Under the pieces are notes generated by a model. It was given only the letters and a program-made list of their open reading frames with translations. It did not search any database and was not told where the DNA came from. From assembly GCA_043824495.1 (NCBI GenBank), contig JBDRSV010000024.1, forward strand, positions 91,056 through 155,055: a stretch of 64,000 bases of DNA, in the 5' to 3' direction. Source of the DNA: Candidatus Aenigmatarchaeota archaeon. Its GTDB lineage: Archaea; Aenigmatarchaeota; Aenigmatarchaeia; QMZP01. A program made the translations under genes and the position numbers. Below, one piece after another: positions 1 through 64,000 of this stretch. Each line of letters starts with the position of its first letter. The first letter of the stretch is position 1.

Positions 1-767
1 TTTTCTATCCCAACCACTTTTCTATGCTGGGCGACATCCAAGTAAAAGGCGCCGTAAATGCTATTCCGAAAACGGCTACAGCAGAAATTTGGGTGGCATA
101 TCTCGATTCGAACGGAATCGAAGAGAGACTACGTCCCATCAGATCCGAGCTGAAAAAGGAATTTGCATCAAGCGATTCCAATCTCGCGATCATATTCAGG
201 TCTAGTTCTCGGACTGAGTTTATGGCAGACGAAGTGGCGCATGATGTGATCAATTTTCTCCTGGAGATGCCAGACGGTGTCATTAGCATGTCACTTGATC
301 TGGAGGATGTTCCATACACATCCTCGAATGTTGGAGTCGTGAAAATCGAAAACGACTCTCTGGTTGTGGAAATATTGTCCCGATCCTTCTCTGATGACGA
401 TCTTTCCTGTATGAAAATGGAGATCGATCGCATCTGCCAGAGTCACAGTGCCACTGTAGAGTTCCCTGTAGAATCTTCAGGTTGGGAACCAAACCCTGAC
501 TCATATCTCCTTCAGGTCGCGCAAAAAACATGGGGTGAATGCGTTGGTGAGAATCTCAAACTTGTGGCAGTTCACGCAGGGTTGGAAGCTGGCGCAATTC
601 AAAACCGATGTGAAATCCTGTTTCCTAACAGGATAATGGACGTCATCTCACTTGGCCCCCAAATCGAGAAATCACACACATCAGATGAGAGAGCGTCCAT
701 CACATCCGTCGTCCAACTCTACAATTTCATGAAAGTTTTCGTGCTCGAATTGGTACATGAAAACTGA
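1..767 (+). CDS. Xaa-His dipeptidase (PepD-like, M20 family) C-terminal fragment, 5' end outside the window
   Basis: Open frame from base 3 to the stop at 767. Motifs HAGLEAGAIQ and LGPQIEKSHTSDERASI resemble the PepD C-terminus. GC-rich. Confidence 0.45.
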   Translation, partial: FYPNHFSMLGDIQVKGAVNAIPKTATAEIWVAYLDSNGIEERLRPIRSELKKEFASSDSNLAIIFRSSSRTEFMADEVAHDVINFLLEMPDGVISMSLDLEDVPYTSSNVGVVKIENDSLVVEILSRSFSDDDLSCMKMEIDRICQSHSATVEFPVESSGWEPNPDSYLLQVAQKTWGECVGENLKLVAVHAGLEAGAIQNRCEILFPNRIMDVISLGPQIEKSHTSDERASITSVVQLYNFMKVFVLELVHEN

Positions 768-876
768 TTGAGGTCTGTAGTGAATCACGTAGAAAAAAAG
801 GAACAGAAGAGAATGTTAATTTTTTCAAATCAAGCAGCGAACAACAAAGTTCGCTCAGAAAACTGAGGTGATTTTC

Positions 877-2388
877 ATGACTCAACAGGAAGCCCTCACA
901 AGGCTTACAAAACTCTGGGGAAAGGCTGCACTTCTCGATTCTTGTGGCCAGCTTCTGGGATGGGACGAACGAGTTTACATGCCCAGAAAGGGTGCAAAAC
1001 ATCGCGCAGATCAGCTTGCCATGGTGGCGGGAATGGTGCATGAACTCCAGGTTGATCCCAGAATCGGTGATCTTCTGGGTGCAATCAGCGGAAGTGATCT
1101 GGTTCGCGACCCGAGTTCAGACGCTGACGTCATCGTCCGCGAAATCGGCCGGGCTCACTACCGGCTGGTGAAAATGCCGCAATCGCTGGTCGAAGAGATC
1201 ACGCGCGTCACTACGCTCGCCCAGGGTGCGTGGGGCGAGGCGCGCGCCAACTCCGACTTCAAGTCGTTCAAGCCATGGCTGGAGAAAGTCATCGCACTGA
1301 AGAAGCAGGAAGCCGAAGCCGTCGGGTACAAAGACGATCCATACGATGCCATGCTCGATGTTTACGAGCCGGGCGCAACGGTCACCTCAATCGACGAGAT
1401 CTTCGCCAAGAACCGTGAAGAACTCGTGATGCTCCTCGATAAGATCAAAGGCTCGGGCAAAGGCCCCGACACCACGATCATCACCCGTGAATATCCAATC
1501 GAAGCACAGAAGACATTCGGTCACGAGGGCGCTGCCGCAATCGGTTTCGACTTCGAGCGCGGTCGTCTCGATATCACGACCCACCCCTTTTGCGCCGGCA
1601 TCGGCCCCGGCGATACGCGCATCACCACTCGTTACGATGTCCATCATTTCCCCGGCGCGTTCTTCGGTATACTGCACGAGGCCGGACACGGTATCTACGA
1701 CCAATGTCTGCCCGATGACAAGTTTGGCAGTCCGCTGGGTGAGTATATCTCGCTCGGTATCCACGAGTCGCAGTCGCGCATGTGGGAAAATATGGTCGGA
1801 CGCTCACGCGCCTTCTGGACACGCATGTATCCCAAAGCGCAGAAGGCATTCCCCAAAGCGTTAGGCGATGTTCCGGTTGACGCGTTCTATTGGGCGATCA
1901 ACGACGTCCGTCCGTCGTTCATCCGTGTCGAAGCCGACGAGGCCACTTACAACCTGCACATTCTGCTGCGTTTCGAAATGGAGCGCGCGTTCTTCTCGGG
2001 TGACTTGAAGGTCGATGACATCCCGGGCGCCTGGAACGAGAAATTCAAATCATACTTCGGCATCACCCCGCCCAATGACGCGCAGGGCTGCATGCAGGAC
2101 GTTCACTGGAGCGCGGGACTGGTTGGCTATTTCCCGACCTACGCACTTGGCAATCTCTACTCTGCGCAGTTCTTCGCCAAAGCCAACGAGGATCTCGGCG
2201 ACCTCCACGCCCAATTCGCCAAGGGCGAGTTCGCACCGCTGAAGAAGTGGCTGCAAGACAACATCCACAGCCACGGCCGCCGCTATCTCGCATGCGAGCT
2301 GGTCGAACGTGTCACCGGCAAGCCGCTCGGCTCCGAAGCGGTGATGGCGTACATGAACAAGAAGTTCGGTGAACTCTACGGCTTCTGA
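877..2388 (+). CDS. M32 family carboxypeptidase (Taq/thermostable carboxypeptidase 1-like)
   Basis: HEAGHGIYDQ (HExxH) and IHESQSRMWEN (the HESQS motif diagnostic of M32). GAGGTG SD 6 nt upstream of ATG 877. The ORF track starts at GTG 868. Confidence 0.8.
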   Translation: MTQQEALTRLTKLWGKAALLDSCGQLLGWDERVYMPRKGAKHRADQLAMVAGMVHELQVDPRIGDLLGAISGSDLVRDPSSDADVIVREIGRAHYRLVKMPQSLVEEITRVTTLAQGAWGEARANSDFKSFKPWLEKVIALKKQEAEAVGYKDDPYDAMLDVYEPGATVTSIDEIFAKNREELVMLLDKIKGSGKGPDTTIITREYPIEAQKTFGHEGAAAIGFDFERGRLDITTHPFCAGIGPGDTRITTRYDVHHFPGAFFGILHEAGHGIYDQCLPDDKFGSPLGEYISLGIHESQSRMWENMVGRSRAFWTRMYPKAQKAFPKALGDVPVDAFYWAINDVRPSFIRVEADEATYNLHILLRFEMERAFFSGDLKVDDIPGAWNEKFKSYFGITPPNDAQGCMQDVHWSAGLVGYFPTYALGNLYSAQFFAKANEDLGDLHAQFAKGEFAPLKKWLQDNIHSHGRRYLACELVERVTGKPLGSEAVMAYMNKKFGELYGF

Positions 2389-2538
2389 GAAGTACAATAC
2401 ACCGAATAAACCAGAGTCACTAAAACCCGATAACCTTTAATCCCAGTGGCTAGTAGTGTCGGTCGCTGGGCTGTGGTTCGAGGGAGTTCGCCACAAGAGG
2501 CTCGATGTTCAAGGAGACTGGACTCGAAAGGTTGACAA

Positions 2539-2947
2539 CATGATGAGACGCATGATTTTCTTGTTGCTGTCGCTTCTGCTGGTGATCAGTTGCTCAGACT
2601 CGGATACTTCAGACGGTTTCTTCCCAAGTCTTGACGAGCAGTATGCTCAGGGTCTGGGAATGTCTTCTGACAAACCATTTCAGGGATTTTATGATCTTAG
2701 TAGTGGATGCAAGATCATACCTGGTGGTCATGTCGAAATTTGCTGCAGAATCCAAGGCGGTCTTAGTCTGGCTGTCAAGGACGCAGTGAATCGCTCCGAT
2801 CGACTAAAAATAGAATTCGGTGGTATCGAGAGCGTCTTATTCGAATCTGGTCAGACAGAAGACACCTTGCGATTGACGGCGATTTCCGAAAAACACCGCG
2901 AGAAAAGGTTGTACATTGTGGTGGTGAACAGTGCTGTGGGGACATAG
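2539..2947 (+). CDS. lipoprotein (hypothetical)
   Basis: MMRRMIFLLLSLLLVISC shows a signal peptide with lipobox LVISC. The ORF track gives 2456..2947; ATG 2539 preferred. Confidence 0.5.
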
Positions 2948-2966
2948 GTTCTCGCCGCGAATCCAA

Positions 2967-3010
2967 ACAGGTATTCAAGAAGAGTCAATTCCTTCTGCCT
3001 GTTTTTAATT
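2967..3010 (+). terminator. intrinsic terminator-like hairpin followed by T-run
   Basis: AAACAGG...CCTGTTTTTAATTT immediately after the lipoprotein stop. Confidence 0.4.
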
Positions 3011-3030
3011 TGTCTAATTAAAGGGATATA
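3008..3030 (-). repeat. junction motif copy 1 (AATTTGTCTAATTAAAGGGATATA; reverse-complement orientation)
   Basis: Matches four other copies at 17660, 20176, 36287 and 56967. Sits exactly at the GC-to-AT composition switch. Confidence 0.85.
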
Positions 3031-3110
3031 GAAAGAAAAAATTAGAAATGTTCAGACATATAAACCTTATAAACTATAATGCTCAATAATTGGTATAATT
3101 CGAAAGGAAA

Positions 3111-3458
3111 ATGACATATATGAAAGCTAAGACAGATATTGGGGTTGGTTTGAAGCCACCTGAGCATAAATGTGAAGAAGAAAACTGTGCATGGCACGGG
3201 AAATTGCCTGTCAGAGGCAGAGTGTTTAGAGGTAGAGTTAGGGCCGCTAAATCTCAGAAAACAGCTATAATCGACTGGGGATTCCATAGATTCGTGCCTA
3301 AATACGAGAGATATGAGAGAAGAAAATCAAGAGTGACTGTTCATAATCCTGGCTGTATGAATGCTAAAGAAGGGGATAATGTTGTAATAGCAGAATGCAG
3401 ACCAATTTCAAAGACAAAGCACTTTGTAATTGTTGGTGTGCAAAAGGAAGGAAAATAA
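3111..3458 (+). CDS. rps17: 30S ribosomal protein S17 (uS17)
   Basis: KTAIIDWGFHRFVPKYERYERRKSRVTVHNP and GDNVVIAECRPISKTKHFVIV are typical archaeal uS17. Confidence 0.8.
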   Translation: MTYMKAKTDIGVGLKPPEHKCEEENCAWHGKLPVRGRVFRGRVRAAKSQKTAIIDWGFHRFVPKYERYERRKSRVTVHNPGCMNAKEGDNVVIAECRPISKTKHFVIVGVQKEGK

Positions 3459-3459
3459 T

Positions 3460-3858
3460 ATGAAAGCGATATCAGCCAATATGACAAGGTGTTTGCCTGT
3501 GGGAGCAAGAATTAATTGTGTAGATAATTCAGGAGCAAAAATAATTAGAATAATTTCTGTAAGAGGATTTAAAGGTATACGAAGAACAATTCCTTCAACT
3601 GGTATTGCTGGTTTATTCCAGTGTAAAGTACTCAAAGGAAATGAGAAAGTTCGACATCTGGTTCATAAAGCTGTTATTGTAAGACAAACAAAAGAATTCA
3701 GAAGAGCAGACGGAACAAGAGTGTCATTCGAAGATAATGCAGCTGTATTAGTGGATGACAAAGGGGATCCAAAGGGTAATAGCATCAAGGGTCCTATTGC
3801 AAGGGAAGTTGTTGAGAGATTCCCAACAATTGGTAAGATTGCAAGCACAGTAGTTTAA
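3460..3858 (+). CDS. rpl14: 50S ribosomal protein L14 (uL14)
   Basis: CVDNSGAK, AVIVRQTKEFRR and FEDNAAVLV motifs. The ATG at 3460 follows the S17 stop. Confidence 0.85.
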   Translation: MKAISANMTRCLPVGARINCVDNSGAKIIRIISVRGFKGIRRTIPSTGIAGLFQCKVLKGNEKVRHLVHKAVIVRQTKEFRRADGTRVSFEDNAAVLVDDKGDPKGNSIKGPIAREVVERFPTIGKIASTVV

Positions 3859-4211
3859 TGGTGACTGACATGACAGATAACATAGATTTCAGTGAATTCC
3901 AAAAAGTTAATATAAGAATAGGAACAATTGAAGCAGCTGAGCCTGTTGAGAACACAGAAAAGCTGTTGAGGCTTCAAATAAGTTTAGGCGAAGAGAAGAG
4001 ACAAATTGTTTCTAGTATAGCAAAGGATTTCACACCTGATCAACTCATTGGTAAGCAAATACCAATACTTACCAACCTGGAGCCAAAAAGTTTCAGAGGA
4101 ATTGAAAGTCAGGGTATGATCTTACTGGTCGTAGAGGAACAAGATGGTTCAGAAAAGCTCACATTAATAACGCCTGAAAATAAAGTTCCTACAGGATCTA
4201 CAGTCAGGTAA
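3858..4211 (+). CDS. tRNA-binding domain protein (Trbp111/EMAP/MetRS C-terminal-like OB fold)
   Basis: VNIRIGTI...EKLLRLQISLGEE...GKQIPILTNLEPKSFRGIESQGMIL pattern. ATG overlaps the L14 stop (TAATG). Confidence 0.55.
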   Translation: MVTDMTDNIDFSEFQKVNIRIGTIEAAEPVENTEKLLRLQISLGEEKRQIVSSIAKDFTPDQLIGKQIPILTNLEPKSFRGIESQGMILLVVEEQDGSEKLTLITPENKVPTGSTVR

Positions 4212-4216
4212 GAGTA

Positions 4217-4561
4217 ATGTCAAAAAAGAGAACAGTTGCAATATTGGTGGGGATATTAATGTTGTTATTGGTATTCCTGGTCGTACTACCGCTATCATTC
4301 GACTCTTCATTGGGAGCTGACTCATTACCTGATTCAGCTTTTTATGAAATTGAATTAGCAGGTGAGAACATAGCATGTGGTATATCACTTGATAGAAAAG
4401 CATGTTTGCTTGAACTTGCTAATGAAAGAGACCAAGAAGTGGAAGAGTTAAATATAAAACAAAGAAGATTATTCGATGAAGATGAAAAGCAACAGTATGA
4501 ATTGCTCATAATTAAAACTGAAAACGCAGCTTCGAGATTAAGAATCGAGGCACTAAAATAG
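4217..4561 (+). CDS. hypothetical membrane-anchored protein
   Basis: N-terminal TM helix VAILVGILMLLLVFLVVLPL and an acidic coiled-coil C-terminus. No recognisable family. Confidence 0.4.
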   Translation: MSKKRTVAILVGILMLLLVFLVVLPLSFDSSLGADSLPDSAFYEIELAGENIACGISLDRKACLLELANERDQEVEELNIKQRRLFDEDEKQQYELLIIKTENAASRLRIEALK

Positions 4562-4569
4562 GAGATCAA

Positions 4570-5094
4570 ATGAAACAGACATGGTCTAAAGACTGGTTGA
4601 GTTCAAAACAACCAAGAAAGCAAAGGAAATATAGAGCTAATGCACCGCTCCATATTAGACGTAAGTTTATTTCTGCACACTTGAGTGAAGATTTGAGAAG
4701 ACAATTCAGTAGAAGAGCATTCCCTCTAAGAAAAGGTGATCAAGTAGAAATTATGAGAGGTAGCTTCAGAGGTAAGAAAGGTCAGGTAACTCGAGTAAAC
4801 TTGTCAAAAAGTAAAGTTTACGTTGAAGGTGTAAACGTGAAAAAAGTGGATGGATCTGAAGTTGCAAGAGGAATCCAACCTTCCAACATTAGAATAATCA
4901 GTCTGAACCTTGACGATAAAAAGAGAAGAATCGCTGTAGACAGAACAAGAGACCAGAAAAAATCTGTAAAAGAAACAGTCAAAGAAGTGAAAACAGAAAA
5001 AGAAACAAAACCGGTAGCTAAACCAGATAAATCAAAAGTTCCAGCGAAAGAAGCTAAAACCACTCCTAAAAAATTAACAAAGGAAGGGAAATGA
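4570..5094 (+). CDS. rpl24: 50S ribosomal protein L24 (uL24) with Lys-rich C-terminal tail
   Basis: SKQPRKQRK...RKGDQVEIMRGSFRGKKGQVTRV is the KOW domain. Confidence 0.8.
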   Translation: MKQTWSKDWLSSKQPRKQRKYRANAPLHIRRKFISAHLSEDLRRQFSRRAFPLRKGDQVEIMRGSFRGKKGQVTRVNLSKSKVYVEGVNVKKVDGSEVARGIQPSNIRIISLNLDDKKRRIAVDRTRDQKKSVKETVKEVKTEKETKPVAKPDKSKVPAKEAKTTPKKLTKEGK

Positions 5095-5135
5095 GTTACT
5101 TTATGCTTAAATAGTTAATAATTAAGAGGTTTGAT

Positions 5136-5846
5136 ATGTCACATTTAAAGAGATACGCGATGCCAAGGAACTGGCCAGTTGAGGTCAAGAAGAAAATTTT
5201 TATAGTTAGACCTATGCCTGGGCCTCATGCTATAAATAGATGCATACCTCTAAAAATTCTGATTAAAGATTCTCTAGACTATGCAGATACATCAAGAGAA
5301 GCAAAGAAAATTATCACATCAGGAAAAGTTAAAGTTGATGGTGTGATAAGAAGAGATGTTAAGTTTCCTGTGGGATTGATGGATGTTATAGAATTGCCTG
5401 ATGCAAAGGAAGCTTATAGAGTTGTTCTCAATAGAAGAGGAATAATATTGAAGAAGATAAAATCTGATTCTGATAAGAAATTATGTTTAATCAAAAACAA
5501 AGTGAGTGTTAAAAAAGGACATTTTCAACTAAATCTTCATGACGGTAGAAATATACTCCTAAAAACAGGAGCTGACGCTTACAAAACAGGCGATTCCATT
5601 GTTATCCAACTTTCTGATAATAAAATACTCAAGCACTACAAACTAGAAAAAGGAGTACCAGCTTTCATATACGCAGGAAAGAATATGGGTGTCTCAGGAA
5701 CAATAAAGGAAATCAAAAAGAAGAAAACAATGGTAGAGAAATCTGTTATTATATTTAAGACTGATGAAAAAGAAATGGAAACCCTTAAGGGTTACGTTTT
5801 CCCAGGTTACTTGGATTTGGGTGAATCTGGAAAGGAGAGTAAATGA
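5136..5846 (+). CDS. rps4e: 30S ribosomal protein S4e (eS4)
   Basis: MSHLKRYAMPRNWPV, KVKVDGVIRRDVKFPVGLMDVIE. Confidence 0.8.
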   Translation: MSHLKRYAMPRNWPVEVKKKIFIVRPMPGPHAINRCIPLKILIKDSLDYADTSREAKKIITSGKVKVDGVIRRDVKFPVGLMDVIELPDAKEAYRVVLNRRGIILKKIKSDSDKKLCLIKNKVSVKKGHFQLNLHDGRNILLKTGADAYKTGDSIVIQLSDNKILKHYKLEKGVPAFIYAGKNMGVSGTIKEIKKKKTMVEKSVIIFKTDEKEMETLKGYVFPGYLDLGESGKESK

Positions 5847-6352
5847 CAGAAAACCCAATGAGACAGATAAGAATAGAGAAGGTCACTGTAAACATGGGAG
5901 CAGGTGAAGCCGGAGCTAAGTTAGATAATTCTGTTAAGCTTATTGAAAAATTAACAGGAGCTAAAATTGTTATTACAAAAACACATAAAAGAACCACATT
6001 CGGTGGACCAAAGAAAAAACCTATTGGAGCCAAAACAACTCTAAGAGGTAAAAAAGCTGAAGAATTCTTAGAGCTAATGTTAAAAGCTGTTGAAAATAAA
6101 TTAAGAAAAAAACAATTTGATGTTAATGGAAATTTCTCTTTTGGTATAAAAGAATACATTGATATACCAGGTGTCAAATACGATCCAGATATTGGAATTA
6201 TGGGAATGGATATCTGTGTAACATTACAAAGACCTGGATATAGAGTTAAGAATAGAAAAATAAATCAAAGAAAGATTGGGATGAAACACAACATTAAAAA
6301 AGAGGACTCCATGGAATTCATGAAAACTAGATTTAAGGTAGAGGTAGTTTAG
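5843..6352 (+). CDS. rpl5: 50S ribosomal protein L5 (uL5)
   Basis: NPMRQIRIEKVTVNMGAGEAG...FSFGIKEYIDIPGVKYDPDIGIMGMDI. Confidence 0.8.
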   Translation: MTENPMRQIRIEKVTVNMGAGEAGAKLDNSVKLIEKLTGAKIVITKTHKRTTFGGPKKKPIGAKTTLRGKKAEEFLELMLKAVENKLRKKQFDVNGNFSFGIKEYIDIPGVKYDPDIGIMGMDICVTLQRPGYRVKNRKINQRKIGMKHNIKKEDSMEFMKTRFKVEVV

Positions 6353-6574
6353 ATGTCATTTTTAAAAGTTAGAAAACAGATAGAGAAAAAACCTATCAAG
6401 GTTGCAAGATATGATAAATTTAACAAACCAAAAAAGAGAAAATTCGGAAAAAATATTCATAGATGCGCAAAATGTAACAGAACAGGCGGGATGATAAATA
6501 AGTACGATTTACATTATTGTAGACAGTGCTTCAGAGAACAAGCAGAAAAATTAGGATTTGTAAAATATAGTTAG
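6353..6574 (+). CDS. rps14: 30S ribosomal protein S14 type Z (uS14, zinc-binding)
   Basis: CAKCNRTGGMINKYDLHYCRQCFRE with four Cys. Confidence 0.75.
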   Translation: MSFLKVRKQIEKKPIKVARYDKFNKPKKRKFGKNIHRCAKCNRTGGMINKYDLHYCRQCFREQAEKLGFVKYS

Positions 6575-6582
6575 GAGTTAAT

Positions 6583-6969
6583 ATGAGACACGATTTAATT
6601 TCAGATGCATTATGCATAATAAAAAACGCAGAATTCATTGGTAAAAAGGAGTGTAAGGTTCCTGTGTCTAAGTTAATTAAAGGTATGTTGACAATCATAA
6701 AAACCAATGAATACATTAAGGATTTCAAGTTAACACATGAAGAGAAAGGAGATTATTTTCATGTTCATCTTGCAGGTAAAATAAATGATTGTAATTCTAT
6801 TAGACCACAATACTCATTCCAAGTAAAAGACGTTGTTAAATGGGAAAAAAGATTCCTTCCAGCAAGAGAGATAGGAATTTTAATTATTACCACATCAAAG
6901 GGCATAATGGATCAAAGACAAGCAGAAAAAGAAAAATCCGGTGGTAGATTACTGGGTTATGTTTACTAG
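6583..6969 (+). CDS. rps8: 30S ribosomal protein S8 (uS8)
   Basis: DLISDALCIIKNAE...IITTSKGIMDQRQAEKEKSGGRLLGYVY. Confidence 0.8.
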   Translation: MRHDLISDALCIIKNAEFIGKKECKVPVSKLIKGMLTIIKTNEYIKDFKLTHEEKGDYFHVHLAGKINDCNSIRPQYSFQVKDVVKWEKRFLPAREIGILIITTSKGIMDQRQAEKEKSGGRLLGYVY

Positions 6970-6977
6970 GTGATTAT

Positions 6978-7241
6978 ATGATAACAAGCAGAGACATTAA
7001 ACATGCAGAAGAGCAAAAAAAATTGTTGATTGGAACAAAAAGTATAGTGAAATCACTAAAAATCGGGGAACTGGAAAGAGTCATTTATGCTTCTAATTGC
7101 CCAGAATCCACATTGAAGGATATAAATTATTATTTAAAATTAACTAAAACTGAAGTGGAATTATTCGATGGAAATTCTTCAAAACTAGGTGAAACCTGCG
7201 GTAAACCCTTTAATATACTTATGATCGCAATAAAGAAGTAG
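6978..7241 (+). CDS. rpl30e: 50S ribosomal protein L30e (eL30)
   Basis: LLIGTKSIVKSLKIGELERVIYASNCPE...KLGETCGKPFNILMIAI. Confidence 0.7.
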   Translation: MITSRDIKHAEEQKKLLIGTKSIVKSLKIGELERVIYASNCPESTLKDINYYLKLTKTEVELFDGNSSKLGETCGKPFNILMIAIKK

Positions 7242-7247
7242 ATAAAT

Positions 7248-7652
7248 ATGCCAATAAAACTAGAAACAATGACAATTAGAACTATTGCAACATTTGAAAA
7301 CGTAACGAACGTTCATGCGGTGGATTGCATAATTGCAGACGATTACATGTGTTTTCTTGTTGATCCTGAAAAAGTTGGCTTAGCAATTGGCAAAAACGGA
7401 TCAACAATAAAACAATTAAGAAAAATGTTTAATAAACAAATAAAAGTGTTCGGTTACTACAGAGATCCAGAATCTCTTGTAAAGGGGGTAATACCCGAAG
7501 TAATTGAAATAGAACAAAATAGTGGAGCTTTGGTAGCTACTCTCCCAAGCGGAGAAAAATTATCTATAATAGAGAAAAACAACAAGAATATTAAGATACT
7601 AAAGGAAATATTAAAGAGACATTTTTCCATCAAGACATTAAAACTCAGATAA
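7248..7652 (+). CDS. nusA: archaeal NusA-like KH-domain transcription termination factor
   Basis: KH GxxG motif VGLAIGKNGSTIKQLRKMF. Size and L30e-NusA-S12-S7 context are typical of archaea. Confidence 0.6.
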   Translation: MPIKLETMTIRTIATFENVTNVHAVDCIIADDYMCFLVDPEKVGLAIGKNGSTIKQLRKMFNKQIKVFGYYRDPESLVKGVIPEVIEIEQNSGALVATLPSGEKLSIIEKNNKNIKILKEILKRHFSIKTLKLR

Positions 7653-7657
7653 GATAT

Positions 7658-8287
7658 ATGATTCAAATGAAAATTAAGATAATAAAAAAATCTGGAAATG
7701 ACCTTGAATTCACAGCTGAAAACATCAGTATACCTTTAGCAAATGCACTTAGAAGGATAATGATTTCTGAAGTGCCAACATTATCAGTTGACTGGATTGA
7801 TATTCATAATAATACATCTGTTTTGTTTGATGAGATGATATCTCACAGAATTGGTTTAATTCCAATAAAATTCAACCCTGATAAATTTAACTTTATAGAT
7901 GATTGTAAATGTGAAGGCAAAGGATGTACATTGTGTCAAGCAGTGTTCTCAGTGACCAAGAAAGGTCCATGTATTGTTTATTCGGGGGACATGAAACCTG
8001 CAAACAAAGAAGCAATTTTCACAGATCCTAAATTCCCTATAGTTGAACTTCTAGAAAATCAAGAAATCAAACTAGATGCTATTGCAAGACTTGGAATAGG
8101 ACAAAATCACTCAAAGAATCAAGCAGCTATAGCAGCATATGAATATGATGGTGACGGAAAAGCATTGAAATTTAAATTTAAGATAGAGTCTGTATCAGGT
8201 TTGAAACCTGATTACATTGTTGAAAAAGCAGCACATATATTAGAATTAAAAGCAGCGGAATTTAAGAAGGAAGTCAATAAGATATGA
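7658..8287 (+). CDS. rpoD: DNA-directed RNA polymerase subunit D (Rpo3)
   Basis: ANALRRIMISEVPT signature and a CKCEGKGCTLC four-Cys cluster. Confidence 0.8.
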   Translation: MIQMKIKIIKKSGNDLEFTAENISIPLANALRRIMISEVPTLSVDWIDIHNNTSVLFDEMISHRIGLIPIKFNPDKFNFIDDCKCEGKGCTLCQAVFSVTKKGPCIVYSGDMKPANKEAIFTDPKFPIVELLENQEIKLDAIARLGIGQNHSKNQAAIAAYEYDGDGKALKFKFKIESVSGLKPDYIVEKAAHILELKAAEFKKEVNKI

Positions 8288-8496
8288 GCGCTCAATTGGT
8301 TGTATCCTGGATCCTTGGTAGCATATTCATGCTAGGAGGGGTATGGATAATAACAAACCTCGAGATGAATCTTGGGGTGACCGAGTCCTCTTATATTGTC
8401 GCTCTTATTATAGCATTTATCATGTTCCTTCTAGCTGGTTTCCTATGGATTTCGGTTGCCGTGGGTACAGAAAAACAGCCGCATCACCACCATTAA
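8284..8496 (+). CDS. small hypothetical membrane protein
   Basis: Two TM helices. ATGA overlap with the rpoD stop. Ends QPHHHH. Confidence 0.4.
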   Translation: MSAQLVVSWILGSIFMLGGVWIITNLEMNLGVTESSYIVALIIAFIMFLLAGFLWISVAVGTEKQPHHHH

Positions 8497-8606
8497 TTCC
8501 GAAATGAGCTATTCCTGCATTTATAAATATTTATATCAATAAGAACCAATATACTCACAAAATCTATATAAATCCTTGAGCTGAATAAGCTCATACAAGT
8601 GATATC

Positions 8607-9029
8607 ATGGGACAATTTGGAGCACGAGAATTAAAGAAAAAGAGGAAAAAGTTTAGATGGAAATCTACAAAACACAAGAGACATCAGCTAAAATTATGGA
8701 AGAAATCACCTCTTAGAGGAGCTCCTATCGGAAAAGGTATAGTTCTTAAGAAGAAGGGTATTGAACAAAAACAGCCACATTCTGGTATTATTAAAGCTGT
8801 CAGAGTACAGATAGTTAAAAACGGTATTAATGTTACAGCATTTGTACCAAAAACAGGTGCAATCAAGCATATAGACGAGCATGACGAAGTAACAATAGAA
8901 GGAATGGGCGGATCTCAGGGTGGAGCTGTCGGTTCTATGCACGGTATCAAGTTTAAGGTTTTCAAGGTGAATAATATTTCTTTGAAAGAAATTCTAAAGG
9001 GGAAAAAACAGAAGTCTAAGGGCGGTTAA
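8607..9029 (+). CDS. rps12: 30S ribosomal protein S12 (uS12)
   Basis: [36 protein letters not shown]...VTAFVP...[11 protein letters not shown]. Confidence 0.85.
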
Positions 9030-9031
9030 TT

Positions 9032-9622
9032 ATGTCAATATTACTTTTTAATAGATGGGATACGAGCAAAGTTGAAGTCCAAGATCCTAGTCTTAAGAGA
9101 TATGTTAATTTGGAACCTGTTATAGTACCTAGAACTAACGGTAAAATGAGAGGTCAGCACAAATATAAAGTTAATATAGTTGAAAGATTCACAAACAGAC
9201 TCATGGTTAATGGCCATAGAGGAAAAAAACATAAAATCACATCAGGTCATCATGTTGGAAATACAGCAACACTTTTCAATCACATGAAAGCTGCTTTCAC
9301 AGAAATAGAAAACAAGACAAAGAAAGATCCTGTGCAAGTTCTTGTACACGCAATAGAGAATTCTTCAGTAGTTGAAGAGGTTGCTTCTTACAGAATGGGT
9401 GGCATAATGGCTAGAAAAGCTGTTGTAGTGTCTCCTCAGAGAAGGCTAGACCTAGCATTAAGATACCTCACGCAAGGAATCTACAAGAAGAGCTTCAAAA
9501 ACAGGCAACCTCTCTCAAGAGTCATCGCAGATGAGCTCATAGCTGCTGCTAACAACGACACAAAAGTCTTCGCAATCCAAGAGAAAAACAGAATAGAAAG
9601 AGAAGCCGAAGGCGCTAGATAA
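9032..9622 (+). CDS. rps7: 30S ribosomal protein S7 (uS7)
   Basis: RFTNRLMVNGHRGKKHK...AIENSSVVEEVASYRMGGIMARKAV. Confidence 0.8.
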   Translation: MSILLFNRWDTSKVEVQDPSLKRYVNLEPVIVPRTNGKMRGQHKYKVNIVERFTNRLMVNGHRGKKHKITSGHHVGNTATLFNHMKAAFTEIENKTKKDPVQVLVHAIENSSVVEEVASYRMGGIMARKAVVVSPQRRLDLALRYLTQGIYKKSFKNRQPLSRVIADELIAAANNDTKVFAIQEKNRIEREAEGAR

Positions 9623-9708
9623 TTTTAATGTGCTATTTTTAGTGTCAGTAATTTCGTATAACAGGTAGCTCACACTACTTTTTTCTAAAAATAAAAGAAA
9701 TTGGGTAT

Positions 9709-10134
9709 TTACCCAATGTAATTAGCTTGTCCTGCACCTTGAGGTTTCAAGACTGGGATACCTATTGGTGGTGGTAGCTGTAAATCGTCAGCCATGTAAG
9801 CTATCTTTAGAAGACATCTCCTGAATAAGTGATTCAAGATTTCTATGTTTATTTCTTCTGGTAATTTTTTGTCTTTTTTCCAAGCTTTCATTACTATTGC
9901 TAGTGTTTTTGGAAGATAGATAACTTCTCCGCCTACCTTGATGTCGGCCAAATCAGGTGCATATTTTGTCTCAAACTCGAATGTTACGGACATTCCTTTT
10001 TTGTTAAGTGTTCCGATGTTTACTTCTTTTACACCTATGATTTTTGGTGTTGAGTTTACTTTAATTTCACCCTTAATTGGCTTTGGTTTTTTATTTGCCT
10101 CAAATGAGGTAAATGCGAGTCCTATGATTGGCAT
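9709..10134 (-). CDS. hypothetical protein
   Basis: 141 aa ORF in AT-rich backbone, no recognisable motif. Confidence 0.35.
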   Translation of the reverse strand: MPIIGLAFTSFEANKKPKPIKGEIKVNSTPKIIGVKEVNIGTLNKKGMSVTFEFETKYAPDLADIKVGGEVIYLPKTLAIVMKAWKKDKKLPEEINIEILNHLFRRCLLKIAYMADDLQLPPPIGIPVLKPQGAGQANYIG

Positions 10135-10242
10135 ACTAATCTCCTTAATATTATGTATACTATTACATATTGTTATTTAAATGCATATTATGCTCTCATT
10201 TACGAATATTTCTTCATATATTTATATTTCCGTACACAAATC

Positions 10243-10782
10243 TATACTATGAATATTCTCATACCAATGGCAGAGGGCTTTGAGGAAATAGAAGCTATTA
10301 CAGTTATAGATGTTTTCAGGAGAGCTGGAATCAATACTATCAGCGTCGGTCTTCCTGGTACAATGGTCACAGGAGCTCACGGCATCAAAGTTTTTGCTGA
10401 TAAGAGACTTGATGAAGTGAATATAGACGATTTTGATGCTCTTGTTCTTGTTGGTGGAGATCCTGGATACCACAATCTAGGTAAATCACAGAAGATAATA
10501 GAAGCCATCAAGAGGTTTGAAGCAGCAAAGAAACCTGTAGGAGCTATATGTACTGCGCCAGCTATTCTAGGTAAGCTAGGTCTACTAGACGAAAGAAGAG
10601 CAACAATATATCCCGGAATGGAGAGAGAGATACCAAGACCAAGAGGAAACAGAGTCATAGACGATGATAATATAATAACATCACAAGGACCTGGAACAGC
10701 TATGGAATTTGCTATCCAGATTGTGGATAAACTCAAGGGTCCTTCAATAGCGGGTAAGGTAAGAAGGGAACTGGTGGCTTAA
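10243..10782 (+). CDS. DJ-1/PfpI (ThiJ) family protein
   Basis: NILIPMAEGFEEIEAITVIDVFRRAG...ALVLVGG...AICTAPAILG. ATG 10243 preferred over the track start 10153. Confidence 0.75.
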   Translation, partial: YTMNILIPMAEGFEEIEAITVIDVFRRAGINTISVGLPGTMVTGAHGIKVFADKRLDEVNIDDFDALVLVGGDPGYHNLGKSQKIIEAIKRFEAAKKPVGAICTAPAILGKLGLLDERRATIYPGMEREIPRPRGNRVIDDDNIITSQGPGTAMEFAIQIVDKLKGPSIAGKVRRELVA

Positions 10783-11007
10783 ATGAGCGGATTAACTGCA
10801 GCCGAGAAAGAAATTCTAGAAATAATGTCAAAGAGACTTTTAGTAACAACAAGAGAGTTGAACAAATTCTTGAGCTCTGATAAATACAATGGAGGAACTG
10901 ATTTTAGTTTACAGAGACTTGTAGATCAAGGATACTTAGAAAGAGTAGAATCCTTAGGGACAACTGTTGTTGTAACTCAGAAAGGCTTGAGAGCTCTAAA
11001 AGCTTGA
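10783..11007 (+). CDS. small winged-helix DNA-binding protein
   Basis: 74 aa; TTRELNKFL...LQRLVDQGYLERV is an HTH-like pattern. Confidence 0.4.
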   Translation: MSGLTAAEKEILEIMSKRLLVTTRELNKFLSSDKYNGGTDFSLQRLVDQGYLERVESLGTTVVVTQKGLRALKA

Positions 11008-11070
11008 GTAAAGATCTTTTTATAGTAAAATGACATATATAGAAGTACTTCGATCGAATGATCTTAGAAT

Positions 11071-11234
11071 AGCCCCGTAGTGTAGTGGTCAAAGTTTGAC
11101 AACCTGTGTGCTCGCATGTAGTTGTCTACACGACTAGGCATATCGGGCCTTGGTTTTCGCAACTAAGGATCTGAGCGAGAAATCGCTGTGAAAGAGGATA
11201 CCCGGTGACTGCGGTTCGAATCCGCACGGGGCTA
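11071..11234 (+). tRNA. intron-containing tRNA, probably tRNA-Gln(UUG), with two putative introns (D-loop region and anticodon loop)
   Basis: 7-bp acceptor AGCCCCG/CGGGGCT with A1-U72 and discriminator A. D-loop AGUGG. T-arm TGCGG-TTCGAAT-CCGCA. Anticodon stem TCGGG/CCCGG with loop CCTTGG...A. Total 164 nt implies about 90 nt of intron. Confidence 0.55.
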
Positions 11235-11266
11235 TCATTTTTATTGTATACTTACAATTATTTCTT

Positions 11267-12952
11267 ATGTATCCACTAGAAAAGTTCAGAGACGATATTA
11301 AATCAGTGATAGCTGAATACAAAAAGATAAAGAAAGATGAAGTTGTTTTAGCAAAACCTCCTCAAGGTATTCCAGCAGATTTAGCCTATCCATGTTTTGG
11401 CTTGGCTAAAAGAGAAAAAAGAGATCCAGTAGAATTTGCTCTCACAACAGTGGAGAAAATAAAACCTAGAGGATTGATATCCAGAATAGAAGCTAATGGT
11501 CCATACATAAACTTCTATGCAGACTGGAGTAAGATGGGAAGCTTAGTTTTGAATGGAATAATAAAAGAAAAAAACGCTTATGGTAAAGGAAAGAAAAAGA
11601 ATAAGATTCTAGTGGAACACACTTCAGCCAATCCAGATGGTCCTTTACATCTAGGTCATTTCAGAAACACTGTTATAGGAGACTCTTTAGCAAGAATATT
11701 ACGATTCTATGGTCATGAAGTAAAAACAGATTTCTATGTAAATGATACAGGAAGACAAATAACTCTAGCTTCTTGGATGTATTTACAAAATGAGCCTAAA
11801 CCTAAAGGTAAGCTAGATTGGTGGGTTTATGACTTGTATTTCAAATGTAACCAGAAATTGAAAACCAATCCAAGTATAGAAAATGAAATAACAGATATGA
11901 TGCTTAAGTTTGAAAATGGAGATAAAGAACTAAGAAAAACACATGAGTTCATAGTTGATCAATGCTTGAAGGGGCATAAAGAAACTCTAGAAAGCATTGG
12001 AATTAAAATCGATAGATTCTCAAAGGAAAGCGAATTCCTATTCACTGGAAAAGTTGATGATGTTTTGAAGAAGATACTCAAAACAAAGGAAGGAAAATCG
12101 TCTGGTAAAAGAGTATGGGTTGACTTGAAACAATTCAAAATAGAAAGAGAATTCACTCTAACAAGATCTGATGGAACAACAATTTATCCAGCAAGAGATT
12201 TGGCATATCATGCAGACAAGTTTGAAAGAGCAGATCAAAACATAAATATTATAGGAACAGATCAGAAATTTTACTTCAAGCAGTTAACATCAACTCTTGG
12301 TTTACTATTTCCAAAGAAAACAGAGAATTATCATGTTTTGTTTTATGAGTTTTTGCTGTTGCCAGAAGGAACAATGTCTACACGTTTAGGTAAATTTATT
12401 TCAGTTGATGAACTTGTAAAGAAATTTACAGAAACTGCAAGAAAAAGTATAGAAATAAAAAATCCAAAATACTCAACTAAATTCAAGGATGATATAGCTA
12501 AGATGGTTGGTATAGGTGCATTGAAGTATGCAATGATAAAAGTTTCGCCTGAGAAAACATATTCTTTCAGTGTGGATGACAGCCTAAATTTCGAAGGTAA
12601 CACGGCACCTTATATTCAATATACTCATGCAAGAGCTTCTTCGATACTTCAGAAAGCTGGTAGTAGCAAACATGTAATCAAGTATATAGGAGAAGAAGAG
12701 AAACAAGTCATGAACAAGTTAATGGAATTCCCATATGCAGTGAAAAGAGCTTCTAAAGAATATAGACCACACATAATAGCTAACTATGCATATGATCTAG
12801 CAACGTCTTTCAATAACTTCTATCACTCGGTTCCTGTACTGAAAGCAGAAAAAGACTTAATAGGAACAAGACTAGCTATAGTAAAAGCTGCTCAGATAGT
12901 TTTGAAAACAAGTCTAGATCTTCTAGGTATAGAAGCACCTGATAAGATGTAG
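11267..12952 (+). CDS. argS: arginine--tRNA ligase
   Basis: HTSANPDGPLHLGHFRNTVIGD (HIGH region), GTMSTRLGKFISVDEL, DALK-type anticodon-binding C-terminus. Confidence 0.9.
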   Translation: MYPLEKFRDDIKSVIAEYKKIKKDEVVLAKPPQGIPADLAYPCFGLAKREKRDPVEFALTTVEKIKPRGLISRIEANGPYINFYADWSKMGSLVLNGIIKEKNAYGKGKKKNKILVEHTSANPDGPLHLGHFRNTVIGDSLARILRFYGHEVKTDFYVNDTGRQITLASWMYLQNEPKPKGKLDWWVYDLYFKCNQKLKTNPSIENEITDMMLKFENGDKELRKTHEFIVDQCLKGHKETLESIGIKIDRFSKESEFLFTGKVDDVLKKILKTKEGKSSGKRVWVDLKQFKIEREFTLTRSDGTTIYPARDLAYHADKFERADQNINIIGTDQKFYFKQLTSTLGLLFPKKTENYHVLFYEFLLLPEGTMSTRLGKFISVDELVKKFTETARKSIEIKNPKYSTKFKDDIAKMVGIGALKYAMIKVSPEKTYSFSVDDSLNFEGNTAPYIQYTHARASSILQKAGSSKHVIKYIGEEEKQVMNKLMEFPYAVKRASKEYRPHIIANYAYDLATSFNNFYHSVPVLKAEKDLIGTRLAIVKAAQIVLKTSLDLLGIEAPDKM

Positions 12953-13083
12953 AGTGATTAAACGGTAAGCATAATCAAGCTAATAGCACTTATTATAATT
13001 ATTTATTTAGTAGTTTCTATTTTCCAATGTTACTGGCCTGCGAGTATGCTTGAAGAAGTCTTATGTATTTATGGTCCACTATT

Positions 13084-13614
13084 CTAGACACTATTCCACA
13101 ATCTCTGAATTAGTTGATTCATTGTAATCTTTTTCTGGAACAGTTCTTTTACATCATTCTTTTCAATCTGCACTCTTATCTGTGCCTTATTCTCTAAATC
13201 ATTCTTATAAGATTCAACTCTTGCAACTAACTCTGGTTTTATCGCTTCATTTTCAGCTTCTACTGCAAATTTTCTTACAAAAGAAGCATCCATAGCTAAA
13301 AGATCATTTGCAATTCGTTCTCTGTAAAGAGACTTAACCATTTTTGTTATTGTAGCTGCTTTTTCTACAGTAGCTGAATCAGATGCTTTCTGTACCACAA
13401 AAGCTTCTACACTCCCTGCACTAACAGGAACAGCTTCTTCTATACCTAAAGTATCTCTGTAAATACTCTCTTTCTGTGCAGATGTTGTAGCTTGATGTTT
13501 TATTACATCAGATGATCTTATGTCTACTAGAGCAAATCTTCCAGAAGCTTGTACAAGAGACATTGATAAAACTAACAAAATTCCAATTATCATCAAAGTT
13601 AATTTATAGTTCAT
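13084..13614 (-). CDS. secreted hypothetical protein
   Basis: Signal peptide MNYKLTLMIIGILLVLSMSLVQA. 11-nt overlap with the upstream gene. Confidence 0.45.
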   Translation of the reverse strand: MNYKLTLMIIGILLVLSMSLVQASGRFALVDIRSSDVIKHQATTSAQKESIYRDTLGIEEAVPVSAGSVEAFVVQKASDSATVEKAATITKMVKSLYRERIANDLLAMDASFVRKFAVEAENEAIKPELVARVESYKNDLENKAQIRVQIEKNDVKELFQKKITMNQLIQRLWNSV

Positions 13615-14410
13615 TGAACCACTCCGTTAATTTTATTGAGTGTGCTGGATATGTTTTATCCACCACCAATATTTTTTTCTTCTCTAAATTCTTAAGCGCC
13701 GCTGCAAGACTAGATTTTGATATTCCCGATTTCTTTTCCAGTTCACTTCTCCTGATAACTCCTTTATTTTCTACGACTATATTTACAATCTTCTTTTCAT
13801 TCACTGATAATGTTTTTATGACCGATTCCTTTTTGGATAACCCTGGTTTCATTTTGTGTATGATTAATCCAATTCCAATGATTATGATAATACCAATAGC
13901 TGCAAACACGAATATAATTGGGTCGGTAGTCTTTGGTAGTTCCTTTTCAAATGAATATGATATTTCAATTGAGTTTATTCCTGCCCACCGAAGTTCTGTT
14001 ATATCTCCAGTTTGTATGTAAGCTGAAGGATTTGATGAAATTATTTTTGTGTTGTCAGGCATCAAAATAACAATGTTGTTATTTTGTAATCCTGTATCCA
14101 TATTGAATTTCCAGTTACCGTCTGTTTTTGATGTGAGTAGAGATGTTGTGTACAAAACAACAGCTTCTCTAGTTTCTCCAATTGACACTTCTATATAATC
14201 ATCATGCACTAGATGCAACCCGCCTCTTACTAGTACCTCATCCACATCTGCTGGGATTGGTAGACGATAAATACCTGATCCTGTTATTGTTATGCTTACT
14301 AATGTGTTTCCATTATCTTCTATGATTATGTAATATTCGGTTGCTTCTTGCGCATACACTGTCGGTATCAGCGCGAGCAATCCTATCATGATCAGCAATA
14401 CAACTTTCAT
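13604..14410 (-). CDS. membrane-anchored winged-helix transcriptional regulator with extracellular domain
   Basis: Signal peptide, about 160 aa ectodomain, TM segment FVFAAIGIIIIIGIGLII, then C-terminal wHTH (VNEKKIVNIVVENKGVIRRSELEKKSGISKSSLAAALKNLEKKKILV). Confidence 0.55.
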   Translation of the reverse strand: MKVVLLIMIGLLALIPTVYAQEATEYYIIIEDNGNTLVSITITGSGIYRLPIPADVDEVLVRGGLHLVHDDYIEVSIGETREAVVLYTTSLLTSKTDGNWKFNMDTGLQNNNIVILMPDNTKIISSNPSAYIQTGDITELRWAGINSIEISYSFEKELPKTTDPIIFVFAAIGIIIIIGIGLIIHKMKPGLSKKESVIKTLSVNEKKIVNIVVENKGVIRRSELEKKSGISKSSLAAALKNLEKKKILVVDKTYPAHSIKLTEWFNEL

Positions 14411-14475
14411 ACATGAAAGTTAATTTTTGCCTACTTAAATATGACCTGGGGGAAGGGTTCCCCAGGTATATAATT

Positions 14476-15171
14476 TTACCAGTAAAGACCTGGTCCGAAT
14501 GGGCCGATTGGTACTTCTATTGGTTTATTTGGTTTAGGTTGTGGTGTGTTCCACTCTTCAGGGAACCCTGGTCCTATACCACAGTCCCCGCATACTGCTA
14601 TTCGTGGGAATACTTTGTATTCACCGTATGAATAGTCTCCGTAGATATCCATGGCTTTCCAGTGATTTCCACTGTACCAACCAAAGAAGAGCTCATCTTC
14701 ATAGAAGCCAGCGAATTTGTGGTTCTCATAAATTCCCCATACTTTGACTCCATTATTATCTTCACCAACAAAATATCCATTTGCGTATGTTCCCCATATA
14801 ACATTTTCTCCGTCATGTGTCCATAGAATAAATCTATGTGGTCCTGTGTAGTAGGGCATTGTTTCTCCTGTTGTATCAGAAGATCCTGTACTTGGAGCTT
14901 CCATTTTGTCTACTGTAGCTTCGTAACTTGAAGGTATAGAAGCTGTAGCTTCTGTTTTAAACTCTTCTAGCTTATCTGCTACATTCGTTTTCACGATTTC
15001 TATATGCTCTGTGTTCACGCTGTTAGCGAATCCAAATCCCCTCTTCATATCATTCAGTTTCTGAATAAGAGGTTCATAATCCTCGCTTGAAACAGCTTGT
15101 GTTGAGGCAATTCCTAGTGCCAATACTGACACGAAAACAATTGCCATAATATATTTGGTGTCCATTTTCAC
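14476..15171 (-). CDS. secreted hypothetical protein (Trp/Tyr/Gly-rich)
   Basis: Signal peptide MAIVFVSVLALGIASTQA. Aromatic-rich repeats GWYSGNHW, GDYSYGEYK. Confidence 0.45.
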   Translation of the reverse strand: MKMDTKYIMAIVFVSVLALGIASTQAVSSEDYEPLIQKLNDMKRGFGFANSVNTEHIEIVKTNVADKLEEFKTEATASIPSSYEATVDKMEAPSTGSSDTTGETMPYYTGPHRFILWTHDGENVIWGTYANGYFVGEDNNGVKVWGIYENHKFAGFYEDELFFGWYSGNHWKAMDIYGDYSYGEYKVFPRIAVCGDCGIGPGFPEEWNTPQPKPNKPIEVPIGPFGPGLYW

Positions 15172-15315
15172 ACCCCCTTGACATCACCAAGGAATGAACA
15201 GGATATAAAGACCATACCGAACAAAAGTGAACAATCATGTTATATCCCTCTAATTAGACAATATAAAACAATCAGGTGCCGAGTGCACACCTAATTGTCC
15301 TTGCCAATCCTCTTC

Positions 15316-16422
15316 TCATCTCAGCTTCAAAAACGCTATATGAGGTGCAGGCAGCCACTTGACTAACGATTCAGTCCAAGAGAAAGACCATTTCAGCTTC
15401 TTCTTCATCTCGTGAACCTTCATACATTTCACCGAGACTAGATTCCAGTTCAGGATGCCGAAAGCTGTGCCCAAGAGACCACCGACAAGCATAACGAAGC
15501 CCTGTCCTACAAGATCCATTCCGGCGGAGGAAACGAGAAATTTGTAAGCGAGAAATCCGCCCAAGACTCCGTCAACTGCACACAACACTCTCTGGAAACA
15601 GTGAACCATCTTGATGATGTTCCAGATAAACTGACCGATAAATGTGAGGACCACCGAGATGCACACCAAGACAACGAAAATGACGGTCAGTGCAGTGAGA
15701 ATTGGGTACCAGACAGAAAGTAGAAGCAAACTGAAGAGAATGTATCCCATCGCGTTGAGATACCCGAGTTTTATTTCTCGGCGGTTCTTCTCCTCAAGGA
15801 AATACCTCCTTCTTAACACACCGATGTCGTATTTTTGGTCCGTGTGTCTGCTTATTCCGAGAGCCTCCCCAATACTCTTATAGTTGTACAAAACGTCTTC
15901 CCCGCTAGCGTCTTTCTTATCGACCATCATGAAAGGATAGAAGAACCTTCCGCGATCACGACTTCCAACAAAAGCGAGGAAAGAAAGAACGCCGGAAAAG
16001 ATCACAACACAGGCACCAGAGAGCGCCAACAGAAGAATGCTGCTGAGAGCGAGTTGAAGGATGTTCAGTGTTTCAGCATCTGCGAAAAGACCGGAAAATA
16101 TGTGATGTGCTGGCCACAAGCCGAGCACAAGACTCGGAAAAAGGAACGGGTGTGGCTTCGAGCATAACCAGTCCTTGGCTTTTCCGTAGTTGTCTCTGAT
16201 ATAAAACGGCCAAGTTCCGATATCATCCAACATCTCTCCGAGCATCACTTGGATCGCTTTGGCCACCTCACGGAGGTCGTAACCAAAATAACCAGCTGCT
16301 CCGCCGGCCAGGAAAGCAGCAACCCACATGTACAACTTGTCCGGCATCAGCCACATGGCAGTTGCACAGAACACGATGCCTCCAATGAAGCATCCGATTC
16401 CGATCTTCATCCAATCTTTCAT
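15316..16422 (-). CDS. polytopic membrane protein (hypothetical)
   Basis: At least 8 predicted TM helices. Intermediate GC zone (about 48%). Confidence 0.5.
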   Translation of the reverse strand: MKDWMKIGIGCFIGGIVFCATAMWLMPDKLYMWVAAFLAGGAAGYFGYDLREVAKAIQVMLGEMLDDIGTWPFYIRDNYGKAKDWLCSKPHPFLFPSLVLGLWPAHHIFSGLFADAETLNILQLALSSILLLALSGACVVIFSGVLSFLAFVGSRDRGRFFYPFMMVDKKDASGEDVLYNYKSIGEALGISRHTDQKYDIGVLRRRYFLEEKNRREIKLGYLNAMGYILFSLLLLSVWYPILTALTVIFVVLVCISVVLTFIGQFIWNIIKMVHCFQRVLCAVDGVLGGFLAYKFLVSSAGMDLVGQGFVMLVGGLLGTAFGILNWNLVSVKCMKVHEMKKKLKWSFSWTESLVKWLPAPHIAFLKLR

Positions 16423-16489
16423 GGCGAAAATCTCCTTCTCGTTGTATTTCTTTGTTTATAGTTATCGTCCTAGAATTAATTCAAAACAA

Positions 16490-17041
16490 TCATATCTGCA
16501 AAGGTTCAAGCAGATACATCAGACTTCGGTCTCGTAATTCTGTCCTCTTATAAGGAGGGAGATCTATGAGACAAAGACTGGAAATACTCACGTGCATGGT
16601 TTGATACTTGGTTTCGTCTGCTTGGTACATTCCCGTAAAGATTATATTATTCAGGACAAACCCGGAAACTACTGTCCAGATCCAGAATGCCATCCATCCA
16701 TCGTACAAGAAGACGCTGGCAATCGCTGAAATGATTGCACCCACTGCGAGAACACCTACCTCAAAGAGAAGCATCGTAAAGATATCTCCCACGGGGTCGT
16801 TTTTGTCCTCTTCCCACCAATCCTCCATGACGAGTTCGTGGATAATCATGTCAATGAGATTCTGCCTGTTCTGCATTTTCTCGTGGTAGGCTATGAAACG
16901 AGTTGGTTGACGAATGTTGTGCCAGATGATCAATCCAATTGGCACCCAGATGACTGCTGTAGTGACAAGCAGCCAGAGAACTACTCTAGTTTCCATGTCC
17001 CCTCCAGGATTGATTGTTAGAAAAAATACTAGTATAATCAC
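16490..17041 (-). CDS. membrane protein (hypothetical); probable true start at Met 16996
   Basis: METRVVLWLLVTTAVIWVPIGLIIW TM helices; same strand as 15316..16422. Confidence 0.45.
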   Translation of the reverse strand: MIILVFFLTINPGGDMETRVVLWLLVTTAVIWVPIGLIIWHNIRQPTRFIAYHEKMQNRQNLIDMIIHELVMEDWWEEDKNDPVGDIFTMLLFEVGVLAVGAIISAIASVFLYDGWMAFWIWTVVSGFVLNNIIFTGMYQADETKYQTMHVSISSLCLIDLPPYKRTELRDRSLMYLLEPLQI

Positions 17042-17249
17042 TCTCGTTAATTGACATTTCTGTCTTTCGTTGTCGTAGAGTATTGATTCCTAAATTACAG
17101 ATGATGACTTTACCTCGAACAAGAATCTTGTGCCAGGTGCTAAAAGTTGTCAGCGATGATAAATGTGGAACATGATGCATAGAATTTAACCTAAAATTTT
17201 ATAAACCTATACAAAACCTTTTTATACCTCTTAATTGACAATATATAGT

Positions 17250-17639
17250 ATGAAGAAAAAAGCAAAGAGGACCACAAAGAAAACAGTGAAAAAACCAGTC
17301 AAGAAAATAAAAATAGAAAAGAGAGTAACACCAAAACCAAAAAAAGAAGAGAAAATTAAATGTCCTTATTGTAAGAGTTCTAGAGTGGTTTGGAGAGGAT
17401 ATAGATACAACGAAAAGACTGACAAGCACTTAAGATTATGTAACAACTGTAAGAGAAAGTTCACAAAAAGAGACGAGTTCTTCCGTATGAGATTCGGTGA
17501 AGAAGAGATAAAAAGAGCTGTGGAATTATACAAGAAAGGTTATTCTTCTGCAGAAGTAGTTCAGAACCTGAAAAGAAATCATGGAATAAAGGTTTCAAGA
17601 TGGACTGTGATCTGTTGGCATAAGAGATACACTAAGTAA
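17250..17639 (+). mobile_element. IS1-family InsA-like Zn-ribbon/HTH protein, solo with no InsB
   Basis: CPYCKSSRVVWRGYRYNEKTDKHLRLCNNCKRKFT mirrors the InsA CPSC...YLCSHCRKTW pattern. C-terminal HTH GYSSAEVVQNLKRNHGIKVSRWTV. TTTATA box about 26 nt upstream of ATG 17250. The track start TTG 17235 is less likely. Confidence 0.45.
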
Positions 17640-17659
17640 TTATTTTTTTTATCAGTTAT

Positions 17660-17681
17660 TATATCCCTTTAAATGGACAAT
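17660..17681 (+). repeat. junction motif copy 2 (TATATCCCTTTAAATGGACAAT)
   Basis: Exact AT-to-GC switch. Followed by hairpin GGAGAGGTGCAG...CTGCACACTCTCC, the terminator of minus-strand gene 17755..19629. Confidence 0.85.
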
Positions 17682-17754
17682 GCAAAGGGAGAGGTGCAGT
17701 ATTCCACATCTGCACACTCTCCCACCACATCACCTTTTCAGGCTTTGCAGATTT

Positions 17755-19629
17755 TTACTTCAGAAGCGTCATCTTTTTGCTTTCCGTCAGGCTGGCCGTT
17801 TGCAACCGATAGAAGTACATACCGGACGCGACGGCCTTACCGTAGCGGTCGGTTCCGTCCCAGCTAACCTGATGTGTTCCTTCGGGCTGGGACCCGTTGA
17901 CGAGAGTGGCAACGTTGCGGCCGAGGATATCAAAGACCTCTAGCTTTACGTCTCCTCCCTGAGTCAACTGATAGGAAATCACGGTTCCGGCGTTGAAGGG
18001 GTTCGGGTAGTTCTGGTTCAAGCTGAATGATGTAGGAACGGCTCCTGTTGTCTTGTACGCGATGTTCAGCGTACCTAATGGAATCCACCCAGCCGGAACT
18101 GTCCGGCTGTTGTTGATCTCGTCAGCTATCGTTTTGGCCAACTCGTGATCGCCGAATGGATCGTCGATCAAGTTGTCGCAGTATGTTACCGCCTGTGACA
18201 CAGTCGCGCCGTCATCGCTAATCACAGCGGTTTGTGCCAGTTTGCCGCTAGCGACATTGAGTAGCAAAGCCATGAGTTGCTGTCTGGCTCGATCAATCAT
18301 GTCAACGCTGCCCTTGAGGTTCAGCAACGTCTTCGCGACTTCGAGCTTGTCTTCACAAAGATCCGACACGGGTGGATCGTACACGACGACCTCGTTCACT
18401 GCGTTCGAGTTGAAGTGGCCCGCGATGAGGTCGAGATAGCTACACAGAGTTGAAGCATCGATTTGCGCGCGGCCATTCCCACCAGTAGCGACGCCGACGT
18501 TGTGTTTCCAGAAGCCGATTGTTCGTTGTTCTCCAGCGTCTGACGGGCATCCCAATTCAAAGTCGATTTGGGCTGTGCCTTCACAATCGAGATCGACGGA
18601 CTGTTCGCTCGGAAATGCCGTATACCCGAGGGGGCCAACAAATGATACCATGTAGCTGGCCTCACCCGGGAGGTTCTCGAAATCGTAGTAACCGGCTTCA
18701 TCAGTCACAGCCGATTCTACAAGTACACCGGTGGCATCGAAGACATCAATCGTGATACCAAGAACAGAGCAGTCAGCACTCAGTGTGCCCTCAATTGCGG
18801 CGAAGCATTCTTCCTCTCCACCTCCGCATGCACACGTTCCATCTTCCACCTCAATGGCGGTGATGGTGTTGTCGTAGGCGTCCTTTGACCAGACGACGGT
18901 CAACGGCGCGAAGTTGATGACGTCGCATTCGAGATCCTCATCCCGACCACCGATCGTCGCGAAGTCACTGAGATACACGCCCGTTGTCTTGTCAATGCGA
19001 ACGATGTTGCCCAGACCATCGCGCCCGATGTAAAGGGTGTTCCCCGTCCCAACAATAACACCACTTATTCGATCCAGTGTATTGCCGGCCGCGTCGGTCG
19101 GATACAACGTTCCCAGATAGGCTCCCGAGCCCGCATCGAAGTGGTCAATGCCCGTTGATACATCATCGGAAACCCAGACACTGTTATCCGTCGCATCAAA
19201 GCCAATGCCGTCGATGAAACAGAAGCCCGGTGTTACCACAGAAAACTGGAAAGTGGCTACGCCGGTGGTGGGATCGATGAGATACACGTTCGCCGGACAT
19301 TCGTTGTCACTGCCTCCCCAGATCATGTTGCGCGTATTGTCCCATGCAATAGCGCCGATCGAAACTGGTGTGCCATCCGGTTTGAAAATGGAAACGAAGC
19401 CGAGATCGGTGCCGAATTTGTCTATCGAGTAGAGAGTTGGGTCGAAAGAGTTGGTGTAGAAAATCACACCATCACATCCAACTGCAACACCGATACCGAC
19501 ACCAGACGAGCTTGGAACAGGAACTGTGACGTTCGTGATGACATCACCGGGAGCTGCCATTGACGTAGCGGTGATAGCGGTGAAGAGGCAGAACACAACA
19601 AGCGCAGTGAAAGCTGTGAGACGCTTCAT
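17755..19629 (-). CDS. secreted protein with T9SS (Por) C-terminal sorting domain, CarboxypepD_reg-like domain and beta-propeller-like repeats
   Basis: Signal peptide MKRLTAFTALVVFCLFTAITATSMA. EAGYYDFENLPGEASYMVSFVGPLGY. C-terminal NYPNPFN...YFYRLQTASL sorting domain. GC-rich. Confidence 0.6.
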   Translation of the reverse strand: MKRLTAFTALVVFCLFTAITATSMAAPGDVITNVTVPVPSSSGVGIGVAVGCDGVIFYTNSFDPTLYSIDKFGTDLGFVSIFKPDGTPVSIGAIAWDNTRNMIWGGSDNECPANVYLIDPTTGVATFQFSVVTPGFCFIDGIGFDATDNSVWVSDDVSTGIDHFDAGSGAYLGTLYPTDAAGNTLDRISGVIVGTGNTLYIGRDGLGNIVRIDKTTGVYLSDFATIGGRDEDLECDVINFAPLTVVWSKDAYDNTITAIEVEDGTCACGGGEEECFAAIEGTLSADCSVLGITIDVFDATGVLVESAVTDEAGYYDFENLPGEASYMVSFVGPLGYTAFPSEQSVDLDCEGTAQIDFELGCPSDAGEQRTIGFWKHNVGVATGGNGRAQIDASTLCSYLDLIAGHFNSNAVNEVVVYDPPVSDLCEDKLEVAKTLLNLKGSVDMIDRARQQLMALLLNVASGKLAQTAVISDDGATVSQAVTYCDNLIDDPFGDHELAKTIADEINNSRTVPAGWIPLGTLNIAYKTTGAVPTSFSLNQNYPNPFNAGTVISYQLTQGGDVKLEVFDILGRNVATLVNGSQPEGTHQVSWDGTDRYGKAVASGMYFYRLQTASLTESKKMTLLK

Positions 19630-20175
19630 GGATTTTTATTCCTTAGGTTGTGAGGGAAATATGACCCTCCGGGTTTGTTTTTCGATTAGTTTCTGATTGT
19701 TTGTCGTTTACCACGTTTCCAAGTTAAGGTCCGCGAATCGCTATTTTCATTGGCATCCTCTCTTTGGGTTAATGTTGTCCGCACAAATTGCGGGATTAAA
19801 AGAAGGAAAGACACAAAAGATAGAGTATGTCTTATGTAGACTGAGAGTAAAATCATTCGAAGAATAAAGCTAATACTATTAAAACAAACATGCATGTTTG
19901 ATGTGTTTCTTTTCATGTTTTTTGTGTTAGCCAATGTACCGTTTCTATGGTTAATTGGATTGATTGAGTTGCAATCAATACAAATTTAAATGATGTTCGA
20001 ATGAGTAGCATGATTTAAATTGTATACAAAAATTGACGTTGATTCATCGTCGTTTTTTTGTGTTTTGGTATTTTTTTTGATTCTAGCTTGTCGCTTTTGT
20101 CAAGTCTTTAACTCAAGTATATAGCTTACAGGTATTTAAATGTTTTCTAACACATTTTTTTTAATTTTCTTTCTT

Positions 20176-20197
20176 TTATCCCTTTAAATAGACATAT
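20176..20197 (+). repeat. junction motif copy 3 (TTATCCCTTTAAATAGACATAT, slightly divergent)
   Basis: At the AT-to-GC switch that opens island C. Followed by inverted repeat AACGGGCG...CGCCCGTT. Confidence 0.75.
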
Positions 20198-20199
20198 AA

Positions 20200-23100
20200 A
20201 AAGGCAAACGGGCGAAGATTTGGAGCCAAACTCTTCTTGATGTCTCACCTCCGCCCGTTAAATGCCGTTGTCCGGCCTATCAATTTACCCGCCGGTTAGG
20301 TGAGCACATGTGCTCGTGTCCCAGAGGCGCATGTTTTCATGCCCTCCTTTGCCGGGTTCTTACGCGAACGTGCTGCTTGACCGAGATAATGTAGCTGCCA
20401 GATTCCCCACAACCTTGTTATTGGTGGAACCGCGACAGCGGTCGGTCCAGTCCGTATGCATCGTAGCCTCACTTGGTGAAGGACTGCGAATCAAGAGACG
20501 GGGATTCAGAAGAATCCCCGTCTCACGAGTTGACGGTTGGTACGAGATATATCAAAGGAAGTCTTTATGCCATTGGGTGCATTCCGAAACCTTTAGCCTC
20601 GTCCGTCTCCGAGGGATCCTATCAAAGGTTTCATAAAGGAAATTTCATGGACCTCGTTACGATAGGATCGGAGTGGCGTAAAGCCACGGCCAGAACCTCG
20701 AGGTCCCCCAGGATAAGATCACCGTTTGAATATGAGTCAGCGGTGAACGTAAGGGTGCTGGCGATTCTTCTTCGCATTCAAACCCTCCAGGGAACACTTC
20801 GTAATTTGTGTTGTCAGCGGCTGTTTACGAATCGGCGGTGATCGTTTCCACCACGGTACATGTCGGCGTGGTGACAAACGATGAAGAAGCGACTTCAAAA
20901 CGCGCGCGGCCATTGCTCGGCGGCGGCGAATGAGCCCAGGCATTGACGGCGGTCGCGGCGGTATTCATCCAGGAAGCGACCACTGGTGACCCGCGAAGGG
21001 TCGGTAATCGGTTCATAGAGCAAGCTCCATTTCTTCCGATAGGAAAATTCCAATCCACTTTACAAACTCTCGCCTAAACAGAAAGTATTGTCACATAACT
21101 TTCCGTCGCAAAAGAGAATGTGAAGAGGAAACAATTTCGTACACCTCGTCAAGAGATCGTCTCCATTTTCACCCTACATGGGCTAGGCGAGAGGATAGAC
21201 CAGTTGCTGATAGAGATGTAGAGGGAACCGTTTTCATCCGAAGATCTCTCCCGTCCCTCAGGGAGTAAGTTGCTCGTCCACCAGGTTCCCATACCAAGGG
21301 AGCTGGCAACTCTGCCATTCTCTCTATCCGACTCTCTGTTGTCATCGCCACTACGGCAACAACTCTTAGCCTATCCGGCGTAGGATTATGAGAGTGTAGA
21401 GCGAATTCCTCGTTCCATGTTTGTTCTGTATCGCTGCCTGTTATGATATCCAATCCTGAAAACGGGATTGGGTCAGCGGTATAAACAATACAGGAACCAT
21501 ATATGAGGTAGCAGAGTGTCATGATTCCCAGCATGACAACTCCTTACAAGGGCACATGGTTATATGGTAAATGCTCTCTCCGTCAACAAATCGTGCCCTC
21601 TAAGACATGTTTAGGAGAGAAAGGCGACAACTCATGAAGTGTTCTTCAGGTGGACCCGTCATCACTGTTATTGCGTTGACGGCCTTCTCCTTGACCCGGA
21701 CTTAGACGTGTGGCTTTCGGTGTTTTCGCGGCGCGTTTCTGCTGTTTTGGACTACGCTTCTTGTTGCTCGGAAGCCCGTCTCGGGCACCACCGTGACACG
21801 TCATGAAAGACCTCGTTTGTGAGGAGTTCAGTTCAAGCTTGTGCTGGAACTGTTTGGAACGAGGAATTGTTACTCTTTACGGCGAGCGATTGTGTGTCAT
21901 CGTAACTCCTTGACAATGGTTTCCACAAGCTCCAAAATAAAAAAGAGCTGTTGTTTTCAAATTCAGTTGGGAATCTCCTAGCCCGCCCCCAGAACTGACT
22001 AGAGGAGATCCCCAACTTTTGTACAGCGCACCCCGTGCATTGTTTTCAGGGTGGAGGGGCCCGGCGGTCAACTGAGCCCCTCACTGGACGAATCGGTCAC
22101 AGATAACATGTTACGCATTACCGACTCGAAATCTATGCCACGGCAGTAGATGGAAGTGGTCGCATCTACCGCCGGGCTTCACGACGTTGTGCATTTTGTC
22201 GCCTTCAGCCTTACACAACGCCGTTATTTCCCCACCCACAGGGAATTTAATATCGCGGGGCCTCACTCAGGAGACCCCGCTTCCGTTGGGTTTACTACCG
22301 AATTGTTCGGTAGCGTTCTTCCACGACAGACATACGCACATGCGCACGTCTTCATTTCTTTGAGGACCTACTCATCTCCGATTTGAGTAGGTCCTCGGCT
22401 CCCCACAACCCCCCGATCAGCACCGGGAATTTTTTTGAGGGGAAATCTGAGCAGATATCTCAGACTCCCCTCCCGTCAGGTCTACCGACCAGCACTTCCG
22501 GTTGGACGCCGGAAATTCTTTATTAGAAGGGGTTTCCCCTCTCCAAGAAACCCCTTCCTCTTCGGCGTAGCGCGTCTCACGCGCTTTAGTGCATCGATCC
22601 CCACCGATCAGGTAAAACCCTTGGATGGTTCTCTCCCCGAACCCCCACTGAAATATTTTGGAACCCCTCATAGATCCCCGTAATCTCCGAGAGGTTCCGA
22701 CAGCAGCACCATACAAATGGGACTACCGTGACAATCAAAAATACCGGAATCCACCGCGTCAGAAGAGGATTCCGGTATTCTACATCGCTGGTTGTGTTGA
22801 GAGCTTACCCCTTACTGGTCTTAACGAGTATGTTACGTCGGACTTCCTTTCACCAAATATACGGGTCACTACAGAATACCCGATCGATCCGCTTTGTTGT
22901 CTTAATCTCACCAGCGGATAGTGACGCGGTTACAGCCAGCGATTTCGCCTTTATACAACAGGCGTCTCCAAACCAAAATGGAAATTGGAGTTGTTGCTTC
23001 CACACTTCCGGATTTCCCCCTCCGGTAAACTCTAAGGTACTGATAGGTGACCGCTCGTGTTTCTTGTGTTCGCAATTGCCGATTGCATCAAGCTCTTCGT

Positions 23101-23800
23101 AGATCTAGATCTGGAAGTAATTAGCAAACGATCACAATAAACAGACAACTGGGAGAAGTCCATTTCTACCAGTACCTGGATTTTCTAACCCTCGGGAGGT
23201 GTGTACAAGCCTAAGCAGAGTTTGTCCTGTTGAATTGGCCCCGAGGGTAAGTGGCCTTCCGGAAGAGAATTGGTGAGGTCCTGTAACAGAACTCTATCTC
23301 ATTCCGGGGTAAAGCTCAAGGCACAGCCAGAAGGAGACGTATTACCTTGAGAAGTTGGTCTCCCGAGTGAAGAAATTCGAGATGTCCCATCGATGAAGGA
23401 CATCTCTTCTCCACTCGGGCTCATTCGTCAGCCTGGAAGGAGAAGTGCAAGAGTTTTCGCGCAATTACTCTCTCTCCTCCCGGGAAATTTATGACCTCCT
23501 GGTCCGAAACTTGTGCCGCGGTAAACCAGAAGGCGTAACTGCTAGGCTATGTGACGGCCACAGCAGTAGGGATCGAATCCAATACACGAAAGACAGCTAA
23601 GACTAACTCTGTCTCGTGTGGTTTACGAGTAAAATTCAGAAATCGATAGTCTTCGGCCTCTTCGAGGGAAACTGCTTAAGCGCTTAATTGCAGCGCGTTA
23701 TGTTTCCTGGTAAGTGACCTGTTCTCTAGGATGTACCGAAGGCTAACTTAGTTAGTCTCGGGAAATTCGCGTGTGATTGGTAGAAATGAAACATGAAATG
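20200..23800. other. GC-rich ORF-poor island C, dense in perfect hairpins; candidate structured ncRNA(s) or degraded foreign DNA
   Basis: No ORF over 125 aa in 3.6 kb, versus dense coding elsewhere. Many perfect 6-13 bp inverted repeats, e.g. 22363..22397, 22525..22556, 22741..22778, 23366..23430. Confidence 0.5.
21169..21534 (-). CDS. small hypothetical protein with N-terminal hydrophobic segment
   Basis: Perfect SD AAGGAG plus 5 nt before the ATG (rc of 21535-21546). MLGIMTLCYLIYGSCIVYTA is signal/TM-like. Confidence 0.4.
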   Translation of the reverse strand: MLGIMTLCYLIYGSCIVYTADPIPFSGLDIITGSDTEQTWNEEFALHSHNPTPDRLRVVAVVAMTTESRIERMAELPAPLVWEPGGRATYSLRDGRDLRMKTVPSTSLSATGLSSRLAHVG

Positions 23801-23949
23801 TCCTTATATATAAATGTAATTTAATTACTTAAATAGGTTGATGGATAGCTTTAAAAAGGTACTATTAAAATTATTTTTTTGTGAAGGGATCGATATACCA
23901 AGTGCTTCCAAAAATAAAGAGTAGAAAAAAATAAGAGTGAAAAAAGCAA

Positions 23950-25992
23950 TTAACCAATGAATTCAACCTTTTCAAAACTGCCGTTTTCTTCAAATTTGTC
24001 TAATGTTGATACGAAAATTATTACTTTTTTCTTGTCTTCTTTACAGATTCTAGCTGCTTGTTGTATTACCATGTTCTTGATTCTGTCTGAAGCACATATG
24101 AAATGATTGCTTTGTTTCAAGTCCTGATAAATTAATTCTCTATCATCTGTGTCTTCAACCATTATAGTTAATTCTTTTCCATCGTTCTGTAAATATATTC
24201 TGTTACCTTCTTGTTCACTCTTCCATCCGACTTCATTAAAGGTCTGCATGATACCTGTTAAGTTCAATTCTTTTTTCTGTGTTGAGTTACCAAATTTATT
24301 AGTGAAAACTTTCTCTCCTATATTTGTAAGAAAGTAATAACATAATCTATTCTTCTTAACTTTAGCATCAGCTGAATCAACTAATCCGTTATAAGTTAAG
24401 TTCTCAACCTTTTTCTTGAAAGTTGCTCCTGACATTTTTACATTTGTGTATATCTGAGATGTGTAAGCAGCACTACCATTACCAATGGTTTTCATCATAG
24501 CCCACTCTTGTTCTCCTAAATCCTCAATTGGAAGAGAGTTTATGAATTCTTCTTCCTTTACTGGAGGAGGTGAGTAGCTATCTTCTTTAGCTATTCTGTC
24601 TTTCATGTGCTCTCTGATATCATCATCTACAATAGAGTTCTTAACCAGTTTAGCCTTGTCGAATTTTACAAGGAATGGTTCTGGGAAATTCATAGAGTGT
24701 CTCAAAAGCATGAAACCGTGACCTACTGGCAGTCTTCTTAGATACTTACCTTCTTCTCTAGAATCAAGACCAAGCATGTTTGAAGCGTCTTGAATATCTG
24801 AAGTATGTTTTGTATCCAAACCTAGATTCATGTATATATGAGTAGAAGTATTACCAATTGCTGGATATGAAACTAAAGATGGATGCTGATCTATGTATAT
24901 CATTCCTAATCCTAATTCTCTAATTTCTCTAAATATTAATTCTACAACGGTTTCTGATCCTAATTTGGCAGATTTTTCTCTGTTAAGAACATGATGAGCT
25001 TCTTCCATCACTATACATCCTATGACTTCTTCTTTTCCGCCTTCTACGAGTAACCAATCTCTTATCCACTGTAGAATTATTTCTATGATAAAGCTCTTAT
25101 CATTAACATCAAGAGCATCTAATTCTAGAATTGTTACCTTTCCTTTCTTGAAGAAATCAGATGGTTTTATACCTTCTACACAGTCGAATATATGACCTGT
25201 GTCTTTGAAGCATAATGACTCTAATGGTCTTTCAGCTGTTGCTAACCAGTTTCTTTCTCTTGTTGGCAGCTTACCTTCTGCATATTCTGCTAAGTAATCT
25301 TTAAGGTCAAACAGTGTTGGATTTTTCTTTTCCTTGAAAACTCCATCTAAAGCTTTCAAGATTACGTGTCTTCCACCACCGAGTAACCAGTAAGAATGAT
25401 CGAATATTGAAGAGAACTCTTTCATCCACTGTGTTTGACTAATTCCTTTAGGACCTTTCAGTGGATTGAATTTGAAAGGAGCTACGCCTCTTCCGATTGT
25501 GTAAATATCTATTTTGTCTTTAATTTTAGTTGATAGTAAATCTTTATAATTTCTCTTAGAGAAATCAAATATCAAAACAGGAATATCCTTTTCTGCTAAT
25601 TCTTCAATTAAGTTATATGAAATATTTGTTTTACCATAACCAGATGAACCAAATATTCCTATATGTGTAAGTAAGTTTTTCTCTTCTAGCATGATTGGAT
25701 ATAAACCCTTTCTTCCGTATAAAACATCACCTAATCTAATTGTTCCTTTAGCTGCTGCTTCTTGGCTAGGAGGTTCCATTAGTACTGTATCTCTTAGATC
25801 TTCATCAGCAGAAACTGCGGCTTTTATAACATCAAGTAGTTCGAAGATTCTTTGTCTTACATCTTCGTTTCCAACTAAGTAAGCTTTACTTAATCTCAAA
25901 GCTTTGTCTTTACCCAAGATTGGAGTAAGCTTCTTAATTTCATCTGCAATTAGTTTTTCTTGAATATTAATCATTTGTACCACCCAAATCAT
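23950..25992 (-). CDS. HerA/FtsK-superfamily ATPase (DUF87-like) with C-terminal winged-helix region
   Basis: Walker A GIFGSSGYGKTN. Walker B IVMEEAHHVL (EEAH typical of HerA). C-terminal wHTH-like segment. Confidence 0.6.
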   Translation of the reverse strand: MIWVVQMINIQEKLIADEIKKLTPILGKDKALRLSKAYLVGNEDVRQRIFELLDVIKAAVSADEDLRDTVLMEPPSQEAAAKGTIRLGDVLYGRKGLYPIMLEEKNLLTHIGIFGSSGYGKTNISYNLIEELAEKDIPVLIFDFSKRNYKDLLSTKIKDKIDIYTIGRGVAPFKFNPLKGPKGISQTQWMKEFSSIFDHSYWLLGGGRHVILKALDGVFKEKKNPTLFDLKDYLAEYAEGKLPTRERNWLATAERPLESLCFKDTGHIFDCVEGIKPSDFFKKGKVTILELDALDVNDKSFIIEIILQWIRDWLLVEGGKEEVIGCIVMEEAHHVLNREKSAKLGSETVVELIFREIRELGLGMIYIDQHPSLVSYPAIGNTSTHIYMNLGLDTKHTSDIQDASNMLGLDSREEGKYLRRLPVGHGFMLLRHSMNFPEPFLVKFDKAKLVKNSIVDDDIREHMKDRIAKEDSYSPPPVKEEEFINSLPIEDLGEQEWAMMKTIGNGSAAYTSQIYTNVKMSGATFKKKVENLTYNGLVDSADAKVKKNRLCYYFLTNIGEKVFTNKFGNSTQKKELNLTGIMQTFNEVGWKSEQEGNRIYLQNDGKELTIMVEDTDDRELIYQDLKQSNHFICASDRIKNMVIQQAARICKEDKKKVIIFVSTLDKFEENGSFEKVEFIG

Positions 25993-26515
25993 TAAAGATC
26001 TTTAAGATCTTATTTTCTGTTTGTAGTTGTTCCAGGAGCTCTCTTAGCTCTGTTTTTAATTCTAATCCATCTCTCCAAAAAAGAATATTTTCTTGTCTTT
26101 TTTCTTTTCTGAGAATAGAAACATCAAGTTTGAAATTTCTCTTTTCATCGATGTCTGTGATATGATTCATCATATCGTCTTTTTCTTCGATGTCTTCTTC
26201 AATTTCTTTTAAGAATGTTTTGTGGAGAACTTCTCTTTCTTTCATAGTGTTTTCAATTTCACTAACTCTTATTTGCAAGAATTCTACTTTATCGAATAAG
26301 CTTCCAATAACTAGAGGATCATCTCTTTTTAGAGCAGTGAGTTTACTTTCTTCAAATCTTGGCATTGATCTTTTCTTAATAATTTGAACTTCTCTAACTT
26401 CGGGTTCATCTAGATCAATCTCATCATGTCTAATTAAAGACTCACGTCTTCTCTTTTTTGTAATGTCTTCATACTCGTCAAGAGTTTTATAATAGGGTTC
26501 CATTAATCTGTCCAT
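25967..26515 (-). CDS. coiled-coil protein, operon partner of the HerA-like ATPase
   Basis: 182 aa, highly charged heptad-like sequence. 26-nt overlap with the downstream ATPase gene. Confidence 0.45.
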   Translation of the reverse strand: MDRLMEPYYKTLDEYEDITKKRRRESLIRHDEIDLDEPEVREVQIIKKRSMPRFEESKLTALKRDDPLVIGSLFDKVEFLQIRVSEIENTMKEREVLHKTFLKEIEEDIEEKDDMMNHITDIDEKRNFKLDVSILRKEKRQENILFWRDGLELKTELRELLEQLQTENKILKIFNDLGGTND

Positions 26516-27342
26516 AATAATTACCTCGAGTGACCATTTGTCACTATCTGATAGTTAAAATATGTATAAAGGGTTTATAAAGCTTTCGGTTAGCTTGCAG
26601 TGTGCTGTTTTTGAGCGTAAAAATCGTGTACGAAAGACAATTTTCTTGGGTTTCCATGACTTTTGTGCCAACGAAAGACATATTCTGTCTTTAGTAAGAG
26701 AGTTAATAAAGATTTCTGTCTCGCGCCTTATAAAGGATCCGAATTGGATATTTTATATAGTAATTAATTACTATTGTAGAGATCTTTATTTACTTAAGTC
26801 TTTACATAAATAATTCTCAAATACTTTTTGTCTTTGCTAAAGTTTAATGCAGATTTTCCTCGAAACTTTTGTGGAAATTCTTGAAATCAAATGTCTTCTA
26901 GTTTTGCTAGAGCTTTTGAAGACATGGAAACTCTCATAAAACCCCAACCGAAAAGTATTTAAACCCTTTGACTATAATTTCACTATAGATTAGTGACAAC
27001 AAATTAAGAAATGTCTGAGTTATGTGTGGTGTCAAATCCTACATAACTATCTTTACAATCTACGCAACTTTGAATAAAAAGAATTTCGGGTTAAACTCGC
27101 AATTCTAAACTCAGAGAAATTGAGTGCACAGGAATTTAGGCGCGGCCTAAAATCCCCATAAGAAATCCAAAAAAATGACACGCTTTGTGTCAAAAAATGT
27201 GATTTGAGGGGGTTTGATTTCCTTAGCTCTGAGTATCTACTTTTCGAAAACCACGAAGACTCGCGTAACAATTCTAAGCAATAAATATAGTGAAATTCCA
27301 GACTTCTGTAGACTTTCGCTGTCTGACATAGAAATTAACAAG

Positions 27343-27354
27343 TTGACAATAAAC
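27343..27354 (+). promoter_or_regulatory. TTGACAATAAAC sigma70-like -35 element upstream of 27378 (copy 1 of the island D promoter cassette)
   Basis: Same TGACAAT(A/T)AAC as at 29368 and 30278. SD GGGAGGG before ATG 27378. Confidence 0.4.
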
Positions 27355-27377
27355 GGAAACTTCTGGGAGGGATTGTC

Positions 27378-27740
27378 ATGAGAAATATCATGAGCTGTGT
27401 TTTCCTGCTGCTCACATTATTCCTGGTGAGTTGTGCGAAAAGTGGTCCGGAGCTGGGGAGTGATATCCGGATCAGTGGAACAATCGTCGACATGAGCGAA
27501 GGAGGTAGTAGGGATTTCCTGATCCAGTCCGGAGGAAAACTCTACCATTTCGGTACTCGACTGCAATTTAAATGGAGTAAACTTCGTGCGGGACATTACG
27601 TCACCGTGGATGGGAAGTTTGGGGGACCGTGCGAGGAAGCCTCAATGTTCAGACGCTACATGTACGACGACGAAGGGAACTTCATCAAGTCCCTCGAGGT
27701 CTATGACATCATCCATGTTTCGAACGTGGAGAGGCAGTGA
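27378..27740 (+). CDS. lipoprotein (hypothetical)
   Basis: MRNIMSCVFLLLTLFLVSC has lipobox LVSC. GC-rich, with SD. Confidence 0.5.
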   Translation: MRNIMSCVFLLLTLFLVSCAKSGPELGSDIRISGTIVDMSEGGSRDFLIQSGGKLYHFGTRLQFKWSKLRAGHYVTVDGKFGGPCEEASMFRRYMYDDEGNFIKSLEVYDIIHVSNVERQ

Positions 27741-27869
27741 TCCCACTGAGTTCATCCAATTCATCGGGTGGACCCAGATGAGATTATTGTCTAAAGGCTA
27801 AATCAGCAGGCCTTGAATTGTTGGTAGGGATCATTGGAAGATTCCCAAAAACATGGCAAGGAGGGCAAC

Positions 27870-28022
27870 ATGTCGCAGGGAACCAAAAACACCAAAGACA
27901 CAGGAACAAGAGCGTTTCTGGTTATCGACGGAACTACAGGAGACCTCATTCCTGTGAAAGCATCGTCTGGACGAAAAGCTGAGCAAATCGCCGGCAGCGT
28001 AACCAGACAATCCCGCAAATAA
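27870..28022 (+). CDS. small hypothetical protein (50 aa)
   Basis: AAGGAGGG SD 7 nt before ATG 27870. Hairpin GAGTATC...GATACTC after the stop. Confidence 0.3.
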   Translation: MSQGTKNTKDTGTRAFLVIDGTTGDLIPVKASSGRKAEQIAGSVTRQSRK

Positions 28023-28159
28023 AATTACCCACTGTGAATTCCCCAGGAGTATCATCCGCCCGGAAGATACTCTGTTCTCCCCCATACTACCATAGGCCAC
28101 ACGGAGCTCATCAGGTTTTCACTTGGTGGGCTCCAGTGAGATCTTTGGTGGTTAACGTT

Positions 28160-28240
28160 CCATAACCGTTTCATTCACAACCTTTTGCCGACCTTGTCTG
28201 CATTGCAGCTCAAGGAAGTGTGTAAAGGAAGGAGAGTGTC
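28160..28240 (+). promoter_or_regulatory. conserved leader/promoter region copy A (CCATAACC...CCTTTTGCCGACCTTGTCTG...AAAGGAAGGAGA-ATG)
   Basis: About 75% identical to 32682..32757 upstream of gene 32758. Preceded by GAGCTCAT...GGTGGGCTC, similar to 31980-32030 and 32613-32665. Confidence 0.5.
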
Positions 28241-28942
28241 ATGTTATTGCATGTAACAGTAATAAGCCGCGGAGACAGAACAACGATCGATGTTCCCAGA
28301 ACAGAATTCAACTGGGATACCAATCAATGTCGCGTAGTTGAAGGTGCAGAGGAAGCTGAAAGAAATCTCGGGGTGGCGGAGAATCTCGAAATCCGTAAAC
28401 CCGCGGCTTACCAGGGACCCTATTTATACTGTATTGTAGAGGTGGGGTTCGAGGAAATTTGTTTTCCCCCGACTTTCCTCAAGTGGATCGAGAATGTTCC
28501 CGAGGATGAGAAAAGAGCCATCCTTATCGTTCCCACCAAAACCATCCGAAAGGCCGATGATAGTCACTATATGGGATCTATAGATCGTTATAGGTATTAT
28601 CCTCATGGTGAAGTCTTCCTGATTGGTCGCAGAATCATCGTGAGGAACATCTACCTATCACCTGATAACATCAAGATGGTGGTGGATAAAATCCTTGCCC
28701 GACTGAGTGACGGCCTGTTCCTCCGGTTGGCCTTTGAGTTTCTCCAGGCTACGCCGATCAGTGACAATCCTACGGTGACTGGAGAACATATCACCATGTT
28801 GGATAATCTCTTCACGGGGACGCGTTCCCTTCGGAGAGGAGATTCAACTCGTCGCGAACGGTTCAATCATGTTCGGGCCGTGATTGGACATATGGCCAAA
28901 CACGGGATAGTTCTGTCTGGCAAGATCGAACCCGTGAAGTAA
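28241..28942 (+). CDS. hypothetical protein
   Basis: 233 aa, GC-rich, strong SD AAGGAAGGAGAG. No family recognised. Confidence 0.5.
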   Translation: MLLHVTVISRGDRTTIDVPRTEFNWDTNQCRVVEGAEEAERNLGVAENLEIRKPAAYQGPYLYCIVEVGFEEICFPPTFLKWIENVPEDEKRAILIVPTKTIRKADDSHYMGSIDRYRYYPHGEVFLIGRRIIVRNIYLSPDNIKMVVDKILARLSDGLFLRLAFEFLQATPISDNPTVTGEHITMLDNLFTGTRSLRRGDSTRRERFNHVRAVIGHMAKHGIVLSGKIEPVK

Positions 28943-28995
28943 TCAACGGCTTGGAAACCAAGTCAAATCAACGACAATGAAAGTTGAGGTGTAAT

Positions 28996-29316
28996 ATGAA
29001 TAGGCGAATACAGAGTATGATTGTGATGACTGCGACTTTGATAGCTGTTGCAGTCTTTCTCCAAGTCTCACAGCTTCACGCGGCACATTTGATGGCAACC
29101 GCAATTGCAATTGCGGTTGTGGTGATGATCGTTGTTAACATGGGAAGAGTTCCCAACACTCGGCAGAAGTTTCGGAACTTCTCTGTCGGAGCCGTTTTCG
29201 GGAGCATCTTCCTGTGGGAGTTGTTCAAGGTTACGTTCTTGAATCACCCTGCGGCTCTTTGGAGTGTGGTTGTACTCGGAGCTGCGGCAGTCTCATTTCT
29301 GACGTTCCGCCGGTAG
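28996..29316 (+). CDS. small membrane protein
   Basis: Three hydrophobic helices. ATG 28996 preferred over the track start 28984. Confidence 0.4.
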   Translation: MNRRIQSMIVMTATLIAVAVFLQVSQLHAAHLMATAIAIAVVVMIVVNMGRVPNTRQKFRNFSVGAVFGSIFLWELFKVTFLNHPAALWSVVVLGAAAVSFLTFRR

Positions 29317-29330
29317 TACTGAAGTTCACC

Positions 29331-29380
29331 GGGGATCCCGATCAATCTGGTTGGGATCCCCTCAACCTGACAATAAACTG
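29331..29380 (+). terminator. hairpin GGGGATCC-N15-GGATCCCC followed by TTGACAAT -35 box (cassette copy 2)
   Basis: Perfect 8-bp stem right after stop 29316. The TGACAATAAAC repeat also occurs at 27343 and 30278. Confidence 0.5.
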
Positions 29381-29414
29381 TTGTTAAATGTTCCATTACA
29401 CCAAGGAGGGCGCA

Positions 29415-30233
29415 ATGCGTCACCAACGTTTCATCACCACAGTACTGGCACTCATGTTCTTGACTGTGCCGGCAATGTTCAGCAGTGCGGTTCTGGCCGA
29501 TCCGATTTCATCCGGAGACGGTCAAATGTATGTGGTCCAACAGGGAGATTGGTTGACGCGGCCGATCATCCCGACACTCTACTCGGATGTGTTGAAGCCA
29601 GGCGACTTGAAGAGTGCTCTCTGGATCGCTGACATCTTCGATACACTCAACATTAACATCACCCACCGCGACAAAATTCGGGCGTATGATACCATCATGG
29701 CGCCGTCATTCGCGGCGTTGAAGAAGTACAAACATCTCGCACCCGCCGACGTGGTCATCAACCTGTTCGCCACGTATGATATCGCGTCCATGGAACTTGT
29801 GGACGCCGAGTTTGTAAGAAAGCGCATCGAGGACTTTGAGGGTACTTACTGGTACAAAAATCGAGCCGCGTGGGCCCGAATTTTCGGAGTCGGTAATGGC
29901 ACGTATGTCTGCGGTGACACCGTGATGCCGTTCTCATGGTTCATGAGCTGCAATACGGACGGTAATACGGGAATGACTATCTCCATCTCCATGGACGAAG
30001 GAGATCTCACCGCAGTTCGCAAGGTTCCAGGTACACGTAACGGATTCTGGGGAGCCAGTCGTGACAATAAGTTCACATACGTGGGCTTCGGCAACGACTG
30101 GATCGATCGTTGCGACTGGAATGACGAGACCGAGAGCTGGGACATTCCACCAGTTCTGAATGAGATCGTCGGAACTCTCAACAACTTTCCATTCGTCCAG
30201 TATATGACCGTCGTCGCGTACGAACTGGAATAG
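29415..30233 (+). CDS. secreted hypothetical protein (paralog family with 30334..31659)
   Basis: Signal peptide TTVLALMFLTVPAMFSSAVLA. AGGAGGG SD. C-terminal FPFVQYMTVVAYELE resembles the paralog's FFTNMKVIMYTVK. Confidence 0.5.
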   Translation: MRHQRFITTVLALMFLTVPAMFSSAVLADPISSGDGQMYVVQQGDWLTRPIIPTLYSDVLKPGDLKSALWIADIFDTLNINITHRDKIRAYDTIMAPSFAALKKYKHLAPADVVINLFATYDIASMELVDAEFVRKRIEDFEGTYWYKNRAAWARIFGVGNGTYVCGDTVMPFSWFMSCNTDGNTGMTISISMDEGDLTAVRKVPGTRNGFWGASRDNKFTYVGFGNDWIDRCDWNDETESWDIPPVLNEIVGTLNNFPFVQYMTVVAYELE

Positions 30234-30241
30234 TTGTTACA

Positions 30242-30290
30242 GGGGATCCTGACCAATTCGGTTGGGATCCCTTCAACTTGACAATTAACG
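30242..30290 (+). terminator. hairpin GGGGATCC-N15-GGATCCC followed by TTGACAAT (cassette copy 3)
   Basis: About 80% identical to 29331..29380. Confidence 0.5.
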
Positions 30291-30333
30291 TAACATGTTA
30301 ACAATGAATACCAACAGAGAAGGAGAAAGTCAA

Positions 30334-31659
30334 ATGTGTAACATCATCATCCGTACCATCGTGGCACTGGCACTCATGGTTCTGATCGTGCCGGCCATCA
30401 CCAACATCGCAATTGCGGACGGAACGCCGTGTGGTCTCACCGTAGGTAATGGCAACGACATCGATCGCGACTTCGTTGCATTCCTCAACAAAGAAGGAAT
30501 CAGATGGTTAACAATCGAGGAATTCGTTGAGTGCTACTCCCAACTGATCGGTCCAGGTAGTACCATGTTGAGCACCACTCGGGGATATGGCTGGGGATAT
30601 ATTGACGTTCCTTTCAAGTTTGGCGATTCGGTCGCGTCTATAGTGAACATGGAGATCATGCCAGGCGTCCGGATCAATATGGCTTGGGATCAAGCGGTCA
30701 TCTTCTACAAATATGCGAATAATCATGGAATGCATATTCTGAAGAAGACGGAGAATGACCGTGAGGTTCCGGCCTGGAGCGGCTTGATTGATGAAGCTAC
30801 GGTGCGTCAACATGTCAACGGCTTCGAAGTGTCCGCGCAGATTCCGAGTGATGTTCTGGAATCGGATGTTGCGATTATCCGGATGCGAGATTTAAAGGAC
30901 GCCTACTTGGCCGAGAACACCGACGTTATCGAGTCTTACCTCATCGAGAAGTTTGACCTCGACGACGATTCCGAGCCGTATTCTGACAATCGGCCAAATA
31001 TATTTCATCGCAGTGGCGAAGTCTTACTGGACTCGGAGATGTTCTTCGTGTATGAAGGTCTGGAAATTCTCAATCTCATCATCAATGATCGGTGGATTGG
31101 TGTACGATTCCCCGGATCGACCTATATCCACTTCATCAACATCGGACCGAGAAAAGTCCACGACTTGAATGCCAACTTCGTCGAGACGAAAACTCCGAAC
31201 AACACCGGCGGTCAGATCAGTATCCCGCAGGATGTGATCGAAAAGATGACGTGGATCGATTCCGTCTATTCGGATAGGATGTCCCCGAATCCGATGTTAG
31301 GTTTCGGAAACGGTGAGTACCTGGCGAGCTCTGGGATCGTTTCGTTCGCGTGGGTTGCCTGGACCAACACCGATGGCAACCTCCAGTTCTATCTCAATGT
31401 TCTCCTTAACATTGATCATCAGGTGACGATCGAGACTGTGTCTCACTACGGTGGGCCTGATGTTTGGAGGGCGTGGAGTCCGAATCAGACCTGCACAGAG
31501 GTGGAGACTGGAAACGGCTGGTGTTATATTCACTGTTCCCAGTCGGAAAGTGGACCTCGAATCTGCGACTATAGACAAGCCTTGGACGATGCAGTCGCGG
31601 CGTTCAATGGCATCGATTTCTTCACGAACATGAAGGTGATCATGTACACGGTGAAGTAA
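30334..31659 (+). CDS. secreted hypothetical protein (paralog of 29415..30233)
   Basis: Signal peptide IVALALMVLIVPAITNIAIA. SD GAAGGAG. ATG 30334 preferred. Confidence 0.5.
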   Translation: MCNIIIRTIVALALMVLIVPAITNIAIADGTPCGLTVGNGNDIDRDFVAFLNKEGIRWLTIEEFVECYSQLIGPGSTMLSTTRGYGWGYIDVPFKFGDSVASIVNMEIMPGVRINMAWDQAVIFYKYANNHGMHILKKTENDREVPAWSGLIDEATVRQHVNGFEVSAQIPSDVLESDVAIIRMRDLKDAYLAENTDVIESYLIEKFDLDDDSEPYSDNRPNIFHRSGEVLLDSEMFFVYEGLEILNLIINDRWIGVRFPGSTYIHFINIGPRKVHDLNANFVETKTPNNTGGQISIPQDVIEKMTWIDSVYSDRMSPNPMLGFGNGEYLASSGIVSFAWVAWTNTDGNLQFYLNVLLNIDHQVTIETVSHYGGPDVWRAWSPNQTCTEVETGNGWCYIHCSQSESGPRICDYRQALDDAVAAFNGIDFFTNMKVIMYTVK

Positions 31660-31948
31660 AGCCGAACGCCACGAATTACTAATCCGCTCTTCTTCCCAAA
31701 GAAGTGTGGCTAGTGTGAAAGGAGTATGGGAAGGTTCCACAGTAGTAGCATCAACGGCAAAAAGTAAAAGACAAAAAAATGAAGGCCAAACCCGAGGAGG
31801 AACTCGAAGTGAAGACGAAACGAAGGTCATGCCAATATCCCATTTCGCCCATGATGGCGACTCATATTCTCATAGTCTGACCGGCCGCCGGCGACGCCAC
31901 GGGCCTCTTATATAGTTAGCGGGGCCCATCGCCAATGCAGTCAAAATC

Positions 31949-32030
31949 CCGGGTAGGCTTCAACCCCTACCCGGGGTTCCAAATGAGCTCATCTAGTTCA
32001 GATATTTTCTAGGTGGGCCCATTTGGAATT
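31949..32030 (+). promoter_or_regulatory. hairpin CCGGGTAGG...CCTACCCGG plus inverted repeat TTCCAAATGAGC-N28-GCCCATTTGGAA
   Basis: A second copy with the same architecture lies at 32580..32665. Confidence 0.45.
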
Positions 32031-32092
32031 GTAAATGATTGTTGACTGTTCAATGAGCGTTCCGAAAGGAACATTGCAAGGAGATTTTTATC

Positions 32093-32557
32093 ATGACACA
32101 GCAGATGACATCAGTACCAGATGGTTGGGGCGGAGCAGGTGGCGACAGTCTCGGCACAGATGCACTCGAGCTTCTGAAGAAAATGGGATTCGACAATGCA
32201 ATGGGACAAGCGTTGCTCGGCAGCTTTAATCCACAGGGTTTCGTGGATGCGCTTCTCACGTTCCGACCGTTCCCGGTTGGCGGAGTCTCTCCCGAAGCTC
32301 GGAACGAGAGCAGAGAAGCTCAGTGGATTTATCTCACATGGATCTTCACCAGTCGGCAGAGAGCCTCCTTTCCCGTCGAAGGGGTGAGTGGCCTTGCTGA
32401 CTTCGTGGATATTGTCCGGAAAGCACAGAGCGATGCGGACGCGAACGAACATGCAGTTCGAATCTTGTCCAGGTTTGGGTGTGTCGATCTCCTCGTTGGT
32501 GAAGGTCGGACCTTCTTGCACACGAAAGCCATCGATTTCGCTAATTCCCAAACGTAA
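32093..32557 (+). CDS. hypothetical protein
   Basis: 154 aa, SD AAGGAG, GC-rich. Confidence 0.45.
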   Translation: MTQQMTSVPDGWGGAGGDSLGTDALELLKKMGFDNAMGQALLGSFNPQGFVDALLTFRPFPVGGVSPEARNESREAQWIYLTWIFTSRQRASFPVEGVSGLADFVDIVRKAQSDADANEHAVRILSRFGCVDLLVGEGRTFLHTKAIDFANSQT

Positions 32558-32579
32558 GTCCGCGACATCACCAACCAAT

Positions 32580-32665
32580 CCCGGGAACAAGACAGTTCAA
32601 TCTGTTCCCGGGTTCCAAATGAGTTCATGTGGTTTGATTTCTTGACTAGGTGGGCTCATTTGGAA
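32580..32665 (+). promoter_or_regulatory. hairpin CCCGGGAACA...TGTTCCCGGG plus inverted repeat TTCCAAATGAGT-N29-GCTCATTTGGAA (copy 2)
   Basis: Immediately after stop 32557. Contains TTGACT. Similar to 31949..32030. Confidence 0.45.
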
Positions 32666-32681
32666 TTGAGTTGTAGTAGAA

Positions 32682-32757
32682 CCATAACCCATTCACGACC
32701 TTTTGTCGACCCTGTCTGATATCAGTTCAGGGAAGAATCTAAAGGAAGGAGAATTCA
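32682..32757 (+). promoter_or_regulatory. conserved leader/promoter region copy B
   Basis: CCATAACCCATTCACGACCTTTTGTCGACCCTGTCTG...AAAGGAAGGAGAATTCA-ATG matches 28160..28240. Confidence 0.5.
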
Positions 32758-34749
32758 ATGCATTCACTCCAAGAAGTAAAAGAACACATCAAGACAACGA
32801 TGTGCAAAGCGGTTCAAGTGAATCGCTGGATGATGTGGATCGCGCTCGTCGTCATATGTATTGTGGCGATTGAGTTGTTCGTTTGGTTGCCTTCACTGCC
32901 AGAAGAGGCGCAAGACGTCCTTTCCCCATTCATAGAAGGTGGAAACAGGAATGCAGGCACGTTATTACTCCACTTCTTCTGTTTCATGGGTGCATTGGTG
33001 TCTATCTTCTTCAAAATCTTCGGTCCGATCACAAGATCTTATGATAATACACTTTTCTGGGAACTCCATCTGGGTGGAACAAAAAGGATCGGATTCCGCC
33101 TGGGTGACTGGCCTACTGGTGTGTTCATTGAAGCGGCAGACGTTCTCAGTGATTTACCAGCGAATGTCAGGAAAAGAATTCCGTGCACCCAGTATGCTGT
33201 TTCTCGAATTAAAAGCGTAACGGAATTCGACGACAGCGGTAGAGCCATCGTCCCACGGGATGAGAGTGTGTCTTCTGTGAGATTCGCCACAGTGGATGAT
33301 GGTCGACCGGGAACGCTCGACTTGGATAGGGTGTTCTCCTGGGCGCATAAGTACATCCGAGGCTATTATATCTGCCTGGCCTTTACATGTCTGTTCCTGG
33401 CTTGGCCGGTGATAACCGGCTACTCGATCGCGAGCTTCATGCACGACCTCCCGGTCCAGATCCACGACATCGCTGTTGACCCATCTCAGAATTCGACGAA
33501 AGTAATCGTCAGTTCTGATCGCAATGTCCGGTATGACTCAAGAATCGAGGTTGCAGATGACTGTGTCTGCTCCCGATTCATTCTGAACATATACCCGGCA
33601 AAGTGTGATTTCCTGGAGGAGATCTTTGCCAGTGACTATGTAATGAGAGGGTATTATGGGGCTCGAACCAACACCGGGCAGCTCTCCGAAGCAACTGGAT
33701 GGAATGGTGTCAGGCAAATCAACATCAGACAAGTTGGTGACACCATCAAGATTGTACTCGGCCTGAAAGATATGGTTGAGTACGCAATGAGTCGCTCGTC
33801 AGAGCACGGCACAAAGGATCTGGTCGTTGGTCTGGACACGCCAGTCGAGTCCAAACAGACATCGGGCGAATATTGGACCGCGAACAAGTTCGCAGATCAG
33901 TACGAAGTTCCTGACAACAATGCCCGTCGCGAGTCATCGTGTGGTGAATGGAAGTCGTTCGTCAGATTTGTATCTGCGGATAGTAACAACGTATACTTCT
34001 CTGCCAGATACGGTGGAGTGTACAGAGTGGATATGAATGGATGGATTGACACGATCGTCCCAAACAACGAGGTTGATTACTACCACACGCCAGTGAGTAG
34101 CGGTAATAAACTCGCTGGCATCCATGATGGGAATGATCTCTGTATTGTGGATATGGATACCAGAAAGGTCAAGAACGTCACCCATGGACAAATATGGGAC
34201 GTCGATTGGGTCTCGGACACCGGACTCGTGTTCTGGAGAGATCTTGATGGTGTCTGTTACTACTCCCTCTCTGCGGACTCGTCTTGGTCTTTGAACAAAA
34301 AGGCCAAATTCCCATCTGTGTGTGGGGATAAGATATTCTACCTCACACACTTACGCACCCATCGGGATGAGTGGGATTCCACACTAATCTGGGAGATGAG
34401 CCTTGACGGGTCTTCCAGAACCGTAGCTAGGTTGAAGGGAGGCTACTCACACCTGAGTATGTCTTCGGACTGCTCAATTGCAGTTCTGAAAGAGCCGTAT
34501 AGTTCTGACCGCACGTGGGTCAATAGAATCAAAACATTCTCCTTCAACGACTGCATTATGACAACACTGACGGAGTGTGGTGAGTCTCCAAGGATCACTA
34601 CAGACAATCGAATTGTTTATGTCAAGTTGTATCCTGTGGAGGGGCGTGGGGATTTCAACTCGAACTCAGAAGTCCGGATCATGGATCTGGACGGCAGAAA
34701 CGACACCTTGATTGTCAACAGAGAGGAACTCCGGAAGTTTCCGATGTAA
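32758..34749 (+). CDS. large membrane-anchored protein with extracytoplasmic beta-rich domain (hypothetical)
   Basis: Two N-terminal TM helices, then about 560 aa rich in W/Y/D/G turns; possibly propeller-like. Confidence 0.5.
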   Translation: MHSLQEVKEHIKTTMCKAVQVNRWMMWIALVVICIVAIELFVWLPSLPEEAQDVLSPFIEGGNRNAGTLLLHFFCFMGALVSIFFKIFGPITRSYDNTLFWELHLGGTKRIGFRLGDWPTGVFIEAADVLSDLPANVRKRIPCTQYAVSRIKSVTEFDDSGRAIVPRDESVSSVRFATVDDGRPGTLDLDRVFSWAHKYIRGYYICLAFTCLFLAWPVITGYSIASFMHDLPVQIHDIAVDPSQNSTKVIVSSDRNVRYDSRIEVADDCVCSRFILNIYPAKCDFLEEIFASDYVMRGYYGARTNTGQLSEATGWNGVRQINIRQVGDTIKIVLGLKDMVEYAMSRSSEHGTKDLVVGLDTPVESKQTSGEYWTANKFADQYEVPDNNARRESSCGEWKSFVRFVSADSNNVYFSARYGGVYRVDMNGWIDTIVPNNEVDYYHTPVSSGNKLAGIHDGNDLCIVDMDTRKVKNVTHGQIWDVDWVSDTGLVFWRDLDGVCYYSLSADSSWSLNKKAKFPSVCGDKIFYLTHLRTHRDEWDSTLIWEMSLDGSSRTVARLKGGYSHLSMSSDCSIAVLKEPYSSDRTWVNRIKTFSFNDCIMTTLTECGESPRITTDNRIVYVKLYPVEGRGDFNSNSEVRIMDLDGRNDTLIVNREELRKFPM

Positions 34750-34830
34750 GCGTGTAGTTATCATTCACACCCCGCCTGGATTCAATTCCAGGCGGGGTTG
34801 ATCATGAAATAAAGAGAAGGGGAGTGTACC

Positions 34831-35835
34831 ATGATAAAAATGTTTGGTAAACTGCTCTGCGGAGTTGCCATGGTTGTAGGCGGGTTGATCGCAGTGCTAG
34901 CGACGATCACTTTCTTCGCAGTCATTGGGAACATGGTAATCGATACTTACAAAATTGGCATGCATTTCTCTCCGTTGTTACCGACAGCCTTCATCAGCCT
35001 TTGGGTCGCCGCCGTCATGCTTTGGATTACCACCCTCGGCGCGAAAGGCCTCGGATGGTCGGTATCATGCCATTTGAAATTCAACATCGGTTACGGTTCC
35101 ATGCTGCTGGGAATCGTCGGCGTAATTGTGATCCTGGGATACTACACATATCTCTTCACCTTTGCTGACATCCCAGGACAACTGGTTGTCCTCAGTATTG
35201 ACGGTATGGAGACGTTCAGTCGGGTGGAAGTTCGTCTCATGAAAATCATGGATTTGGTGCCTCTACTATTCGCATCCATTTGCACCGGATTCACCGGACT
35301 GGCTCTCTGGTGGGGACGAATACAATCAATCCGGTTTCCGTTCTCCCGTTGGTTCGGAATCGCTGTCGCGATGATTCTTGTTATTGTCATGGCAGTGCCT
35401 GTTCTTGGTCAGGCCGATTCCACAGGCTTCACTGAGGCCAAGACCCATCTTTGTGGGATGCAGATGAATTATGCTGAATATTTCGGTGAGTTGTTCGCGG
35501 CGCGTTTCGCATCCCGGGAACTTGATATCAATATCTTCGATGCCGATGAAGAGTGGATGTGGAGAATGGTTGATTCAACATTCTACCGAAGGGATACACT
35601 CTTTGCTGTCAGAGACGGGTTCTCGTCGGTATTTAATATGGCCGAAGAGAAGGCCGAGCTTGTGGCCGCGACTGATCTGGCGAGAATTGTCGGGAAAATC
35701 AGGGGAATCCCGGAAGGTGAACGCGTTCCTTTAAGGTATTGTTTCCGTGGGGGACAGTTCATCAAGAAAGATACAAACAGAGGTTACCATGCGGTTGTAG
35801 TGCAGATTCTTCCGCTGTCTGAGAATCTGGAGTGA
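34831..35835 (+). CDS. polytopic membrane protein with C-terminal soluble domain (hypothetical)
   Basis: About 6 TM helices in the first 200 aa. SD GGGGAG. Confidence 0.5.
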   Translation: MIKMFGKLLCGVAMVVGGLIAVLATITFFAVIGNMVIDTYKIGMHFSPLLPTAFISLWVAAVMLWITTLGAKGLGWSVSCHLKFNIGYGSMLLGIVGVIVILGYYTYLFTFADIPGQLVVLSIDGMETFSRVEVRLMKIMDLVPLLFASICTGFTGLALWWGRIQSIRFPFSRWFGIAVAMILVIVMAVPVLGQADSTGFTEAKTHLCGMQMNYAEYFGELFAARFASRELDINIFDADEEWMWRMVDSTFYRRDTLFAVRDGFSSVFNMAEEKAELVAATDLARIVGKIRGIPEGERVPLRYCFRGGQFIKKDTNRGYHAVVVQILPLSENLE

Positions 35836-35876
35836 AACCAACATTATCCTTTCAACATTTGATGGAGGACGGGTCA

Positions 35877-36222
35877 TGAAACTAGTCTTAAATCGTAGGC
35901 ATCTTATAGATCCCGCCAGTGTCATTGGGCCACGCGTGAACTGGTTGTTCTCCTGAATGGCCAAGAGGTTCAGGTGCGTCCTATCGACCAGACGATAATT
36001 CTGATCGGACGCGATCCGGAATGTGACGTAATACTCGATAATCGCGCCGTCGACTTCTTCCATGCTCACATTGATTTCGGCGAGAATTTTGTAGTAATTG
36101 ACAACGTGTCACTCAACGGCACGTTTGTCAACGGAGAAAAGGTCGAGAAAGCGGTTCTCCGTCCTGGTGATGTGATCACAATAGCCAGGTATGAGATTCA
36201 CATCCGGTCCCTCCGGAAGTAG
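35877..36222 (+). pseudogene. FHA-domain protein, apparently frameshifted (or non-ATG start at GTG 35974)
   Basis: FHA core LVVLLNGQEVQVRPIDQTIILIGRDPECDVIL...NGTFVNGEKV lies in a frame with no ATG. A GGAGG SD plus ATG 35877 lie in another frame that terminates after 26 codons. Confidence 0.4.
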
Positions 36223-36286
36223 ACGACGCGATGGTAGTCTTGTTCCAATTCCGTACAGGTGTTTACAAAATCTGTGCGGGATTTGT

Positions 36287-36308
36287 ATTGTCTAATTAAA
36301 GGGATATA
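36287..36308 (-). repeat. junction motif copy 4 (ATTGTCTAATTAAAGGGATATA; reverse-complement orientation)
   Basis: GC-to-AT switch at the end of island D, after the FHA gene. Confidence 0.85.
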
Positions 36309-36390
36309 AGAGTTAAGGCTTTGCACAAAAACTCTGTTTTACACAAAAACTGTGCTTAGCCTAAAAAATTCAAGAAAAAGGAGGTGAAGC

Positions 36391-36609
36391 GTGAAAAAGG
36401 TTAAAAGTTGGAAATCTAAAGATAATAATATGATGATTACTCCAAGATTAGTGTTAATGTTCATTTTTGGACTTATTGCTATTTATGGTCTTTTTGCTGC
36501 TCTTAGTCCAGAAAGGTATATAATTCCTCTAGTTTCAGGTGAATTTGCACAAATTATTGGGTTTATTATATTTATCATAGCAGGTTATTTTTTTGTTAGG
36601 TTTAGATAA
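36391..36609 (+). CDS. small membrane protein
   Basis: GTG start with AAGGAGGTG SD. Two TM helices. Confidence 0.4.
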   Translation: MKKVKSWKSKDNNMMITPRLVLMFIFGLIAIYGLFAALSPERYIIPLVSGEFAQIIGFIIFIIAGYFFVRFR

Positions 36610-36874
36610 TATGGACAAAATACAACTTAAAAAGAATAAGATAGATCTGGAAGCTAGATATATAATGCAAGAAAGAAATGCTATTTTATTGGCCCTCCCT
36701 GCTTTACCATTAACTTCTTTTAACTTGGGTTTGTTTGTAGGTCAACTTGATCCATTAGTCTCTGCATTCATTGCTTTGGTTGTTTTTGAATATCTTTATT
36801 TTATTAAGCTTCATTTTGATCGAAAATTAAAGGATAAAATAAAAGAAATTGATGATCTGATGAGAATTACCTAA
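36593..36874 (+). CDS. small membrane protein
   Basis: Overlaps the previous gene. Two TM helices. Confidence 0.35.
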   Translation: MLGLDNMDKIQLKKNKIDLEARYIMQERNAILLALPALPLTSFNLGLFVGQLDPLVSAFIALVVFEYLYFIKLHFDRKLKDKIKEIDDLMRIT

Positions 36875-36935
36875 GGCGAATTCTGACCAAAAACCCTTGC
36901 ATTGATTTATATTCCTTTCCAACTAATTCTTTCCT

Positions 36936-37589
36936 ATGACAAAACCAATCGCACTATCGGCAAGTAGCATAAGACTTTTCCTAGAGTGCCCTCGATGCTT
37001 CTGGCTGCATATAAACAAGAAGGTAAGAAGGCCTTCGGGAGCTTTCCCATCGTTGCCAGCGGGTATGGACAAGATACTCAAGATACACTTTGATGAGTAC
37101 AGGGAGAAAGGCAAGATACCAAAAGAGCTAGAAGGCAAATTCAGCGGCAAGCTTTTTGGTGATACAGAAATATTGGGTGTGTGGCGTAACAACAGAAAAG
37201 GGCTAAGACATACAGACAAAAAGAGTGGCATTATTCTCATGGGAGCGTTAGATGACCTCTTTGTCACCAATAATGGACAGTTTGCACCATTGGACTTCAA
37301 AACAAGAGGCTATCCCCTCAAGGAAGACACACATGAACACTATCAGCACCAGATGGACATTTACTCATATCTTCTAGAAAAGAACAACATGAAGACTGCA
37401 GGCTATGCAATACTCATATTCTACCATCCGAAACGTGTTACAAGCACATGCAATGTTGAGTTTAATGCAGACCCTTTGAAGGTGAAGACCAGCATAAAGG
37501 ACGGTGAGAAGATATTTTTGGATGCTGTAAAATGCCTTTCGGGGAAAGAGCCCAATCCTGGCAAGGACTGTGGGTTTTGTAGATGGTGA
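36936..37589 (+). CDS. Cas4-like PD-(D/E)XK nuclease with Cys cluster (solo; no CRISPR array or other cas genes in the window)
   Basis: N-terminal LECPRCFWL (the Cas4 CPRxFWL motif). LDFK motif. QhxxY motif (QMDIYSY). C-terminal C-x11-C-x2-C. Confidence 0.55.
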   Translation: MTKPIALSASSIRLFLECPRCFWLHINKKVRRPSGAFPSLPAGMDKILKIHFDEYREKGKIPKELEGKFSGKLFGDTEILGVWRNNRKGLRHTDKKSGIILMGALDDLFVTNNGQFAPLDFKTRGYPLKEDTHEHYQHQMDIYSYLLEKNNMKTAGYAILIFYHPKRVTSTCNVEFNADPLKVKTSIKDGEKIFLDAVKCLSGKEPNPGKDCGFCRW

Positions 37590-37696
37590 TTCAAATCTAT
37601 TTTCAGTGTCAAACAAACCTATTTAAATAAAACAGACCACTTTCTATTGGAACTAATTAAATATATACCAACTGAAACCAATAATTAATAGTTCAT

Positions 37697-38329
37697 ATGC
37701 TTATGGACGAACGAAAACCAGAAATAAAAATTGTAGATAGGTCATTCTTACTTTACCTTCTATCGAAGGCCCAAGAAGCTAAAGCAGAATTAGGTAGAAC
37801 CTTATTACAGAAATTTGTTTTCGCTACTGAGGTTACTACGAAAGGAAAGGGTGGTGGAGGGCTAAATTATTATATTTATAAATGGAAACATGGTCCATTT
37901 AGCAAAGAGCTTGCACAAGATAGAGAAGTTCTTCTAAAAAACAATTTAATAACAGATAGTAATGAACTTACAAAAGAAGGGCATAAAATATTATCATATA
38001 TTAATCCCATTGTTGATAAAGATTCGGAATCTAAAGCCGTAATAAGTGTAATAACTAAAACTCTTTCTGGGAGAAGCTTGTCTCATATATTAGAAATTAT
38101 TTATAAGTCCGATTTTGATCTCCCAAATGGGAAAAGAATGAAAATAAAGACAATACCAGAGGGGACTCCAATGATTTTCAGATCGGAAGAACGAGATGTT
38201 AAAAACAGATCTCTCTTCACAGAATCTACGATAGAAACACTGGCCATAATGATGAATAAGGAAAAACATTCTTCTCTTAAGAAAGCCATGTCAATGCCGA
38301 TGATAGGAGAATTCAAATATGATATATGA
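37697..38329 (+). CDS. Panacea-domain (DUF4065, SocA-like) putative antitoxin
   Basis: LQKFVFATEV...GLNYYIYKWKHGPFSKEL fits the DUF4065 pattern. Confidence 0.5.
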   Translation: MLMDERKPEIKIVDRSFLLYLLSKAQEAKAELGRTLLQKFVFATEVTTKGKGGGGLNYYIYKWKHGPFSKELAQDREVLLKNNLITDSNELTKEGHKILSYINPIVDKDSESKAVISVITKTLSGRSLSHILEIIYKSDFDLPNGKRMKIKTIPEGTPMIFRSEERDVKNRSLFTESTIETLAIMMNKEKHSSLKKAMSMPMIGEFKYDI

Positions 38330-38724
38330 TAAAAAAAAGATTTCTTGAAACTAGCGGATTTCGTGAATTCTTCCAAAGTTTGAGCGATTTCGACAAAAAA
38401 AATGTTAAAAAAATTATAGAAAAAATAAGAGAACGTGTGGAGTATAATATACTTAAACCAGATAGTTTTCTTCGCTATGAGTTTGCAGGCACGCGGAAAG
38501 AAAGAAGAGAAAGACTTAGAGTATTCTATCGCGTGTGTGAGGAATGCCGAAGACTAGGTCATGATAAAATCGAAGGCAGATGTCACGATTGCCCAAGAGA
38601 AGACGATATCATTTGTCTTATATGGGGAGACGATATTCGAGACGATGAAACATATAAAGATAAAACAATGCTTGACAGACCAGGAGCTAAAATAGATAAG
38701 AGGTCAAATGAATTCTGTGAATGA
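38326..38724 (+). CDS. HigB/Gp49-like (RelE/ParE superfamily) putative toxin with Zn-ribbon insertion
   Basis: FFQSLSDFDKKNVKKIIEKI...ILKPDSFLRYEFAGTRKE..RLRVFYRV pattern. CEEC...CHDC insert. ATGA overlap with the Panacea gene. Confidence 0.4.
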   Translation: MIKKRFLETSGFREFFQSLSDFDKKNVKKIIEKIRERVEYNILKPDSFLRYEFAGTRKERRERLRVFYRVCEECRRLGHDKIEGRCHDCPREDDIICLIWGDDIRDDETYKDKTMLDRPGAKIDKRSNEFCE

Positions 38725-38761
38725 ATTAATTTTTTATTTTACGGCGATTTTGGCCTAAAAC

Positions 38762-38995
38762 CTATCTATCAACAGTCTCTACCCACGGCGCTTTTCTCTC
38801 AGGCAGTTTACTTCCTTTGATCACTATCTTGAATTTTAGTGGATTAGTAATATGCTTTCTGAATTCGTCTTTCCTCATTTCTGTCAAGTGTCTGACTATC
38901 TCAACAACATTGAGTCTGTATTCTTCGCTGAATCCTTCTTTTGGTGGTTTAGGGTCCTTTATTCTAATGTCTTTTAGAATTATATCTACCATCAT
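38762..38995 (-). CDS. hypothetical protein
   Basis: 77 aa, same strand as the RM enzyme operon. Confidence 0.3.
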   Translation of the reverse strand: MMVDIILKDIRIKDPKPPKEGFSEEYRLNVVEIVRHLTEMRKDEFRKHITNPLKFKIVIKGSKLPERKAPWVETVDR

Positions 38996-39018
38996 TATAT
39001 TTGGAGCAAAGAAATAAA

Positions 39019-39324
39019 TTAGCTTTCAATTCGCGTGGGGAGCCCCGATTCTCTGAGGCGTTTTATACGTTCCTCATGAGTCATTTTACCTGTGCCTCTT
39101 TCTATAGAGTCCTTTATTTCTGTTTTAGATGCTTTGCATTCAGGACATTTGGTATGGACATCGAGCTTTTCTGGATGATATTTTGGTATCAATTTACTTC
39201 TTCCTGCAGCATGAGCTCTCCCTTCGCTATACCAATCAAGTGTTTTGGTAATATCAATATCCGCCTTTTTACAGAATGGGCACCTGATACTTTCTCTTGT
39301 AAATTCAGGTTTTGATCTTGTCAT
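39019..39324 (-). CDS. Zn-ribbon protein (CPFC...CPEC)
   Basis: Two CxxC pairs. Immediately downstream of the RM enzyme gene. Confidence 0.4.
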   Translation of the reverse strand: MTRSKPEFTRESIRCPFCKKADIDITKTLDWYSEGRAHAAGRSKLIPKYHPEKLDVHTKCPECKASKTEIKDSIERGTGKMTHEERIKRLRESGLPTRIES

Positions 39325-39329
39325 ATATC

Positions 39330-42056
39330 TTATATTTTCTCTATTATTTTCTTCTCTTCTTCTGTTATCCCGTATATTCTATATATATATGAATCTATTT
39401 CTTTGTCAATTCTTTGTATCTCATTTTCTATATGTACTCTTCTATCCGTTTTTTTGTCACCTATCTCATTTAAACTGTTATTCATAGAAATTATTTTATC
39501 AACTAAGTTAATGACATCTTTCTCTGTTTCTTTACTAACTAGTTTAATAGGAAATTTCTTCGTATTAGCAATTAGTATTTTTTGGAATAGCCTTTTTGAA
39601 GGATCTAAATATTTCTCTTTATGGTAAAAAGTCATTAGCTTTGAGTTTAAAATTGCTAGAATATATTTAATTTGATCAGAACTACCGTTCTTGGGTATTA
39701 TATTAAATCCTATTTGTGTGTTATATAACTCCTTTTCGGTATATCCAGCGTATATTTTTGGAGGTTTACCACTGATAATCTGTCTCACGACTATACGAGG
39801 TTTTAAGAAAAATCTCTGTTCTCTGGGAGCGCCTAGCCATTTCCCATAACTAATATATTCTGTTTGGTTCCATTTTATACCATATCTTATAATGCCTGCT
39901 CCAGATAAGAGGGGTTTGAAAGTTTCATTCTTTTTTGTTTCTGAATGAAAAACTTTATTTTTTATTTGATCTTGTGTATGACCTTTGTATTTATCATAAG
40001 GTGTTAATCCTAGCGAGAAATCGCACAAATCTATCAAAGGTTTTGTACCTTCTTCAATCTTTTTAATTATTTTACTTATAGTAGGATTTCGAGATATATT
40101 GATAATGTTATCACGACTCCAGTCTAGTTGATTAAATGTTGTGTATGTATTGCAATTTTCTTTGTCTATGAAACTTATCTTTTCTTCACTAGGATAAATC
40201 AAAAGTTCACATTTAGTACTTTTTGTTGGCTTCTTTTTTTGGTATATGAGTATTATGGTCTCTACTTTAGCCTTCTCAAAAACATTATCAGGAAGTCTCA
40301 CAATCTTTTTAAGAGTCGCTTCGTTTAATAGTAATTTTCTTATTTTTGAATATGATTGATTATATAGGATTGAATTCGGTATAATAAAACCGAAGTATCC
40401 TCCATTCTTTAGTAGACGGAAAGATTTTTCAACAAAAACTGAGTACAGATTCATTCTATTTTCTACTGTTTCATATGCCGAAAATAAATATTTAACAATT
40501 AGAGGATCTAGCTGTTTTATATCTACATACGGTGGATTACCAATTATAATATCAAAGGAACCTCCTTCAAAATCGTCTATCCATTTAAAAGAGTCTAATC
40601 CAGCAACCTCTTCAGCATCTATTAAACTGTTTCCATGACATATATGAGTATCAATCTCTGTGGGTAGTTTTCTTCCCTTTTCTGCAGCCTTCAGTAATAA
40701 ATTCAGTTTTGTTATTTCTACTGCTTTATTGTCTAAGTCCACACCGTAAAAGTTATTCTTAAGCATGTGTGTTTTAACTGAATAAATTCCCTGATAATCT
40801 AATCTCATTTGTTTTGCTTCTGGTTTTTGCATCATACTATTCAACAAATGATCAAAAGACTTTATTAAGAATGAACCAGAACCACACGCAGGGTCTAATA
40901 TTTTAATTTCTAATGGCTTCGTTTTTTTATCTGTTATTAACTCTCCTAAAGTGTTTCTAATAATATAATCTACTACATAAGTCGGTGTGTAATAAATGCC
41001 TTGTTCCTTTCTATGTAGTCTCGAATCTCTTAATTGAGCTTTCCCTGATTTCTTTTGATCAAGAATTAGACCCAAGTATTGCTCATAAACTTGACCTAGA
41101 ACATCAGCATCTATCCAGTCAAAATTATAAATGTATGTTTTGTCTTTCGATTCGTATAAATAATAAATTAAATTTTTAATTATAGATCCGTTGATATTGA
41201 TTGTATCACAATCATTATCTCTCGATATAGCAAACAAACCACTGTTATATACATCATCATATGTTTTGAATATTTCCTTCAGTTTTGTGTAAGCTTTACT
41301 ATCATGTAGGTGTTTTATATCGCTAAGTATAACACCATCAGGATTTATGTTTATGTCTTCACAGCGTCGAATAAATATAAGTCTGTCTAGAATTCTCTGG
41401 ACTATATCATCCTTCTCATCAATAGAATACTTTTTTGCATAGGTTTTCTCAATGTCGCTAGCAATTAAACTTCTTATAAGCATCAAATCATTAAGCAGGG
41501 TTTTATCGATAGAAACCCTTTTCTTCAATCTACCTTCATCTTCAGCTTTTTTAAGGATAATATTTTCTTCAAAACTGTTTTTTGATAAGAAAAGCAAATC
41601 TTCAAAGCTGTTGATATAATCTTCTGGGGTATTGAAAACTCGGAATTTATTTCTTATAGAATTTTCTTCCTCTACACAAAATATTCTTGTTTCTTCAAAG
41701 TTGGTTGATACTGCAAAAGGTACTCTCTTTGATAGTGCATATGATATTACTTGTTTATCCGCTTCTCTATCTAAAGATACACCAACCTTTTTGACTTCAA
41801 GAAAGAAAACAGTTCTGCCATTAATCTTAAAGGCGTAATCTGCGCGTCCTCTTTGACTTCCTCTATGTGCTTGAGACTGTTTATCAAAATCATTTCGCTC
41901 CCAACCAAGCAACTGAAAAAGAGGTTCAATTAATCTAGTTTCTGTATCAGCTTCTGACAGTTTTTTATATGATTCTTTGTCAGCGTTGAATTCGTTAATT
42001 AATTTTTGAATTTCCTCCTTAATGATCTCTTTATCCATATAATTAGAATGAAACAA
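39330..42056 (-). CDS. Type IIL/IIG restriction-modification enzyme (MmeI-like fusion of PD-ExK nuclease, gamma-class N6-adenine MTase and TRD)
   Basis: N-terminal RADYAF...FFLEVKK (D..ExK). ILDPACGSGSFL (motif I). FDIIIGNPPYV (motif IV). Confidence 0.65.
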   Translation of the reverse strand: MFHSNYMDKEIIKEEIQKLINEFNADKESYKKLSEADTETRLIEPLFQLLGWERNDFDKQSQAHRGSQRGRADYAFKINGRTVFFLEVKKVGVSLDREADKQVISYALSKRVPFAVSTNFEETRIFCVEEENSIRNKFRVFNTPEDYINSFEDLLFLSKNSFEENIILKKAEDEGRLKKRVSIDKTLLNDLMLIRSLIASDIEKTYAKKYSIDEKDDIVQRILDRLIFIRRCEDININPDGVILSDIKHLHDSKAYTKLKEIFKTYDDVYNSGLFAISRDNDCDTININGSIIKNLIYYLYESKDKTYIYNFDWIDADVLGQVYEQYLGLILDQKKSGKAQLRDSRLHRKEQGIYYTPTYVVDYIIRNTLGELITDKKTKPLEIKILDPACGSGSFLIKSFDHLLNSMMQKPEAKQMRLDYQGIYSVKTHMLKNNFYGVDLDNKAVEITKLNLLLKAAEKGRKLPTEIDTHICHGNSLIDAEEVAGLDSFKWIDDFEGGSFDIIIGNPPYVDIKQLDPLIVKYLFSAYETVENRMNLYSVFVEKSFRLLKNGGYFGFIIPNSILYNQSYSKIRKLLLNEATLKKIVRLPDNVFEKAKVETIILIYQKKKPTKSTKCELLIYPSEEKISFIDKENCNTYTTFNQLDWSRDNIINISRNPTISKIIKKIEEGTKPLIDLCDFSLGLTPYDKYKGHTQDQIKNKVFHSETKKNETFKPLLSGAGIIRYGIKWNQTEYISYGKWLGAPREQRFFLKPRIVVRQIISGKPPKIYAGYTEKELYNTQIGFNIIPKNGSSDQIKYILAILNSKLMTFYHKEKYLDPSKRLFQKILIANTKKFPIKLVSKETEKDVINLVDKIISMNNSLNEIGDKKTDRRVHIENEIQRIDKEIDSYIYRIYGITEEEKKIIEKI

Positions 42057-42193
42057 ATTCTAATAAGCTTTATCTTCACCAATAATTTCTGTTTCTCCTT
42101 TTCTGCCGCTGTACAAGTTCTGGTTCAGTGCGGTTCAACTTAGTTCAACTGAACTGTAGAAAACTTTATAAGCCCTATAAACAAGGATAATGT

Positions 42194-43213
42194 ATGCAAA
42201 AAAAATATTCAGCAGATTGGCTTGAAAAAGCTGAGATTGTGAAAAGAAAAATAAAGGACCTACAACTGGATCCAGAAAATGTTAGGTTTAGCCATATACC
42301 ACAAATTCATAAGAGCACAAAAAACATAGAAGAAATAATGAAGGAGGATGACGGCATCTTTGACCTTTATGATCAAATACTTTCTTCAAATGGTATTATA
42401 GAGCCTATTGTAATTGATTCAAATAATATGGTCATCGAGGGTAATCGAAGATTAACTTGTTTGAGGCTCTTGGATGACCAGGCAAAAAAAGGAGAATTAG
42501 ATGATGAAGGCATATCTAGAACCCAGTTTGAAGAGGTGCAATGCAGACTCTTGCCTAAAATAGATGACGAAACAAGGGATCTTTTCCTTGCAACAATACA
42601 TGTGAAAGGCAAGAAGCCTTGGAAAAGATTTAATAAAGCCAAGCATATATACAGGCTTAACAGAATGCACAAAATAAGTTATGACGAAATAGCAAGACTT
42701 CTTGGGATGGGAAAAGCCACCGTCCAGAGAAATGTTTCTGTTTATGTGGAGGTCAGTAAATATCACACAAGATTCTCTGACGATAAAGAATGGTTTAAGA
42801 AATTCATGCTCTATGAGCAGTTTTTTATGAGAAAAGATTTAAGAGATTTTAGAGAAGATCAAGAAAACATAAACATTTTTGCTAAATGGGTTTATTCTGG
42901 AAAATTTCAAAATCATAAAGATATTAGAAGATTATATGAAGTCCTAAATGATGAGGACTCAAAAAATGAATTTGAAAAGACAAATATGGAGAACGCCATA
43001 AAAACATTGGAAACCAAGAATCCTGAGCTCGTAGACGCTGACTTTAAGAAAATAAACGACACTATAAGTGTTTTACAAGAAATTTCAAGAGCTAAGCTCA
43101 ATGATATTGTCTCAAACCCAGAGAAAATAAAACTATTAAATTCGCTTGAGCATGAACTGAAAAACTTACTGATTGATATAGAAAGCAGAAAAGACAGCTT
43201 AAGGAAAAAATAA
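42194..43213 (+). CDS. ParB/Srx-like nuclease-domain protein
   Basis: IEPIVIDSNNMVIEGNRRLTCLRLL is a ParB N-terminal domain motif. Divergent from the RM gene. Confidence 0.5.
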   Translation: MQKKYSADWLEKAEIVKRKIKDLQLDPENVRFSHIPQIHKSTKNIEEIMKEDDGIFDLYDQILSSNGIIEPIVIDSNNMVIEGNRRLTCLRLLDDQAKKGELDDEGISRTQFEEVQCRLLPKIDDETRDLFLATIHVKGKKPWKRFNKAKHIYRLNRMHKISYDEIARLLGMGKATVQRNVSVYVEVSKYHTRFSDDKEWFKKFMLYEQFFMRKDLRDFREDQENINIFAKWVYSGKFQNHKDIRRLYEVLNDEDSKNEFEKTNMENAIKTLETKNPELVDADFKKINDTISVLQEISRAKLNDIVSNPEKIKLLNSLEHELKNLLIDIESRKDSLRKK

Positions 43214-43310
43214 TGACCAGGGTGGTGGAAGGGGCGACTGACGGGTGGCCCTCCATAACTTCCTTTGTCAGGAAGCGAACACGGTAAAACGTGCCCTGGT
43301 CTTCATAATC
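43214..43310 (+). ncRNA. GC-rich structured element (candidate small RNA or terminator complex)
   Basis: GACCAGGGT...GCCCTGGTC terminal inverted repeat encloses hairpins GGCCCTCC and CTTCCT-ttgtc-AGGAAG. About 60% GC in an AT-rich spacer. Confidence 0.3.
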
Positions 43311-43371
43311 TTAATGTTTGATTAATATTTATATGTTATTTATATATTCTTTTTCTATCTTATTAACTAAT

Positions 43372-43590
43372 CTATAGTTTCCAATAAGTAACTCCACCTC
43401 TGGTTTTACCTCTAGATAAGTACCCGCGTTTAAATAATCTCTTAAGTGTTTTATCTGCACTATGCCAACTCATTTTCGTTCTTTTCGCTATCTTATTTGT
43501 TGTTATGGGTCTCTGGGTTCTTCTAAGAAGATTAAGTATAGCAGATTCCTTTGGACTGAATCTTGAATGTCCGTTTACCATTTTAATCAC
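43372..43590 (-). CDS. winged-helix DNA-binding protein
   Basis: ILNLLRRTQRPITTNKIAKRTKMSWHSADKTLKRLFKRGYLSRGK. Confidence 0.45.
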   Translation of the reverse strand: MIKMVNGHSRFSPKESAILNLLRRTQRPITTNKIAKRTKMSWHSADKTLKRLFKRGYLSRGKTRGGVTYWKL

Positions 43591-43849
43591 GCCTTATCAA
43601 CTTGAAGCTGACTTTAATATCTTTCTTGTCCTTAAGTGGAATTGGAGTTTCTACAGTATACTCTAAAAGATCTTCTTCAGAGAATTTTATTGCATCCGAT
43701 ATCTCTCTTGGAAACCTCACGAAAAACAAGTCTCGTGAGTCCTTGCTTATTTTTGCTGATTTTGTTATAATCTCTTTATCATATGGGAGCTCTTTTTCCA
43801 GTGATCTCTTTTTTTCAGGTTTTTCCCATTGTATGTTTTTTCTTCCCAT
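43583..43849 (-). CDS. hypothetical protein
   Basis: 88 aa, 8-nt overlap with the HTH gene. Confidence 0.35.
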   Translation of the reverse strand: MGRKNIQWEKPEKKRSLEKELPYDKEIITKSAKISKDSRDLFFVRFPREISDAIKFSEEDLLEYTVETPIPLKDKKDIKVSFKLIRRD

Positions 43850-44027
43850 ACTTAATATATTGCATGTGTTCTTTATAAAAGTTATGGTGTATTTTTAAAG
43901 CTTTGTATGCAAAATGCAAACCTTTATAAGGATAAACATTCTAAATTACATATGTAACTTACAAACTCATAAAATATAAGGAGGTGATAACGAGACTGGC
44001 GATAAGGTATAACTTCGCCAGTCTCTC

Positions 44028-45038
44028 ATGCTTATGAAAACGAAACAACTTACTTTAGATCGAGACTGGAGCCAATATAACTTGGCCCAAACACAGGAGA
44101 AACTTCTATTCATGAGAATACTGAGTGATGCCGTTAATTCCATGAATATAGAATATACATACAAAGGCAACGGAAGACCAAGCATAGGCATAGAGGACAT
44201 GATAAAAGTCCTCGTGATAAAGGTTTTCAACGGCTTCTCGCAGAGGAGGACAATACCAGATTTGTATATGGCTAAAGGTTTAGGCTACATACCTGAAGTC
44301 CCACACTTCAATTCCATAAGCAACTACTTCAACAGCACTGAATTGACTTATTATCTTGAGCAGCTCTACAGGATATTGGCTATGCCATTCATTCCTATAG
44401 AACAGTACTTTGCTATCGATTCTACTGGTTTTGGTAAATACAATACCAATTGGACTGCCAGCAAATATAAAAACGCAAGCATGAGAAGCTTCAACAAGCT
44501 GCATATAATATGCGGAGTGCGGACAAACATAATTGTGATAGCTAAAGTGACAGATGCACACCAACACGATTCTCTTCAGTTTCCTAAGATGCTTAAGGAG
44601 ACATGCAAAATATTCACAGTAAAAGAGATCTCTGCAGACAAAGGATATCTAGCACTCTATAATGTGAATGCAGCTAAAGAATTAGGCGTAGTACCCTACA
44701 TAATGCCCAAGAAGAACACAAAGTTATATTCCAAAAAGAGATGGGTGGATGGAGAGGCATGGGATAGAATGGTACTCATGTGGAGACATAAAGAGGAAGA
44801 ATTCAGAAAACACTACCATCTGAGATCGAATGTTGAGAGCAGCTTCTCAATGATGAAGAGGAAGTTTCTTCCTTTCATAAGGAGTAAGAACCCTATTGCA
44901 CAGAAGAATGAAATTCTGGCTAAGGTTGCTTGTCACAATATATCCGTTCTTGTCCACTCAATCTTTGAATTGGGTTTAAACATAGATTTTAAAAATATAG
45001 ATTCAACAGATGAAAGGAGGGAATATTATGACGCCTGA
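44028..45038 (+). mobile_element. IS4/IS5-superfamily DDE transposase
   Basis: AIDSTGF and ISADKGYLA (second D) with VESSFSMMKRKF (E) form the DDE triad. Upstream hairpin GAGACTGGCG...CGCCAGTCTC at 44000. Confidence 0.6.
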
Positions 45039-45444
45039 AGAAGGGATGAAAATATTAAACCAGTATCTAAGTGATATGAATAAATTAAGGGAGAAAAGAT
45101 ATTATGAGGGTAAAGATGAATTAAACTTACTTGATAGAAAAATAAAAACTTTCATAAATAGAGTTTTCCCAGATTATGAAGAAAGGCAGAAAGACTATTA
45201 TAGAACTGTACATGCTTGGTTTATTGCTACAATGCATGAAGAGACAGAAGAAGAAAAACAAACGGATTACATGAATCAAATAAGAAAAATGACACTATTT
45301 GTCAATACTTTGTTGGATGAATTACAAGTTTTTGGGTTGGCATCAGAAAAATTTGGACCAACAAAAACTGAGACAGAAAAAGAAATAAGCGGTGGAATTC
45401 CAGGCATTCTAAAAGGTAAATACAAACGAACTAAAAGCGAATAG
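45010..45444 (+). CDS. hypothetical protein
   Basis: 144 aa, overlaps the transposase 3' end. Confidence 0.35.
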   Translation: MKGGNIMTPEEGMKILNQYLSDMNKLREKRYYEGKDELNLLDRKIKTFINRVFPDYEERQKDYYRTVHAWFIATMHEETEEEKQTDYMNQIRKMTLFVNTLLDELQVFGLASEKFGPTKTETEKEISGGIPGILKGKYKRTKSE

Positions 45445-45513
45445 TAAAAGGTTTTTGTGCAAAGCCAAGAGTTAAACATAAACTATAAATAAAAGAAGAT
45501 ACAAGAAGTCCAC

Positions 45514-46281
45514 ATGGAACCAATTATATGTTTTGGGCAACAGCCTAATGGAATATTTCCTAAGAATTTCTTTGTGGCTAAGATAGATTCAGCTAGAAAG
45601 CTTCAGCGGGAAATTGGTGGAAAAATAATATGGTTCTGTCACGATTCAGATCATGATCACAGAGAAACAAAAACAAGAATAGAATCTAATATGCATAAAG
45701 AAGGTTTTGTTGATCTTAACTTCTCGATTAAGAACAAAACCCAAAGGAAATATACTCCTTTATACCTAAAAGAAATAACTCCGGAATGGAAAGAAGAAAC
45801 AAGAAAAATTCTAGAAAGAATTGTTTCACTAGAATTGCTTATAATATTCTATTCTGTGAATGAAACAAGAGTAGCGGATTTCTGTATAGAGATGTATAAG
45901 AGAATGGGATTACTTGATGGTATAGATATTGTAAGAAGTAGTGATCCTAGGTTTAGAGAAGAAGCAGAGAAGCCAGAAGAAGAATTCATAGATGTGGAAT
46001 ATGATGGAGAAATAGTAAGAGCTAGGTGTATGAAAGATGGGTTATATTTACATGAAGGCGGAGATAGTTACAAGAAGATGGCGGATATGTGTGATTATTC
46101 AAAGAAACAAGTCTCCGCTGCTAGAGATTCTAGGTTTCCCTGGATGCAATCTGTAATTAAAGCAACTCATTATGTGTATGGAATGTCAGAGAAAGAATAT
46201 ATAAAGAAACAACAAATAGAGATGGTTCCTAGAGATGAAATAGATAAGAAAGATTTTGCATTTATTCAATTACTTAAATAA
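45514..46281 (+). CDS. hypothetical protein
   Basis: 255 aa, N-terminal ICFGQQPNGIFP. Convergent with the LmbE-like gene. Confidence 0.4.
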   Translation: MEPIICFGQQPNGIFPKNFFVAKIDSARKLQREIGGKIIWFCHDSDHDHRETKTRIESNMHKEGFVDLNFSIKNKTQRKYTPLYLKEITPEWKEETRKILERIVSLELLIIFYSVNETRVADFCIEMYKRMGLLDGIDIVRSSDPRFREEAEKPEEEFIDVEYDGEIVRARCMKDGLYLHEGGDSYKKMADMCDYSKKQVSAARDSRFPWMQSVIKATHYVYGMSEKEYIKKQQIEMVPRDEIDKKDFAFIQLLK

Positions 46282-46944
46282 ATCTAAATTAAGTTCTAGT
46301 GGTCTATCAACTATGAAGGATTCTCCATATTTAGAACCAATTAGACTACCTACACTTTGTCTATAGAAGCTTAGTCTATCTACAACACCTTCTGTTTGTG
46401 ATTTGTGACAATTTGCTAATTCTTTCCATTTCTCAAAATAGTCTGTTACATCACATACTAGATTAGGTTCTAGATGTCTTGGAATCATGTAATAAATTAC
46501 ATGTGGAACAAAATGATGATCATGGTCTAATTTGATATTCTTGAATTTAGCTAATCTCAGTGCATGTTTCACTATATTTCCTGTAGTGAAATGATCAGAG
46601 TGAGCTACTCCATCGTGATGCCCTGCATTGTTCTCATAATATGGAGCAAATACAATATCTGGTTTATGCTTTCTAATAACGGAAGCTATTTTTTCTCTAC
46701 TTTTATAATTGTCTTCTATTTGACAATCTTTGAAACCGAGGAATTCGAAAGAAGCTCCTGCGAATTTAGCAGCTTCCTCAACCTCTTTTTCTCGTATTTC
46801 AGGAGAACCCTTTGTCCCTGCTTCACCCTTGGTTAGTACAGCTAAGCTAACCTTGAAACCCTGGTCTACTAGCTTGAGTAGGGTCCCACCCATAGCAAAT
46901 TCTACATCGTCTGGATGAGCACCAAAAATTAGAACGCTTTTCAT
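46270..46944 (-). CDS. PIG-L/LmbE family deacetylase
   Basis: IFGAHPDDVEFAMGGT and HSDHFTTG motifs. Confidence 0.7.
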   Translation of the reverse strand: MKSVLIFGAHPDDVEFAMGGTLLKLVDQGFKVSLAVLTKGEAGTKGSPEIREKEVEEAAKFAGASFEFLGFKDCQIEDNYKSREKIASVIRKHKPDIVFAPYYENNAGHHDGVAHSDHFTTGNIVKHALRLAKFKNIKLDHDHHFVPHVIYYMIPRHLEPNLVCDVTDYFEKWKELANCHKSQTEGVVDRLSFYRQSVGSLIGSKYGESFIVDRPLELNLDLFK

Positions 46945-47034
46945 GTGTATTTGTTCTCGTCTGAGTTTATATGCGTTTTTGTATAGAATATAGTGGCATA
47001 GATAGATTCAATAACTTTTGTTACTAATGAAAAT

Positions 47035-57536: not shown

Positions 57537-58082
57537 TTAGTCCTTCTCAGCCTTCTGAAGTTTCAGACAAATGGTCTCACCGTCAGTTGCGTGGTCGTAG
57601 TCAAATGTAGTCGCAAATTTGGCGCTCCCGATCTTGATTCGAGCGTGAATCTGACACTTCTTGGGAATACTCGGGAGAGTTATCTCCCCACGAATGATCG
57701 TAGAGCCGCCTTCAGTGTCCTCATCATCTATCTTGAAGTAGACGATGGTCCCATTCGGAGTTGCGATACAGTCATCGCCGTGGCATACTTCGGCTTTGAC
57801 GGTGACTGAAGCACGAACAAAGTCGAGATCGAAATCGGTGTTCCCATCAGCCGTGTCATAATCCAGACGTGCTTCGTACAACTCGCCGTCGATTGTTACG
57901 AATGCTTCAAGCGATCCAGCCGCGAGGACGCCCATTAAGACGATGATACCGTTTTCTTTCACGGTGGCACGATTTTCTTCGCTTGCGTCGCCTGCGTCAT
58001 TACCAAATAATACTGAGATGCCTTTTGGTATTAGCTCAGTATCTTCGTAATAGGCGGTCAGTTGAAGTGTCGTTTTATCCAT
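57537..58082 (-). CDS. hypothetical protein (island E)
   Basis: 181 aa, Asp/Gly-rich. Confidence 0.45.
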   Translation of the reverse strand: MDKTTLQLTAYYEDTELIPKGISVLFGNDAGDASEENRATVKENGIIVLMGVLAAGSLEAFVTIDGELYEARLDYDTADGNTDFDLDFVRASVTVKAEVCHGDDCIATPNGTIVYFKIDDEDTEGGSTIIRGEITLPSIPKKCQIHARIKIGSAKFATTFDYDHATDGETICLKLQKAEKD

Positions 58083-58127
58083 TTATCCTTTGCCCTCCTT
58101 GTATGGTTTGCCTGTTCCATATAGGCG

Positions 58128-59030
58128 TTATAAACTGACTGTCACAAGAATGTGGTGTGACTTGTCCCCATATTCACTTTGGCGCATTGGCAAGAGCATT
58201 ACTCTACCAATCTTGCCTCCTATATAGTACCAGGAGGATTTAACACCGAACTCGTATCCGCCTCCGAGAAGAAGGAGGTATTTCCCATGCTGCCAGGCAA
58301 ACGCCTTGTCAGCACCGATTCCAACATTTCCGGATTTCGTATCACCGAAGGTCTCAAAGCCCAGGCCGTGGAAGAGGCCAACAGAACTAGAGAAGACCCA
58401 TTTACCCTTTCTGAAGTTCTGGTAGGCATCGAATCGTGTAGCTTGAATTCTTGCAGATCTCAGAAAACCGAGAACTGATGATTCTTTGTGATTAAGTTTC
58501 CATTCAAACCTGGTTCCAAAGTCCAAGTCCCACATGTTCTGGGATGGTTCGGTGATCCATATGGGACCGCCAGGAATGTACTCGGTTCCGGGAGCAATGA
58601 AATTGACAGTTCTCGTTCTCACCCAGATTCTTCGAGCCCCGATAGCAAGTCGAAATTTTCCAGGAAGAACTCCGAGAGCAAACCGAATATTCGTCGTTGT
58701 GGCGATTTTTTGGAAGTCGGTCTGTGCAGGTGGTACGCCTTCTGATTGAGTGTAACCACCGAGACCCATTAGAGTAAAGCTAGTCTCGGTACCCAGTGGG
58801 CGGAGAAGGAACGGGAGCTTGTACGAGGCTCCAGATTCTATTACCCAGAAATCTGTCCGCGAACCATACATCCCGTCTGTTGGGGTCTTGAGAATGTAGG
58901 TGAAGACTGACGAGTTGTCGTAAATTGGTGGTGGTTTGGCATCCACTTTCACCGGAGACACTACCACCACAAACAGTGTCACTGCTGCGATGATGTTACG
59001 CATCGAGACCCTCGCGATAACTTTATGCAT
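58128..59030 (-). CDS. secreted beta-rich protein (outer-membrane beta-barrel-like, hypothetical)
   Basis: Signal peptide MRNIIAAVTLFVVVVSPVKVDA. Alternating hydrophobic pattern and aromatic-rich C-terminus. Confidence 0.45.
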   Translation of the reverse strand: MHKVIARVSMRNIIAAVTLFVVVVSPVKVDAKPPPIYDNSSVFTYILKTPTDGMYGSRTDFWVIESGASYKLPFLLRPLGTETSFTLMGLGGYTQSEGVPPAQTDFQKIATTTNIRFALGVLPGKFRLAIGARRIWVRTRTVNFIAPGTEYIPGGPIWITEPSQNMWDLDFGTRFEWKLNHKESSVLGFLRSARIQATRFDAYQNFRKGKWVFSSSVGLFHGLGFETFGDTKSGNVGIGADKAFAWQHGKYLLLLGGGYEFGVKSSWYYIGGKIGRVMLLPMRQSEYGDKSHHILVTVSL

Positions 59031-59263
59031 CGAAACCCCCTTGGCTGAACGCCGTGACCGAGTCTATAGAAATCTCTCTACTTCTATCTCAACACGAAAG
59101 ACGATTTACTTGACTTTCGTGATTAAGTGGTTACCTAAATACAAATACCAGCACTGAGATGAGATTAATCTTCTCAGATAAATGCTGGGTTAAAGGTGTG
59201 TTTAGTTGAAAAACATGAATATAGAGGATTCTTGATAATAAACTTTTAAAAAGTAGGTGAACC

Positions 59264-60091
59264 TTAAAATAGGCCGAATTTCTTCTTTTTGAACTGTTTA
59301 TAGAATTCTGTCTGAGTTTTGATGGTAAATGTTTGTGTTATTGAGATTCCCAATAACATTATTATTGCTCCTATTATTATGCTAACAGATCCTGATTGTA
59401 ATGCTTTGAATAGTTCTGCTTCACTTCCGCCCATCATTGCGGCTGGTCCCAATGCTAGTGCAATTGCTCCTAATAATGGTAATGAGAATATGAATAATAT
59501 TACCAACACAAGAAGTGTGATTATTATCCAAATTAAAATTACACGAAGAGGACTCTTTGTGACTATGTGGTAAGAGTCTTTTAGGGAATTGAGTATTCCA
59601 TTCTTCTTAATGACTAATGACTGTAAGCTGAAGAAGAACAGTATTGAGATTATTACAGATACTATGGTTGATAGAACAGGACCAGCAAATGGTATTGCTC
59701 CGGCTATGGTACTGAAAATCATTGATATTATTGATATTAGTATAACCAAACCTAAACCTGGTAAGAATTTAGAGTAACCAACACTCCAGCTCTTACTCAC
59801 TTCCTTTTCTTTATCGCTCTGATGTATAAGAGCTATTGTTAAGTATAGATTTAGTAATGTCCATACAGCAAACAAGAACACAAGTGAGACGATGAATCCA
59901 CCTAAACTAAACAGAGCAAGTGGGTTTATAGCAGCTTCAGTTATCACAGATAATATTGATTCTAAATTAGTTGCTGCGAGACCAAATGCTACTAAGAAGA
60001 ATACTAAATGGAGTATGAAAAATGGTAACCATCTTCGAGGTGAAAACCCGAATTTGAATCCCTTCTCCAATGCATCTCCATAATTGAGCAT
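59264..60091 (-). CDS. polytopic membrane protein (hypothetical)
   Basis: About 8 TM helices. Confidence 0.5.
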   Translation of the reverse strand: MLNYGDALEKGFKFGFSPRRWLPFFILHLVFFLVAFGLAATNLESILSVITEAAINPLALFSLGGFIVSLVFLFAVWTLLNLYLTIALIHQSDKEKEVSKSWSVGYSKFLPGLGLVILISIISMIFSTIAGAIPFAGPVLSTIVSVIISILFFFSLQSLVIKKNGILNSLKDSYHIVTKSPLRVILIWIIITLLVLVILFIFSLPLLGAIALALGPAAMMGGSEAELFKALQSGSVSIIIGAIIMLLGISITQTFTIKTQTEFYKQFKKKKFGLF

Positions 60092-60105
60092 AATTATACT
60101 TTACC

Positions 60106-60513
60106 TTACTTTCTTATAAACATTGATTTTCGCTTATCTATTATTATAATGTAACCTATTATTGCAAAGAATAGCATAACCAATGTATATGGGAATAGTA
60201 TTCCGGTTATGAAAAACAGATAACCTATAAATCCCCCAACAATAGCGAATATGACAACTGTCCACCCATAAAAATTCCCATCAGATGGCATTACAGCTTC
60301 AATTAAAACTAATAGACCGACAACGAAAACTATAGAACTTATGAATAAATCGAGAGCGCCAAATACACCTGAAAAAAGTAAAGCCCCAGCAACAAATCCC
60401 TTTGCTGCACTCTTGGGATGAAAAAATGGTTGTTCAATCATATACCTATCCATAAACCCCATGTGAAGTTGGTGTGTCTGTCTTTTCAATAGCAAAATAA
60501 TCTTTGATTCCAT
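60106..60513 (-). CDS. small membrane protein; true start probably an internal Met around 60441-60462
   Basis: Three TM helices. The track ORF overlaps the upstream gene by 68 nt. Confidence 0.4.
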   Translation of the reverse strand: MESKIILLLKRQTHQLHMGFMDRYMIEQPFFHPKSAAKGFVAGALLFSGVFGALDLFISSIVFVVGLLVLIEAVMPSDGNFYGWTVVIFAIVGGFIGYLFFITGILFPYTLVMLFFAIIGYIIIIDKRKSMFIRK

Positions 60514-60961
60514 TTCTGTAATTGAGTATTAAATTTCTACACTTTGCTATGTAACCTTGTCTAACTCTATCGTAAAACAAATAGGAATACATGTACCATA
60601 TAGGTTTTAAGATAATACTTTTGCCACCAAAACTTGTTCTAATAGCGCCTTGTAGTTGTAAACTAAAATCTCCAGATTTGTCTTTTTTTGATGTGTGCCC
60701 TTGAACTTTTATTTTTATGTAAGCATCAGAATGTCTACTGAGTTTTACTCTCACCCACCATTTAGAGAAAAAAGAAGTTGGATCACTTGAAACGTCCCAA
60801 TTAAGTTGTGTTTGAGCAGTACCTGAGGAACTCACGTGGAAAAATGGCTTTAGACTTCCCGATATTCTTTTAACAACATCAAATGAATTTGGACCTTGGT
60901 ATTTAACATAGCTAAATCTGTCTGGTGCAAGACAGTCATCTTGAATTTGCAACTTTCCCAT
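60446..60961 (-). CDS. hypothetical protein, tandem paralog B
   Basis: Aligns with 60969..61508: SKWWVRV vs KVRWW; KPIWYMYSYLFYDRVRQGY vs WQRTLFYEMMRTLWHRLFYH. Confidence 0.5.
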   Translation of the reverse strand: MGKLQIQDDCLAPDRFSYVKYQGPNSFDVVKRISGSLKPFFHVSSSGTAQTQLNWDVSSDPTSFFSKWWVRVKLSRHSDAYIKIKVQGHTSKKDKSGDFSLQLQGAIRTSFGGKSIILKPIWYMYSYLFYDRVRQGYIAKCRNLILNYRNGIKDYFAIEKTDTPTSHGVYG

Positions 60962-60968
60962 AATTACC

Positions 60969-61508
60969 TCAGCTCGTTTCTACTTTAACATCTTCTGAGT
61001 TCTTGTTTAATTCCTCGAAGAATTCTCTCATTTTTCTTTGTAAATAAACAGTCATGTGTCTACAGTCTTCTGCATACTCTTCTCTTTTTCCGTGATAGAA
61101 TAATCTATGCCAAAGAGTTCTCATCATTTCGTAAAATAATGTTCTTTGCCATATTGTATCTTGTGGATATTCTGTTCTTAATAGGCCCCTGATATCTATT
61201 TTTGCATTCCCCGTCTTCTCATTTCCTTGTGCAGATAGGTCTATTCTAACAAAAAGATATGTGTTCAAATCCATATCTTTGTGTATCCACCATCGTACCT
61301 TTATCTTATCTCCCTCTTTACCTTTTCCGTAAGAATAATCAGTTTCTTGTATATCGCTATCAGCGACTTTGAATATATTTTTCATGCCTTCGTATAGGCC
61401 GTTATAGAGCTTGATTACGTTCGGACCAACAAACTTCATTGTTATTCCACCTGGCTCTTCCTCAAAGCAATTGTCCTCCATAACTAACTTTGTTCTTGCA
61501 AAAACCAT
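60969..61508 (-). CDS. hypothetical protein, tandem paralog A (possible Bet v1/SRPBCC-like fold; low confidence)
   Basis: Shares a long C-terminal aromatic helix and a GPN N-terminal motif with paralog B. Confidence 0.5.
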   Translation of the reverse strand: MVFARTKLVMEDNCFEEEPGGITMKFVGPNVIKLYNGLYEGMKNIFKVADSDIQETDYSYGKGKEGDKIKVRWWIHKDMDLNTYLFVRIDLSAQGNEKTGNAKIDIRGLLRTEYPQDTIWQRTLFYEMMRTLWHRLFYHGKREEYAEDCRHMTVYLQRKMREFFEELNKNSEDVKVETS

Positions 61509-61532
61509 TAAATCACCAACTTATGTATTTAT

Positions 61533-61742
61533 TTGTCTCTAGGAAATAAATATAAGTATAGGTGTTCTATGTTTGGATTGATAGGTATCATTGTAGGAAT
61601 TCTAATGTTCCTTATTGGAGTATTTTTATTTTTCTTTTTTCCGTCGAATGCGTCTCATCAGTCAAGTAGTTTCGCTCTAACGGGTATTTTAATAGGACTC
61701 TTGTTAATGATTATAGGTGCAGTTTTAATATTTTTACCGTAG
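61533..61742 (+). CDS. small membrane protein
   Basis: Two TM helices. Confidence 0.4.
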   Translation: MSLGNKYKYRCSMFGLIGIIVGILMFLIGVFLFFFFPSNASHQSSSFALTGILIGLLLMIIGAVLIFLP

Positions 61743-61749
61743 GTGAATT

Positions 61750-63300
61750 ATGGGATTAATAATAGATGACTTTAGGGATTGGGCAATGGAGTCAGGACCT
61801 TTGACAGGCACAGCTGTATGTGGATCTCCTTTCGAAATGCAGATAATTTTAGATTATACAGGACTTAGGGGAAGCGGTTCTAACATATATTATTCTCTAA
61901 TATACCAAGCACCTAAATGGAACTTCAAGGTCAAAAAAGTAGACGAATGGATAGAAGTTACACCAGCTTTTGCTGATTATTATAATATAACTATTGCACA
62001 AAAGCAAAAGATAGAGGGTGCAATTAAATCTGGGTTAGCTTCTGCTTCCCAATCTGTTGCTGATTATGAACTACTTGCTCACGATGCAAGAAGATATAGA
62101 GAAATAATAGATTATTTCAAGGAGGGTCAAAAAGACGATCATGTTCTACGTTCTCTGTTCCTTGACAGAGTGGATGTGTATACAGGAGATAATTACTCTC
62201 TTGTTACAATGGCTAAGAGGTGGCCAACAATAATAACTGATTTCATAAGAATGGAGAGTGCTTGGACGAATCCAGACATAATTCCGGAGGATAAGCAAGT
62301 TAAGCTCATAATGAATAATCTTGATGTTTCTCAAGCTGAAGCTACTATTCTGAAAACAAAGAATCAGCTGTTCAGAAAGTGGAAAGTAATGTTTTTCCCT
62401 GTTGTTAAGGATAGATATGCAAGAATACAGGCCATGGTTGAAGCAAGAAGAAAATCAATTGACGAATACAAGAACTGGCTTAAACCGTATGTGGCTAAAT
62501 ACAGAATGATAAGAGAGAAAACCGAATTAAATCCAAAAGAATATGTTTCAAATGCTTATATGACTCCTGGTTTTGGTCAATCCCAAGCATCTACAGGAGT
62601 AAGATTATGGTTCTTTAAAGTGTTCCCTCCAGAACAAATGGGTAAATCAGAATCAGTTAGAAGTGACGGAAAATTCATGATAAATCCTTATGATGACTTA
62701 GTCAAAGAGTGGAAAAAGAAAATAGAAGAAAAGTATGGCGTTGAAATAACAGATGACGAAGTAAAAAAACTCCTCAAAGAAAAATCATCAGGAGACAATC
62801 CTGAAATGGATCCTGGTGAGATATATTATATTCTAATAGACCTGAATATAGAACTTGCTCTAACCAAAACACCTCCTCCACAAGGGTCAGAACAAGACAA
62901 TTTGATGTTTAAACCTGTGAGAGCATGGGTAATGTCTCAGAATGTTTTGTTAATTCATTTACTTGAAATATATGCAATAGAGAAAAGTTTTGATAAATAT
63001 GTAAATGAGATGGTTGGAGCTCCTAGTATAGAAAAAAATATTCTAGAAAATATAGAAAAGGAGTTTGAGGAGCCTAAAACAGAGAAAATGACAGGATTGA
63101 AAAACGCTGGAAGAAAGATCAATAGAGCTGGAAGAATATTTAGGAAGGGTGGAGAAAAGATATTTTACGTGTTTGTAAAGAAAGGTCCATATGAAACCGT
63201 TTTCGAGGAAAGAGTATCAAAGATGTATATGCGTGGTGCTGGTGGACAGTATGGTAGGGTAATAGGCTTCATACAACAAAAAATGGGCGTTGGTAATTAG
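61750..63300 (+). CDS. large hypothetical protein (516 aa)
   Basis: No recognisable motif. Lys/Glu-rich. Confidence 0.5.
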   Translation: MGLIIDDFRDWAMESGPLTGTAVCGSPFEMQIILDYTGLRGSGSNIYYSLIYQAPKWNFKVKKVDEWIEVTPAFADYYNITIAQKQKIEGAIKSGLASASQSVADYELLAHDARRYREIIDYFKEGQKDDHVLRSLFLDRVDVYTGDNYSLVTMAKRWPTIITDFIRMESAWTNPDIIPEDKQVKLIMNNLDVSQAEATILKTKNQLFRKWKVMFFPVVKDRYARIQAMVEARRKSIDEYKNWLKPYVAKYRMIREKTELNPKEYVSNAYMTPGFGQSQASTGVRLWFFKVFPPEQMGKSESVRSDGKFMINPYDDLVKEWKKKIEEKYGVEITDDEVKKLLKEKSSGDNPEMDPGEIYYILIDLNIELALTKTPPPQGSEQDNLMFKPVRAWVMSQNVLLIHLLEIYAIEKSFDKYVNEMVGAPSIEKNILENIEKEFEEPKTEKMTGLKNAGRKINRAGRIFRKGGEKIFYVFVKKGPYETVFEERVSKMYMRGAGGQYGRVIGFIQQKMGVGN

Positions 63301-63402
63301 TTTAGAATTTTCTTTTCGTAGTGGTTTATATAAACTGAAATCAATATACATTCAGCTATTGGTATAAACTTTATAAACTAATAATTTGTTTATCAAACAG
63401 TG

Positions 63403-64000
63403 ATTTGGATGGCTAAAAATAAAAAAATAACTAAGAGAGCAGTTAAGAAATCGGTTAAGAAAACAGCTGAAAAGCCAGCTAAGACTGCCAAATCAAAATC
63501 TAAACCTACTCCTAAGACCAAGAAACTAACACCAGAACAAGAAGCAAAAGAGCTTGATGATGAAAAGCTAGAAAGAATAGATCTTCTAAAGAAATTCACA
63601 AAGGATGTTTTGAAAGAGTATGGTCAGCTAATTAGAGCTATAGTATTATTTGGTTCTACTGCTAGAGGCGGGTTCAAGAAGCACTCTGATATTGATATTT
63701 TTGTTATAGTTGATGATACAAGAGAGAAAATCACTCCTATGCTTAGAGATAAACTAGAAGACGATTTAGACAAAATAGCTAAGAGCTGCTCAAAGAAAAT
63801 GTCTGTGCAGCAACCTTACATGCTCACTGAATTCTGGAGACTTGTGAGAGAAGGTCATCCAATTGTTTTCAATTTCATAAGAGAAGGAGTTCCCGTATTT
63901 GACAGAGACATGTTTTTACCTATCAAGAGATTACTTCAAATAGGAGAGATAAAGCCGTCTCAAGAAGCTGTTGAGAAATTTATTGAGAGAGGACCTAAGA
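63403..64000 (+). CDS. nucleotidyltransferase-domain protein with Lys-rich N-terminal tail; 3' end outside the window
   Basis: Minimal NTase motif LFGSTARGGFKKHSDIDIFVIVDD. The supplied minus-strand ORF 63393..63599 is its antisense shadow. Confidence 0.55.
   Translation, partial: MWMAKNKKITKRAVKKSVKKTAEKPAKTAKSKSKPTPKTKKLTPEQEAKELDDEKLERIDLLKKFTKDVLKEYGQLIRAIVLFGSTARGGFKKHSDIDIFVIVDDTREKITPMLRDKLEDDLDKIAKSCSKKMSVQQPYMLTEFWRLVREGHPIVFNFIREGVPVFDRDMFLPIKRLLQIGEIKPSQEAVEKFIERGPK

Follow-up and report, generated by a model that had tools for sequence, protein, structure and literature searches.

The large RNA families OLE, GOLLD and ROOL take their definition from nucleotide conservation and helix covariation. 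RNAs of the CsrB/RsmZ type titrate an RNA-binding protein by means of their arrayed stem-loops, and archaeal C/D-box sRNAs carry a C box (RUGAUGA) and a D box (CUGA) at sRNA spacing. Among mobile elements, integron cassettes have an attC site with the cores R''-L''...L'-R' (RYYYAAC...GTTRRRY) at their 3′ end and a tyrosine-recombinase integrase as neighbour, and in IS6/IS26 elements short terminal inverted repeats enclose a DDE transposase of ~230 aa, and captured segments lie between IS copies in direct orientation. DPANN archaea possess small genomes and are host-dependent, and to our knowledge there is hardly any information on their non-coding RNAs or their uptake of foreign genes. In AT-rich hyperthermophiles, GC-rich islands reportedly served Klein, Misulovin and Eddy in 2002 as a principle for finding non-coding RNAs.

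Here, a GC-rich segment of an Aenigmatarchaeota genome, termed island C, was analysed within a 64-kb window, i.e. the whole stretch of DNA under study. Like the GC-rich RNA-gene islands of AT-rich archaea, island C is GC-rich, ORF-free and structured and lies in an AT-rich genome. The host genome has a GC content of 33% compared to ~49% in island C (20202-23790), and the GC-richness described in the initial annotation was recovered as 0.48-0.52 across 20-23 kb, compared to about 0.30-0.36 on either side. Since the coding islands of the window have equal GC content and end in the same motif, GC-richness alone cannot separate an RNA gene from foreign DNA. The unit comprises the following features:

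20202..23790, minus strand: body of island C, ORF-free, ~49% GC, structure-rich, taken as non-coding transcript(s)
23805..23856, minus strand: AT-rich promoter-like 5′ end (putative function) with TTTAAAGCTA (23846-23855), CTATTTAAGTAATTAAATTACA (23815-23836) and a consensus archaeal TATA box, TTTATATA (23807-23814)
21930..22830, minus strand: hairpin array, beads on a string, with ~18 independent stem-loops within 900 nt
21932..22017, minus strand: 15-bp hairpin (21965-22017) with one G·U pair on the minus strand, followed by CUCUUUUUUAUUUUGG
21169..21534, minus strand: 121-aa ORF, locus tag ABIJ92_04345, hypothetical protein in the MAG annotation
20495..20524, minus strand: 13-bp perfect hairpin GAGACGGGGATTC/GAATCCCCGTCTC in the structured patch 20400-20700
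20203..20266, minus strand: terminal hairpin and T-rich run, 3′ end of island C
20175..20201, minus strand: 27-nt quasi-palindromic motif, TTTTATATGTCTATTTAAAGGGATAAA on the minus strand, closing the unit

By four independent measures, island C is non-coding. The longest stop-free run is 142 codons, and in 300 dinucleotide shuffles the mean was 143.7, with 46% of the shuffles at or above the observed value. The period-3 chi-square was mostly 2-8 compared to 20-60 in genes, with small bumps (14-19) at 20700-21300 and 23250-23850. In codon-usage log-odds, all ORFs of at least 60 aa scored at most 0.013 bits/codon, against 0.10-0.33 bits/codon for 15 real island genes. A Pfam search in six frames gave no domain or remnant, while the same method recovered the domains of the neighbouring island B as a control. 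Moreover, TAA, TAG and TGA are evenly distributed in all six frames, so that an alternative genetic code rescues no ORF. The ORF poverty noted initially stands, although 121 aa is not the maximum: plus-strand ORFs of 124 aa (22728-23102) and 122 aa (20473-20841) are longer. An AAGGAG sequence is indeed present upstream of the 121-aa ORF (21169-21534, minus strand). The codon score of this ORF (-0.040 bits/codon) lies inside the spurious-ORF range, its period-3 signal is weak, no Pfam or NCBIfam match was found, and it is an ORFan whose sole match among 5.8e9 proteins is itself. ABIJ92_04345 is probably not a real gene but a false gene call.

The high density of hairpins claimed for island C was confirmed against shuffled sequences. 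Perfect stems of at least 9 bp occur 8 times compared to 0.51 expected (200 shuffles, with a maximum of 3 in any shuffle), and stems of at least 11 bp occur 4 times compared to 0.06 expected. A total of 22 local inverted repeats was detected in island C. The 64-kb window contains 43 stems of at least 10 bp, with the maximum of 7 in the bin 22000-22999 and 0-3 in each other bin. For the whole of island C (minus strand), the excess folding energy amounts to -47 kcal/mol per kb, against -5 to -11 in host genes. For the array at 21930-22830, minimum free energies of -414 kcal/mol (z = -13.9) on the minus strand and -328 kcal/mol (z = -10.4) on the plus strand were obtained, and a second structured patch at 20400-20700 reached z-scores of -4 to -6. 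Of the individual repeats listed earlier, perfect hairpins of 13 bp (22362-22396, arms GAGGACCTACTCA/TGAGTAGGTCCTC) and 11 bp (22526-22557, arms GAAGGGGTTTC/GAAACCCCTTC) and a long imperfect stem (23362-23419, ~23 bp, -38.7 kcal/mol) were present as proposed, as was the inverted repeat CCCTCGGG/CCCGAGGG at 23185-23251. The hairpin at 22740-22779, given as 12 bp, has a perfect stem of 13 bp; it is followed by UUUUU on the minus strand and resembles an internal terminator. A repeat placed at 22307-22325 exists as an 8-bp stem at 22295-22313, and another at 23017-23036 is trivial, being merely a 5-bp CCGGA/TCCGG stem. The 15-bp hairpin with the adjoining CUCUUUUUUAUUUUGG is a possible internal 3′ end, i.e. 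a putative terminator that would split island C into RNAs of ~1.85 and 1.7 kb.

The assignment of the transcribed strand to minus agrees with the folding z-scores, the distribution of G·U and A·C mismatches, the promoter-like 5′ end, and the hairpin, T-run and motif at the 3′ end. For the whole of island C the difference in z between the strands is modest (-14.9 on minus, -10.5 on plus). In the array at 21930-22830, the minus strand forms 42 G·U pairs and the plus strand 12, and among stems of 10 bp or longer in island C all six mismatches are A·C on the plus strand and G·U on the minus strand. Pooled stem mismatches of five syntenic units gave a ratio of 57:24 for G·U on the strand that runs from herA to the motif (binomial p = 3e-4), with a near-balanced base composition in this count. 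In addition, all eight ORF-free units from seven genomes had the more negative z on this strand. Being strand-specific, the G·U bias speaks for hairpins of RNA and not of DNA. Transcription-coupled C-to-T mutation instead of selection could be its source, and transcription would be implied even then. A role at the DNA level would likewise be compatible with the longest stems of island C, since these are perfect Watson-Crick palindromes.

At the promoter-like end, the sequence switches from AT-rich to GC-rich ~25 nt downstream of the TATA box, at about 23785-23790. Like boxes of the (A)AAGCTTTATAA type are located ~30 nt ahead of ATG codons in host promoters of the window, and the units in the related contigs L031, L029 and L033 possess similar TATTTAAGTAWTTAAAT / TTTAAAGCTA elements at their 5′ ends. 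At the opposite end, the terminal hairpin AACGGGCG...CGCCCGTT (20207-20259, minus strand) adjoins the motif at 20175-20201, as had been reported. It has a folding energy of -28.6 kcal/mol and precedes the T-rich run GTTTGCCTTTTTATA on the minus strand, which gives island C the predicted terminator feature (stable hairpin and/or oligo-T at the 3′ end of the unit). The 21-nt core of the motif was matched 6 times in the window with at most 3 mismatches, compared to 0.00 expected matches; motif copies were also located by a PWM scan. For 36 motif instances, the mean z of the 70 nt upstream was -2.46 against -0.29 downstream. Hairpin, T-run and motif are a general 3′-end arrangement, which was also found in archaeal MAGs of 30-62% GC; the motif follows tRNA-containing and ordinary units as well and often lies between convergent genes. 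Each strong copy in the window adjoins a GC-rich island at one of its ends, and the genes are oriented toward the motif. A PWM scan detected neither a second motif copy nor a direct repeat at the 5′ island ends, i.e. the motif is present at one end only.

Island C occupies a slot that is conserved in position across the lineage. The slot contains, in this order, a gene for a 182-aa protein, a gene for a HerA-like ATPase, a variable unit, hairpin, T-run and motif, and usually a Zn-ribbon/HTH gene. In the window these neighbours are:

25967-26515, minus strand: 182-aa ORF, conserved upstream neighbour of island C
23950-25992, minus strand: HerA/DUF87 ATPase gene (Pfam DUF87), product weakly resembling CedD/HerA
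17660-17686: strong motif copy flanking the Zn-ribbon/HTH gene
about 17337-17639, plus strand: Zn-ribbon and HTH gene with weak Pfam Zn-ribbon matches, distal neighbour of the slot
17221-17247: degenerate motif copy flanking the Zn-ribbon/HTH gene

The pair of 182-aa and ATPase genes precedes the variable slot in 10 of 10 related contigs. ORF-free units of 1.3-3.6 kb fill the slot in seven of them (the window, L029, L031, L033, L034, L037 and L039), and small ORFan protein genes are found there instead in L035, L036 and L038, so that the slot may be a mere insertion hot spot. The slots of L037 and L039 also contain ORFs with a CsrA domain. The content differed in each genome examined: blastn of eight positional equivalents revealed no similarity except for the promoter-like 5′ element and the 3′ motif, and no 9-nt k-mer is common to at least four of five slot units. 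Without detectable common sequence the units cannot be aligned, and hence no covariation signal is obtainable. The units of L029, L033 and L034 are GC-richer than their flanks, and the L031 unit shows no GC contrast. Compared to L031, the window is longer by two units, A and B, each accompanied by one further motif copy. The Zn-ribbon/HTH protein (~100 aa) matched the NCBIfam model of IS6 transposases at positions 2-52 of 202 (E = 2e-5) with 24 bits, below the curated cutoff of 125. Its homologues are encoded adjacent to the motif or close to it in L003, L018, L031/32, L033, L034, L035, L036 and L037. In L027 the homologue lies about 4 kb from the first motif match, in a neighbourhood with five direct motif copies spaced by 0.75-1.15 kb, and in L039 a homologue is present and no motif was detected nearby.

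In layout, these loci are like integron and IS26 arrays, i.e. co-oriented unrelated units with the same short end site at one locus and an adjoining gene for a DNA-binding protein. They differ in having no integrase or DDE domain, in the promoter-like ends of the individual units and in the restriction of the site to one end. An integron cassette was rejected, as among seven hairpin and motif ends compared by inspection only that of island C has a RYYYAAC-like left core; by inspection, its right core (GTTTGCC) does not fit attC, and the proteins scanned around the array contain no Phage_integrase domain. An IS6/IS26 element was likewise rejected: the IS6 match is partial, the protein has ~100 aa, the motif copies are direct and not inverted, and the likeness concerns the array layout only.

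Several accounts of island C were weighed against each other. Its size and structure content are within the range of large bacterial non-coding RNAs. Like OLE, GOLLD and ROOL, it is long, ORF-free and highly structured, with promoter- and terminator-like ends and an accessory or variable context. These families are bacterial with a conserved multi-domain architecture, whereas island C is a chain of local hairpins from an archaeal (DPANN) host, and its counterparts are positional equivalents without common sequence. Similarly, CsrB and RsmZ share the beads-on-a-string hairpins, and CsrA-domain ORFs occur in the slot of two relatives, but island C is about ten times longer, shows no GGA enrichment in loops and belongs to an archaeon. 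Covariance-model searches with Rfam 15 at gathering thresholds gave 0 matches in the 64-kb window, a permissive search of 19600-24000 gave just three snoRNA-type chance matches (E at least 4.4), and the syntenic relatives L029 and L031 gave nothing; as an incidental method check, a group II D1-D4 match was detected in the unrelated locus L003. GGA was found in 9 of 79 loops of island C (shuffled-loop mean 5.7) and in 24 loops of eight pooled units (about 19.5 expected), and no CsrA gene was present among the window proteins scanned, so a CsrB/RsmZ sponge was rejected. A cluster of C/D-box sRNAs was rejected as well, with neither strand of island C containing a C...D pair and just one found in total over five units, as was a group I/II intron or retroelement, with no Rfam intron match and no reverse transcriptase or other Pfam domain in six frames. 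Reverse transcriptase, TnpB and IscB were not found nearby. The earlier idea of a large structured RNA is thus favoured in its general form (non-coding, highly structured, strand-biased) but not in the classes named: GOLLD, ROOL or OLE membership found no Rfam match, and the suggested ORF-less retroelement showed neither a reverse transcriptase nor a group II intron signal. Membership in a described RNA or intron family is largely refuted, and a diverged GOLLD, ROOL, OLE, HEARO/omega RNA, group I/II intron, rRNA, RNase P or CsrB-like sponge is very improbable. Alternatively, island C might be the non-coding cargo of a mobile cassette, with the slot as a hot spot at which foreign GC-rich segments were captured beside the motif. 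Such an arrangement can be likened to integrons or to IS26 translocatable units that gather next to a copy already present; the hairpins, if active, would act at the DNA level, e.g. as former plasmid or virus origins or recombination sites, and transcription of island C would be compatible with it. Neighbouring GC-rich islands with the same terminal motif are foreign-looking and encode proteins that are ORFans or of bacterial type (M32 peptidase, T9SS-tail protein), and island C could therefore likewise be foreign DNA. This account agrees with the position of all strong motif copies of the window at one end of a GC-rich island, the motif copies brought by units A and B, the different content of each slot, the five direct copies in L027 and the likeness of the Zn-ribbon/HTH protein to the DNA-binding N-terminus of IS6 transposases. 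However, this protein has no catalytic domain, no integrase, DDE transposase or HUH nuclease was found in or beside the array, and plasmid, phage and IMG/VR collections gave no matches. Furthermore, a motif that is missing from the 5′ ends and that also follows tRNA-containing or ordinary units and lies between convergent genes fits a 3′-end signal, and the G·U bias favours RNA hairpins. We consider the cassette account rather unlikely.

A less probable account is dead DNA, in which one or more horizontally acquired genes decayed beyond recognition and were tolerated in a variable region. The composition of island C resembles that of the neighbouring foreign islands, the two weak period-3 bumps and the 121-aa ORF with its Shine-Dalgarno sequence might be relics, and a six-frame search of island C against 5.8e9 proteins missed its own self-hit, which served as positive control, so that remote remnants could have escaped it. 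Decay cannot, however, produce a 16-fold excess of perfect stems or a z of -14; Pfam remnants are absent from every frame with a working control, stop-free runs equal the random expectation, and no ORF has island-like codon usage. The ORF-free structured units in 7 of 10 genomes would, moreover, need parallel complete decay in small genomes. No pseudogene evidence came to light for the heavily decayed genes that the initial annotation had listed as an option. The sharp jumps in GC content and a break of the Logan assembly at window position about 17.1 kb could indicate a chimera of an AT-rich archaeal scaffold and GC-rich contigs from a different organism. Against this, an independent Logan contig of 48 kb joins island B, island C and the island at 27-36 kb to host genes, the same lineage-specific motif is present at every junction, and unrelated samples show the same architecture. 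Island C is not an assembly artefact, since the same junctions occur in the independent Logan assembly, and a chimera is hardly credible.

On balance, island C is probably a non-coding transcription unit on the minus strand that extends from promoter to terminator, possibly as two consecutive units, and encodes a hairpin-array RNA. Transcription would start just past the HerA-like ATPase operon, at the AT-rich promoter of archaeal type (about 23.81-23.85 kb), cross about 3.6 kb of GC-rich sequence and stop at the hairpin and T-run at 20.20-20.27 kb, ahead of the 27-nt motif. The predicted product is a long beads-on-a-string RNA with about 35 local stem-loops, which are densest at 21.93-22.83 kb. 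It would belong to a lineage-wide variable slot between the herA-like operon and the putatively IS6-derived Zn-ribbon/HTH gene, in which the genomes hold different, mostly ORF-free structured units. The neighbouring Zn-ribbon/HTH protein probably binds to the motif. The RNA may work via its many hairpins, serving either to bind proteins, like a scaffold or decoy, or to yield hairpin-derived small RNAs as their precursor, and such a hairpin-based action would explain that helices are kept while the primary sequence changes or is swapped.

At its address between conserved genes, the lineage gives 1.3-3.6 kb to non-coding sequence with dense RNA-type pairing on one strand. If transcribed, this would be a rare prokaryotic long RNA locus that is conserved in position, strand and structure content and not in sequence, and the 27-nt motif and the candidate transposase-derived binding protein would provide experimental handles. 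More tentatively, and with considerable doubt, the locus might represent an undescribed type of Aenigmatarchaeota locus, consisting of a slot beside a HerA/FtsK-superfamily ATPase operon, the 27-nt motif and a domesticated IS6-derived Zn-ribbon/HTH protein, with interchangeable units that extend from promoter to terminator and mostly encode kilobase-sized hairpin-array RNAs. In that case the ends and the mere presence of hairpins would be conserved together with position and strand, independently of sequence. The hypervariable accessory region with its lineage-specific 3′-end motif could aid the annotation of Aenigmatarchaeota MAGs. If the locus type is real, its RNAs would form a new class among prokaryotic long non-coding RNAs and act via generic stem-loops, or else the locus would be a site for the capture and expression of foreign nucleic acids in an episymbiotic archaeon.

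The window belongs to an AT-rich archaeal genome (about 33% GC) with genes for the ribosomal proteins S4e, L24P/L26e, S17 and S7 and for an Rpb3-type RNA polymerase subunit, and an independent Logan assembly (run SRR26275509) contains the same sequence on two of its contigs. The GC profile revealed that the AT-rich host sequence is interrupted by islands of 45-58% GC, and every GC-rich island is closed, at the end toward which its genes point, by a 27-nt quasi-palindromic motif (TTTATATTGTCTAWTTAAAGGGATATA). In the window this motif occurs in six strong copies and a degenerate one, and its 21-nt core was found six times versus 0.00 expected matches. The fourth of the six islands listed below, island C, was analyzed here.

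GC-rich islands (GC profile) and copies of the 27-nt motif in the window
about 1-3000, GC-rich island
3004-3033, plus strand, motif copy
15241-15267, minus strand, motif copy
15268-17100, GC-rich island
17221-17247, minus strand, degenerate motif copy
17660-17686, minus strand, motif copy
17687-19640, GC-rich island
20175-20201, minus strand, motif copy
20202-23790, minus strand, GC-rich island C
27000-36281, GC-rich island
36282-36309, plus strand, motif copy
56967-56993, minus strand, motif copy
56994-59030, GC-rich island

Island C had been described in the initial annotation as poor in ORFs, the longest comprising 121 aa. The poverty in ORFs is real, as the longest stretch without a stop, 142 codons, matches the average obtained from 300 dinucleotide shuffles (143.7 codons); the 121-aa ORF is present, but longer ones of 124 and 122 aa were also found. 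A period-3 composition statistic ranged between 2 and 8 across most of island C compared to 20-60 in the flanking genes, with weak bumps only at 20700-21300 and 23250-23850. When a codon-usage log-odds model was trained on 15 genes of the GC-rich islands with leave-one-out scoring of each, the real island genes reached 0.10-0.33 bits/codon, while all island C ORFs of at least 60 aa remained at or below 0.013 and the 121-aa ORF with its AAGGAG scored −0.040. The latter is identical to the hypothetical protein ABIJ92_04345 of a Candidatus Aenigmatarchaeota archaeon MAG. In six-frame translations with masked stops no Pfam family was detected in island C at E-values up to 1; as a control, all five domains of a protein encoded by the neighboring island B were recovered by the same procedure. 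When 5.8 billion proteins were searched with six-frame translations, no match was obtained, but the known self-match of the 121-aa ORF was missed as well, and this search is not counted as evidence. An alternative genetic code was rejected, because each of the three stop codons occurs often in every frame and a reassigned codon is thus no explanation for the ORF poverty. Island C is a real feature and it is non-coding.

The high hairpin density noticed initially was borne out by comparison with chance expectation, since island C contains 8 perfect stems that are 9 bp or longer (0.51 expected) and 4 of at least 11 bp (0.06 expected). Most of the individual hairpins that had been reported are found at their positions, and two were shifted or trivial. 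A census of the complete 64 kb gave 43 stems that are 10 bp or longer; 7 of these lie in the bin 22000-22999, while each other bin contains 0-3. On the minus strand, about 18 separate stem-loops are located between 21930 and 22830 (folding z = −13.9).

The comparison with related contigs is based on the neighborhoods of nine HerA/DUF87 homologues that are 57-69% identical to the HerA-like protein of the window. In all nine, a variable unit comes after a gene for 179-201 aa and the HerA-like gene; this unit usually ends at the 27-nt motif with a gene for a zinc-ribbon/helix-turn-helix (ZnF-HTH) protein beyond. The content of this slot between HerA-like gene and closing motif is given below, together with the folding z-values of four contigs (herA-to-motif strand, which is the minus strand in the window, versus opposite strand).

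Slot content in the window and in related contigs
window, ORF-free, 3.6 kb (island C), folding z −14.9 versus −10.5
L029, ORF-free, 3.3 kb
L031, ORF-free, 2.3 kb, folding z −9.7 versus −6.7
L033, ORF-free, 1.4 kb
L034, ORF-free, 2.3 kb, folding z −4.9 versus −1.6
L037, ORF-free, two units of 1.3 and 1.4 kb, folding z −8.2 versus −3.6
L039, ORF-free, 1.9 kb
L035, L036 and L038, small ORFan genes

In several contigs the slot is followed by ArgRS, as in the window, and in L031 the position of island C is taken by the 2.3-kb ORF-free stretch. The distance between HerA and ArgRS amounts to 2.6 kb in L031 (12013-14659) versus 11 kb in the window (12952-23950), the extra DNA consisting of islands A and B with one motif copy each and of three AT-rich genes (13084-15171); the interval is a hypervariable accessory region. 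A period-3 signal is lacking in all of the ORF-free units. Apart from the ends, no sequence common to the units was found by blastn with word size 7, no 9-mer is present in four of the five units compared, and the similarity between the units of L031 and L029 is limited to about 120 nt at the 5′ end (70% identity). With no sequence in common beyond the ends, the slot units cannot be aligned for a test of covariation and show no conserved architecture, and in this they differ from every described large structured RNA.

The ORF-free units were also compared for folding on their two strands. The herA-to-motif strand has the more negative folding z in 8 of 8 units, and its excess folding energy beyond shuffles amounts to 33-57 kcal/mol per kb in all eight, compared to 5-11 kcal/mol per kb for host genes. 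Mismatches were then counted in stems pooled from five units, each stem being 9 bp or longer and having no more than two mismatches of the transition type. On the herA-to-motif strand, 57 G·T mismatches, corresponding to G·U wobbles in that RNA, were found versus 24 A·C mismatches, which would be wobbles only in the opposite RNA (binomial p = 3e-4), with nearly equal frequencies of G x T and A x C. For island C alone the same census gave a ratio of 20:7, and 6:0 in stems of at least 10 bp; its hairpin array contains 42 G·U pairs on the minus strand and 12 on the plus strand. This bias reflects either selection keeping RNA helices on the herA-to-motif strand or transcription-coupled mutation there, and in either case the minus strand of the window would be transcribed.

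The ends of island C were inspected as well. The AT-rich segment directly after the HerA stop codon forms the 5′ end, and the upstream elements CTATTTAAGTAATTAAATTACA and TTTAAAGCTA are like those of host promoters in the window and of the 5′ ends of the L031, L029 and L033 units.

Features at the ends and in the interior of island C
23807-23814, minus strand, consensus TATA box TTTATATA, about 25 nt before the GC jump
21932-22017, 15-bp hairpin followed by a U-rich run, which may split island C into two RNAs
20207-20259, hairpin at the 3′ end, followed by a T-rich run and the motif

Each 27-nt motif comes after a GC-rich hairpin, which varies in sequence, and a T-rich run. A scan of public collections showed the same layout in MAGs of Aenigmatarchaeota and of unclassified archaea with 30-62% GC; the motif is absent from IMG/VR. 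It typically lies 30-100 nt past a stop codon, the next gene being often convergent, and in 36 instances the mean folding z was −2.46 for the 70 nt upstream and −0.29 for the 70 nt downstream. A function as promoter of the downstream gene was rejected as a general rule, given the mostly convergent next gene and the position after stop codon, hairpin and T-run, and the cores do not fit attC sites. The motif may serve as operator for the ZnF-HTH gene. We infer that it is a lineage-specific mark of the 3′ ends of transcription units, by which island C is oriented on the minus strand, in agreement with the strand initially assigned from motif orientation. Five direct motif copies at distances of 0.75-1.15 kb, followed by a ZnF-HTH gene, were observed in L027 (SMTZ1_10011072; reverse-oriented 2699, 3455, 4608, 5631 and 6602), with two tRNA genes in one unit and a tRNA-like 3′ end directly 5′ of the T-run in another. 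A tRNA beside the motif in contig L013 was not confirmed by ARAGORN or Rfam.

In the window, the ZnF-HTH gene is a small ORF in an AT-rich spacer (17337-17639, plus strand) coding for about 100 aa with Zn-ribbon and helix-turn-helix. The latter matches positions 2-52 of an IS6-family transposase model (E = 2e-5, well below the curated cutoff); no catalytic (DDE) domain was found, the resemblance being limited to the N-terminal DNA-binding part of these transposases, and the protein is possibly a domesticated transposase fragment. In most of about ten loci carrying a homologue it adjoins or is near the motif, and it is a candidate motif-binding protein. The slot-anchoring HerA/DUF87 ATPase (23950-25992, minus strand) weakly resembles CedD, a DNA-translocating ATPase family in NCBIfam, below threshold (E = 8e-17, 61 bits versus a cutoff of 600), and many of its homologues are annotated by the sources as MarR-type regulators. 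Assignment of the cluster to a defence system was rejected, only weak HerA or mad8 similarity being found.

Several other features of the window were recorded. The two Logan contigs meet at about 17094-17112, at the 5′ edge of island A beside the degenerate motif copy, which could reflect strain heterogeneity or presence/absence polymorphism of an island. Bacterial-looking cargo is found on GC-rich islands of this DPANN archaeon at 868-2947 and 17755-19629, one being an M32 (Taq-type) carboxypeptidase (58% GC) and the other a 624-aa protein with FlgD-Ig, SdrD-B and type IX secretion C-terminal sorting domains; a similar motif-bounded position is taken by a 1174-aa FlgD-Ig protein in L029. The 9-kb island at 27000-36281 carries eight co-oriented ORFans without match in Pfam, PHROG or NCBIfam, two of them with a weakly similar C-terminus, as well as repeated intergenic hairpin modules (29328/30239 and 31971/32607) and strong AGGAGA ribosome-binding sites, and may be an integrated element of no assigned type. 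A Cas4-like PD-(D/E)XK nuclease (36936-37589, plus strand) is encoded about 630 nt 3′ of motif copy 36282, and the window showed no CRISPR array. Furthermore, a 908-aa fused restriction-modification enzyme of Eco57I/MmeI-type (39330-42056, minus strand) was found, and an intein with a LAGLIDADG homing-endonuclease domain is located inside the myo-inositol-1-phosphate synthase gene (47035-49560, minus strand), whose counterparts in L031, L036 and L037 (360-440 aa) are intein-free.

A large RNA of the GOLLD/ROOL/OLE class had been proposed as one possible identity of island C. With curated thresholds Rfam 15 gave no match in the whole window, and a permissive search of 19600-24000 returned three snoRNA-type chance matches only (E of at least 4.4). 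Neither tRNA, tmRNA nor rRNA was found. Tandem or internal repeats are lacking, a hand-made alignment at a period of about 185-190 nt showing no true repeat, and neither dispersed internal repeats nor enriched k-mers were detected in the island. A cluster of C/D-box sRNAs was rejected in the absence of C/D-box pairs. A CsrB-like GGA sponge was tempting because ORFs with the domain of CsrA, a bacterial RNA-binding regulator, occupy the slot in L037 (11344-11760) and L039 (11095-11304), where they adjoin ORF-free structured units; it was rejected as GGA is not enriched in hairpin loops. Beyond the motif, no similarity was found to the rest of the window, to 28 motif-bearing loci or to plasmid, phage and IMG/VR collections. 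On these results island C is not recognizable as GOLLD, ROOL, OLE, HEARO, intron, RNase P or rRNA, and it belongs to no known RNA family. No relevant description of such islands or motifs was found in the literature on DPANN.

A long hairpin-rich RNA is very probably transcribed from the minus strand of island C. Two readings of the slot units are live. In one, the slot would be a hot spot for insertions and its units non-coding cargo of foreign origin, transcribed by chance. Mobility of the units as cassettes is suggested by the copy-number differences between genomes and by the five-copy array of L027, but neither a recombinase nor a second end site accompanies them. In the other reading, the RNAs of the slot would act by way of generic hairpins, either serving a protein as scaffold or decoy or giving rise to small hairpin RNAs, and the sequence of the units would thus be free to drift or to be swapped. 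Island C represents a variable non-coding slot of Aenigmatarchaeota that recurs and has not been described so far.

Follow-up and report, generated by a model that had tools for sequence, protein, structure and literature searches.

The window, i.e. the whole 64-kb stretch of DNA analysed here, comes from the AT-rich MAG of a tiny archaeon of the Aenigmatarchaeota, and its contig (~33% GC) holds several bacterial-looking islands of ~50% GC, the genes of island D among them. On the forward strand, this island encodes a lipoprotein (27378–27740) with the lipobox LFLVSC and two adjacent secreted proteins of 272 aa (29415–30233) and 441 aa (30334–31659). The first-pass annotation had described the latter two as paralogous secreted proteins. 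In agreement with this, both have signal peptides in our analysis and are paralogs, if weak ones, at 24% identity over 130 aa within one domain (E = 9e-8). The proteins are near-orphans. No family matches were obtained for the lipoprotein, a 663-aa island protein matched only itself, and so did the 272-aa protein among 5.8 billion protein clusters, while a search of 1.84 billion representatives gave 12 remote relatives for the 441-aa protein, one of them named Parcubacteria group bacterium and another residing in a bacterial genome. Neither in GTDB genomes nor in IMG/VR were any loci recovered with a profile built on the shared C-terminal domain, and searches of Pfam, PHROGs and NCBIfam returned nothing usable for the island proteins, with no PHROG matches at all.

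The hairpin-box repeat and its copies

A repeat search of the window identified 29328–29378 and 30239–30289 as a gap-free direct repeat of 51 nt with 84% identity, in line with the ~80% claimed earlier. Each copy consists of a stem-loop of 13–14 bp, GGGGATCC...GGATCCCC, followed by YTCAACYTGACAATWAAC. In the first, hairpin A1 (29331–29361; GGGGATCCCGATC-AATCT-GGTTGGGATCCCC; stem of 13–14 bp including G.U, or stem 14 and loop 3 in the stem search) lies 3' of gene 28996–29316 and adjoins box A1 (29362–29378; TCAACCTGACAATAAAC). In the second, hairpin A2 (30241–30273; AGGGGATCCTGACC-AATTC-GGTTGGGATCCCTT) follows gene 29415–30233 and leads into box A2 (30273–30289; TCAACTTGACAATTAAC). The positioning relative to the genes is as had been noted from the sequence: the hairpins start 14 and 7 nt past the TAG codons at 29314–29316 and 30231–30233, i.e. 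adjacent to the stop codons, the boxes end 36 and 44 nt before the ATG codons at 29415 and 30334 (35–45 nt had been claimed), and the strong Shine-Dalgarno sequences AAGGAGG and GAAGGAG precede these two start codons. The arrangement GGGATCC-N8-20-GGATCCC occurs exactly twice in the 64-kb sequence and never among 100 dinucleotide shuffles of it, and a covariance model found no full copies in the window beyond these two.

The box alone recurs upstream of the lipoprotein gene, where TTGACAATAAAC is present exactly at 27343–27354, as previously reported. This box-only copy (27339–27354; CAAGTTGACAATAAAC) has no hairpin and ends 23 nt before the ATG at 27378. As the 16-mer CAACYTGACAATWAAC it carries 1 mismatch, against a chance expectation of 0.31 matches at ≤2 mismatches, and the covariance model recovers it with the hairpin positions deleted (17.4 bits, E = 0.017); the short 12-mer is not enriched at ≤2 mismatches (14 observed vs 11.4 expected). 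A weak fourth instance, recognised post hoc, occupies 28948–28981 upstream of the membrane-protein gene 28996, and comprises a small hairpin, GGCTTGGAAACCAAGTC (-8.5 kcal/mol, z = -3.7), then AAATCAACGACAATGAA, with the degenerate box GACAATGAA at 28973, 3' of the hairpin.

Comparison of the two full copies beyond the repeat reveals a mosaic of conservation. Hairpin and box are 83% identical, the 5'UTR only 36% with indels, and the DNA encoding the signal peptides 72% over 47 columns, while identity elsewhere falls to about 22–29%, i.e. background. Within the duplicated unit, the h-region DNA of the signal peptides (29442–29477 and its partner 30364–30399 in the 441-aa gene) is thus a second block that stays conserved. 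At the two loci of remote relatives with readable context, both in bacterial genomes and one of them Parcubacteria, an ordinary layout of hairpin terminator with T-run, TTGACA promoter, AGGAGG and ATG was found, and the hairpin-box element is absent from both.

Properties of the stem-loop and the box

The stem-loop is strong and specific to the sense strand. The predicted RNA fold of hairpin A1 reaches -25.6 kcal/mol in the sense orientation (z = -4.5, 0 of 200 shuffles as stable) and -18.5 in antisense; the corresponding values for A2 are -23.0 kcal/mol (z = -5.3) and -16.6. The stems differ at three positions, each of which keeps pairing (C-G to U-G, U-G to C-G and G-C to G-U), through G.U pairs and with no double-sided covariation between the two full copies available. 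As the sense fold is much stronger and 3/3 stem substitutions preserve pairing, the hairpin probably acts in RNA.

The earlier designation of the hairpin as a terminator is not borne out. Like intrinsic (Rho-independent) terminators, it is a G+C-rich stem-loop a few nt past a stop codon that folds better on the sense strand, but the stems run into CTCAACCTGAC and TTCAACTTGAC rather than a U-tract, no T5 run was found in the cassette spacers, and the terminator scan makes no call. Because a T-tract behind the stem is missing, the hairpin is not a canonical intrinsic terminator, and the sequence supports neither bacterial-type nor archaeal-type termination. Along the 9-kb sense strand of island D there is a single T5 run, whereas T-runs are found at the ends of host genes. 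All stems reaching 12 bp or more on this strand (5/5) fall in the intergenic 17% of the island, and post-cistron stem-loops are thus a general feature of island D.

The promoter assignment needs qualification as well. The -35-like hexamers CTGACA (29367), TTGACA (30278) and TTGACA (27343) are present in the three boxes, TTGACA being a good -35 element, but a -10 element (consensus TAnnnT) at 16–18 nt exists in the second copy only, where the sigma-70 scan scores TTGACA(30278)-16-AACAAT with 10/12. No -10 partner at proper spacing was detected in the first copy, and for the third the scan makes a call solely in a shifted register (CTGACA 27323-16-GACAAT); here, the 23 nt between box and ATG leave no room for a leader bearing the apparent Shine-Dalgarno sequence. 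Box and ATG are thus not at a fixed distance but 23, 36 or 44 nt apart. Archaeal promoters consist of an A/T-rich TATA-like octamer ~23–30 nt before the transcript start with a purine-rich BRE ahead of it. The AATAAAC/AATTAAC part of the box resembles the TATAAAC/TTTATAA boxes located 20–23 nt before host start codons, a distance matched by the 23 nt between the box-only copy and its ATG, but the box lacks the A-rich stretch found upstream of host TATA boxes. The box can, by its letters, be read either as a bacterial -35 element (TTGACA) or as an archaeal TATA-like AATAAAC.

Probable origin and proposed role of the module

The two-copy module is real, and it is probably functional. Tandem duplication of module, signal peptide and gene represents the simplest origin, and explains the full copies without mobility, because the downstream genes are paralogous and share their signal-peptide DNA. 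We propose, with about an even chance of being right, that the element is a 5' control module which was duplicated together with its gene, so that two tandem paralogs encoding secreted proteins each carry one, and that it operates as follows. An ancestral unit of stem-loop, 17-nt box, 5'UTR with Shine-Dalgarno sequence, signal peptide and gene would have been copied in tandem, after which UTR and mature proteins would have drifted to background, with selection retaining the stem-loop and box as well as the signal peptide. Where the upstream cistron ends, the sense transcript would fold into the stem-loop, which may there cause RNA polymerase pausing or weak termination, or block 3'-exonucleases. 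The adjoining box would be recognised by RNA polymerase or by a regulator that acts on the following gene. Selection on the module is indicated since neutral DNA would not stay at 83%, and a single recent conversion tract does not explain the pattern, as it would not skip the UTR. The layout at the bacterial loci of the remote relatives agrees with the proposal too, while the missing T-tract, the lack of a -10 element in the first copy, the uneven spacing between box and ATG and the absent A-rich stretch speak against it.

The box before the lipoprotein gene and the degenerate box before gene 28996 suggest that a small set of envelope and secreted proteins is co-regulated. Of the two possibilities raised by the first-pass annotation, a co-regulated signature or a mobile module, the shared regulatory role is reasonable, the cassette being kept far above its surroundings, and the mobile alternative is not sustained by the searches described below. 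The cassette neatly illustrates that regulatory DNA and signal peptide can persist in duplicated genes for secreted proteins that have otherwise diverged beyond recognition, and represents a candidate control sequence for genes without homologs.

The module belongs to a known kind, the composite stem-loop/promoter cassettes, i.e. duplicated control regions of this sort are ordinary, and its mobility is unproven. The promoter-early stem-loops (PeSLs) of T4-type phages combine terminator and promoter in one cassette (Arbiol et al. 2010, PMC2839356; Comeau et al. 2014, PMC4122927). As in their definition (PMC4122927), a stem-loop stands directly before a TTGACA-type box, followed by a Shine-Dalgarno sequence and start codon, and the cassette is likewise repeated in spacers of small orphan genes in a variable region, with direct copies bracketing genes. 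However, PeSLs possess a full -35/N17/-10 promoter, whereas the -10 element is confined to one copy here; they occur in many copies in hyperplastic regions of phage genomes, as compared to two in 64 kb; and they bound indels between sister phages, in contrast to an archaeal MAG with no phage genes. Putative mobile promoters (PMPs) are defined as sequences of 50–100 nt that recur in one genome with ≥80% identity, no more than 150 nt ahead of start codons (Matus-Garcia et al. 2012, PMC3488235). The cassette agrees with these dimensions (51 nt, 84% identical, ending 36 and 44 nt before ATG codons), but PMPs precede non-homologous genes, and a cassette preceding paralogs would be filtered out.

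Alternative readings

In a different reading, unlikely in our estimate, the element works at the RNA level only: island D would be one polycistronic transcript in which stem-loops stabilise or process the message and so set cistron abundance, and the box would be an A/U-rich single strand beside the stem that serves as endonuclease site or other RNA-level signal instead of a promoter. Stem-loops that stabilise mRNA between cistrons are known from the REP sequences of E. coli operons (malE-malF) and the puf operon hairpins of Rhodobacter. Like these, the hairpins described here are strong, have no U-tract, are situated between cistrons of what would be one transcription unit and would act in RNA, but REP sequences exist in hundreds of dispersed copies without a promoter-like box. 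The sense-strand specificity of the hairpin, the absence of T-tracts from all island spacers, with just the one T5 run on the 9-kb sense strand, the strong stem-loop in every island spacer, the weak or absent -10 element, and the lack of a recognisable promoter of either type in other spacers (P2 module) all agree with this reading. However, the box is kept as DNA sequence at a similar position before the gene that has no hairpin (the copy at 27339), and that gene, 27378, is the first of island D and needs a promoter. In addition, no known ribonuclease motif was matched, and Rfam 15 families had no match above gathering score anywhere in the window, nor any within 26500–36500 when matches up to E = 1 were admitted.

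We consider it rather improbable that the element is a mobile or recombinogenic cassette which, like PeSLs or putative mobile promoters, shuffles orphan genes in and out, possibly deriving from the ~28-nt motif at the host's island junctions (an IS-end-like promoter). Two direct copies do bracket the 272-aa orphan gene, and the island genes are near-orphans. Moreover, island D contains a second upstream module (28095–28240 vs 32612–32757, ~80% identical over the last ~80 nt) before the unrelated genes 28241 and 32758. Its portions 28160–28240 and 32678–32757 fit the PMP definition, and this similarity supports propagation of regulatory modules elsewhere in the island. Box A2 is also the top non-training match of the junction-motif profile in the window (30267–30286), although at E = 0.28 the similarity is statistically borderline. 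Against mobility, there are just two full copies of the cassette, they stand before paralogs, and homology extends into the signal peptide as tandem duplication predicts; phage genes, terminal repeats and target duplications are lacking. Neither the window nor the scanned collections, which do not hold the present organism, yielded a further copy: GGGATCC-N12-16-GGATCCCNTCAAC had 0 matches in IMG/VR, a weak negative given the organism's absence there, GGATCCCNTCAACNTGACAAT had 0 in GTDB genomes, equally weak for the same reason, and its 6 matches in JGI metagenomes, likewise without the organism, all miss the 5' arm. These six are unrelated, mostly coding sequence, and were rejected as chance matches. 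The public-collection result is weak evidence overall since the window's own copies were not returned, i.e. the organism is not represented. Searches with blastn against plasmids and phages gave nothing, and no related genome holding the island was found, its proteins being orphans and the DNA scans empty.

The junction motif itself opens a wider, quite doubtful reading. Every AT-to-GC island junction carries this conserved ~28-nt motif, TATATCCCTTTAAWTAGACAATATAAA, always in the same orientation; a motif shared by the 5' ends of the islands was not found. One copy constitutes the promoter region of a truncated N-terminus of an IS6-family transposase (zinc ribbon and HTH), and the motif resembles the box of the cassette. 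The box ATCCCYTCAACYTGACAAT could accordingly be related to it, with the motif as an IS6-derived capture and expression site for bacterial-type DNA and the cassettes as internal copies, possibly with the orphan DNA-binding protein encoded there as further actor. If true, this would amount to an IS26-like, integron-like platform for cross-domain gene acquisition in a DPANN archaeon.

Equally doubtful is a DNA operator, in which a dimer-of-dimers regulator would occupy two palindromes just ahead of the core promoter. Each arm contains a self-complementary octamer, GGGATCCC, with centres 21 bp apart, i.e. two helical turns: GGGATCCC at 29332 and 29353, and GGGATCCT/GGGATCCC at 30243 and 30264. 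Such spacing, directly before a -35-like hexamer, would fit a class-I-type activator or repressor site. However, the stem continues 4–5 bp past the palindromes through G.U pairs that form in the sense strand only, and the substitutions there keep RNA pairing. The palindromes are also missing from the box-only copy at 27339, and none of the island D proteins showed a DNA-binding domain in the family scans.

That the repeat is a non-functional leftover, a duplication residue or gene-conversion patch, would agree with the presence of only two copies, but is very improbable considering that 51 nt retain 83–84% identity with zero indels beside UTR and coding sequence decayed to background, that the substitutions respect stem pairing and that the box recurs independently.

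Archaeal integrons have been described (Ghaly et al. 2022, PMC9668308), and gene cassettes separated by attC sites bear a superficial likeness to island D, where orphan genes share one orientation and have a hairpin at their 3' ends, within an archaeal genome that contains foreign DNA. The attC sites combine R'' RYYYAAC and R' GTTRRRY cores around an imperfect palindrome of 57–141 nt, and CALINs without IntI exist, so a missing integrase alone is not decisive. An attC identity is nevertheless effectively ruled out: searching every island D spacer on either strand gave zero RYYYAAC...GTTRRRY core pairs, the stem is perfect, 31–33 nt long and without extrahelical bases, it folds better on the top strand, and no tyrosine recombinase (PF00589-type) was found among the scanned ORFs of the 64-kb window. 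A MITE or REP identity was dropped as well, with two copies in the window, no TIR or TSD, and homology ending at ACNGGGG and AAC.

Foreign-looking DNA in an archaeal host

The wider question is how an archaeal host transcribes foreign genes, ends their transcripts and regulates them, given that bacterial promoters and terminators should fail there. Island D offers a concrete place to test this, with hairpins lacking T-tracts, boxes readable in two ways and a conserved junction motif; it may also have been acquired recently and be silent in its present host. A Zixibacteria-like donor was considered as well. The T9SS protein of a neighbouring island has relatives of 50–62% identity named Zixibacteria, but the donor was rejected for island D, as the bacterial genome with the best full-length T9SS homolog has T-tract terminators and no strong Shine-Dalgarno sequence. 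An assembly chimera is unlikely, because the same mosaic is present in the independent Logan assembly of SRR26275509, and because a conserved motif marks the junctions, with sequence differences from one copy to the next.

The duplicated cassette of island D

Cassette A, a hairpin fused to a promoter-like box, is a real, non-random feature of island D, the GC-rich, foreign-looking plus-strand segment at about 27000-36500 of this AT-rich archaeal contig, and is probably a selected control module. A repeat search of the window returned a gap-free direct repeat of 51 nt with 84% identity (29328-29378 versus 30239-30289), in agreement with the roughly 80% repeat that the first-pass annotation had described between stop codons and ATGs with strong Shine-Dalgarno sequences. 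Both copies, A1 (29331-29378) and A2 (30241-30289), open with the inverted repeat GGGGATCC(C/T)-N13-GGGATCCC(C/T), starting 14 nt (A1) and 7 nt (A2) past the TAG stops of the preceding genes. The pattern GGGATCC-N8-20-GGATCCC has exactly two occurrences in the 64-kb window and is absent from all of 100 dinucleotide-preserving shuffles. The box, YTCAACYTGACAATWAAC, has its 3' end 36 nt (A1) and 44 nt (A2) before the start codons ATG 29415 and ATG 30334, both preceded by strong Shine-Dalgarno sequences, of the genes for a 272-aa (29415-30233) and a 441-aa (30334-31659) secreted protein.

The third copy, reported earlier ahead of the lipoprotein gene at 27378, is upheld as a box only. Its sequence, CAAGTTGACAATAAAC (27339-27354), carries one mismatch to the 16-mer consensus (0.31 chance matches expected at two mismatches or fewer), and a covariance model trained on the two full copies and run over the window regained it with 17.4 bits and E = 0.017, the hairpin positions being deleted. 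Beyond copy 3 the model detected no more copies in the window, save weaker antisense images of both hairpins, and the bare 12-mer of the box at up to two mismatches is not enriched there. A weak fourth instance, degenerate and consisting of a small hairpin followed by AAATCAACGACAATGAA, lies before gene 28996.

Hairpin and box as candidate signals

Folded as sense-strand RNA, the hairpins form 13-14-bp stems of -25.6 (A1) and -23.0 (A2) kcal/mol, with z-scores of -4.5 and -5.3 and 0 of 200 shuffles equally stable. The inner four or five pairs depend on G.U, which makes the antisense folds weaker, at -18.5 (A1) and -16.6 (A2) kcal/mol. A1 and A2 differ at three stem positions, and standard pairing is preserved at all of them (C-G to U-G, U-G to C-G and G-C to G-U). 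This variation, one-sided and drawn from two sequences, is not proof of covariation, but it suggests a structure whose role lies in the sense transcript, not in duplex DNA. Strong stem-loops are common to the island: every spacer has at least one soon after the stop codon, and stems of 12 bp or more on the sense strand (5 of 5) fall in the intergenic 17%.

The earlier designation as a terminator-promoter cassette survives in part, as the repeat is real, the canonical terminator drops out and the promoter stays an inferred label. No T-tract follows the A1 or A2 stem, a consensus terminator scan leaves both uncalled, and the island D sense strand (27000-36000) holds one T5 run, at 32085; 'terminator' is therefore unsupported in the canonical bacterial or archaeal sense. 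T-runs, the archaeal termination signal, typically close the AT-rich host genes. In this host, the nine plus-strand genes of island D (27000-36500) would be without a recognisable archaeal termination signal between them, T5 being found only at 32085 before 36464.

As for the box, CTGACA/TTGACA makes a good bacterial -35 hexamer. The sigma-70 scan adds an acceptable -10 for copy 2 only (TTGACA-16-AACAAT, 10/12), leaves copy 1 uncalled and favours a different register in copy 3, with GACAAT as the -10. On the archaeal side, AATAAAC of the box is similar to the TATAAAC/TTTATAA boxes located 20-23 nt before many host start codons, and copy 3 ends 23 nt ahead of its ATG, a spacing that fits a leaderless archaeal mRNA. 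Host boxes follow an A-rich stretch, which is missing from cassette A. Judged from sequence, neither promoter reading fits the box copies uniformly.

Origin of the module and comparison with known elements

Besides a signal peptide in each, the 272-aa and 441-aa proteins have a C-terminal domain in common (24% identity over 130 aa, E = 9e-8). Alignment of 250 nt around each cassette reveals mosaic conservation: identity is 29% in the 3' end of the upstream gene, 83% without gaps in hairpin plus box, 36% with indels in the 5'UTR, 44% in the signal-peptide n-region, 72% in the h-region (29442-29477 versus 30364-30399) and 22% in the remainder of the aligned region. Such a mosaic would be the expected remnant if module, signal peptide and gene had been duplicated in tandem and selection had preserved two blocks. 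One recent conversion tract is disfavoured because it would not have left out the UTR, and neutral drift is disfavoured since the DNA would not hold 83% while the proteins dropped to 24%. We propose that the stem-loop in the RNA would mark the end of the upstream cistron, that the fused box would serve as a recognition site of polymerase or a regulator for the next gene, and that the module would have been passed on via tandem duplication of the secreted-protein gene.

Cassette A is a fresh instance of an already known element type, with 'terminator' and 'promoter' as inferred labels. The nearest overall layout is that of the promoter-early stem-loop (PeSL) cassettes of T4-type phages, in which stem-loop, promoter box, Shine-Dalgarno sequence and ATG lie between orphan genes (PMC4122927). 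Unlike PeSLs, cassette A has a locus without phage genes, two copies only and an incomplete promoter. The mobile promoter module suggested at first is unsupported for cassette A, which has two full copies in the window and paralogous downstream genes; under the published definition of putative mobile promoters (PMC3488235) it does not qualify because its genes are paralogs. A REP/MITE-type element is likewise unsupported, there being no dispersed copies in the window, terminal repeats or target duplications, and Rfam yields no family match to the cassette. Integron attC sites are out, as no island D spacer has the RYYYAAC...GTTRRRY pair, the stems, short and perfect, fold better on the top strand, and the scanned ORFs of the window include no integrase. 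Archaeal integrons have been described (PMC9668308).

The putative mobile promoter definition does fit a second upstream module (28095-28240 versus 32612-32757), alignable over about 150 nt with about 80% identity in the last 80 nt or so before the start codons, the proteins behind its two copies having no detectable similarity to each other. It consists of a G.U-rich hairpin, then CCATAACC..CATTCACRACCTTTTGYCGACCYTGTCTG...AAAGGAAGGAGA, and part of a third copy, TCATTCAC, is found at 34761. Hairpins of this second family, GAGYTCATC...GGTGGRCYC, occur four times (at 27744, 28103, 31983 and 32619), those outside the module spanning 27744-27778 and 31975-32030.

GC-rich islands, junction motif and host

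The window alternates between segments of about 33% and about 50% GC, a mosaic likewise found in the Logan assembly of SRR26275509. Its AT-rich part is archaeal, with a YGR210-type GTPase, an intein-containing inositol-1-phosphate synthase, ribosomal proteins L7Ae, S28e and L24e, and TATA-box promoters; the synthase gene (myo-inositol-1-phosphate synthase, 47035-49560, minus strand) is split by an intein that contains a homing-endonuclease domain of the LAGLIDADG type. The island proteins are assigned in NCBI to a Candidatus Aenigmatarchaeota MAG, and their contig measures 171,815 bp. Island D proteins are near-orphans: those of 272 and 663 aa gave self-matches only among 5.8 billion clusters. 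For the 441-aa protein, exhaustive HMMER searching gave 12 weak relatives. All of them are small secreted proteins; one is named Parcubacteria group bacterium and another is in a bacterial genome. In the genomes of these two, the genes have ordinary hairpin plus T-run terminators, promoters of the form TTGACA-17-TAnnnT and the ribosome-binding site AGGAGG. In a neighbouring island, the protein at 17755-19629 (minus strand) combines SdrD_B, FlgD_ig and a T9SS C-terminal sorting domain; relatives with 50-62% identity over the C-terminal half are named Zixibacteria, and the best full-length homolog (45%) comes from a bacterial genome that also encodes UvrA, RuvABC and RecJ. Given these relatives and those of the 441-aa protein, the islands appear to be of bacterial origin, although strong Shine-Dalgarno sequences such as theirs would suit the archaeal host as well. 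A T9SS cargo protein is of no obvious use to an archaeon.

A motif of about 28 nt, TATATCCCTTTAAWTAGACAATATAAA, marks every AT-to-GC island junction in constant orientation, AT-rich upstream and GC-rich immediately after. Six copies have at most two mismatches in 20 nt (0.05 expected in the window) and a seventh is weaker; the copies lie at 3004-3033(-), 15241-15267(+), 17221-17247(+), 17660-17686(+), 20175-20201(+), 36282-36309(-) and 56967-56993(+). Relative to the orientation of the island genes, it always comes after the last gene and a variable hairpin, and the opposite (5') island ends have no motif in common. The copies at 15240-15267 and 36282-36309 form an inverted pair, 93% complementary and 21 kb apart. 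Direct copies lie on both sides of the gene for a basic 129-aa zinc-ribbon and HTH protein (17250-17639, plus strand), the one at 17221 being leaderless-promoter-like, 22 nt before ATG 17250. This protein matches only the N-terminal 50 or so residues of IS6-family transposases (NF033587, E = 5e-5), reaches E = 0.002 against the IS1/IS1595 zinc domain and has no DDE domain. The best non-training match of the seven-copy profile in the window is the A2 box (30267-30286, E = 0.28; common positions ATCCCTT.AA.T.GACAAT), a possible link that is statistically borderline and serves as a lead. The surrounding architecture, bacterial-type orphan islands with an IS-end-like motif at their bounds in a DPANN archaeon, is the more interesting lead.

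Further observations concern single loci. An M32 (Taq-type) carboxypeptidase gene (868-2388, plus strand, 57% GC) lies in the first GC-rich island, which terminates at the junction motif 3004-3033; its annotated start probably differs from the GTG start, because the GTG-start translation matches no recorded gene product. An apparent tRNA gene, recognized by eye only at about 11071-11235 (plus strand; 5' AGCCCCGTAGTGTAGTGGTCAA ... 3' GCGGTTCGAATCCGCACGGGGCTA) just upstream of the arginyl-tRNA synthetase gene, is split by about 90 nt of extra sequence and is left uncalled by ARAGORN and Rfam. The 4.3 kb at 19630-23950 (about 48-52% GC) hold one called gene (21169-21534), no ORF above 142 aa and about 12 different near-perfect 10-15-bp hairpins, one roughly every 80-100 nt and densest at 21900-22820, without Rfam match. 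At the left edge of island D, 26538-26591 and 26946-26999 form a 54-nt inverted repeat, 74% complementary and 354 nt apart, with a TATA region of the host type in both arms (TTTATAAACCC / GTATTTAAACCC). Of the two arms, one forms the promoter region of the gene at 25967-26515(-), and the other is directed into island D.

Follow-up and report, generated by a model that had tools for sequence, protein, structure and literature searches.

Repeated hairpins and a shared leader between unrelated genes of a GC-rich archaeal island are candidate cis-acting elements of its mRNAs

REP/BIME elements of bacteria are short imperfect palindromes found after stop codons or between cistrons, and at the RNA level they serve as 3′ stabilizers and regulate the relative expression of cistrons. 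In the early and late mRNAs of phage T7, intercistronic hairpins are cut by RNase III, and the upstream mRNA keeps the hairpin as its protective 3′ end. The Shine-Dalgarno (SD) sequence is sequestered by leaders such as the ROSE and fourU thermometers and the translational operators of ribosomal-protein and phage genes, which hold the ribosome-binding site (RBS) in the 3′ strand of a stem. The attC sites of integrons are imperfect hairpins of 55–141 nt ended by R″ (RYYYAAC) and R′ (GTTRRRY) cores; arrays of such sites have been reported from archaea, Aenigmatarchaeota included, most of them without an integrase (PMC9668308). Phage morons are unrelated genes of atypical composition that carry a hairpin and an upstream signal of their own.

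The locus analyzed here is a 9-kb island of co-directional orphan genes with 49% GC, in an Aenigmatarchaeota (DPANN) genome of 33% GC; the window, that is, the whole stretch of DNA analyzed, is 64 kb long. A sequence-only reading had described a conserved region of ~150 nt upstream of the island genes starting at 28241 and 32758, with a 12-bp inverted repeat also before the gene at 32093, and had proposed a shared operator or a conserved leader RNA. Every sequence feature it quoted is present, including GAGYTCAT...GGTGGGCYC at 28104-28133, 31985-32020 and 32621-32657. The region is not one conserved unit, however; it contains two separate modules, a stem-loop (H) and a 76-nt leader (L1), linked by a spacer that is not conserved and whose length differs between the copies (24 and 16 nt). 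A third module is a GC hairpin (T).

H is defined by the core GAGYTCAT/GTGGRCYC and occurs in four copies, all on the gene-sense (+) strand, intergenic, and after genes; three of these had been recognized, and a fourth exists at 27746-27777. This additional copy, H1 (CTGAGTTCATCC/GGGTGGACCCAG; 27746..27777, 47.8 bits), has an 8-nt loop and 12 pairs, of which one is an A·C mismatch and two are U·G; it starts 5 nt 3′ of the stop codon of the ORF at 27378-27740 and lies 92 nt 5′ of the ATG at 27870. As its upstream side is coding sequence, H1 is most likely on the transcript of the upstream gene. H2 (core GGAGCTCATCAGGT-TTTC-ACTTGGTGGGCTCC; 28100..28138, 52.6 bits), whose core stem is lengthened by CAC/GTG across a bulged A, lies 102 nt 5′ of the ATG at 28241. 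H3 (31977..32028, 48.4 bits) is a 20-pair stem (TTCCAAATGAGCTCATCTAG/CTAGGTGGGCCCATTTGGAA) with a 12-nt loop, 64 nt 5′ of the ATG at 32093, and H4 (32613..32665, 46.9 bits) is a stem of 17 + 5 pairs whose outer arms are those of H3, 92 nt 5′ of the ATG at 32758. An unfiltered covariance model returns exactly these four matches in the window, all on the + strand at 47–53 bits; the next-best match, at 22.7 bits, is the antisense strand of H3 itself. No further copy was found elsewhere in the window, in other GC-rich islands or host DNA, or in 9 related loci; a search of a collection of genome contigs gave no match, and no relative was found in any collection scanned.

Alignment of the four copies over 15 pairs shows that 90% of cells are paired and that 5 of the 15 pairs are changed on both sides; sliding the partner by one column lowers pairing to 45%. 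Two U·G pairs are invariant across the four copies, which are kin by descent, so that these pairs may be inherited and a shuffle control can overstate the support. Three regions fold on the + strand at −52.1, −40.1 and −50.7 kcal/mol (z = −3.1 to −4.0) and on the − strand at −37.2, −28.6 and −34.5 kcal/mol; the 11–16 kcal/mol advantage of the + strand is accounted for by G·U pairs. The copies, their sense-strand structure and their covariation are direct observations, and the covariation and strand asymmetry would look identical in a single-stranded DNA hairpin formed by the same strand. The archaeal bulge-helix-bulge motif (two 3-nt bulges, 4-bp helix) was considered and rejected; the helix of each H runs on without interruption apart from, at most, single mismatches or one bulged base.

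T is a CCCGGG-clamped GC hairpin immediately 5′ of H3 and H4. T-a (CCCGGGTAGG-CTTCAACC-CCTACCCGGG; 31948..31975, + strand) lies one base 5′ of H3 with no T-run after it, and T-b (CCCGGGAACA-(13 nt)-TGTTCCCGGG; 32580..32612, + strand) abuts H4. Between the two, the clamp is kept and all four inner pairs are swapped for different pairs, with the hairpin retained. These hairpins had been called strong terminators; they do directly precede the arms of H3 and H4, but they lack a T-run, and a terminator scan predicted neither H1–H4 nor T-a or T-b as an intrinsic terminator on the + strand. Among the 10 bases that follow each H, T occurs at 4–5 positions, non-contiguously.

The two copies of L1 (28160-28235 and 32682-32752) are ~84% identical over 76 columns and differ by one 4-nt and one 1-nt indel; the match stops 5 nt before each ATG. 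A 27-nt core, TTCACRACCTTTTGYCGACCYTGTCTG, has exactly two occurrences, with 0 expected (100 shuffles). L1-a (28160..28240, + strand) runs from CCATAACC to CATTCACAACCTTTTGCCGACCTTGTCTGCATTGCAGCTCAAGGAAGTGTGTAAAGGAAGGAGA, followed by 5 nt and the ATG, and forms a nested stem; the Shine-Dalgarno sequence AAAGGAAGGAGA is observed directly in its 3′ strand. L1-b (32682..32757, + strand) stands 5′ of the ATG at 32758. The fold comprises 21 pairs common to both copies; two have changed on both sides and one on a single side, and all stay paired. The consensus energy, −17.85, compares with −6.0 ± 2.5 for column shuffles, of which 0 of 500 are as low. There are only two copies, and, as at least two compensatory pairs arise in ~9% of column shuffles, covariation alone is not significant. 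The RBS is thus paired in a stable stem in both copies, as in SD-sequestering translational leaders, with a putative regulatory effect, and for these 76 nt the suggestion of a conserved cis-regulatory leader RNA is borne out in two copies. Rfam 15 yields no match anywhere in the window at its gathering scores, and none up to E = 5 that overlaps H, T or L1. The leader of the gene at 32093, a small hairpin GTTCC-GAAA-GGAAC followed by ATTGCAAGGAGA (32060..32092, + strand), is not homologous to L1; a candidate second leader type, TTCCCAAAAACATGGCAAGGAG (27842..27869, + strand), is weakly similar to 32060-32083 (local alignment score 27; unrelated pairs 19–21).

H, T and L1 assort independently. 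H (n = 4) is found both with T and without it, and alongside either leader, L1 itself being present twice (n = 2), and the picture of one element controlling three genes is accordingly oversimplified. The GC hairpin and H are common to 31945-32031 (before 32093) and 32577-32668 (before 32758), L1 is not, and the homology of these two copies ends abruptly 3 nt past the hairpin. The copy pairs show 84–90% identity in short blocks with sharp ends. The genes flanking the modules have mutually unrelated coding sequences, in agreement with what had been stated for the three downstream genes, and no coding sequence was duplicated along with the modules. None of their proteins has a relative among 5.8 billion proteins. 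Read on the + strand, they are a basic protein of 50 aa encoded between H1 and H2 (27870..28022; no family match), one of 233 aa (28241..28942), whose structure model is unusable (pLDDT 37), one of 154 aa (32093..32557), whose all-α model (pLDDT 65) matches no solved fold, and one of 663 aa whose N terminus holds a membrane segment (32758..34749).

We put the chances at about even that the repeats act in cis as elements of the island mRNAs and not as a DNA operator. A host-type TATA element (TATTTAAACCCTTT...; 26956..26986, + strand) points into the island ~390 nt 5′ of its first gene and, judged by its sequence, is the likely source of island sense transcription; a sequence scan found no confidently placeable promoter for the genes at 28241 and 32758. 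The GC hairpins without T-runs, together with this candidate host-type promoter directed into the island, make long sense transcripts carrying the modules plausible; we infer that the module regions are transcribed, and also what their hairpins may do. H would then be a stem-loop in 3′ untranslated or intercistronic RNA that marks or protects transcript ends, either by blocking 3′ exonucleases or by offering a target to an endonuclease or RNA-binding protein; a factor binding it would recognize the conserved core, the two U·G pairs included, and H would thereby uncouple the levels of adjacent cistrons. L1 would act as a 5′ leader in which a long-range stem of CAUUC...CCUUU with AAAGG...GARU encloses the Shine-Dalgarno sequence and keeps translation of the genes at 28241 and 32758 low until a factor, temperature or an upstream ribosome opens it. 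As the modules spread between unrelated genes, only noncoding segments would have been duplicated or recombined.

The mosaic of modules, the abrupt end of homology past the hairpin, and the intergenic placement of the copies after genes in a single orientation would also suit a selfish or recombination-prone palindromic repeat (REP- or MITE-like), consisting of H alone or with T, or a single-stranded DNA hairpin serving a recombinase or HUH enzyme; the strand-specific G·T pairs are compatible with a folded DNA strand. Such a repeat would have spread within the island or its donor genome, with any influence on mRNA a by-product. We consider this possible but unlikely. There are just four copies in the window, confined to 27.7–32.7 kb (within 5 kb), no target-site duplication is visible, and the island has no transposase, RAYT or integrase nearby: window ORFs scanned for a RAYT or Y1 transposase gave no Y1_Tnp match, the 60 ORFs scanned across the 64-kb window for a tyrosine recombinase or integrase gave no Phage_integrase match, and the single DDE transposase of the window is encoded 8 kb past the island. 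Furthermore, H1 and H2 share only the core and the pairing with H3 and H4 and differ from them everywhere else, which argues for structural selection over recent copying.

It is rather improbable, in our view, that the repeats are relics of duplicated noncoding DNA, for instance of promoter or leader swaps through illegitimate recombination, with no conserved function beyond supplying an RBS. The 84–90% identity of the pairs in short, sharply bounded blocks is what such relics would leave, every sequence comes from one genome, and a neighboring repeat family does accompany paralogous genes. This second intergenic module, a hairpin GGGGATCCC...GGGATCCCC followed by CAACCTGACAATAAAC (29328..29382, + strand), has a further copy at 30239-30293 and its motif alone at 27339-27358; the genes downstream of its two copies, at 29415 and 30334, are paralogs. 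The coding sequences beside H, T and L1, in contrast, are unrelated; substitutions preserve pairing, with both-side changes at 5, 4 and 2 pairs, respectively, and the folds are far more stable than those of shuffled sequence.

An operator or upstream site through which a dimeric transcription factor coregulates the downstream genes, as originally proposed, we judge improbable. H3 and H4 do carry perfect or near-perfect 12-nt inverted arms (TTCCAAATGAGY/GYYCATTTGGAA; 31977-88/32017-28, 28 nt apart, and 32613-24/32654-65, 29 nt apart), and H lies 64–102 nt 5′ of start codons, after hairpins resembling transcript ends. The arms are real, but the complementarity continues through their presumed spacer, and the originally described 12-bp inverted repeat, with its gap of 28 nt, is in fact a continuous stem of 20–22 pairs with a loop of 9–12 nt. 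The outer arms (TTCCAAAT) are present in H3 and H4 and missing from H1 and H2, conserved half-sites are spaced 20, 22, 28 and 29 bp apart (core to core), and pairs covary along the unbroken stem, which is unexpected if a protein reads fixed half-sites. A search for a cognate HTH regulator, nearby or genome-wide, had been suggested; no island protein has a Pfam DNA-binding domain or is a recognizable regulator, and the 154-aa model has no structural match. Taken together, the both-side changes, invariant U·G pairs, strand asymmetry and variable spacing point to an RNA or single-strand hairpin and do not fit a dimer operator.

The wider window contains six GC-rich islands that encode mostly orphan secreted or membrane proteins, one island being without ORFs. 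At the island ends, a hairpin abuts a 27-nt host TATA-like motif, TATATCCCTTTAAATAGACAATATAAA, in each of the six, and the motif is always oriented back into the island, antisense to the island genes. An unrelated hairpin, GAGTATC-(12 nt)-GATACTC, is read directly from the sequence at 28047..28072 (+ strand), between the stop codon of the ORF at 27870-28022 and H2. One could imagine the hairpins as working parts of an undescribed DPANN gene-cassette system, with H and T as junctions, leaders and genes shuffled by single-strand recombination, and convergent antisense transcription as host control of the foreign cassettes; we give this, the antisense control included, a very slim chance. An integron-like cassette array without an integrase, with the hairpins as attC-type recombination sites, would match co-directional orphan genes of unhostlike composition, each separated by imperfect inverted repeats, and the mostly integrase-less published archaeal arrays (PMC9668308), but is extremely improbable, since the island (27300-36400, both strands) has no complementary RYYYAAC...GTTRRRY pair 40–160 nt apart and its sole intergenic GTTRRRY is at 29383, the 64-kb window has no tyrosine recombinase, H stands 64–102 nt from the next ATG and follows only 4 of ~10 genes, and several genes are set apart by unrelated hairpins.

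If the cis-acting mRNA reading is true, a horizontally acquired island in a reduced DPANN archaeon brings its own post-transcriptional signals, shared by unrelated genes. Such RNA modules are easily taken for operators, and the locus offers an example of how G·U strand asymmetry, variable half-site spacing and covariation distinguish a hairpin of RNA from a palindrome that binds protein. The modules are a local curiosity and no new kind of system, and the practical gain, two candidate RNA motifs absent from Rfam, is small. The inward host promoter motif capping each GC-rich orphan island may matter more, as it bears on foreign-gene uptake and restraint in these archaea.

Compared with the described systems, H resembles REP/BIME elements in being a short imperfect palindrome in one orientation to transcription; REPs have tens to hundreds of genome-wide copies, a GTAG-type head and a link to RAYT transposases, whereas H has four copies in the window, all in one island of an archaeal host, with no such enzyme in that stretch. 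Like the T7 sites, H is a family of similar stem-loops between co-directional foreign genes; in T7 a characteristic internal loop marks the sites and the nuclease is known, while H is a nearly continuous helix and its cleavage is putative. H shares with attC sites, those of archaeal arrays (PMC9668308) included, one-strand folding into imperfect hairpins that separate orphan genes of foreign composition, and differs in the absent R″/R′ cores, the lack of an integrase in the window and the long distance to the next gene. L1 has no Rfam family, U-rich anti-SD quartet, or known ligand or protein, and only two copies, but, like the SD-sequestering leaders, it places the RBS in the 3′ strand of a stem and is one leader reused on different genes. 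Finally, in contrast to morons, no phage genes were found, and promoter and terminator activity is putative; like morons, however, the island consists of unrelated genes of atypical composition with their own hairpin and upstream signal, and these signals are reused.

This piece of archaeal chromosome encodes ribosomal proteins S17, L24, S4e, and S7, RNA polymerase subunit D, and ArgRS; its host background of ~33% GC is interrupted by segments of 45 to 58% GC at ~1 to 3, 15 to 17, 17.7 to 23.8, 27.3 to 36.2, and 57 to 59 kb. The repeated modules described here all lie within the 27.3- to 36.2-kb island, whose 10 ORFs are codirectional on the plus strand, each preceded by a strong AGGAG-type ribosome-binding site. 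The independent Logan assembly of SRR26275509 gives an identical sequence. Apart from a small FHA domain (ORF 35974-36222), no island protein has a usable Pfam, PHROGs, or PADLOC match, and searches of 5.8 billion clustered proteins recovered nothing beyond the queries for the proteins of 663, 233, and 154 aa. The genes for these proteins (starts 32758, 28241, and 32093) are unrelated to one another, as the sequence-only reading had held; the sole paralog pair in the island is 29415 and 30334. The predicted structure of the 154-aa protein (pLDDT 65) matches no PDB fold, and that of the 233-aa protein (pLDDT 37) is unusable. A full HMMER search found 12 distant relatives of a 441-aa secreted island protein; the island motifs are absent from the short contigs of the two relatives examined. 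Megablast found no match between the island and phages. At the HerA-adjoining loci of other Aenigmatarchaeota, which differ in GC content and have only 53 to 70% protein identity, island and motif are both absent. The FHA-domain ORF at the island end (plus strand, within 35868-36222) begins with GTG. FHA-like residues apparently extend upstream of it without a change of frame over the stretch inspected, and a different frame contains a short ATG ORF that starts at 35868; the FHA-domain ORF may have a mis-called start or be a frameshifted pseudogene.

The modules comprise a repeated stem-loop (H; core GAGYTCAT/GTGGRCYC), a GC hairpin with a CCCGGG clamp (T), and a 76-nt leader (L1). Leader similarity, hairpin motif, and the two GC hairpins all proved to be where the sequence-only reading had placed them, and a fourth H copy, H1 (27746-27777), was found 5 nt past the stop of ORF 27378-27740, in addition to H2 (28100-28138), H3 (31977-32028), and H4 (32613-32665). 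The conserved ~150-nt region proposed in that reading is real as similarity, though not as a single unit: it resolves into independent modules arranged as a mosaic. Upstream of 32758, T and H are shared with the region before 32093 (32577-32668 vs. 31945-32031) and L1 with the region before 28241; H and L1 are separated by an unconserved spacer, 24 nt long in one copy and 16 nt long in the other. Such a mosaic, with its sharp homology ends, would suit a REP- or MITE-like repeat or a recombination site; we regard this origin as unlikely given, within the window, the low copy number and the lack of an enzyme or target duplications. A second intergenic module, a hairpin GGGGATCCC...GGGATCCCC followed by CAAYTTGACAATWAAC, precedes each of two paralogous genes for secreted proteins, 29415 and 30334; its copies (29328-29382 and 30239-30293) share 84% identity across 51 nt. 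Its motif alone precedes the first island gene (27339-27358), and a similar CAATTAACG element lies near 17085 on the minus strand, ahead of the first gene in the 15- to 17-kb island.

A covariance model built from the four H copies, run without filters on both strands of the window, recovered exactly those four, all on the plus strand (47 to 53 bits); the next-best match scored 22.7 bits and is the antisense strand of H3. The model found no copies in the window's other islands or host DNA, and none in nine loci of other genomes. When the four stems are set in one structural register of 15 pairs, 90% of the cells are paired; a one-column shift of the partner lowers this to 45%. Five of the 15 pairs are altered on both sides: core position 4 appears as U-A, C-G, or U·G, and the pair just inside the core varies among C-G, A-U, and U-A. 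Two U·G pairs never vary, although these invariant wobbles may be inherited, as the copies share ancestry; among such related sequences the shuffle control also exaggerates significance. Folding energies were −52.1, −40.1, and −50.7 kcal/mol for the plus strand and −37.2, −28.6, and −34.5 kcal/mol for the minus strand. The arms of the 12-bp inverted repeat reported earlier are present, as the outer portion of a continuous stem of 20 to 22 pairs. Readings of the stems and flanks as BHB, C/D-box, or K-turn motifs were inconsistent on inspection by eye.

The GC hairpins T-a (31948-31975, before H3) and T-b (32580-32612, before H4) have the CCCGGG/CCCGGG clamp in common, and their four inner pairs are wholly exchanged (TAGG:CCTA vs. 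AACA:TGTT) with the hairpin retained, a pattern of substitution that is, on comparison of the two copies, structure preserving. They had been taken for strong terminators. Termination by archaeal RNA polymerase is signaled by a U-tract; no T-run follows either hairpin, and a scan of the sense strand calls neither of them a terminator. Since a host-type TATA element (26956-26986) is directed into the island and the intergenic hairpins lack U-tracts, long sense transcripts carrying H, T, and L1 are plausible. H1 most likely belongs to the transcript of the upstream gene, as it lies 5 nt past the stop and the sequence upstream is purely coding.

The two L1 copies (28160-28235 and 32682-32752) are ~84% identical and end 5 nt before ATG 28241 and ATG 32758; a 27-nt core occurs twice against zero expected. 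RNAalifold predicts 21 common pairs, of which none is broken, one is altered on one side, and two are altered on both (one from C-G to U-A, the other from U-A to C-G). With only two sequences this covariation is not significant by itself, at least two compensatory pairs arising in ~9% of shuffles. The consensus energy is −17.85 kcal/mol vs. −6.0 ± 2.5 in 500 column shuffles, none of which was as low; for the reverse strand it is −13.25. The earlier suggestion of a cis-regulatory leader RNA is supported for L1 by the stable fold that its two copies share. In the predicted fold CAUUC and CCUUU pair with AAAGG and GARU to form the outer helices, so that the Shine-Dalgarno tract AAAGGAAGGAGA forms the 3' strand of the stem, which is capped by a GC-rich hairpin (CCYUG-CUG...CAG-CARGG). 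The central palindrome differs symmetrically between copies (CTGCATTGCAG vs. CTGATATCAG), which favors a hairpin over a fixed protein half-site. An upstream ORF or leader peptide was rejected (no ATG; a 1-nt indel shifts the frame between copies), as were sigma-70, ECF, and sigma-54 promoters, whose hexamers were inconsistent by scan and inspection.

We give about an even chance to a model, drawn from the sequence comparisons, in which H, often doubled with T, would act as an intercistronic or 3' stem-loop, either blocking exonucleases or serving as the target of a nuclease or RNA-binding protein, and L1 would be a leader restricting ribosome access to genes 28241 and 32758. That the modules are neutral relics of duplication is rather improbable, structure-preserving substitutions in H, T, and L1 being hard to reconcile with it. 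Less probable again is a DNA operator, proposed earlier as a site for a dimeric regulator shared by the three genes: the half-cores are 20, 22, 28, and 29 bp apart, two copies lack the arms, and no regulator is recognizable. Covariation, U·G pairs, strand-asymmetric folding, and variable spacing together argue for H as a hairpin of the single sense strand and against a dimer operator; mRNA is the simplest fit, and a folded DNA strand would give the same pattern. Integron attC sites, arrays of which are on record for archaea including Aenigmatarchaeota (PMC9668308), are a very improbable identity, as core sites were not found in the island, neither strand of which has a complementary RYYYAAC/GTTRRRY pair, and integrase is absent from the window. 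The defining features of intrinsic terminators, dimer operators, and BHB motifs were likewise looked for and not found.

A more unusual pattern, meriting separate study, is the hairpin and inward TATA-like motif that end every GC-rich island in the window. This archaeal TATA-like 27-nt motif, TATATCCCTTTAA(A/T)T(A/G)GACAATATAAA, occurs seven times (plus strand, 15241-15267, 17660-17686, 20175-20201, 56967-56993, and 17221-17247; minus strand, ~36282-36308 and ~3003-3030). Six copies lie exactly at an island's 3' edge, adjoining its last hairpin and pointing inward, antisense to the ORFs (on the gene strand, hairpin then TTTATATTGTC); the seventh (17221) precedes a host gene. A similar motif is found at L012:7233, on another Aenigmatarchaeota contig, where it precedes a gene by ~70 nt, and at L006:953-975, where it follows one. 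The motif may serve as a target for insertion, as a terminator, or as a convergent antisense promoter. A 54-nt inverted repeat (26538-26591/26946-26999; 74% complementary) carries TATA-like boxes TTTATAAACCC and TATTTAAACCC, and by sequence its arms resemble a divergent pair of host promoters, one serving the 182-aa/HerA operon and the other directed into the island.

Elsewhere in the window, a ~3.6-kb segment (~20200-23800; 46 to 52% GC) begins directly after a 27-nt motif copy and has many GC hairpins and no ORF >125 aa on either strand. Rfam yields nothing for it, even with the cutoff at E = 1; a decayed island and a long noncoding RNA are both possible identities. Recognizable genes in other GC-rich islands encode an M32 carboxypeptidase (868-2388, plus strand, in a 58% GC segment) and a 624-aa protein (17755-19629, minus strand) whose domains are SdrD_B, FlgD_ig, and, at the C terminus, a sorting domain like those of bacterial type IX secretion; these genes suggest acquisition from bacteria. 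The intein that splits the myo-inositol-1-phosphate synthase gene (47035-49560, minus strand) contains a LAGLIDADG homing endonuclease domain. At ~11071-11236 (plus strand), a 5' end AGCCCCGTAGTGTAGTGGTCAA... and a 3' end GCGGTTCGAATCCGCACGGGGCTA match tRNA acceptor, D, and T arms, with ~90 extra nucleotides between them; this tRNA-like gene, detected by neither ARAGORN nor Rfam, probably contains at least one large intron.

Relatives of the modules were found neither in viral, genome, or metagenome collections nor via neighboring host genes. The exact leader and hairpin patterns gave no match in viral contigs; 31 viral matches to a looser hairpin pattern lack the stem extension and look coding or chance. 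The hairpin arm had no match in a genome collection that excludes this MAG, and two metagenome matches to the leader core, both in high-GC coding sequence, are chance. Rfam gave no match at its gathering scores, nor with the cutoff relaxed to E = 5; H and L1 belong to no curated family. From copies in one island of one genome, the modules are best read as a genuine but local repeated noncoding set, RNA structural elements of an orphan-gene island. In function, H would resemble REP elements and the T7 RNase III hairpins, and L1 the Shine-Dalgarno-sequestering leaders and thermometers.

Follow-up and report, generated by a model that had tools for sequence, protein, structure and literature searches.

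A ParB-like gene and the restriction-modification (RM) or methyltransferase gene adjoining it have about an even chance of being the sole real functional coupling in a 7-kb stretch (positions 36936-43849) of a Candidatus Aenigmatarchaeota (DPANN) contig, whose host is a tiny uncultured archaeon. With confidence and doubt in balance, I propose that the ParB-like protein controls mobile RM cassettes in the manner of KorB, gated by an NTP. The stretch, part of the 64,000-nt window of DNA analysed here, belongs to a DPANN chromosome and forms an accessory island, a mosaic of defence and mobile genes whose units are mostly mutually independent (Table 1). The units appear to be a solo RecB/Cas4-family nuclease, a Panacea pair, a type IIG RM operon, the ParB/KorB-like protein, and an IS5-like DDE transposase with lineage-specific small genes. 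All the ORFs of the initial annotation were present at their positions. The island had been called AT-rich, but its GC content of 0.30-0.38 is the genome baseline (about 33%, as in the housekeeping genes at 45-56 kb), and thus its AT-richness is no signal; rather, the blocks of about 0.50 GC are the anomaly. The absence of a CRISPR array and of other cas genes, noted for this stretch, holds more widely: CRISPR-like arrays are absent across the whole 64 kb, and cas genes are absent among the called genes within 10 kb.

Table 1. Features of the island and its flank (positions in the window)
Position	Strand	Feature	Remark
36936..37589	+	Solo RecB/Cas4-family PD-(D/E)XK nuclease, 217 aa	CxxC pairs N- and C-terminal
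37697..38329	+	Panacea (PanA)-type antitoxin candidate, 210 aa	Remote homologs match PF13274
38326..38724	+	Panacea partner, candidate toxin, 132 aa	CxxC..CxxC insert; ATGA overlap
38762..38995	-	77-aa ORF	Last gene of the IIG operon; the Logan record lists it as a called gene
39019..39324	-	Four-Cys Zn-ribbon protein, 101 aa	5 bp downstream of the IIG gene
39330..42056	-	Type IIG single-chain RM enzyme	908 aa from TTG; 902 aa from ATG at 42038
42122..42155	.	GTTCA/TGAAC half-site cluster, putative operator	In the gap separating the divergent IIG and ParB-like genes
42159..42175	+	BRE/TATA-like element (GAAAACTTTATAAGCC)	Some 23 nt upstream of the ATG of the ParB-like gene
42194..43213	+	ParB/Noc/KorB-like protein, 339 aa	N-terminal ParB/Srx NTPase fold, central HTH, C-terminal helical domain
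43215..43301	+	GC-rich 87-nt tRNA-like cloverleaf	Starts 2 nt after the ParB-like stop codon
43372..43590	-	Winged-helix (wHTH) DNA-binding protein, 72 aa	wHTH families
43583..43849	-	88-aa ORF	8-nt overlap with the wHTH gene
44028..45038	+	IS5-like DDE transposase, 336 aa	DDE_Tnp_1 1.2e-17

The predicted model of the ParB-like protein matches the structures of ParB, Noc, KorB, and pNOB8-ParB in both the NTPase fold and the HTH, in agreement with its first label. An EGNRR box (GxRR) is invariant in the N-terminal fold. In the GERR motif, asparagine invariably takes the place of the glutamate, and box III does not resemble the ParB one; an NTP may therefore be bound or hydrolysed differently, or not at all. 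KorB (RK2), VirB (Shigella), and BisD (ICE) are known from the literature as CTP-dependent transcription regulators of the ParB family. The window protein differs from them in the asparagine of box II, in an unrelated box III, in an extra 140-aa helical C-terminal domain, and in its archaeal host; its partners are RM and methyltransferase genes, and its use of an NTP is presumed by analogy. Archaeal ParB-HTH proteins are reported to be scattered and seldom accompanied by ParA, and a role in segregation is thought unlikely.

The half-site cluster upstream of the ParB-like gene includes a 22-bp palindrome, GTTCA-N12-TGAAC (42133-42154). In 15 of 21 loci, versus 0.1 expected, a strict palindrome, GTTYA-N12-TRAAC, abuts the TATA box of the ParB-like gene, no more than 130 nt ahead of its ATG, and 20 of the 21 have it when one mismatch is allowed (background 0.005 per 130 bp). 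The adjacent BRE/TATA-like sequence is probably an archaeal promoter element, and its AAA(C)TTTA(A/T)A columns are invariant in an 11-locus alignment (A6). In the same alignment, the palindrome keeps a fixed register with this element, though the ParB-like proteins are only 42-73% identical. No second copy of the palindrome was found at the IIG promoter, nor before the downstream PD-Lambda-5_A or methyltransferase genes. The conserved promoter palindrome suggests autoregulation at most.

Is the neighbourhood of the ParB-like gene conserved? A check of this kind had been suggested in the initial annotation, and it was found that a DNA methyltransferase gene, of varying class, lies within two genes of the ParB-like gene in 16 of 18 distinct DPANN loci. 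A methyltransferase motif occurs in 19 of the 63 neighbours within two genes versus 7 of the 243 remaining genes of those loci (Fisher p=1.7e-9), with genes in the fetched loci called by a crude longest-ORF method and with the 18-21 loci related to one another and thus not independent events. A family scan of 61 of the 63 neighbours (18 loci) gave 19 DNA methyltransferases in four classes: D12 (ten), N6_N4 (four), C5 (three), and Eco57I (two). Wherever a locus was read together with its annotation, the ParB-like gene has a methyltransferase or RM gene beside it. Among the closest relatives, which show the pattern again, L157 has a C5 methyltransferase, L158 has a homologous type IIG gene whose N-terminus is divergent to the ParB-like gene in the same layout as in the window, and L159 has an REase-like ORF. 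In L011, a homolog of the type IIG enzyme (E 3e-140, 36% identity) is encoded on the same strand as the ParB-like gene, with an N6_N4 methyltransferase gene between them.

This adjacency to four methyltransferase classes may also be read as that of an activator or DNA-loading partner, which would help the neighbouring methyltransferase on double-stranded DNA just as phage ParB homologs help thymine dioxygenases. The methyltransferase gene lies within 61 bp of the ParB-like gene in L018-L020 and overlaps it in L019, fusions of a ParB fold with an N6_N4 methyltransferase are frequent in phages (phrog_498; 2025 survey), and 5mYOX176 is reported to need a ParB homolog on dsDNA. In both settings, a ParB-fold module accompanies a DNA-modifying enzyme. 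In the window, however, the ParB-like gene is separate from the enzyme and its product has an HTH, while the 5mYOX-associated ParBs are described as having no obvious DNA-binding domain. Moreover, one conserved family would have to serve the structurally unrelated D12, C5, N6_N4, and type IIG methyltransferases; the immediate neighbour is a REase-like ORF in L159 (labelled by eye only) and a Cas4-like gene in L021; and a site-specific palindrome at its own promoter would be superfluous for an activator. I consider this role quite improbable.

The N-terminal domain of the ParB-like protein matches PD-Lambda-5_A (2.6e-8) and PDC-M38A (1.1e-19). PD-lambda-5, a defence system that has been validated, is described as RM+Abi in compacted form (Vassallo et al. 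2022). The bacterial relative PDC-M38A is a ParB-N/AbiL fusion, joining a ParB-like domain to an AbiL-type ATPase, with methyltransferases on both flanks. A ParB/Srx-type effector or sensor role has been proposed for both, and ties of ParB-superfamily domains to RM and Abi systems have long been known from the literature. The kind of locus suggested as possibly undescribed in the initial annotation is not wholly so: ParB-fold proteins tied to RM, PD-lambda-5, and PDC-M38 are already in the literature and in PADLOC. The window protein itself might then be an effector or sensor of RM-coupled abortive infection and not a regulator, its ParB/Srx domain being an NTPase or nuclease module that senses foreign DNA or the state of methylation. 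Like PD-lambda-5 and PDC-M38, it has an N-terminal ParB/Srx-type domain and is embedded with DNA methyltransferases. However, it matches just about 80-200 N-terminal residues of their models and has the HTH and helical domain where those have C-terminal parts of their own. PD-Lambda-5_A is missing from the window, in which the ParB-like gene is paired with a type IIG enzyme. In five loci, a full PD-Lambda-5_A gene lies between the ParB-like gene and a D12 methyltransferase gene (E 2.5e-11 in L017 to 1e-116 in L004). Since the two coexist, the ParB-like protein would be an additional component, distinct from the effector. The palindrome at its own promoter also fits a site-specific DNA binder. 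I consider an effector or sensor role unlikely.

Downstream of the ParB-like gene, the tRNA-like cloverleaf has a minimum free energy of -44.2 kcal/mol (z -4.7), and its homolog in L002 folds alike, with compensatory changes. Neither ARAGORN nor Rfam called it. A tRNA or tRNA-like sequence also follows the ParB-like stop codon in L158, L159, and L011, and such sequences abut the gene in L004 and L012 as well. The transposase is IS5-like, in line with its first label: it matches DDE_Tnp_1, and NCBIfam IS5_2 scores 108 bits, under its cutoff of 140. Its homologs adjoin the ParB-like gene in L011, L018-L021, and L023. A DDE transposase whose divergence parallels that of the ParB-like protein lies beside the ParB-like gene in seven loci. 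The wHTH gene between them was also rightly named; its matches, to many wHTH families, range from 1e-5 to 1e-3 and none of them reaches its cutoff, and NCBIfam gives Lrs14 (8.8e-6). It has no counterpart in the related loci, and the 88-aa ORF has neither a family match nor a homolog there.

These elements raise the reading that no functional coupling exists: the ParB-like gene would serve a mobile element inserting by tRNA genes, either in its maintenance or partition or as an accessory to its transposition, and the RM, Cas4-like, and transposase genes would gather in the same integration hotspot. The patchy distribution of the ParB-like family over archaea and bacteria and the generally variable neighbours of the Cas4-like gene, with many RM and mobile genes, are consistent with it. 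On the other hand, the methyltransferases are concentrated within two positions of the ParB-like gene and not spread over the 20-kb loci; no ParA, integrase, or replication gene was found among the called genes near the ParB-like gene; no terminal inverted repeats were found around the transposase gene or the module; and viral contigs held only three relatives. I regard a mere hotspot as rather improbable.

The RM partner in the window is an intact type IIG enzyme, nearer to Eco57I than to MmeI judging from its sequence. Pfam matches are Eco57I (7.8e-38), N6_Mtase (1.4e-33), TaqI_C (1.9e-17), HSDR_N (9.5e-8), and MmeI_Mtase (5.4e-13), and PADLOC gives REase_MTase_IIG (1.2e-93). The translation has a D..EVK nuclease motif, LDPACGSGSF, and NPPY. 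Like the Eco57I/MmeI-type IIG (IIL) enzymes, it carries on one polypeptide its nuclease (PD-(D/E)XK, N-terminal), its methyltransferase (gamma-class N6-adenine, NPPY), and its target-recognition domain (TaqI_C-type). Of the earlier label "MmeI-like type IIL RM", the RM enzyme stands, as type IIG, while "MmeI-like" is loose: MmeI_Mtase is the sole MmeI-named family matched, at 49 bits versus 131 for Eco57I. The next gene encodes CPFC and CPEC, the two CxxC pairs of the Zn-ribbon first noted, with weak matches all below cutoffs (PaaD and NrdR about 4e-4; Lar 0.011). It has no counterpart in the related loci, and the 77-aa ORF has no family match and no homolog there.

The 210-aa protein had been given a Panacea label. 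It has no direct match to PF13274 even at E<=10, but the label holds transitively, since 43 of 83 aligned remote homologs (from 218 found) match PF13274 SocA_Panacea; PADLOC gives PDC-M19A (3.5e-6). The ATGA overlap was confirmed. For the 132-aa partner, the HigB/Gp49 assignment was not confirmed, as no family matched and the single-sequence model was unusable (pLDDT 57). The pair is kept in L073 with 49% and 44% identity, where no other genes of the island occur. It is a candidate conserved two-gene toxin-antitoxin-like module with a PanA (Panacea)-type antitoxin and a small Zn-ribbon-bearing partner. As with PanA-PanT (Kurata et al. 2022, PMC8832971), half of the sampled family members match PF13274, and translation of the gene is coupled with that of a small partner, in a pair conserved in a second genome. 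Unlike PanA-PanT, the Panacea protein is below Pfam detection, the host is an archaeon, and the partner has a four-Cys insert and no recognisable toxin domain.

The nuclease is Cas4-like, as first suggested (Pfam PDDEXK_1 4.6e-8; PADLOC Cas4 7.6e-9; phrog_31195 1.7e-44), with D..D-x-K, QxxxY, and Cys conserved (alignment A4). A bona fide Cas4 was rejected (TIGR00372 25.5 bits versus a cutoff of 65). In 8 of 18 loci, a homolog lies within about 7 kb of the ParB-like gene. The Cas4-like family greatly outnumbers the ParB-like family, and just 1 of 31 long metagenome loci has a ParB-like gene near the Cas4-like gene. Of the composite locus proposed earlier, the combination singled out there holds, as a recurring association of RM, divergent ParB-like, and solo Cas4-like genes. 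The five modules are not one system, because the Panacea pair recurs alone, the small genes lack counterparts, and the Cas4-like family mostly occurs without the ParB-like gene. I read the toxin-antitoxin pair and the small genes as independent neighbours of the ParB-like/RM coupling.

As a KorB-like controller, the ParB-like protein would bind GTTCA-N12-TGAAC through its HTH, at a site with its own TATA box on one side and the divergent IIG promoter on the other. Its ParB-type NTP-binding domain would be the switch, as in KorB, VirB, and BisD, for its own transcription and that of the adjoining restriction and modification genes. C (controller) proteins are DNA-binding proteins encoded beside RM genes in mobile cassettes, with a palindromic operator directly upstream of their own gene; they have an Xre-type HTH and about 80-100 residues, lack an NTPase domain, and belong to one RM system each. 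The ParB-like gene likewise lies beside RM genes in horizontally mobile cassettes, with a putative palindromic operator directly upstream. In contrast, its product has 339 residues and a ParB fold, with partners from four methyltransferase classes. The partner class differs from locus to locus, while classical C proteins co-evolve with one RM system, which speaks against a controller. If the controller reading is correct, the ParB-like protein would do for a mobile RM cassette newly arrived in a cell what the small C proteins do for RM systems in bacteria.

The initial annotation proposed that the island at 36936-43849, with five candidate modules, could be an undescribed composite defence locus. 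All of its ORFs are present in their annotated positions, and the two small minus-strand genes do encode a wHTH protein and a hypothetical protein, followed by a DDE_Tnp_1 transposase gene. It was also confirmed that a CRISPR array is absent from the 64 kb and that, up to 10 kb away, none of the called genes is a cas gene. However, the five modules do not form a single system; the type IIG enzyme, the Panacea pair, the IS element, and the solo Cas4-like nuclease are ordinary defence-island content. In other genomes, the adjacency of the ParB-like gene and a methyltransferase gene was found to recur, while the Panacea pair recurs in unrelated surroundings.

A DNA methyltransferase gene or an RM operon adjoins the ParB-like gene in every annotated context (see the table). 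A scan of genome collections revealed further ParB-like loci in Pace-, Woese-, Micr-, and Nanoarchaeota as well as distant bacterial relatives. At 18 distinct DPANN loci, the scanned neighbours within two genes of the ParB-like gene (61/63) include 19 DNA methyltransferases of four classes and six DDE transposases. A methyltransferase motif lies near the ParB-like gene in 16 of the 18 loci, and such motifs were found in 19 of 63 near neighbours versus 7 of 243 far genes of the same loci (p=1.7e-9). For the three nearest relatives, which come from short contigs, the adjoining genes are a C5 methyltransferase gene, a homologous type IIG gene that is again divergent to the ParB-like gene, and an ORF labelled as REase-like by eye only. 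The genes of about 440 aa match PD-Lambda-5_A with E-values from 2.5e-11 (L017) to 1e-116 (L004), and full-length PD-Lambda-5_A proteins are present in L004, L012, L013, and L016 and, more weakly, in L017. PD-Lambda-5_A is part of a validated defence system described as compacted RM+Abi. A bacterial relative of the ParB-like protein is a PDC-M38A ParB-N/AbiL fusion with one methyltransferase on either side. The reading of the ParB-like protein as an effector or sensor in RM+Abi systems remains an alternative. PD-lambda-5 consists of a full-length PD-Lambda-5_A and a methyltransferase, whereas the ParB-like protein of the window matches PD-Lambda-5_A over residues 18-96 only (2.6e-8) and a full-length PD-Lambda-5_A was not found in the window.

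Features of the window and of related loci fetched for comparison (L numbers)
Feature	Sequence	Position	Strand	Remarks
GC-rich blocks (about 50%)	window	1000-3000, 15000-23000, 27000-36230, 57000-59000		33% GC genome
27-nt motif TTTATATTGTCTAWTTAAAGGGATATA	window	3004, 15241, 17221, 17660, 20175, 36282, 56967		seven copies
ORF with sorting-domain-like tail	window	17755-19629	-	
Small predicted membrane protein genes	window	36391-36874	+	72 aa and 93 aa
Cas4-like nuclease gene	window	36936-37589	+	
Panacea pair	window	37697-38329, 38326-38724	+	210 aa and 132 aa
Four-Cys protein gene	window	39019-39324	-	
Type IIG gene	window	39330-42056	-	908 aa; divergent to ParB-like gene
Palindrome	window	42133-42154		extra half-sites at 42122 and 42142
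ParB-like gene	window	42194-43213	+	339 aa
tRNA-like cloverleaf	window	43215-43301	+	87 nt
Small genes	window	43372-43590, 43583-43849	-	
Transposase gene	window	44028-45038	+	
Inositol-1-phosphate synthase gene	window	47035-49560	-	split by an intein
tRNA-like cloverleaf	L002	9115-9190		
Hairpin CATTAAGGGATTGCTTG-N7-CAAGCAAGTTAATCCCTTAATG	L004	9034-9080		same place in L007, L010, L012, L013, L014, L015, L017
Genes adjoining ParB-like gene	L007, L009, L010			D12 methyltransferase
Genes adjoining ParB-like gene	L004, L012			gene of about 440 aa, D12 methyltransferase
Genes adjoining ParB-like gene	L011			N6_N4 methyltransferase, type IIG enzyme, transposase
Six-gene operon	L040	9977-17086		example from L031-L066

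The distant bacterial relatives (L031-L066), mostly from sponge-symbiont and Nitrospirales MAGs, have a conserved six-gene operon. It encodes a ParB-like protein, a protein of about 149 aa with a weak AHJR-like match, an SNF2 helicase (ZorD/DpdE-like), a second ParB-like protein, a protein of about 550 aa with a weak radical-SAM match, and a HATPase_c_3 protein of about 500 aa. A PADLOC search of this operon gave nothing except the helicase and a weak PDC-M38A match of the first ParB-like gene.

The ParB-like family comprises 39 members, uniformly 331-348 aa in length except for one truncated (287 aa) and one distant (329 aa) sequence; a protein 100% identical to that of the window is annotated as hypothetical in a Candidatus Aenigmatarchaeota MAG. 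The EGNRR and IHVKGKKxW motifs are invariant, and the family has an HTH. Compared with the GERRxR box II and ENLQR box III nucleotide-binding motifs of ParB/KorB clamps, EGNRR keeps the G and both R residues, with E replaced by N, and the box III region reads IHVKGKKxW. The family profile found nothing significant among PDB sequences, and therefore only a fold search worked. In Foldseek, the AlphaFold model (pLDDT 89.2), which has a ParB/Srx N-terminal fold followed by the HTH, matched Noc, CTP-bound ParB, KorB, and the ParB-N domain of archaeal pNOB8. Thus, the protein is of the ParB/KorB type and combines an NTPase fold and an HTH with an additional C-terminal domain that is helical. An hhalign comparison of the family alignment with an approximate Spo0J query was colinear and weak (E 0.02), a lead only. 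A viral origin of the gene was dropped, since only three weak relatives were found on viral contigs. Partition ParBs have a ParA partner, whereas no ParA-type family was found among the called neighbours of the ParB-like gene in the loci read with annotation. In a 2025 survey, archaeal ParB-HTH proteins were scattered, lacked ParA partners, and were probably not involved in segregation. Links of the ParB superfamily to RM systems have long been known. Therefore, the association of the ParB-like gene with RM genes is not wholly new in kind.

It was revealed that a GTTYA-N12-TRAAC palindrome lies directly 5′ of the ParB-like gene, abutting the BRE/TATA-like GAAACCTTTAAAAAC located about 25 nt 5′ of the ATG. 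The palindrome is in register across 11 aligned loci. Upstream of the gene, GTTYA-N10-14-TRAAC occurs strictly in 15 of 21 loci, where 0.1 was expected (background of 0.005 per 130 bp); if one mismatch is allowed, 20 of 21 loci have it. In the window, it is situated between the divergent type IIG and ParB-like genes, and a second copy downstream of the ParB-like gene is absent from all loci but L011. The palindrome is the strongest evidence that the ParB-like protein may be a site-specific DNA binder at the promoter. ParB/KorB clamps have a cognate palindromic site near their gene, and the ParB-like gene has a putative one upstream. The controller (C) proteins of RM systems share the palindromic operator (putative here) 5′ of their own gene and the position beside RM genes, but they are small Xre-type HTH proteins, whereas the ParB-like protein has 339 aa and a ParB fold. 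In the best-supported reading, the ParB-like protein would be a KorB/VirB/BisD-like NTP-gated regulator of its own gene and the neighbouring RM genes, a functional analogue of C proteins. The reading as an activator of the neighbouring methyltransferase, with the ParB-dependent 5mYOX as a comparison case, remains; the methyltransferase neighbours speak for it, while such a role would not require the palindrome at the gene's own promoter.

The transposase in the window matches DDE_Tnp_1 above the Pfam cutoff and IS5_2 of NCBIfam below the cutoff (108 bits, cutoff 140). The window has no second copy of it, and no convincing terminal inverted repeats were found around the transposase genes. The ParB-linked transposases of the window, L011, L018-L021, and L023 diverge in step with the ParB-like proteins (41-57% versus 41-58% identity), with the exception of one pair (71% versus 56%). 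This parallel divergence and the lack of terminal repeats suggest long co-residence of the transposase and not a recent insertion. Rather than being an active IS, the transposase may have resided there for long or have become a domesticated partner. A hotspot or mobile-element maintenance role of the ParB-like gene also remains as an explanation; the linked transposases speak for it, and the concentration of methyltransferases within two genes of the ParB-like gene speaks against it.

I found a GC-rich, tRNA-like cloverleaf 2 nt past the stop codon of the ParB-like gene in the window (MFE -44.2 kcal/mol, z -4.7). Its middle-arm loop is UUUGUCA, that is, U33 and UGU. Rfam and ARAGORN called nothing in the window, the cloverleaf included. 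The cloverleaf is kept in L002 with compensatory changes, and a tRNA or tRNA-like sequence occurs at the same place past the stop codon in other loci. A joint alignment showed that the four downstream tRNA-like elements do not make up one family, since homology is limited to the copies of the window and L002. The window cloverleaf could represent a tRNA that is non-canonical or degenerate, the remnant of an att site, or a signal for processing. The Pace/Woese loci have, instead of the tRNA-like element, a hairpin of about 45 nt about 20 nt past the stop codon. Its conservation greatly exceeds that of the coding sequence, and compensatory changes occur in L010 and L014. The hairpin may act as an attenuator or a terminator, or it may represent a small RNA.

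A wider proposal is that DPANN archaea, and bacteria in the form of fusions, have recruited a ParB-CTPase-fold DNA clamp as a generic, swappable module for the control or loading of RM cassettes. The clamp would nucleate at the conserved palindrome next to the cassette, gate restriction versus modification, and move with the DDE transposase and the tRNA-like element as a mobile unit. I consider this rather unlikely; if true, it would add to RM control a new class with a mechanism unrelated to that of C proteins.

The label Cas4-like stands as a description of the solo nuclease, which matches PDDEXK_1 (4.6e-8), the PADLOC Cas4 models, and phrog_31195 (1.7e-44), but it falls below the curated Cas4 cutoff (TIGR00372, 25.5 bits, cutoff 65). 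In an alignment of Cas4-like nucleases, D..D-x-K, QxxxY, and the C-terminal CxxC are invariant, and the N-terminal CxxC is present in seven of eight sequences. Thus, the motifs and the Cys cluster are shared with CRISPR-associated Cas4, whereas the curated score and the cas/CRISPR linkage are not. In 75 metagenome loci, cas families are absent from the top matches among its neighbours, which vary between loci and abound in RM and mobile genes. In 8 of 18 loci, the distance between the Cas4-like gene and the ParB-like gene is no more than about 7 kb. The Cas4-like family is by far the larger of the two (at least 536 metagenome relatives), and the ParB-like gene was found in only one of 31 long Cas4-like loci, which ruled out the Cas4-like gene as its obligatory partner. 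The link is one-sided.

The 908-aa protein, annotated as an MmeI-like type IIL enzyme, is an intact type IIG enzyme nearer to Eco57I than to MmeI. Its translation has D..EVK nuclease, LDPACGSGSF, and NPPY motifs, and HSDR_N, N6_Mtase/Eco57I, and the TaqI_C recognition domain are found in one chain. MmeI_Mtase (49 bits) is the sole MmeI family among its seven Pfam matches, from which the MmeI-specific N-terminal, helical, TRD, and C-terminal domains are absent. The next gene encodes a four-Cys Zn-ribbon protein, and all of its matches are sub-threshold.

The Panacea label holds for the 210-aa protein only by way of its relatives. The protein itself has no PF13274 (SocA_Panacea) match even at E<=10, and the direct test was replaced by a transitive one. 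In an exhaustive search with HMMER, 218 homologs of about the same length were retrieved, and 43 of 83 aligned homologs match PF13274 (best 1.5e-10); therefore, it is probably a divergent member of the superfamily. A word-index search had found two proteins, one of them 100% identical and from the same MAG, and for the 132-aa protein only an identical one. The two genes overlap by ATGA. Since the pair also occurs in an archaeal contig (L073, 49% and 44% identity) between Cdc6/PolB genes and unrelated genes, it is a self-contained two-gene module. It is consistent with PanA-PanT pairs (PMC8832971). The 132-aa protein, whose single known homolog is in L073, has no match in Pfam, NCBIfam, PADLOC, or PHROG, and its single-sequence AlphaFold model (pLDDT 57) is too low for a structure search. 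Its HigB/Gp49 label is therefore tentative; by eye, its RLRVFYRV...IICLIWGD pattern resembles RelE/ParE, a lead only.

The island had been described as AT-rich. Its GC content (0.30-0.38) is that of the housekeeping genes (0.31-0.37), and therefore the low GC is native to this genome. What is unusual in the window is the blocks of about 0.50 GC at 1-3, 15-23, 27-36.2, and 57-59 kb, and the island begins at the end of one of them. The same order of GC-rich block, island, and housekeeping genes was found in an independent Logan assembly, where the latter are those for inositol-1-phosphate synthase with an intein, CDP-alcohol phosphatidyltransferase, L7Ae, and S28e. In the window, the intein has a LAGLIDADG domain (precomputed Pfam). 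A megablast search of 36-46 kb against plasmids and phages gave no match. The long ORFs of the GC-rich blocks are without any Pfam family, several copies of the 27-nt motif lie 60-90 nt past the 3′ end of a GC-rich gene, and the tail of one ORF resembles, by eye, a bacterial T9SS/Por C-terminal sorting domain. These blocks may be foreign, possibly bacterial, cassettes sharing an end signal. Between the motif copy at 36282 and the Cas4-like gene, there are two genes for small predicted membrane proteins, for which family searches found no family; the Shine-Dalgarno-like GGAGGTGA precedes the first.

Orphan ParB-fold proteins are increasingly recognised as NTP-gated switches beyond chromosome segregation. 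Archaeal ParB-HTH proteins are not known to have an assigned function. The ParB-like family provides a concrete and testable case, with a defined protein, a 22-bp site at its own promoter, and a defined class of neighbours, which are methyltransferases and RM enzymes, among them the validated PD-lambda-5. Tiny DPANN genomes depend on RM-type defences. If the ParB-like protein controls or assists RM, it would represent a new regulatory logic for RM biology and would explain how mobile RM cassettes establish in DPANN archaea.

Follow-up and report, generated by a model that had tools for sequence, protein, structure and literature searches.

PanA-PanT systems are type II toxin-antitoxin systems built around the Panacea domain (DUF4065) (Kurata et al. 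2022, PMC8832971; Ernits et al. 2023, PMC10440598). Panacea antitoxins with mRNA interferase or ParE partners have already been reported (PMC8832971), and dataset S1 of that study lists several PanA/PanT clusters with toxins assigned to RelE, YoeB, or HigB-2 by HHpred or to ParE_toxin by CDD. The clusters with RelE/ParE-fold PanT proteins include pT15/T14, pT69/T58, pT70/T59 (haloarchaea), and pT71/T60; some of the RelE-like clusters are archaeal (Methanobrevibacter, haloarchaea), with the antitoxin gene before the toxin gene and the two overlapping, and the catalogued Panacea/RelE-like pairs are marked "notest" (PMC8832971). In antitoxins that carry Phd-C, PAD1, or ZBD on a Panacea core, this added part has been shown to neutralise the toxin (PMC10440598). 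The archaeal gene pair described here resembles these systems in several respects: a Panacea core without an N-terminal domain, an antitoxin gene placed ahead of a small toxin gene and overlapping it, a RelE/ParE-fold partner, and an extension on the Panacea core that is a possible neutraliser. We consider it likely that the pair is a type II toxin-antitoxin-like module, in which a RelE/YoeB-type protein with a four-cysteine (C4) knuckle, encoded by gene B, is neutralised by the PanA-type product of gene A.

The pair lies in a stretch of 64,000 nucleotides, here called the window, from a metagenome-assembled genome of Candidatus Aenigmatarchaeota, a DPANN archaeon. Gene A (37697-38329, plus strand) encodes a Panacea-domain protein of 210 residues, the predicted PanA-like antitoxin, and gene B (38326-38724, plus strand) encodes a protein of 132 residues of the RelE/ParE superfamily, the predicted toxin (mRNA interferase). 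The stop codon of gene A and the start codon of gene B overlap in an ATGA (38326-38329, plus strand). The positions, strand, and ATGA coupling given by an earlier sequence-only reading of the locus were confirmed in the sequence, and the peptides that it quoted were located at A residues 58 to 72 (YYIYKWKHGPFSKEL), B residues 48 to 59 (FLRYEFAGTRKE), and B residues 63 to 70 (RLRVFYRV). The list of open reading frames and the NCBI records agree on both genes, which are identical to ABIJ92_04425 (gene A) and ABIJ92_04430 (gene B), each annotated as "hypothetical protein"; NCBI starts gene A at M3, giving 208 residues instead of the 210 of the open reading frame. Two TATA-box-like elements, CTATTTAAATA (37619-37629) and CTAATTAAATA (37653-37663), were read from the plus strand and were also found as a repeat; they lie in an AT-rich spacer 5' of gene A and tentatively mark a putative archaeal promoter region (37619-37663). 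An oligo-T tract (TTTTTTATTT, 38730-38739, plus strand) begins 5 nt past the stop codon of gene B, within the 37-nt gap that separates this gene from a convergent gene, and is tentatively regarded as a possible archaeal terminator. A scan for bacterial-type terminators found none.

Scanning the two window proteins against Pfam and NCBIfam (E ≤ 1) returned no DUF4065/Panacea match for A and no RelE, ParE, HigB, or Gp49 match for B. A Pfam search had been suggested as the check on both assignments, and its outcome depended on the level of the search: the direct scans were negative, an outcome that at face value was the one named beforehand as refuting the reading, whereas family-level searches were positive for both Panacea and RelE. 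Because neither window protein matches these models directly, all of the domain evidence for A and B is transitive or family-level. The closest relatives of window A matched PF13274 (SocA_Panacea) only at an E value of 0.039. An exhaustive HMMER search with a profile of A retrieved 383 cluster representatives at E ≤ 1e-3 (150 at E ≤ 1e-10), mostly of about 205 to 225 residues and matched over their full length. In an alignment of 108 near-full-length members, pre-selected for full-length matches, 67 members scanned singly matched PF13274 at E ≤ 0.01 (best, 1.5e-10), and the HMM consensus matched it with an E value of 2.2e-9 and a score of 38.6 bits (gathering score, 25.7). The assignment of A to DUF4065/Panacea, made originally from the sequence alone, was therefore borne out at the family level by the matches of relatives and by the consensus.

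Positions 1 to 108 of the 113 positions of PF13274 aligned to consensus positions 38 to 140, which correspond approximately to window A residues 37 to 137. By tblastn, window A residues 33 to 136 matched a Haloarcula plasmid gene annotated as DUF4065. On these two lines of evidence, the Panacea core covers A residues 33 to 137 approximately (37793-38107, plus strand). Among its columns in the alignment, K39 and G66 are invariant and P67 is near-invariant; L17 of A is near-invariant as well. The haloarchaeal plasmid DUF4065 matches were rejected as members of the A family, being shorter proteins with no zinc-RelE neighbour.

The remainder of A, residues 138 to 210 (38108-38326, plus strand), lies outside the Pfam Panacea model; it is a C-terminal extension, about 70 residues long, that is particular to this family. 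It is moderately conserved, with an occupancy of 0.97 and conserved residues I150, P154, G156, T181, and L182, and was found in all 108 aligned members, a count that is partly a selection effect, since these members were chosen for full-length coverage. Haloarchaeal DUF4065 proteins of about 150 residues lack it. An AlphaFold2 model of A, built from a two-sequence alignment, had a pLDDT of 36.6, and PDB sequence searches with A profiles returned noise only (for example, CRASP-2, eL28, and TRPV3; E ≥ 0.013), so neither the fold of A nor an A-B interface gains support from structure.

Among the PADLOC models, the only notable match of window A was to PDC-M19A, a component of a candidate defence system (E = 3.5e-6; A residues 15 to 138, model positions 5 to 116 of 294). 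The same model was matched by 102 of the 108 aligned relatives, the best at 7.3e-12. Window A covers just 112 of the 294 model positions, probably a shared Panacea core, and no PDC-M19 component matched B or its relatives; the full PDC-M19 system is not present. No description of PDC-M19 was found in the literature searched, which included the "embedded defences" preprint. Separately, the PADLOC model named "DarG" was matched by 33 of the 108 members and the "Type I specificity subunit" model by 30. These two profiles may contain a Panacea-like segment, a possible source of mis-annotation.

For B, the sequence-only reading had proposed a toxin of the HigB/Gp49 type. Membership in the RelE superfamily held up, through profile matches and matches obtained after deletion of an insert described below; the subfamily did not, as the HigB-like and Gp49 Pfam profiles (PF05015, PF05973) matched no member of the B family. 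The sequence comparisons support a RelE/YoeB-like subfamily instead. RelE and YoeB reportedly act as ribosome-dependent mRNA endonucleases. When a profile of eight B proteins was searched against the PDB, YoeB (E = 0.0074), RelE (0.012), and Rv2866 (0.021) were the top matches, and each of the three alignments ended at the C4 insert. With the insert deleted, all four B proteins of the window clade matched Toxin_YhaV (0.017 to 0.063), and two matched ParE_toxin (window B at 0.0091, which falls below the cut-off, and another at 0.069). The B protein of a more distant locus, L011, scored 21.6 bits against ParE_toxin in its native form, in an alignment that ended at the insert, and 30.3 bits once the insert was deleted (cut-off, 23), in an alignment that reached the end of the model; the insert-deleted B protein of L007 scored 23.5 bits against the same cut-off. 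The match to RelE/ParE profiles holds for the B family and is marginal for window B alone. By tblastn against plasmids, the L007 protein gave four matches, all four on genes annotated as "RelE/ParE family toxin"; a plasmid search with the B consensus gave no match.

An AlphaFold2 model of B, built from four sequences, was of low confidence (pLDDT, 51.5; pTM, 0.49). Its predicted elements are beta1 (residues 5 to 8), alpha1 (10 to 18), alpha2 (21 to 41), a beta strand (63 to 69), the cysteine region (71 to 89), and another beta strand (92 to 100), and this order, with beta1 followed by two helices and an antiparallel sheet, is RelE-like. A Foldseek search of the model against the PDB placed RelE and YoeB names on top, with non-significant E values (1.1 or worse). 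The sequences of Escherichia coli RelE and YoeB were checked against the PDB and aligned with the B family by MAFFT. R65 of B is invariant and shares a column with RelE R61 and YoeB R65. The C-terminal R/K-x3-4-Y motif of B, formed by R105 (a Lys in one of the members) and the invariant Y110, is the counterpart of RelE R81/R83 and Y87. Because the alignments were made at 15 to 20% identity, these residue equivalences are approximate. In the eight aligned B members, the invariant positions are L49, G55, R57, R65, C71, E73, C74, C86, C89, and Y110. Past the conserved Tyr, window B continues in a C-terminal tail of 22 residues (111 to 132; 38656-38721, plus strand) that is confined to the clade of the window and loci L001 to L004; most other members stop 0 to 2 residues past the Tyr, and the tail of the L011 protein, 16 residues long, is unrelated.

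RelE and ParE share a fold, and PF05016 covers both, so B might poison DNA gyrase or another topoisomerase in the manner of ParE instead of cleaving mRNA, with A neutralising it alike. The evidence from B itself points away from this: the top structural and PDB-sequence matches were YoeB and RelE, and the B family retains both the arginine equivalent to RelE R61 and the C-terminal R/K-x3-4-Y, a motif that is characteristic of RelE RNases and usually absent from ParE. Gyrase, moreover, may be lacking in many DPANN archaea. We therefore regard a ParE-type activity as improbable and retain B as a predicted RelE/YoeB-type toxin.

B departs from the RelE fold in its Cys-rich insertion, which the sequence-only reading had already singled out as unusual and which our analysis confirmed, with one correction: the spacer between the two cysteine pairs comprises 11 residues (C71-x2-C74-x11-C86-x2-C89) and not 13, giving CEEC-x11-CHDC (38536-38592, plus strand). 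The putative zinc site occupies the position of the RelE beta3-beta4 turn, and in the alignment with RelE it replaces the "IDEK" of that turn. HMM alignments of B to YoeB/RelE and to ParE_toxin break at the insert and continue after its deletion. All four cysteines, together with E73, are invariant in the eight aligned B members, and a CxxC-x10-11-CxxC motif was present at every intact family locus. From this pattern we infer that the insert binds a metal, presumably zinc; the AlphaFold2 model of B covers this region at low confidence. In the literature searched, we found no account of a RelE fold with a C4 insert in its beta3-beta4 hairpin.

The cysteines also bear on a reading in which the pair is regulatory and not a toxin-antitoxin module, B being a non-toxic zinc nucleic-acid binder on a degenerate RelE scaffold and A a winged-helix regulator. 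Weak winged-helix matches at about residues 76 to 111 of A (wHTH-PRTase_assc, HTH_45, CggR_N, and Sso10a), weak matches of the B consensus to the zinc domains of eIF2-beta/eIF5 (E = 0.014 and 0.6 to 2), and the NCBI and PLSDB labels of PadR or HTH regulator on related, short DUF4065 genes of haloarchaea would all suit such a role. However, the winged-helix and eIF matches all fall below threshold, the latter having been dismissed as Cys-driven noise, and they are much weaker than the evidence for Panacea and RelE. The catalytic-type residues of B are invariant, and the pair is mobile and strictly coupled as a bicistron, as toxin-antitoxin modules typically are. A regulatory pair accordingly seems to us very improbable, and in what follows A and B are treated as predicted antitoxin and toxin.

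The two genes were found together wherever the context was examined. Word-indexed searches retrieved a single A relative and three B relatives; at the corresponding loci, L001 to L004, the A proteins are 49 to 52% and the B proteins 44 to 45% identical to those of the window, all four cysteines are kept, and the two-gene arrangement is the same. We looked up the context of eight further A relatives with E values from 1e-47 to 1e-11 (P0008, P0009, P0010, P0012, P0015, P0040, P0079, and P0141), and each adjoined a RelE-like gene of 100 to 117 codons with a CxxC-x10-11-CxxC insert. In total, the pair recurs at 13 other loci, and with the window these amount to 12 non-redundant loci; a B partner was present at 12 of 12 and was co-directional with A at 11. 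At the other loci, B mostly lies directly downstream of A, with a spacing between a 17-nt overlap and an 18-nt gap (at L006, the B gene is cut by the contig end). Identity of A to the window protein drops from 52% to about 22% across the loci, and that of B falls in parallel. This recurrence, with A and B diverging in step, argues that the arrangement is more than chance. At locus L013, a zinc-knuckle RelE-like open reading frame (YIVCDECRKRGYESKILCLDC; about 900-1700, minus strand) is uncalled in the source record and lies on the opposite strand to the A homologue, convergent with it.

By local tblastn, A and B were the only genes that recurred among the loci, and none of the other neighbours in the window did so. 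The Cas4-like nuclease, the 77-residue open reading frame, the 101-residue zinc-ribbon open reading frame, and the restriction-modification enzyme that surround the pair were consequently rejected as a third component, since none recurs elsewhere. Scans of genome, metagenome, and viral contigs with back-translated patterns from the A or B alignments gave no confirmed relative, a search of phages with the A consensus gave no match, and no relative of the pair was found in phage and viral collections. The family is known so far from metagenomes only. Ten A-family members that we looked up were all unnamed or labelled "hypothetical protein", and precomputed Pfam matches of the A homologues in the contexts examined were weak at most.

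A low-GC stretch of the window (31 to 37% GC, about 36 to 56 kb) follows DNA of about 49% GC, and the pair lies where this stretch begins. A gene for an 82-residue protein consisting of an FHA domain only (35974-36222, plus strand) marks this boundary, and a DDE_Tnp_1 transposase gene of an IS element (44028-45038, plus strand) lies inside the stretch. The window as a whole is a mosaic, with high-GC blocks of about 48 to 52% at 1-2, 18-24, and 28-36 kb and low-GC blocks of about 31 to 37% at 4-14, 24-28, 36-56, and 60-64 kb, which suggests either acquired islands or a chimeric contig of the metagenome-assembled genome. Elsewhere in the window, a myo-inositol-1-phosphate synthase gene (47035-49560, minus strand) is split by an intein with a LAGLIDADG homing endonuclease. 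Directly upstream of the pair is a stand-alone Cas4-like PD-(D/E)XK nuclease whose C-terminal part has clustered cysteines (36936-37589, plus strand; PDDEXK_1, 4.6e-8; PADLOC Cas4, 7.6e-9); there were no cas genes among the neighbours examined. Downstream and convergent with the A-B operon, a minus-strand operon (38762-42056) contains a Type IIG restriction-modification enzyme of 908 residues (39330-42056; Eco57I, N6_Mtase, TaqI_C, and HSDR_N domains; PADLOC REase_MTase_IIG, 1.2e-93), followed by a 101-residue zinc-ribbon protein (39019-39324; two CxxC pairs) and a 77-residue open reading frame (38762-38995), the latter two with no family assignment.

The nearest relatives have a different setting. 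At L001 to L004, the pair is always divergent from an adjoining Orc1/Cdc6 gene on the minus strand (5716-6987, 462-1724, 1-825, and 3-620, respectively); the copies at the other sister-clade loci are 51 to 54% identical to that of L001, and the window has no Orc1/Cdc6 homologue. This neighbourhood may place the sister-clade pairs close to an origin of replication or within an integrated element. More distant relatives adjoin an Eco57I-type restriction-modification gene (L007), a BglII endonuclease gene (L008), or an AAA_16 ATPase gene (L009). Since the neighbours differ across loci, the module has changed its genomic setting, and some of the settings look like defence islands.

These surroundings raise a defence role for the same architecture, with the Panacea core sensing infection and releasing or activating the RelE toxin, in antiviral abortive infection as opposed to addiction or stabilisation; such a reading overlaps the toxin-antitoxin one and differs in role and trigger only. 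It would fit the position of the window pair between a Cas4-like nuclease and a Type IIG enzyme in a low-GC stretch with an IS transposase, the restriction-modification, endonuclease, and ATPase genes beside L007 to L009, and the match of A to PDC-M19A. However, the neighbourhood evidence covers few loci and carries no enrichment statistic, the nearest clade adjoins Orc1/Cdc6 and not defence genes, B has no counterpart among the PDC-M19 components, and the lack of relatives in phage and viral collections leaves the module without a link to viruses. A specifically antiviral function is, in our estimate, possible but on the unlikely side.

The reading of the locus as a PanA-PanT variant, with which the sequence-only analysis had ended, is supported by the Panacea and RelE homologies and by the strict coupling of A and B, and the following course of events would be consistent with it. 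The gene anatomy, the homologies, the fold of B, the coupling, and the mobility come from the analysis itself, and toxicity, neutralisation, RNase activity, zinc binding, and a biological trigger are predictions. Gene A would be translated first and is probably coupled translationally to gene B through the ATGA. The PanA-type protein most likely binds B directly and holds it inactive. By comparison with Phd-C, PAD1, and ZBD on other Panacea cores (PMC10440598), neutralisation would most likely fall to the C-terminal extension of A. The core itself may serve as a sensor, as the authors of the PanA studies propose (PMC8832971, PMC10440598). Loss or inactivation of A would free B and lead to translation shutdown: most likely, B acts in the ribosomal A site, which it would enter to cut mRNA with an Arg/Arg/Tyr set equivalent to RelE R61, R81/R83, and Y87. 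The predicted beta3-beta4 hairpin of B would carry the zinc knuckle of about 19 residues, which may add structural support, extra contacts with rRNA or mRNA, or a docking site for the antitoxin.

Compared with described PanA-PanT systems, window A lies below Pfam detection, and only about 60% of the A family is seen even at E ≤ 0.01. The conserved C-terminal extension was not matched to Phd-C, PAD1, or ZBD, the toxin has a C4 insert, and the host is a DPANN archaeon. Compared with the RelE/YoeB interferases (E. coli RelE, 4v7k and 2kc8; YoeB, 2a6q; Pyrococcus horikoshii aRelE, 1wmi), to which it is 15 to 19% identical, B has the CxxC-x10-11-CxxC segment in place of a short beta3-beta4 turn and is paired with a Panacea protein instead of RelB or YefM, and in the window clade it also has the C-terminal tail. 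What appears to be new is, first, that so large a subfamily (at least 383 clusters at 50% identity) has stayed invisible; second, the fixed pairing of the A family with a single toxin type at every locus sampled; and third, the C4 insert in a RelE hairpin, for which the catalogued RelE-like PanT proteins were compared by their dataset S1 entries. A bolder proposal, which we hold to be unlikely, is that the A-B family represents an unrecognised and probably largely archaeal Panacea lineage locked to one toxin type, in which the zinc knuckle is functional as an adaptation to the archaeal A site, a docking site for the A extension, or a metal or redox switch of toxin release.

The kind of system is already known, since clusters that combine Panacea with RelE-like toxins have been catalogued (PMC8832971), and the A-B family is an incremental addition to a well-known class and not a new kind of system. 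Because most members of the A family score below the Pfam curated cut-off, the family is probably underrepresented in standard annotation and in the published Panacea census, and a direct Pfam scan alone would have wrongly discarded a correct reading of the sequence. Panacea antitoxins have been noted for dozens of unrelated toxin partners, and partner swapping defines the domain; the A family appears to do the opposite, with one toxin architecture at every locus sampled. If the C4 insert matters for activity, the family would offer an example of how modification or regulation of a ribosome-dependent RNase is achieved.
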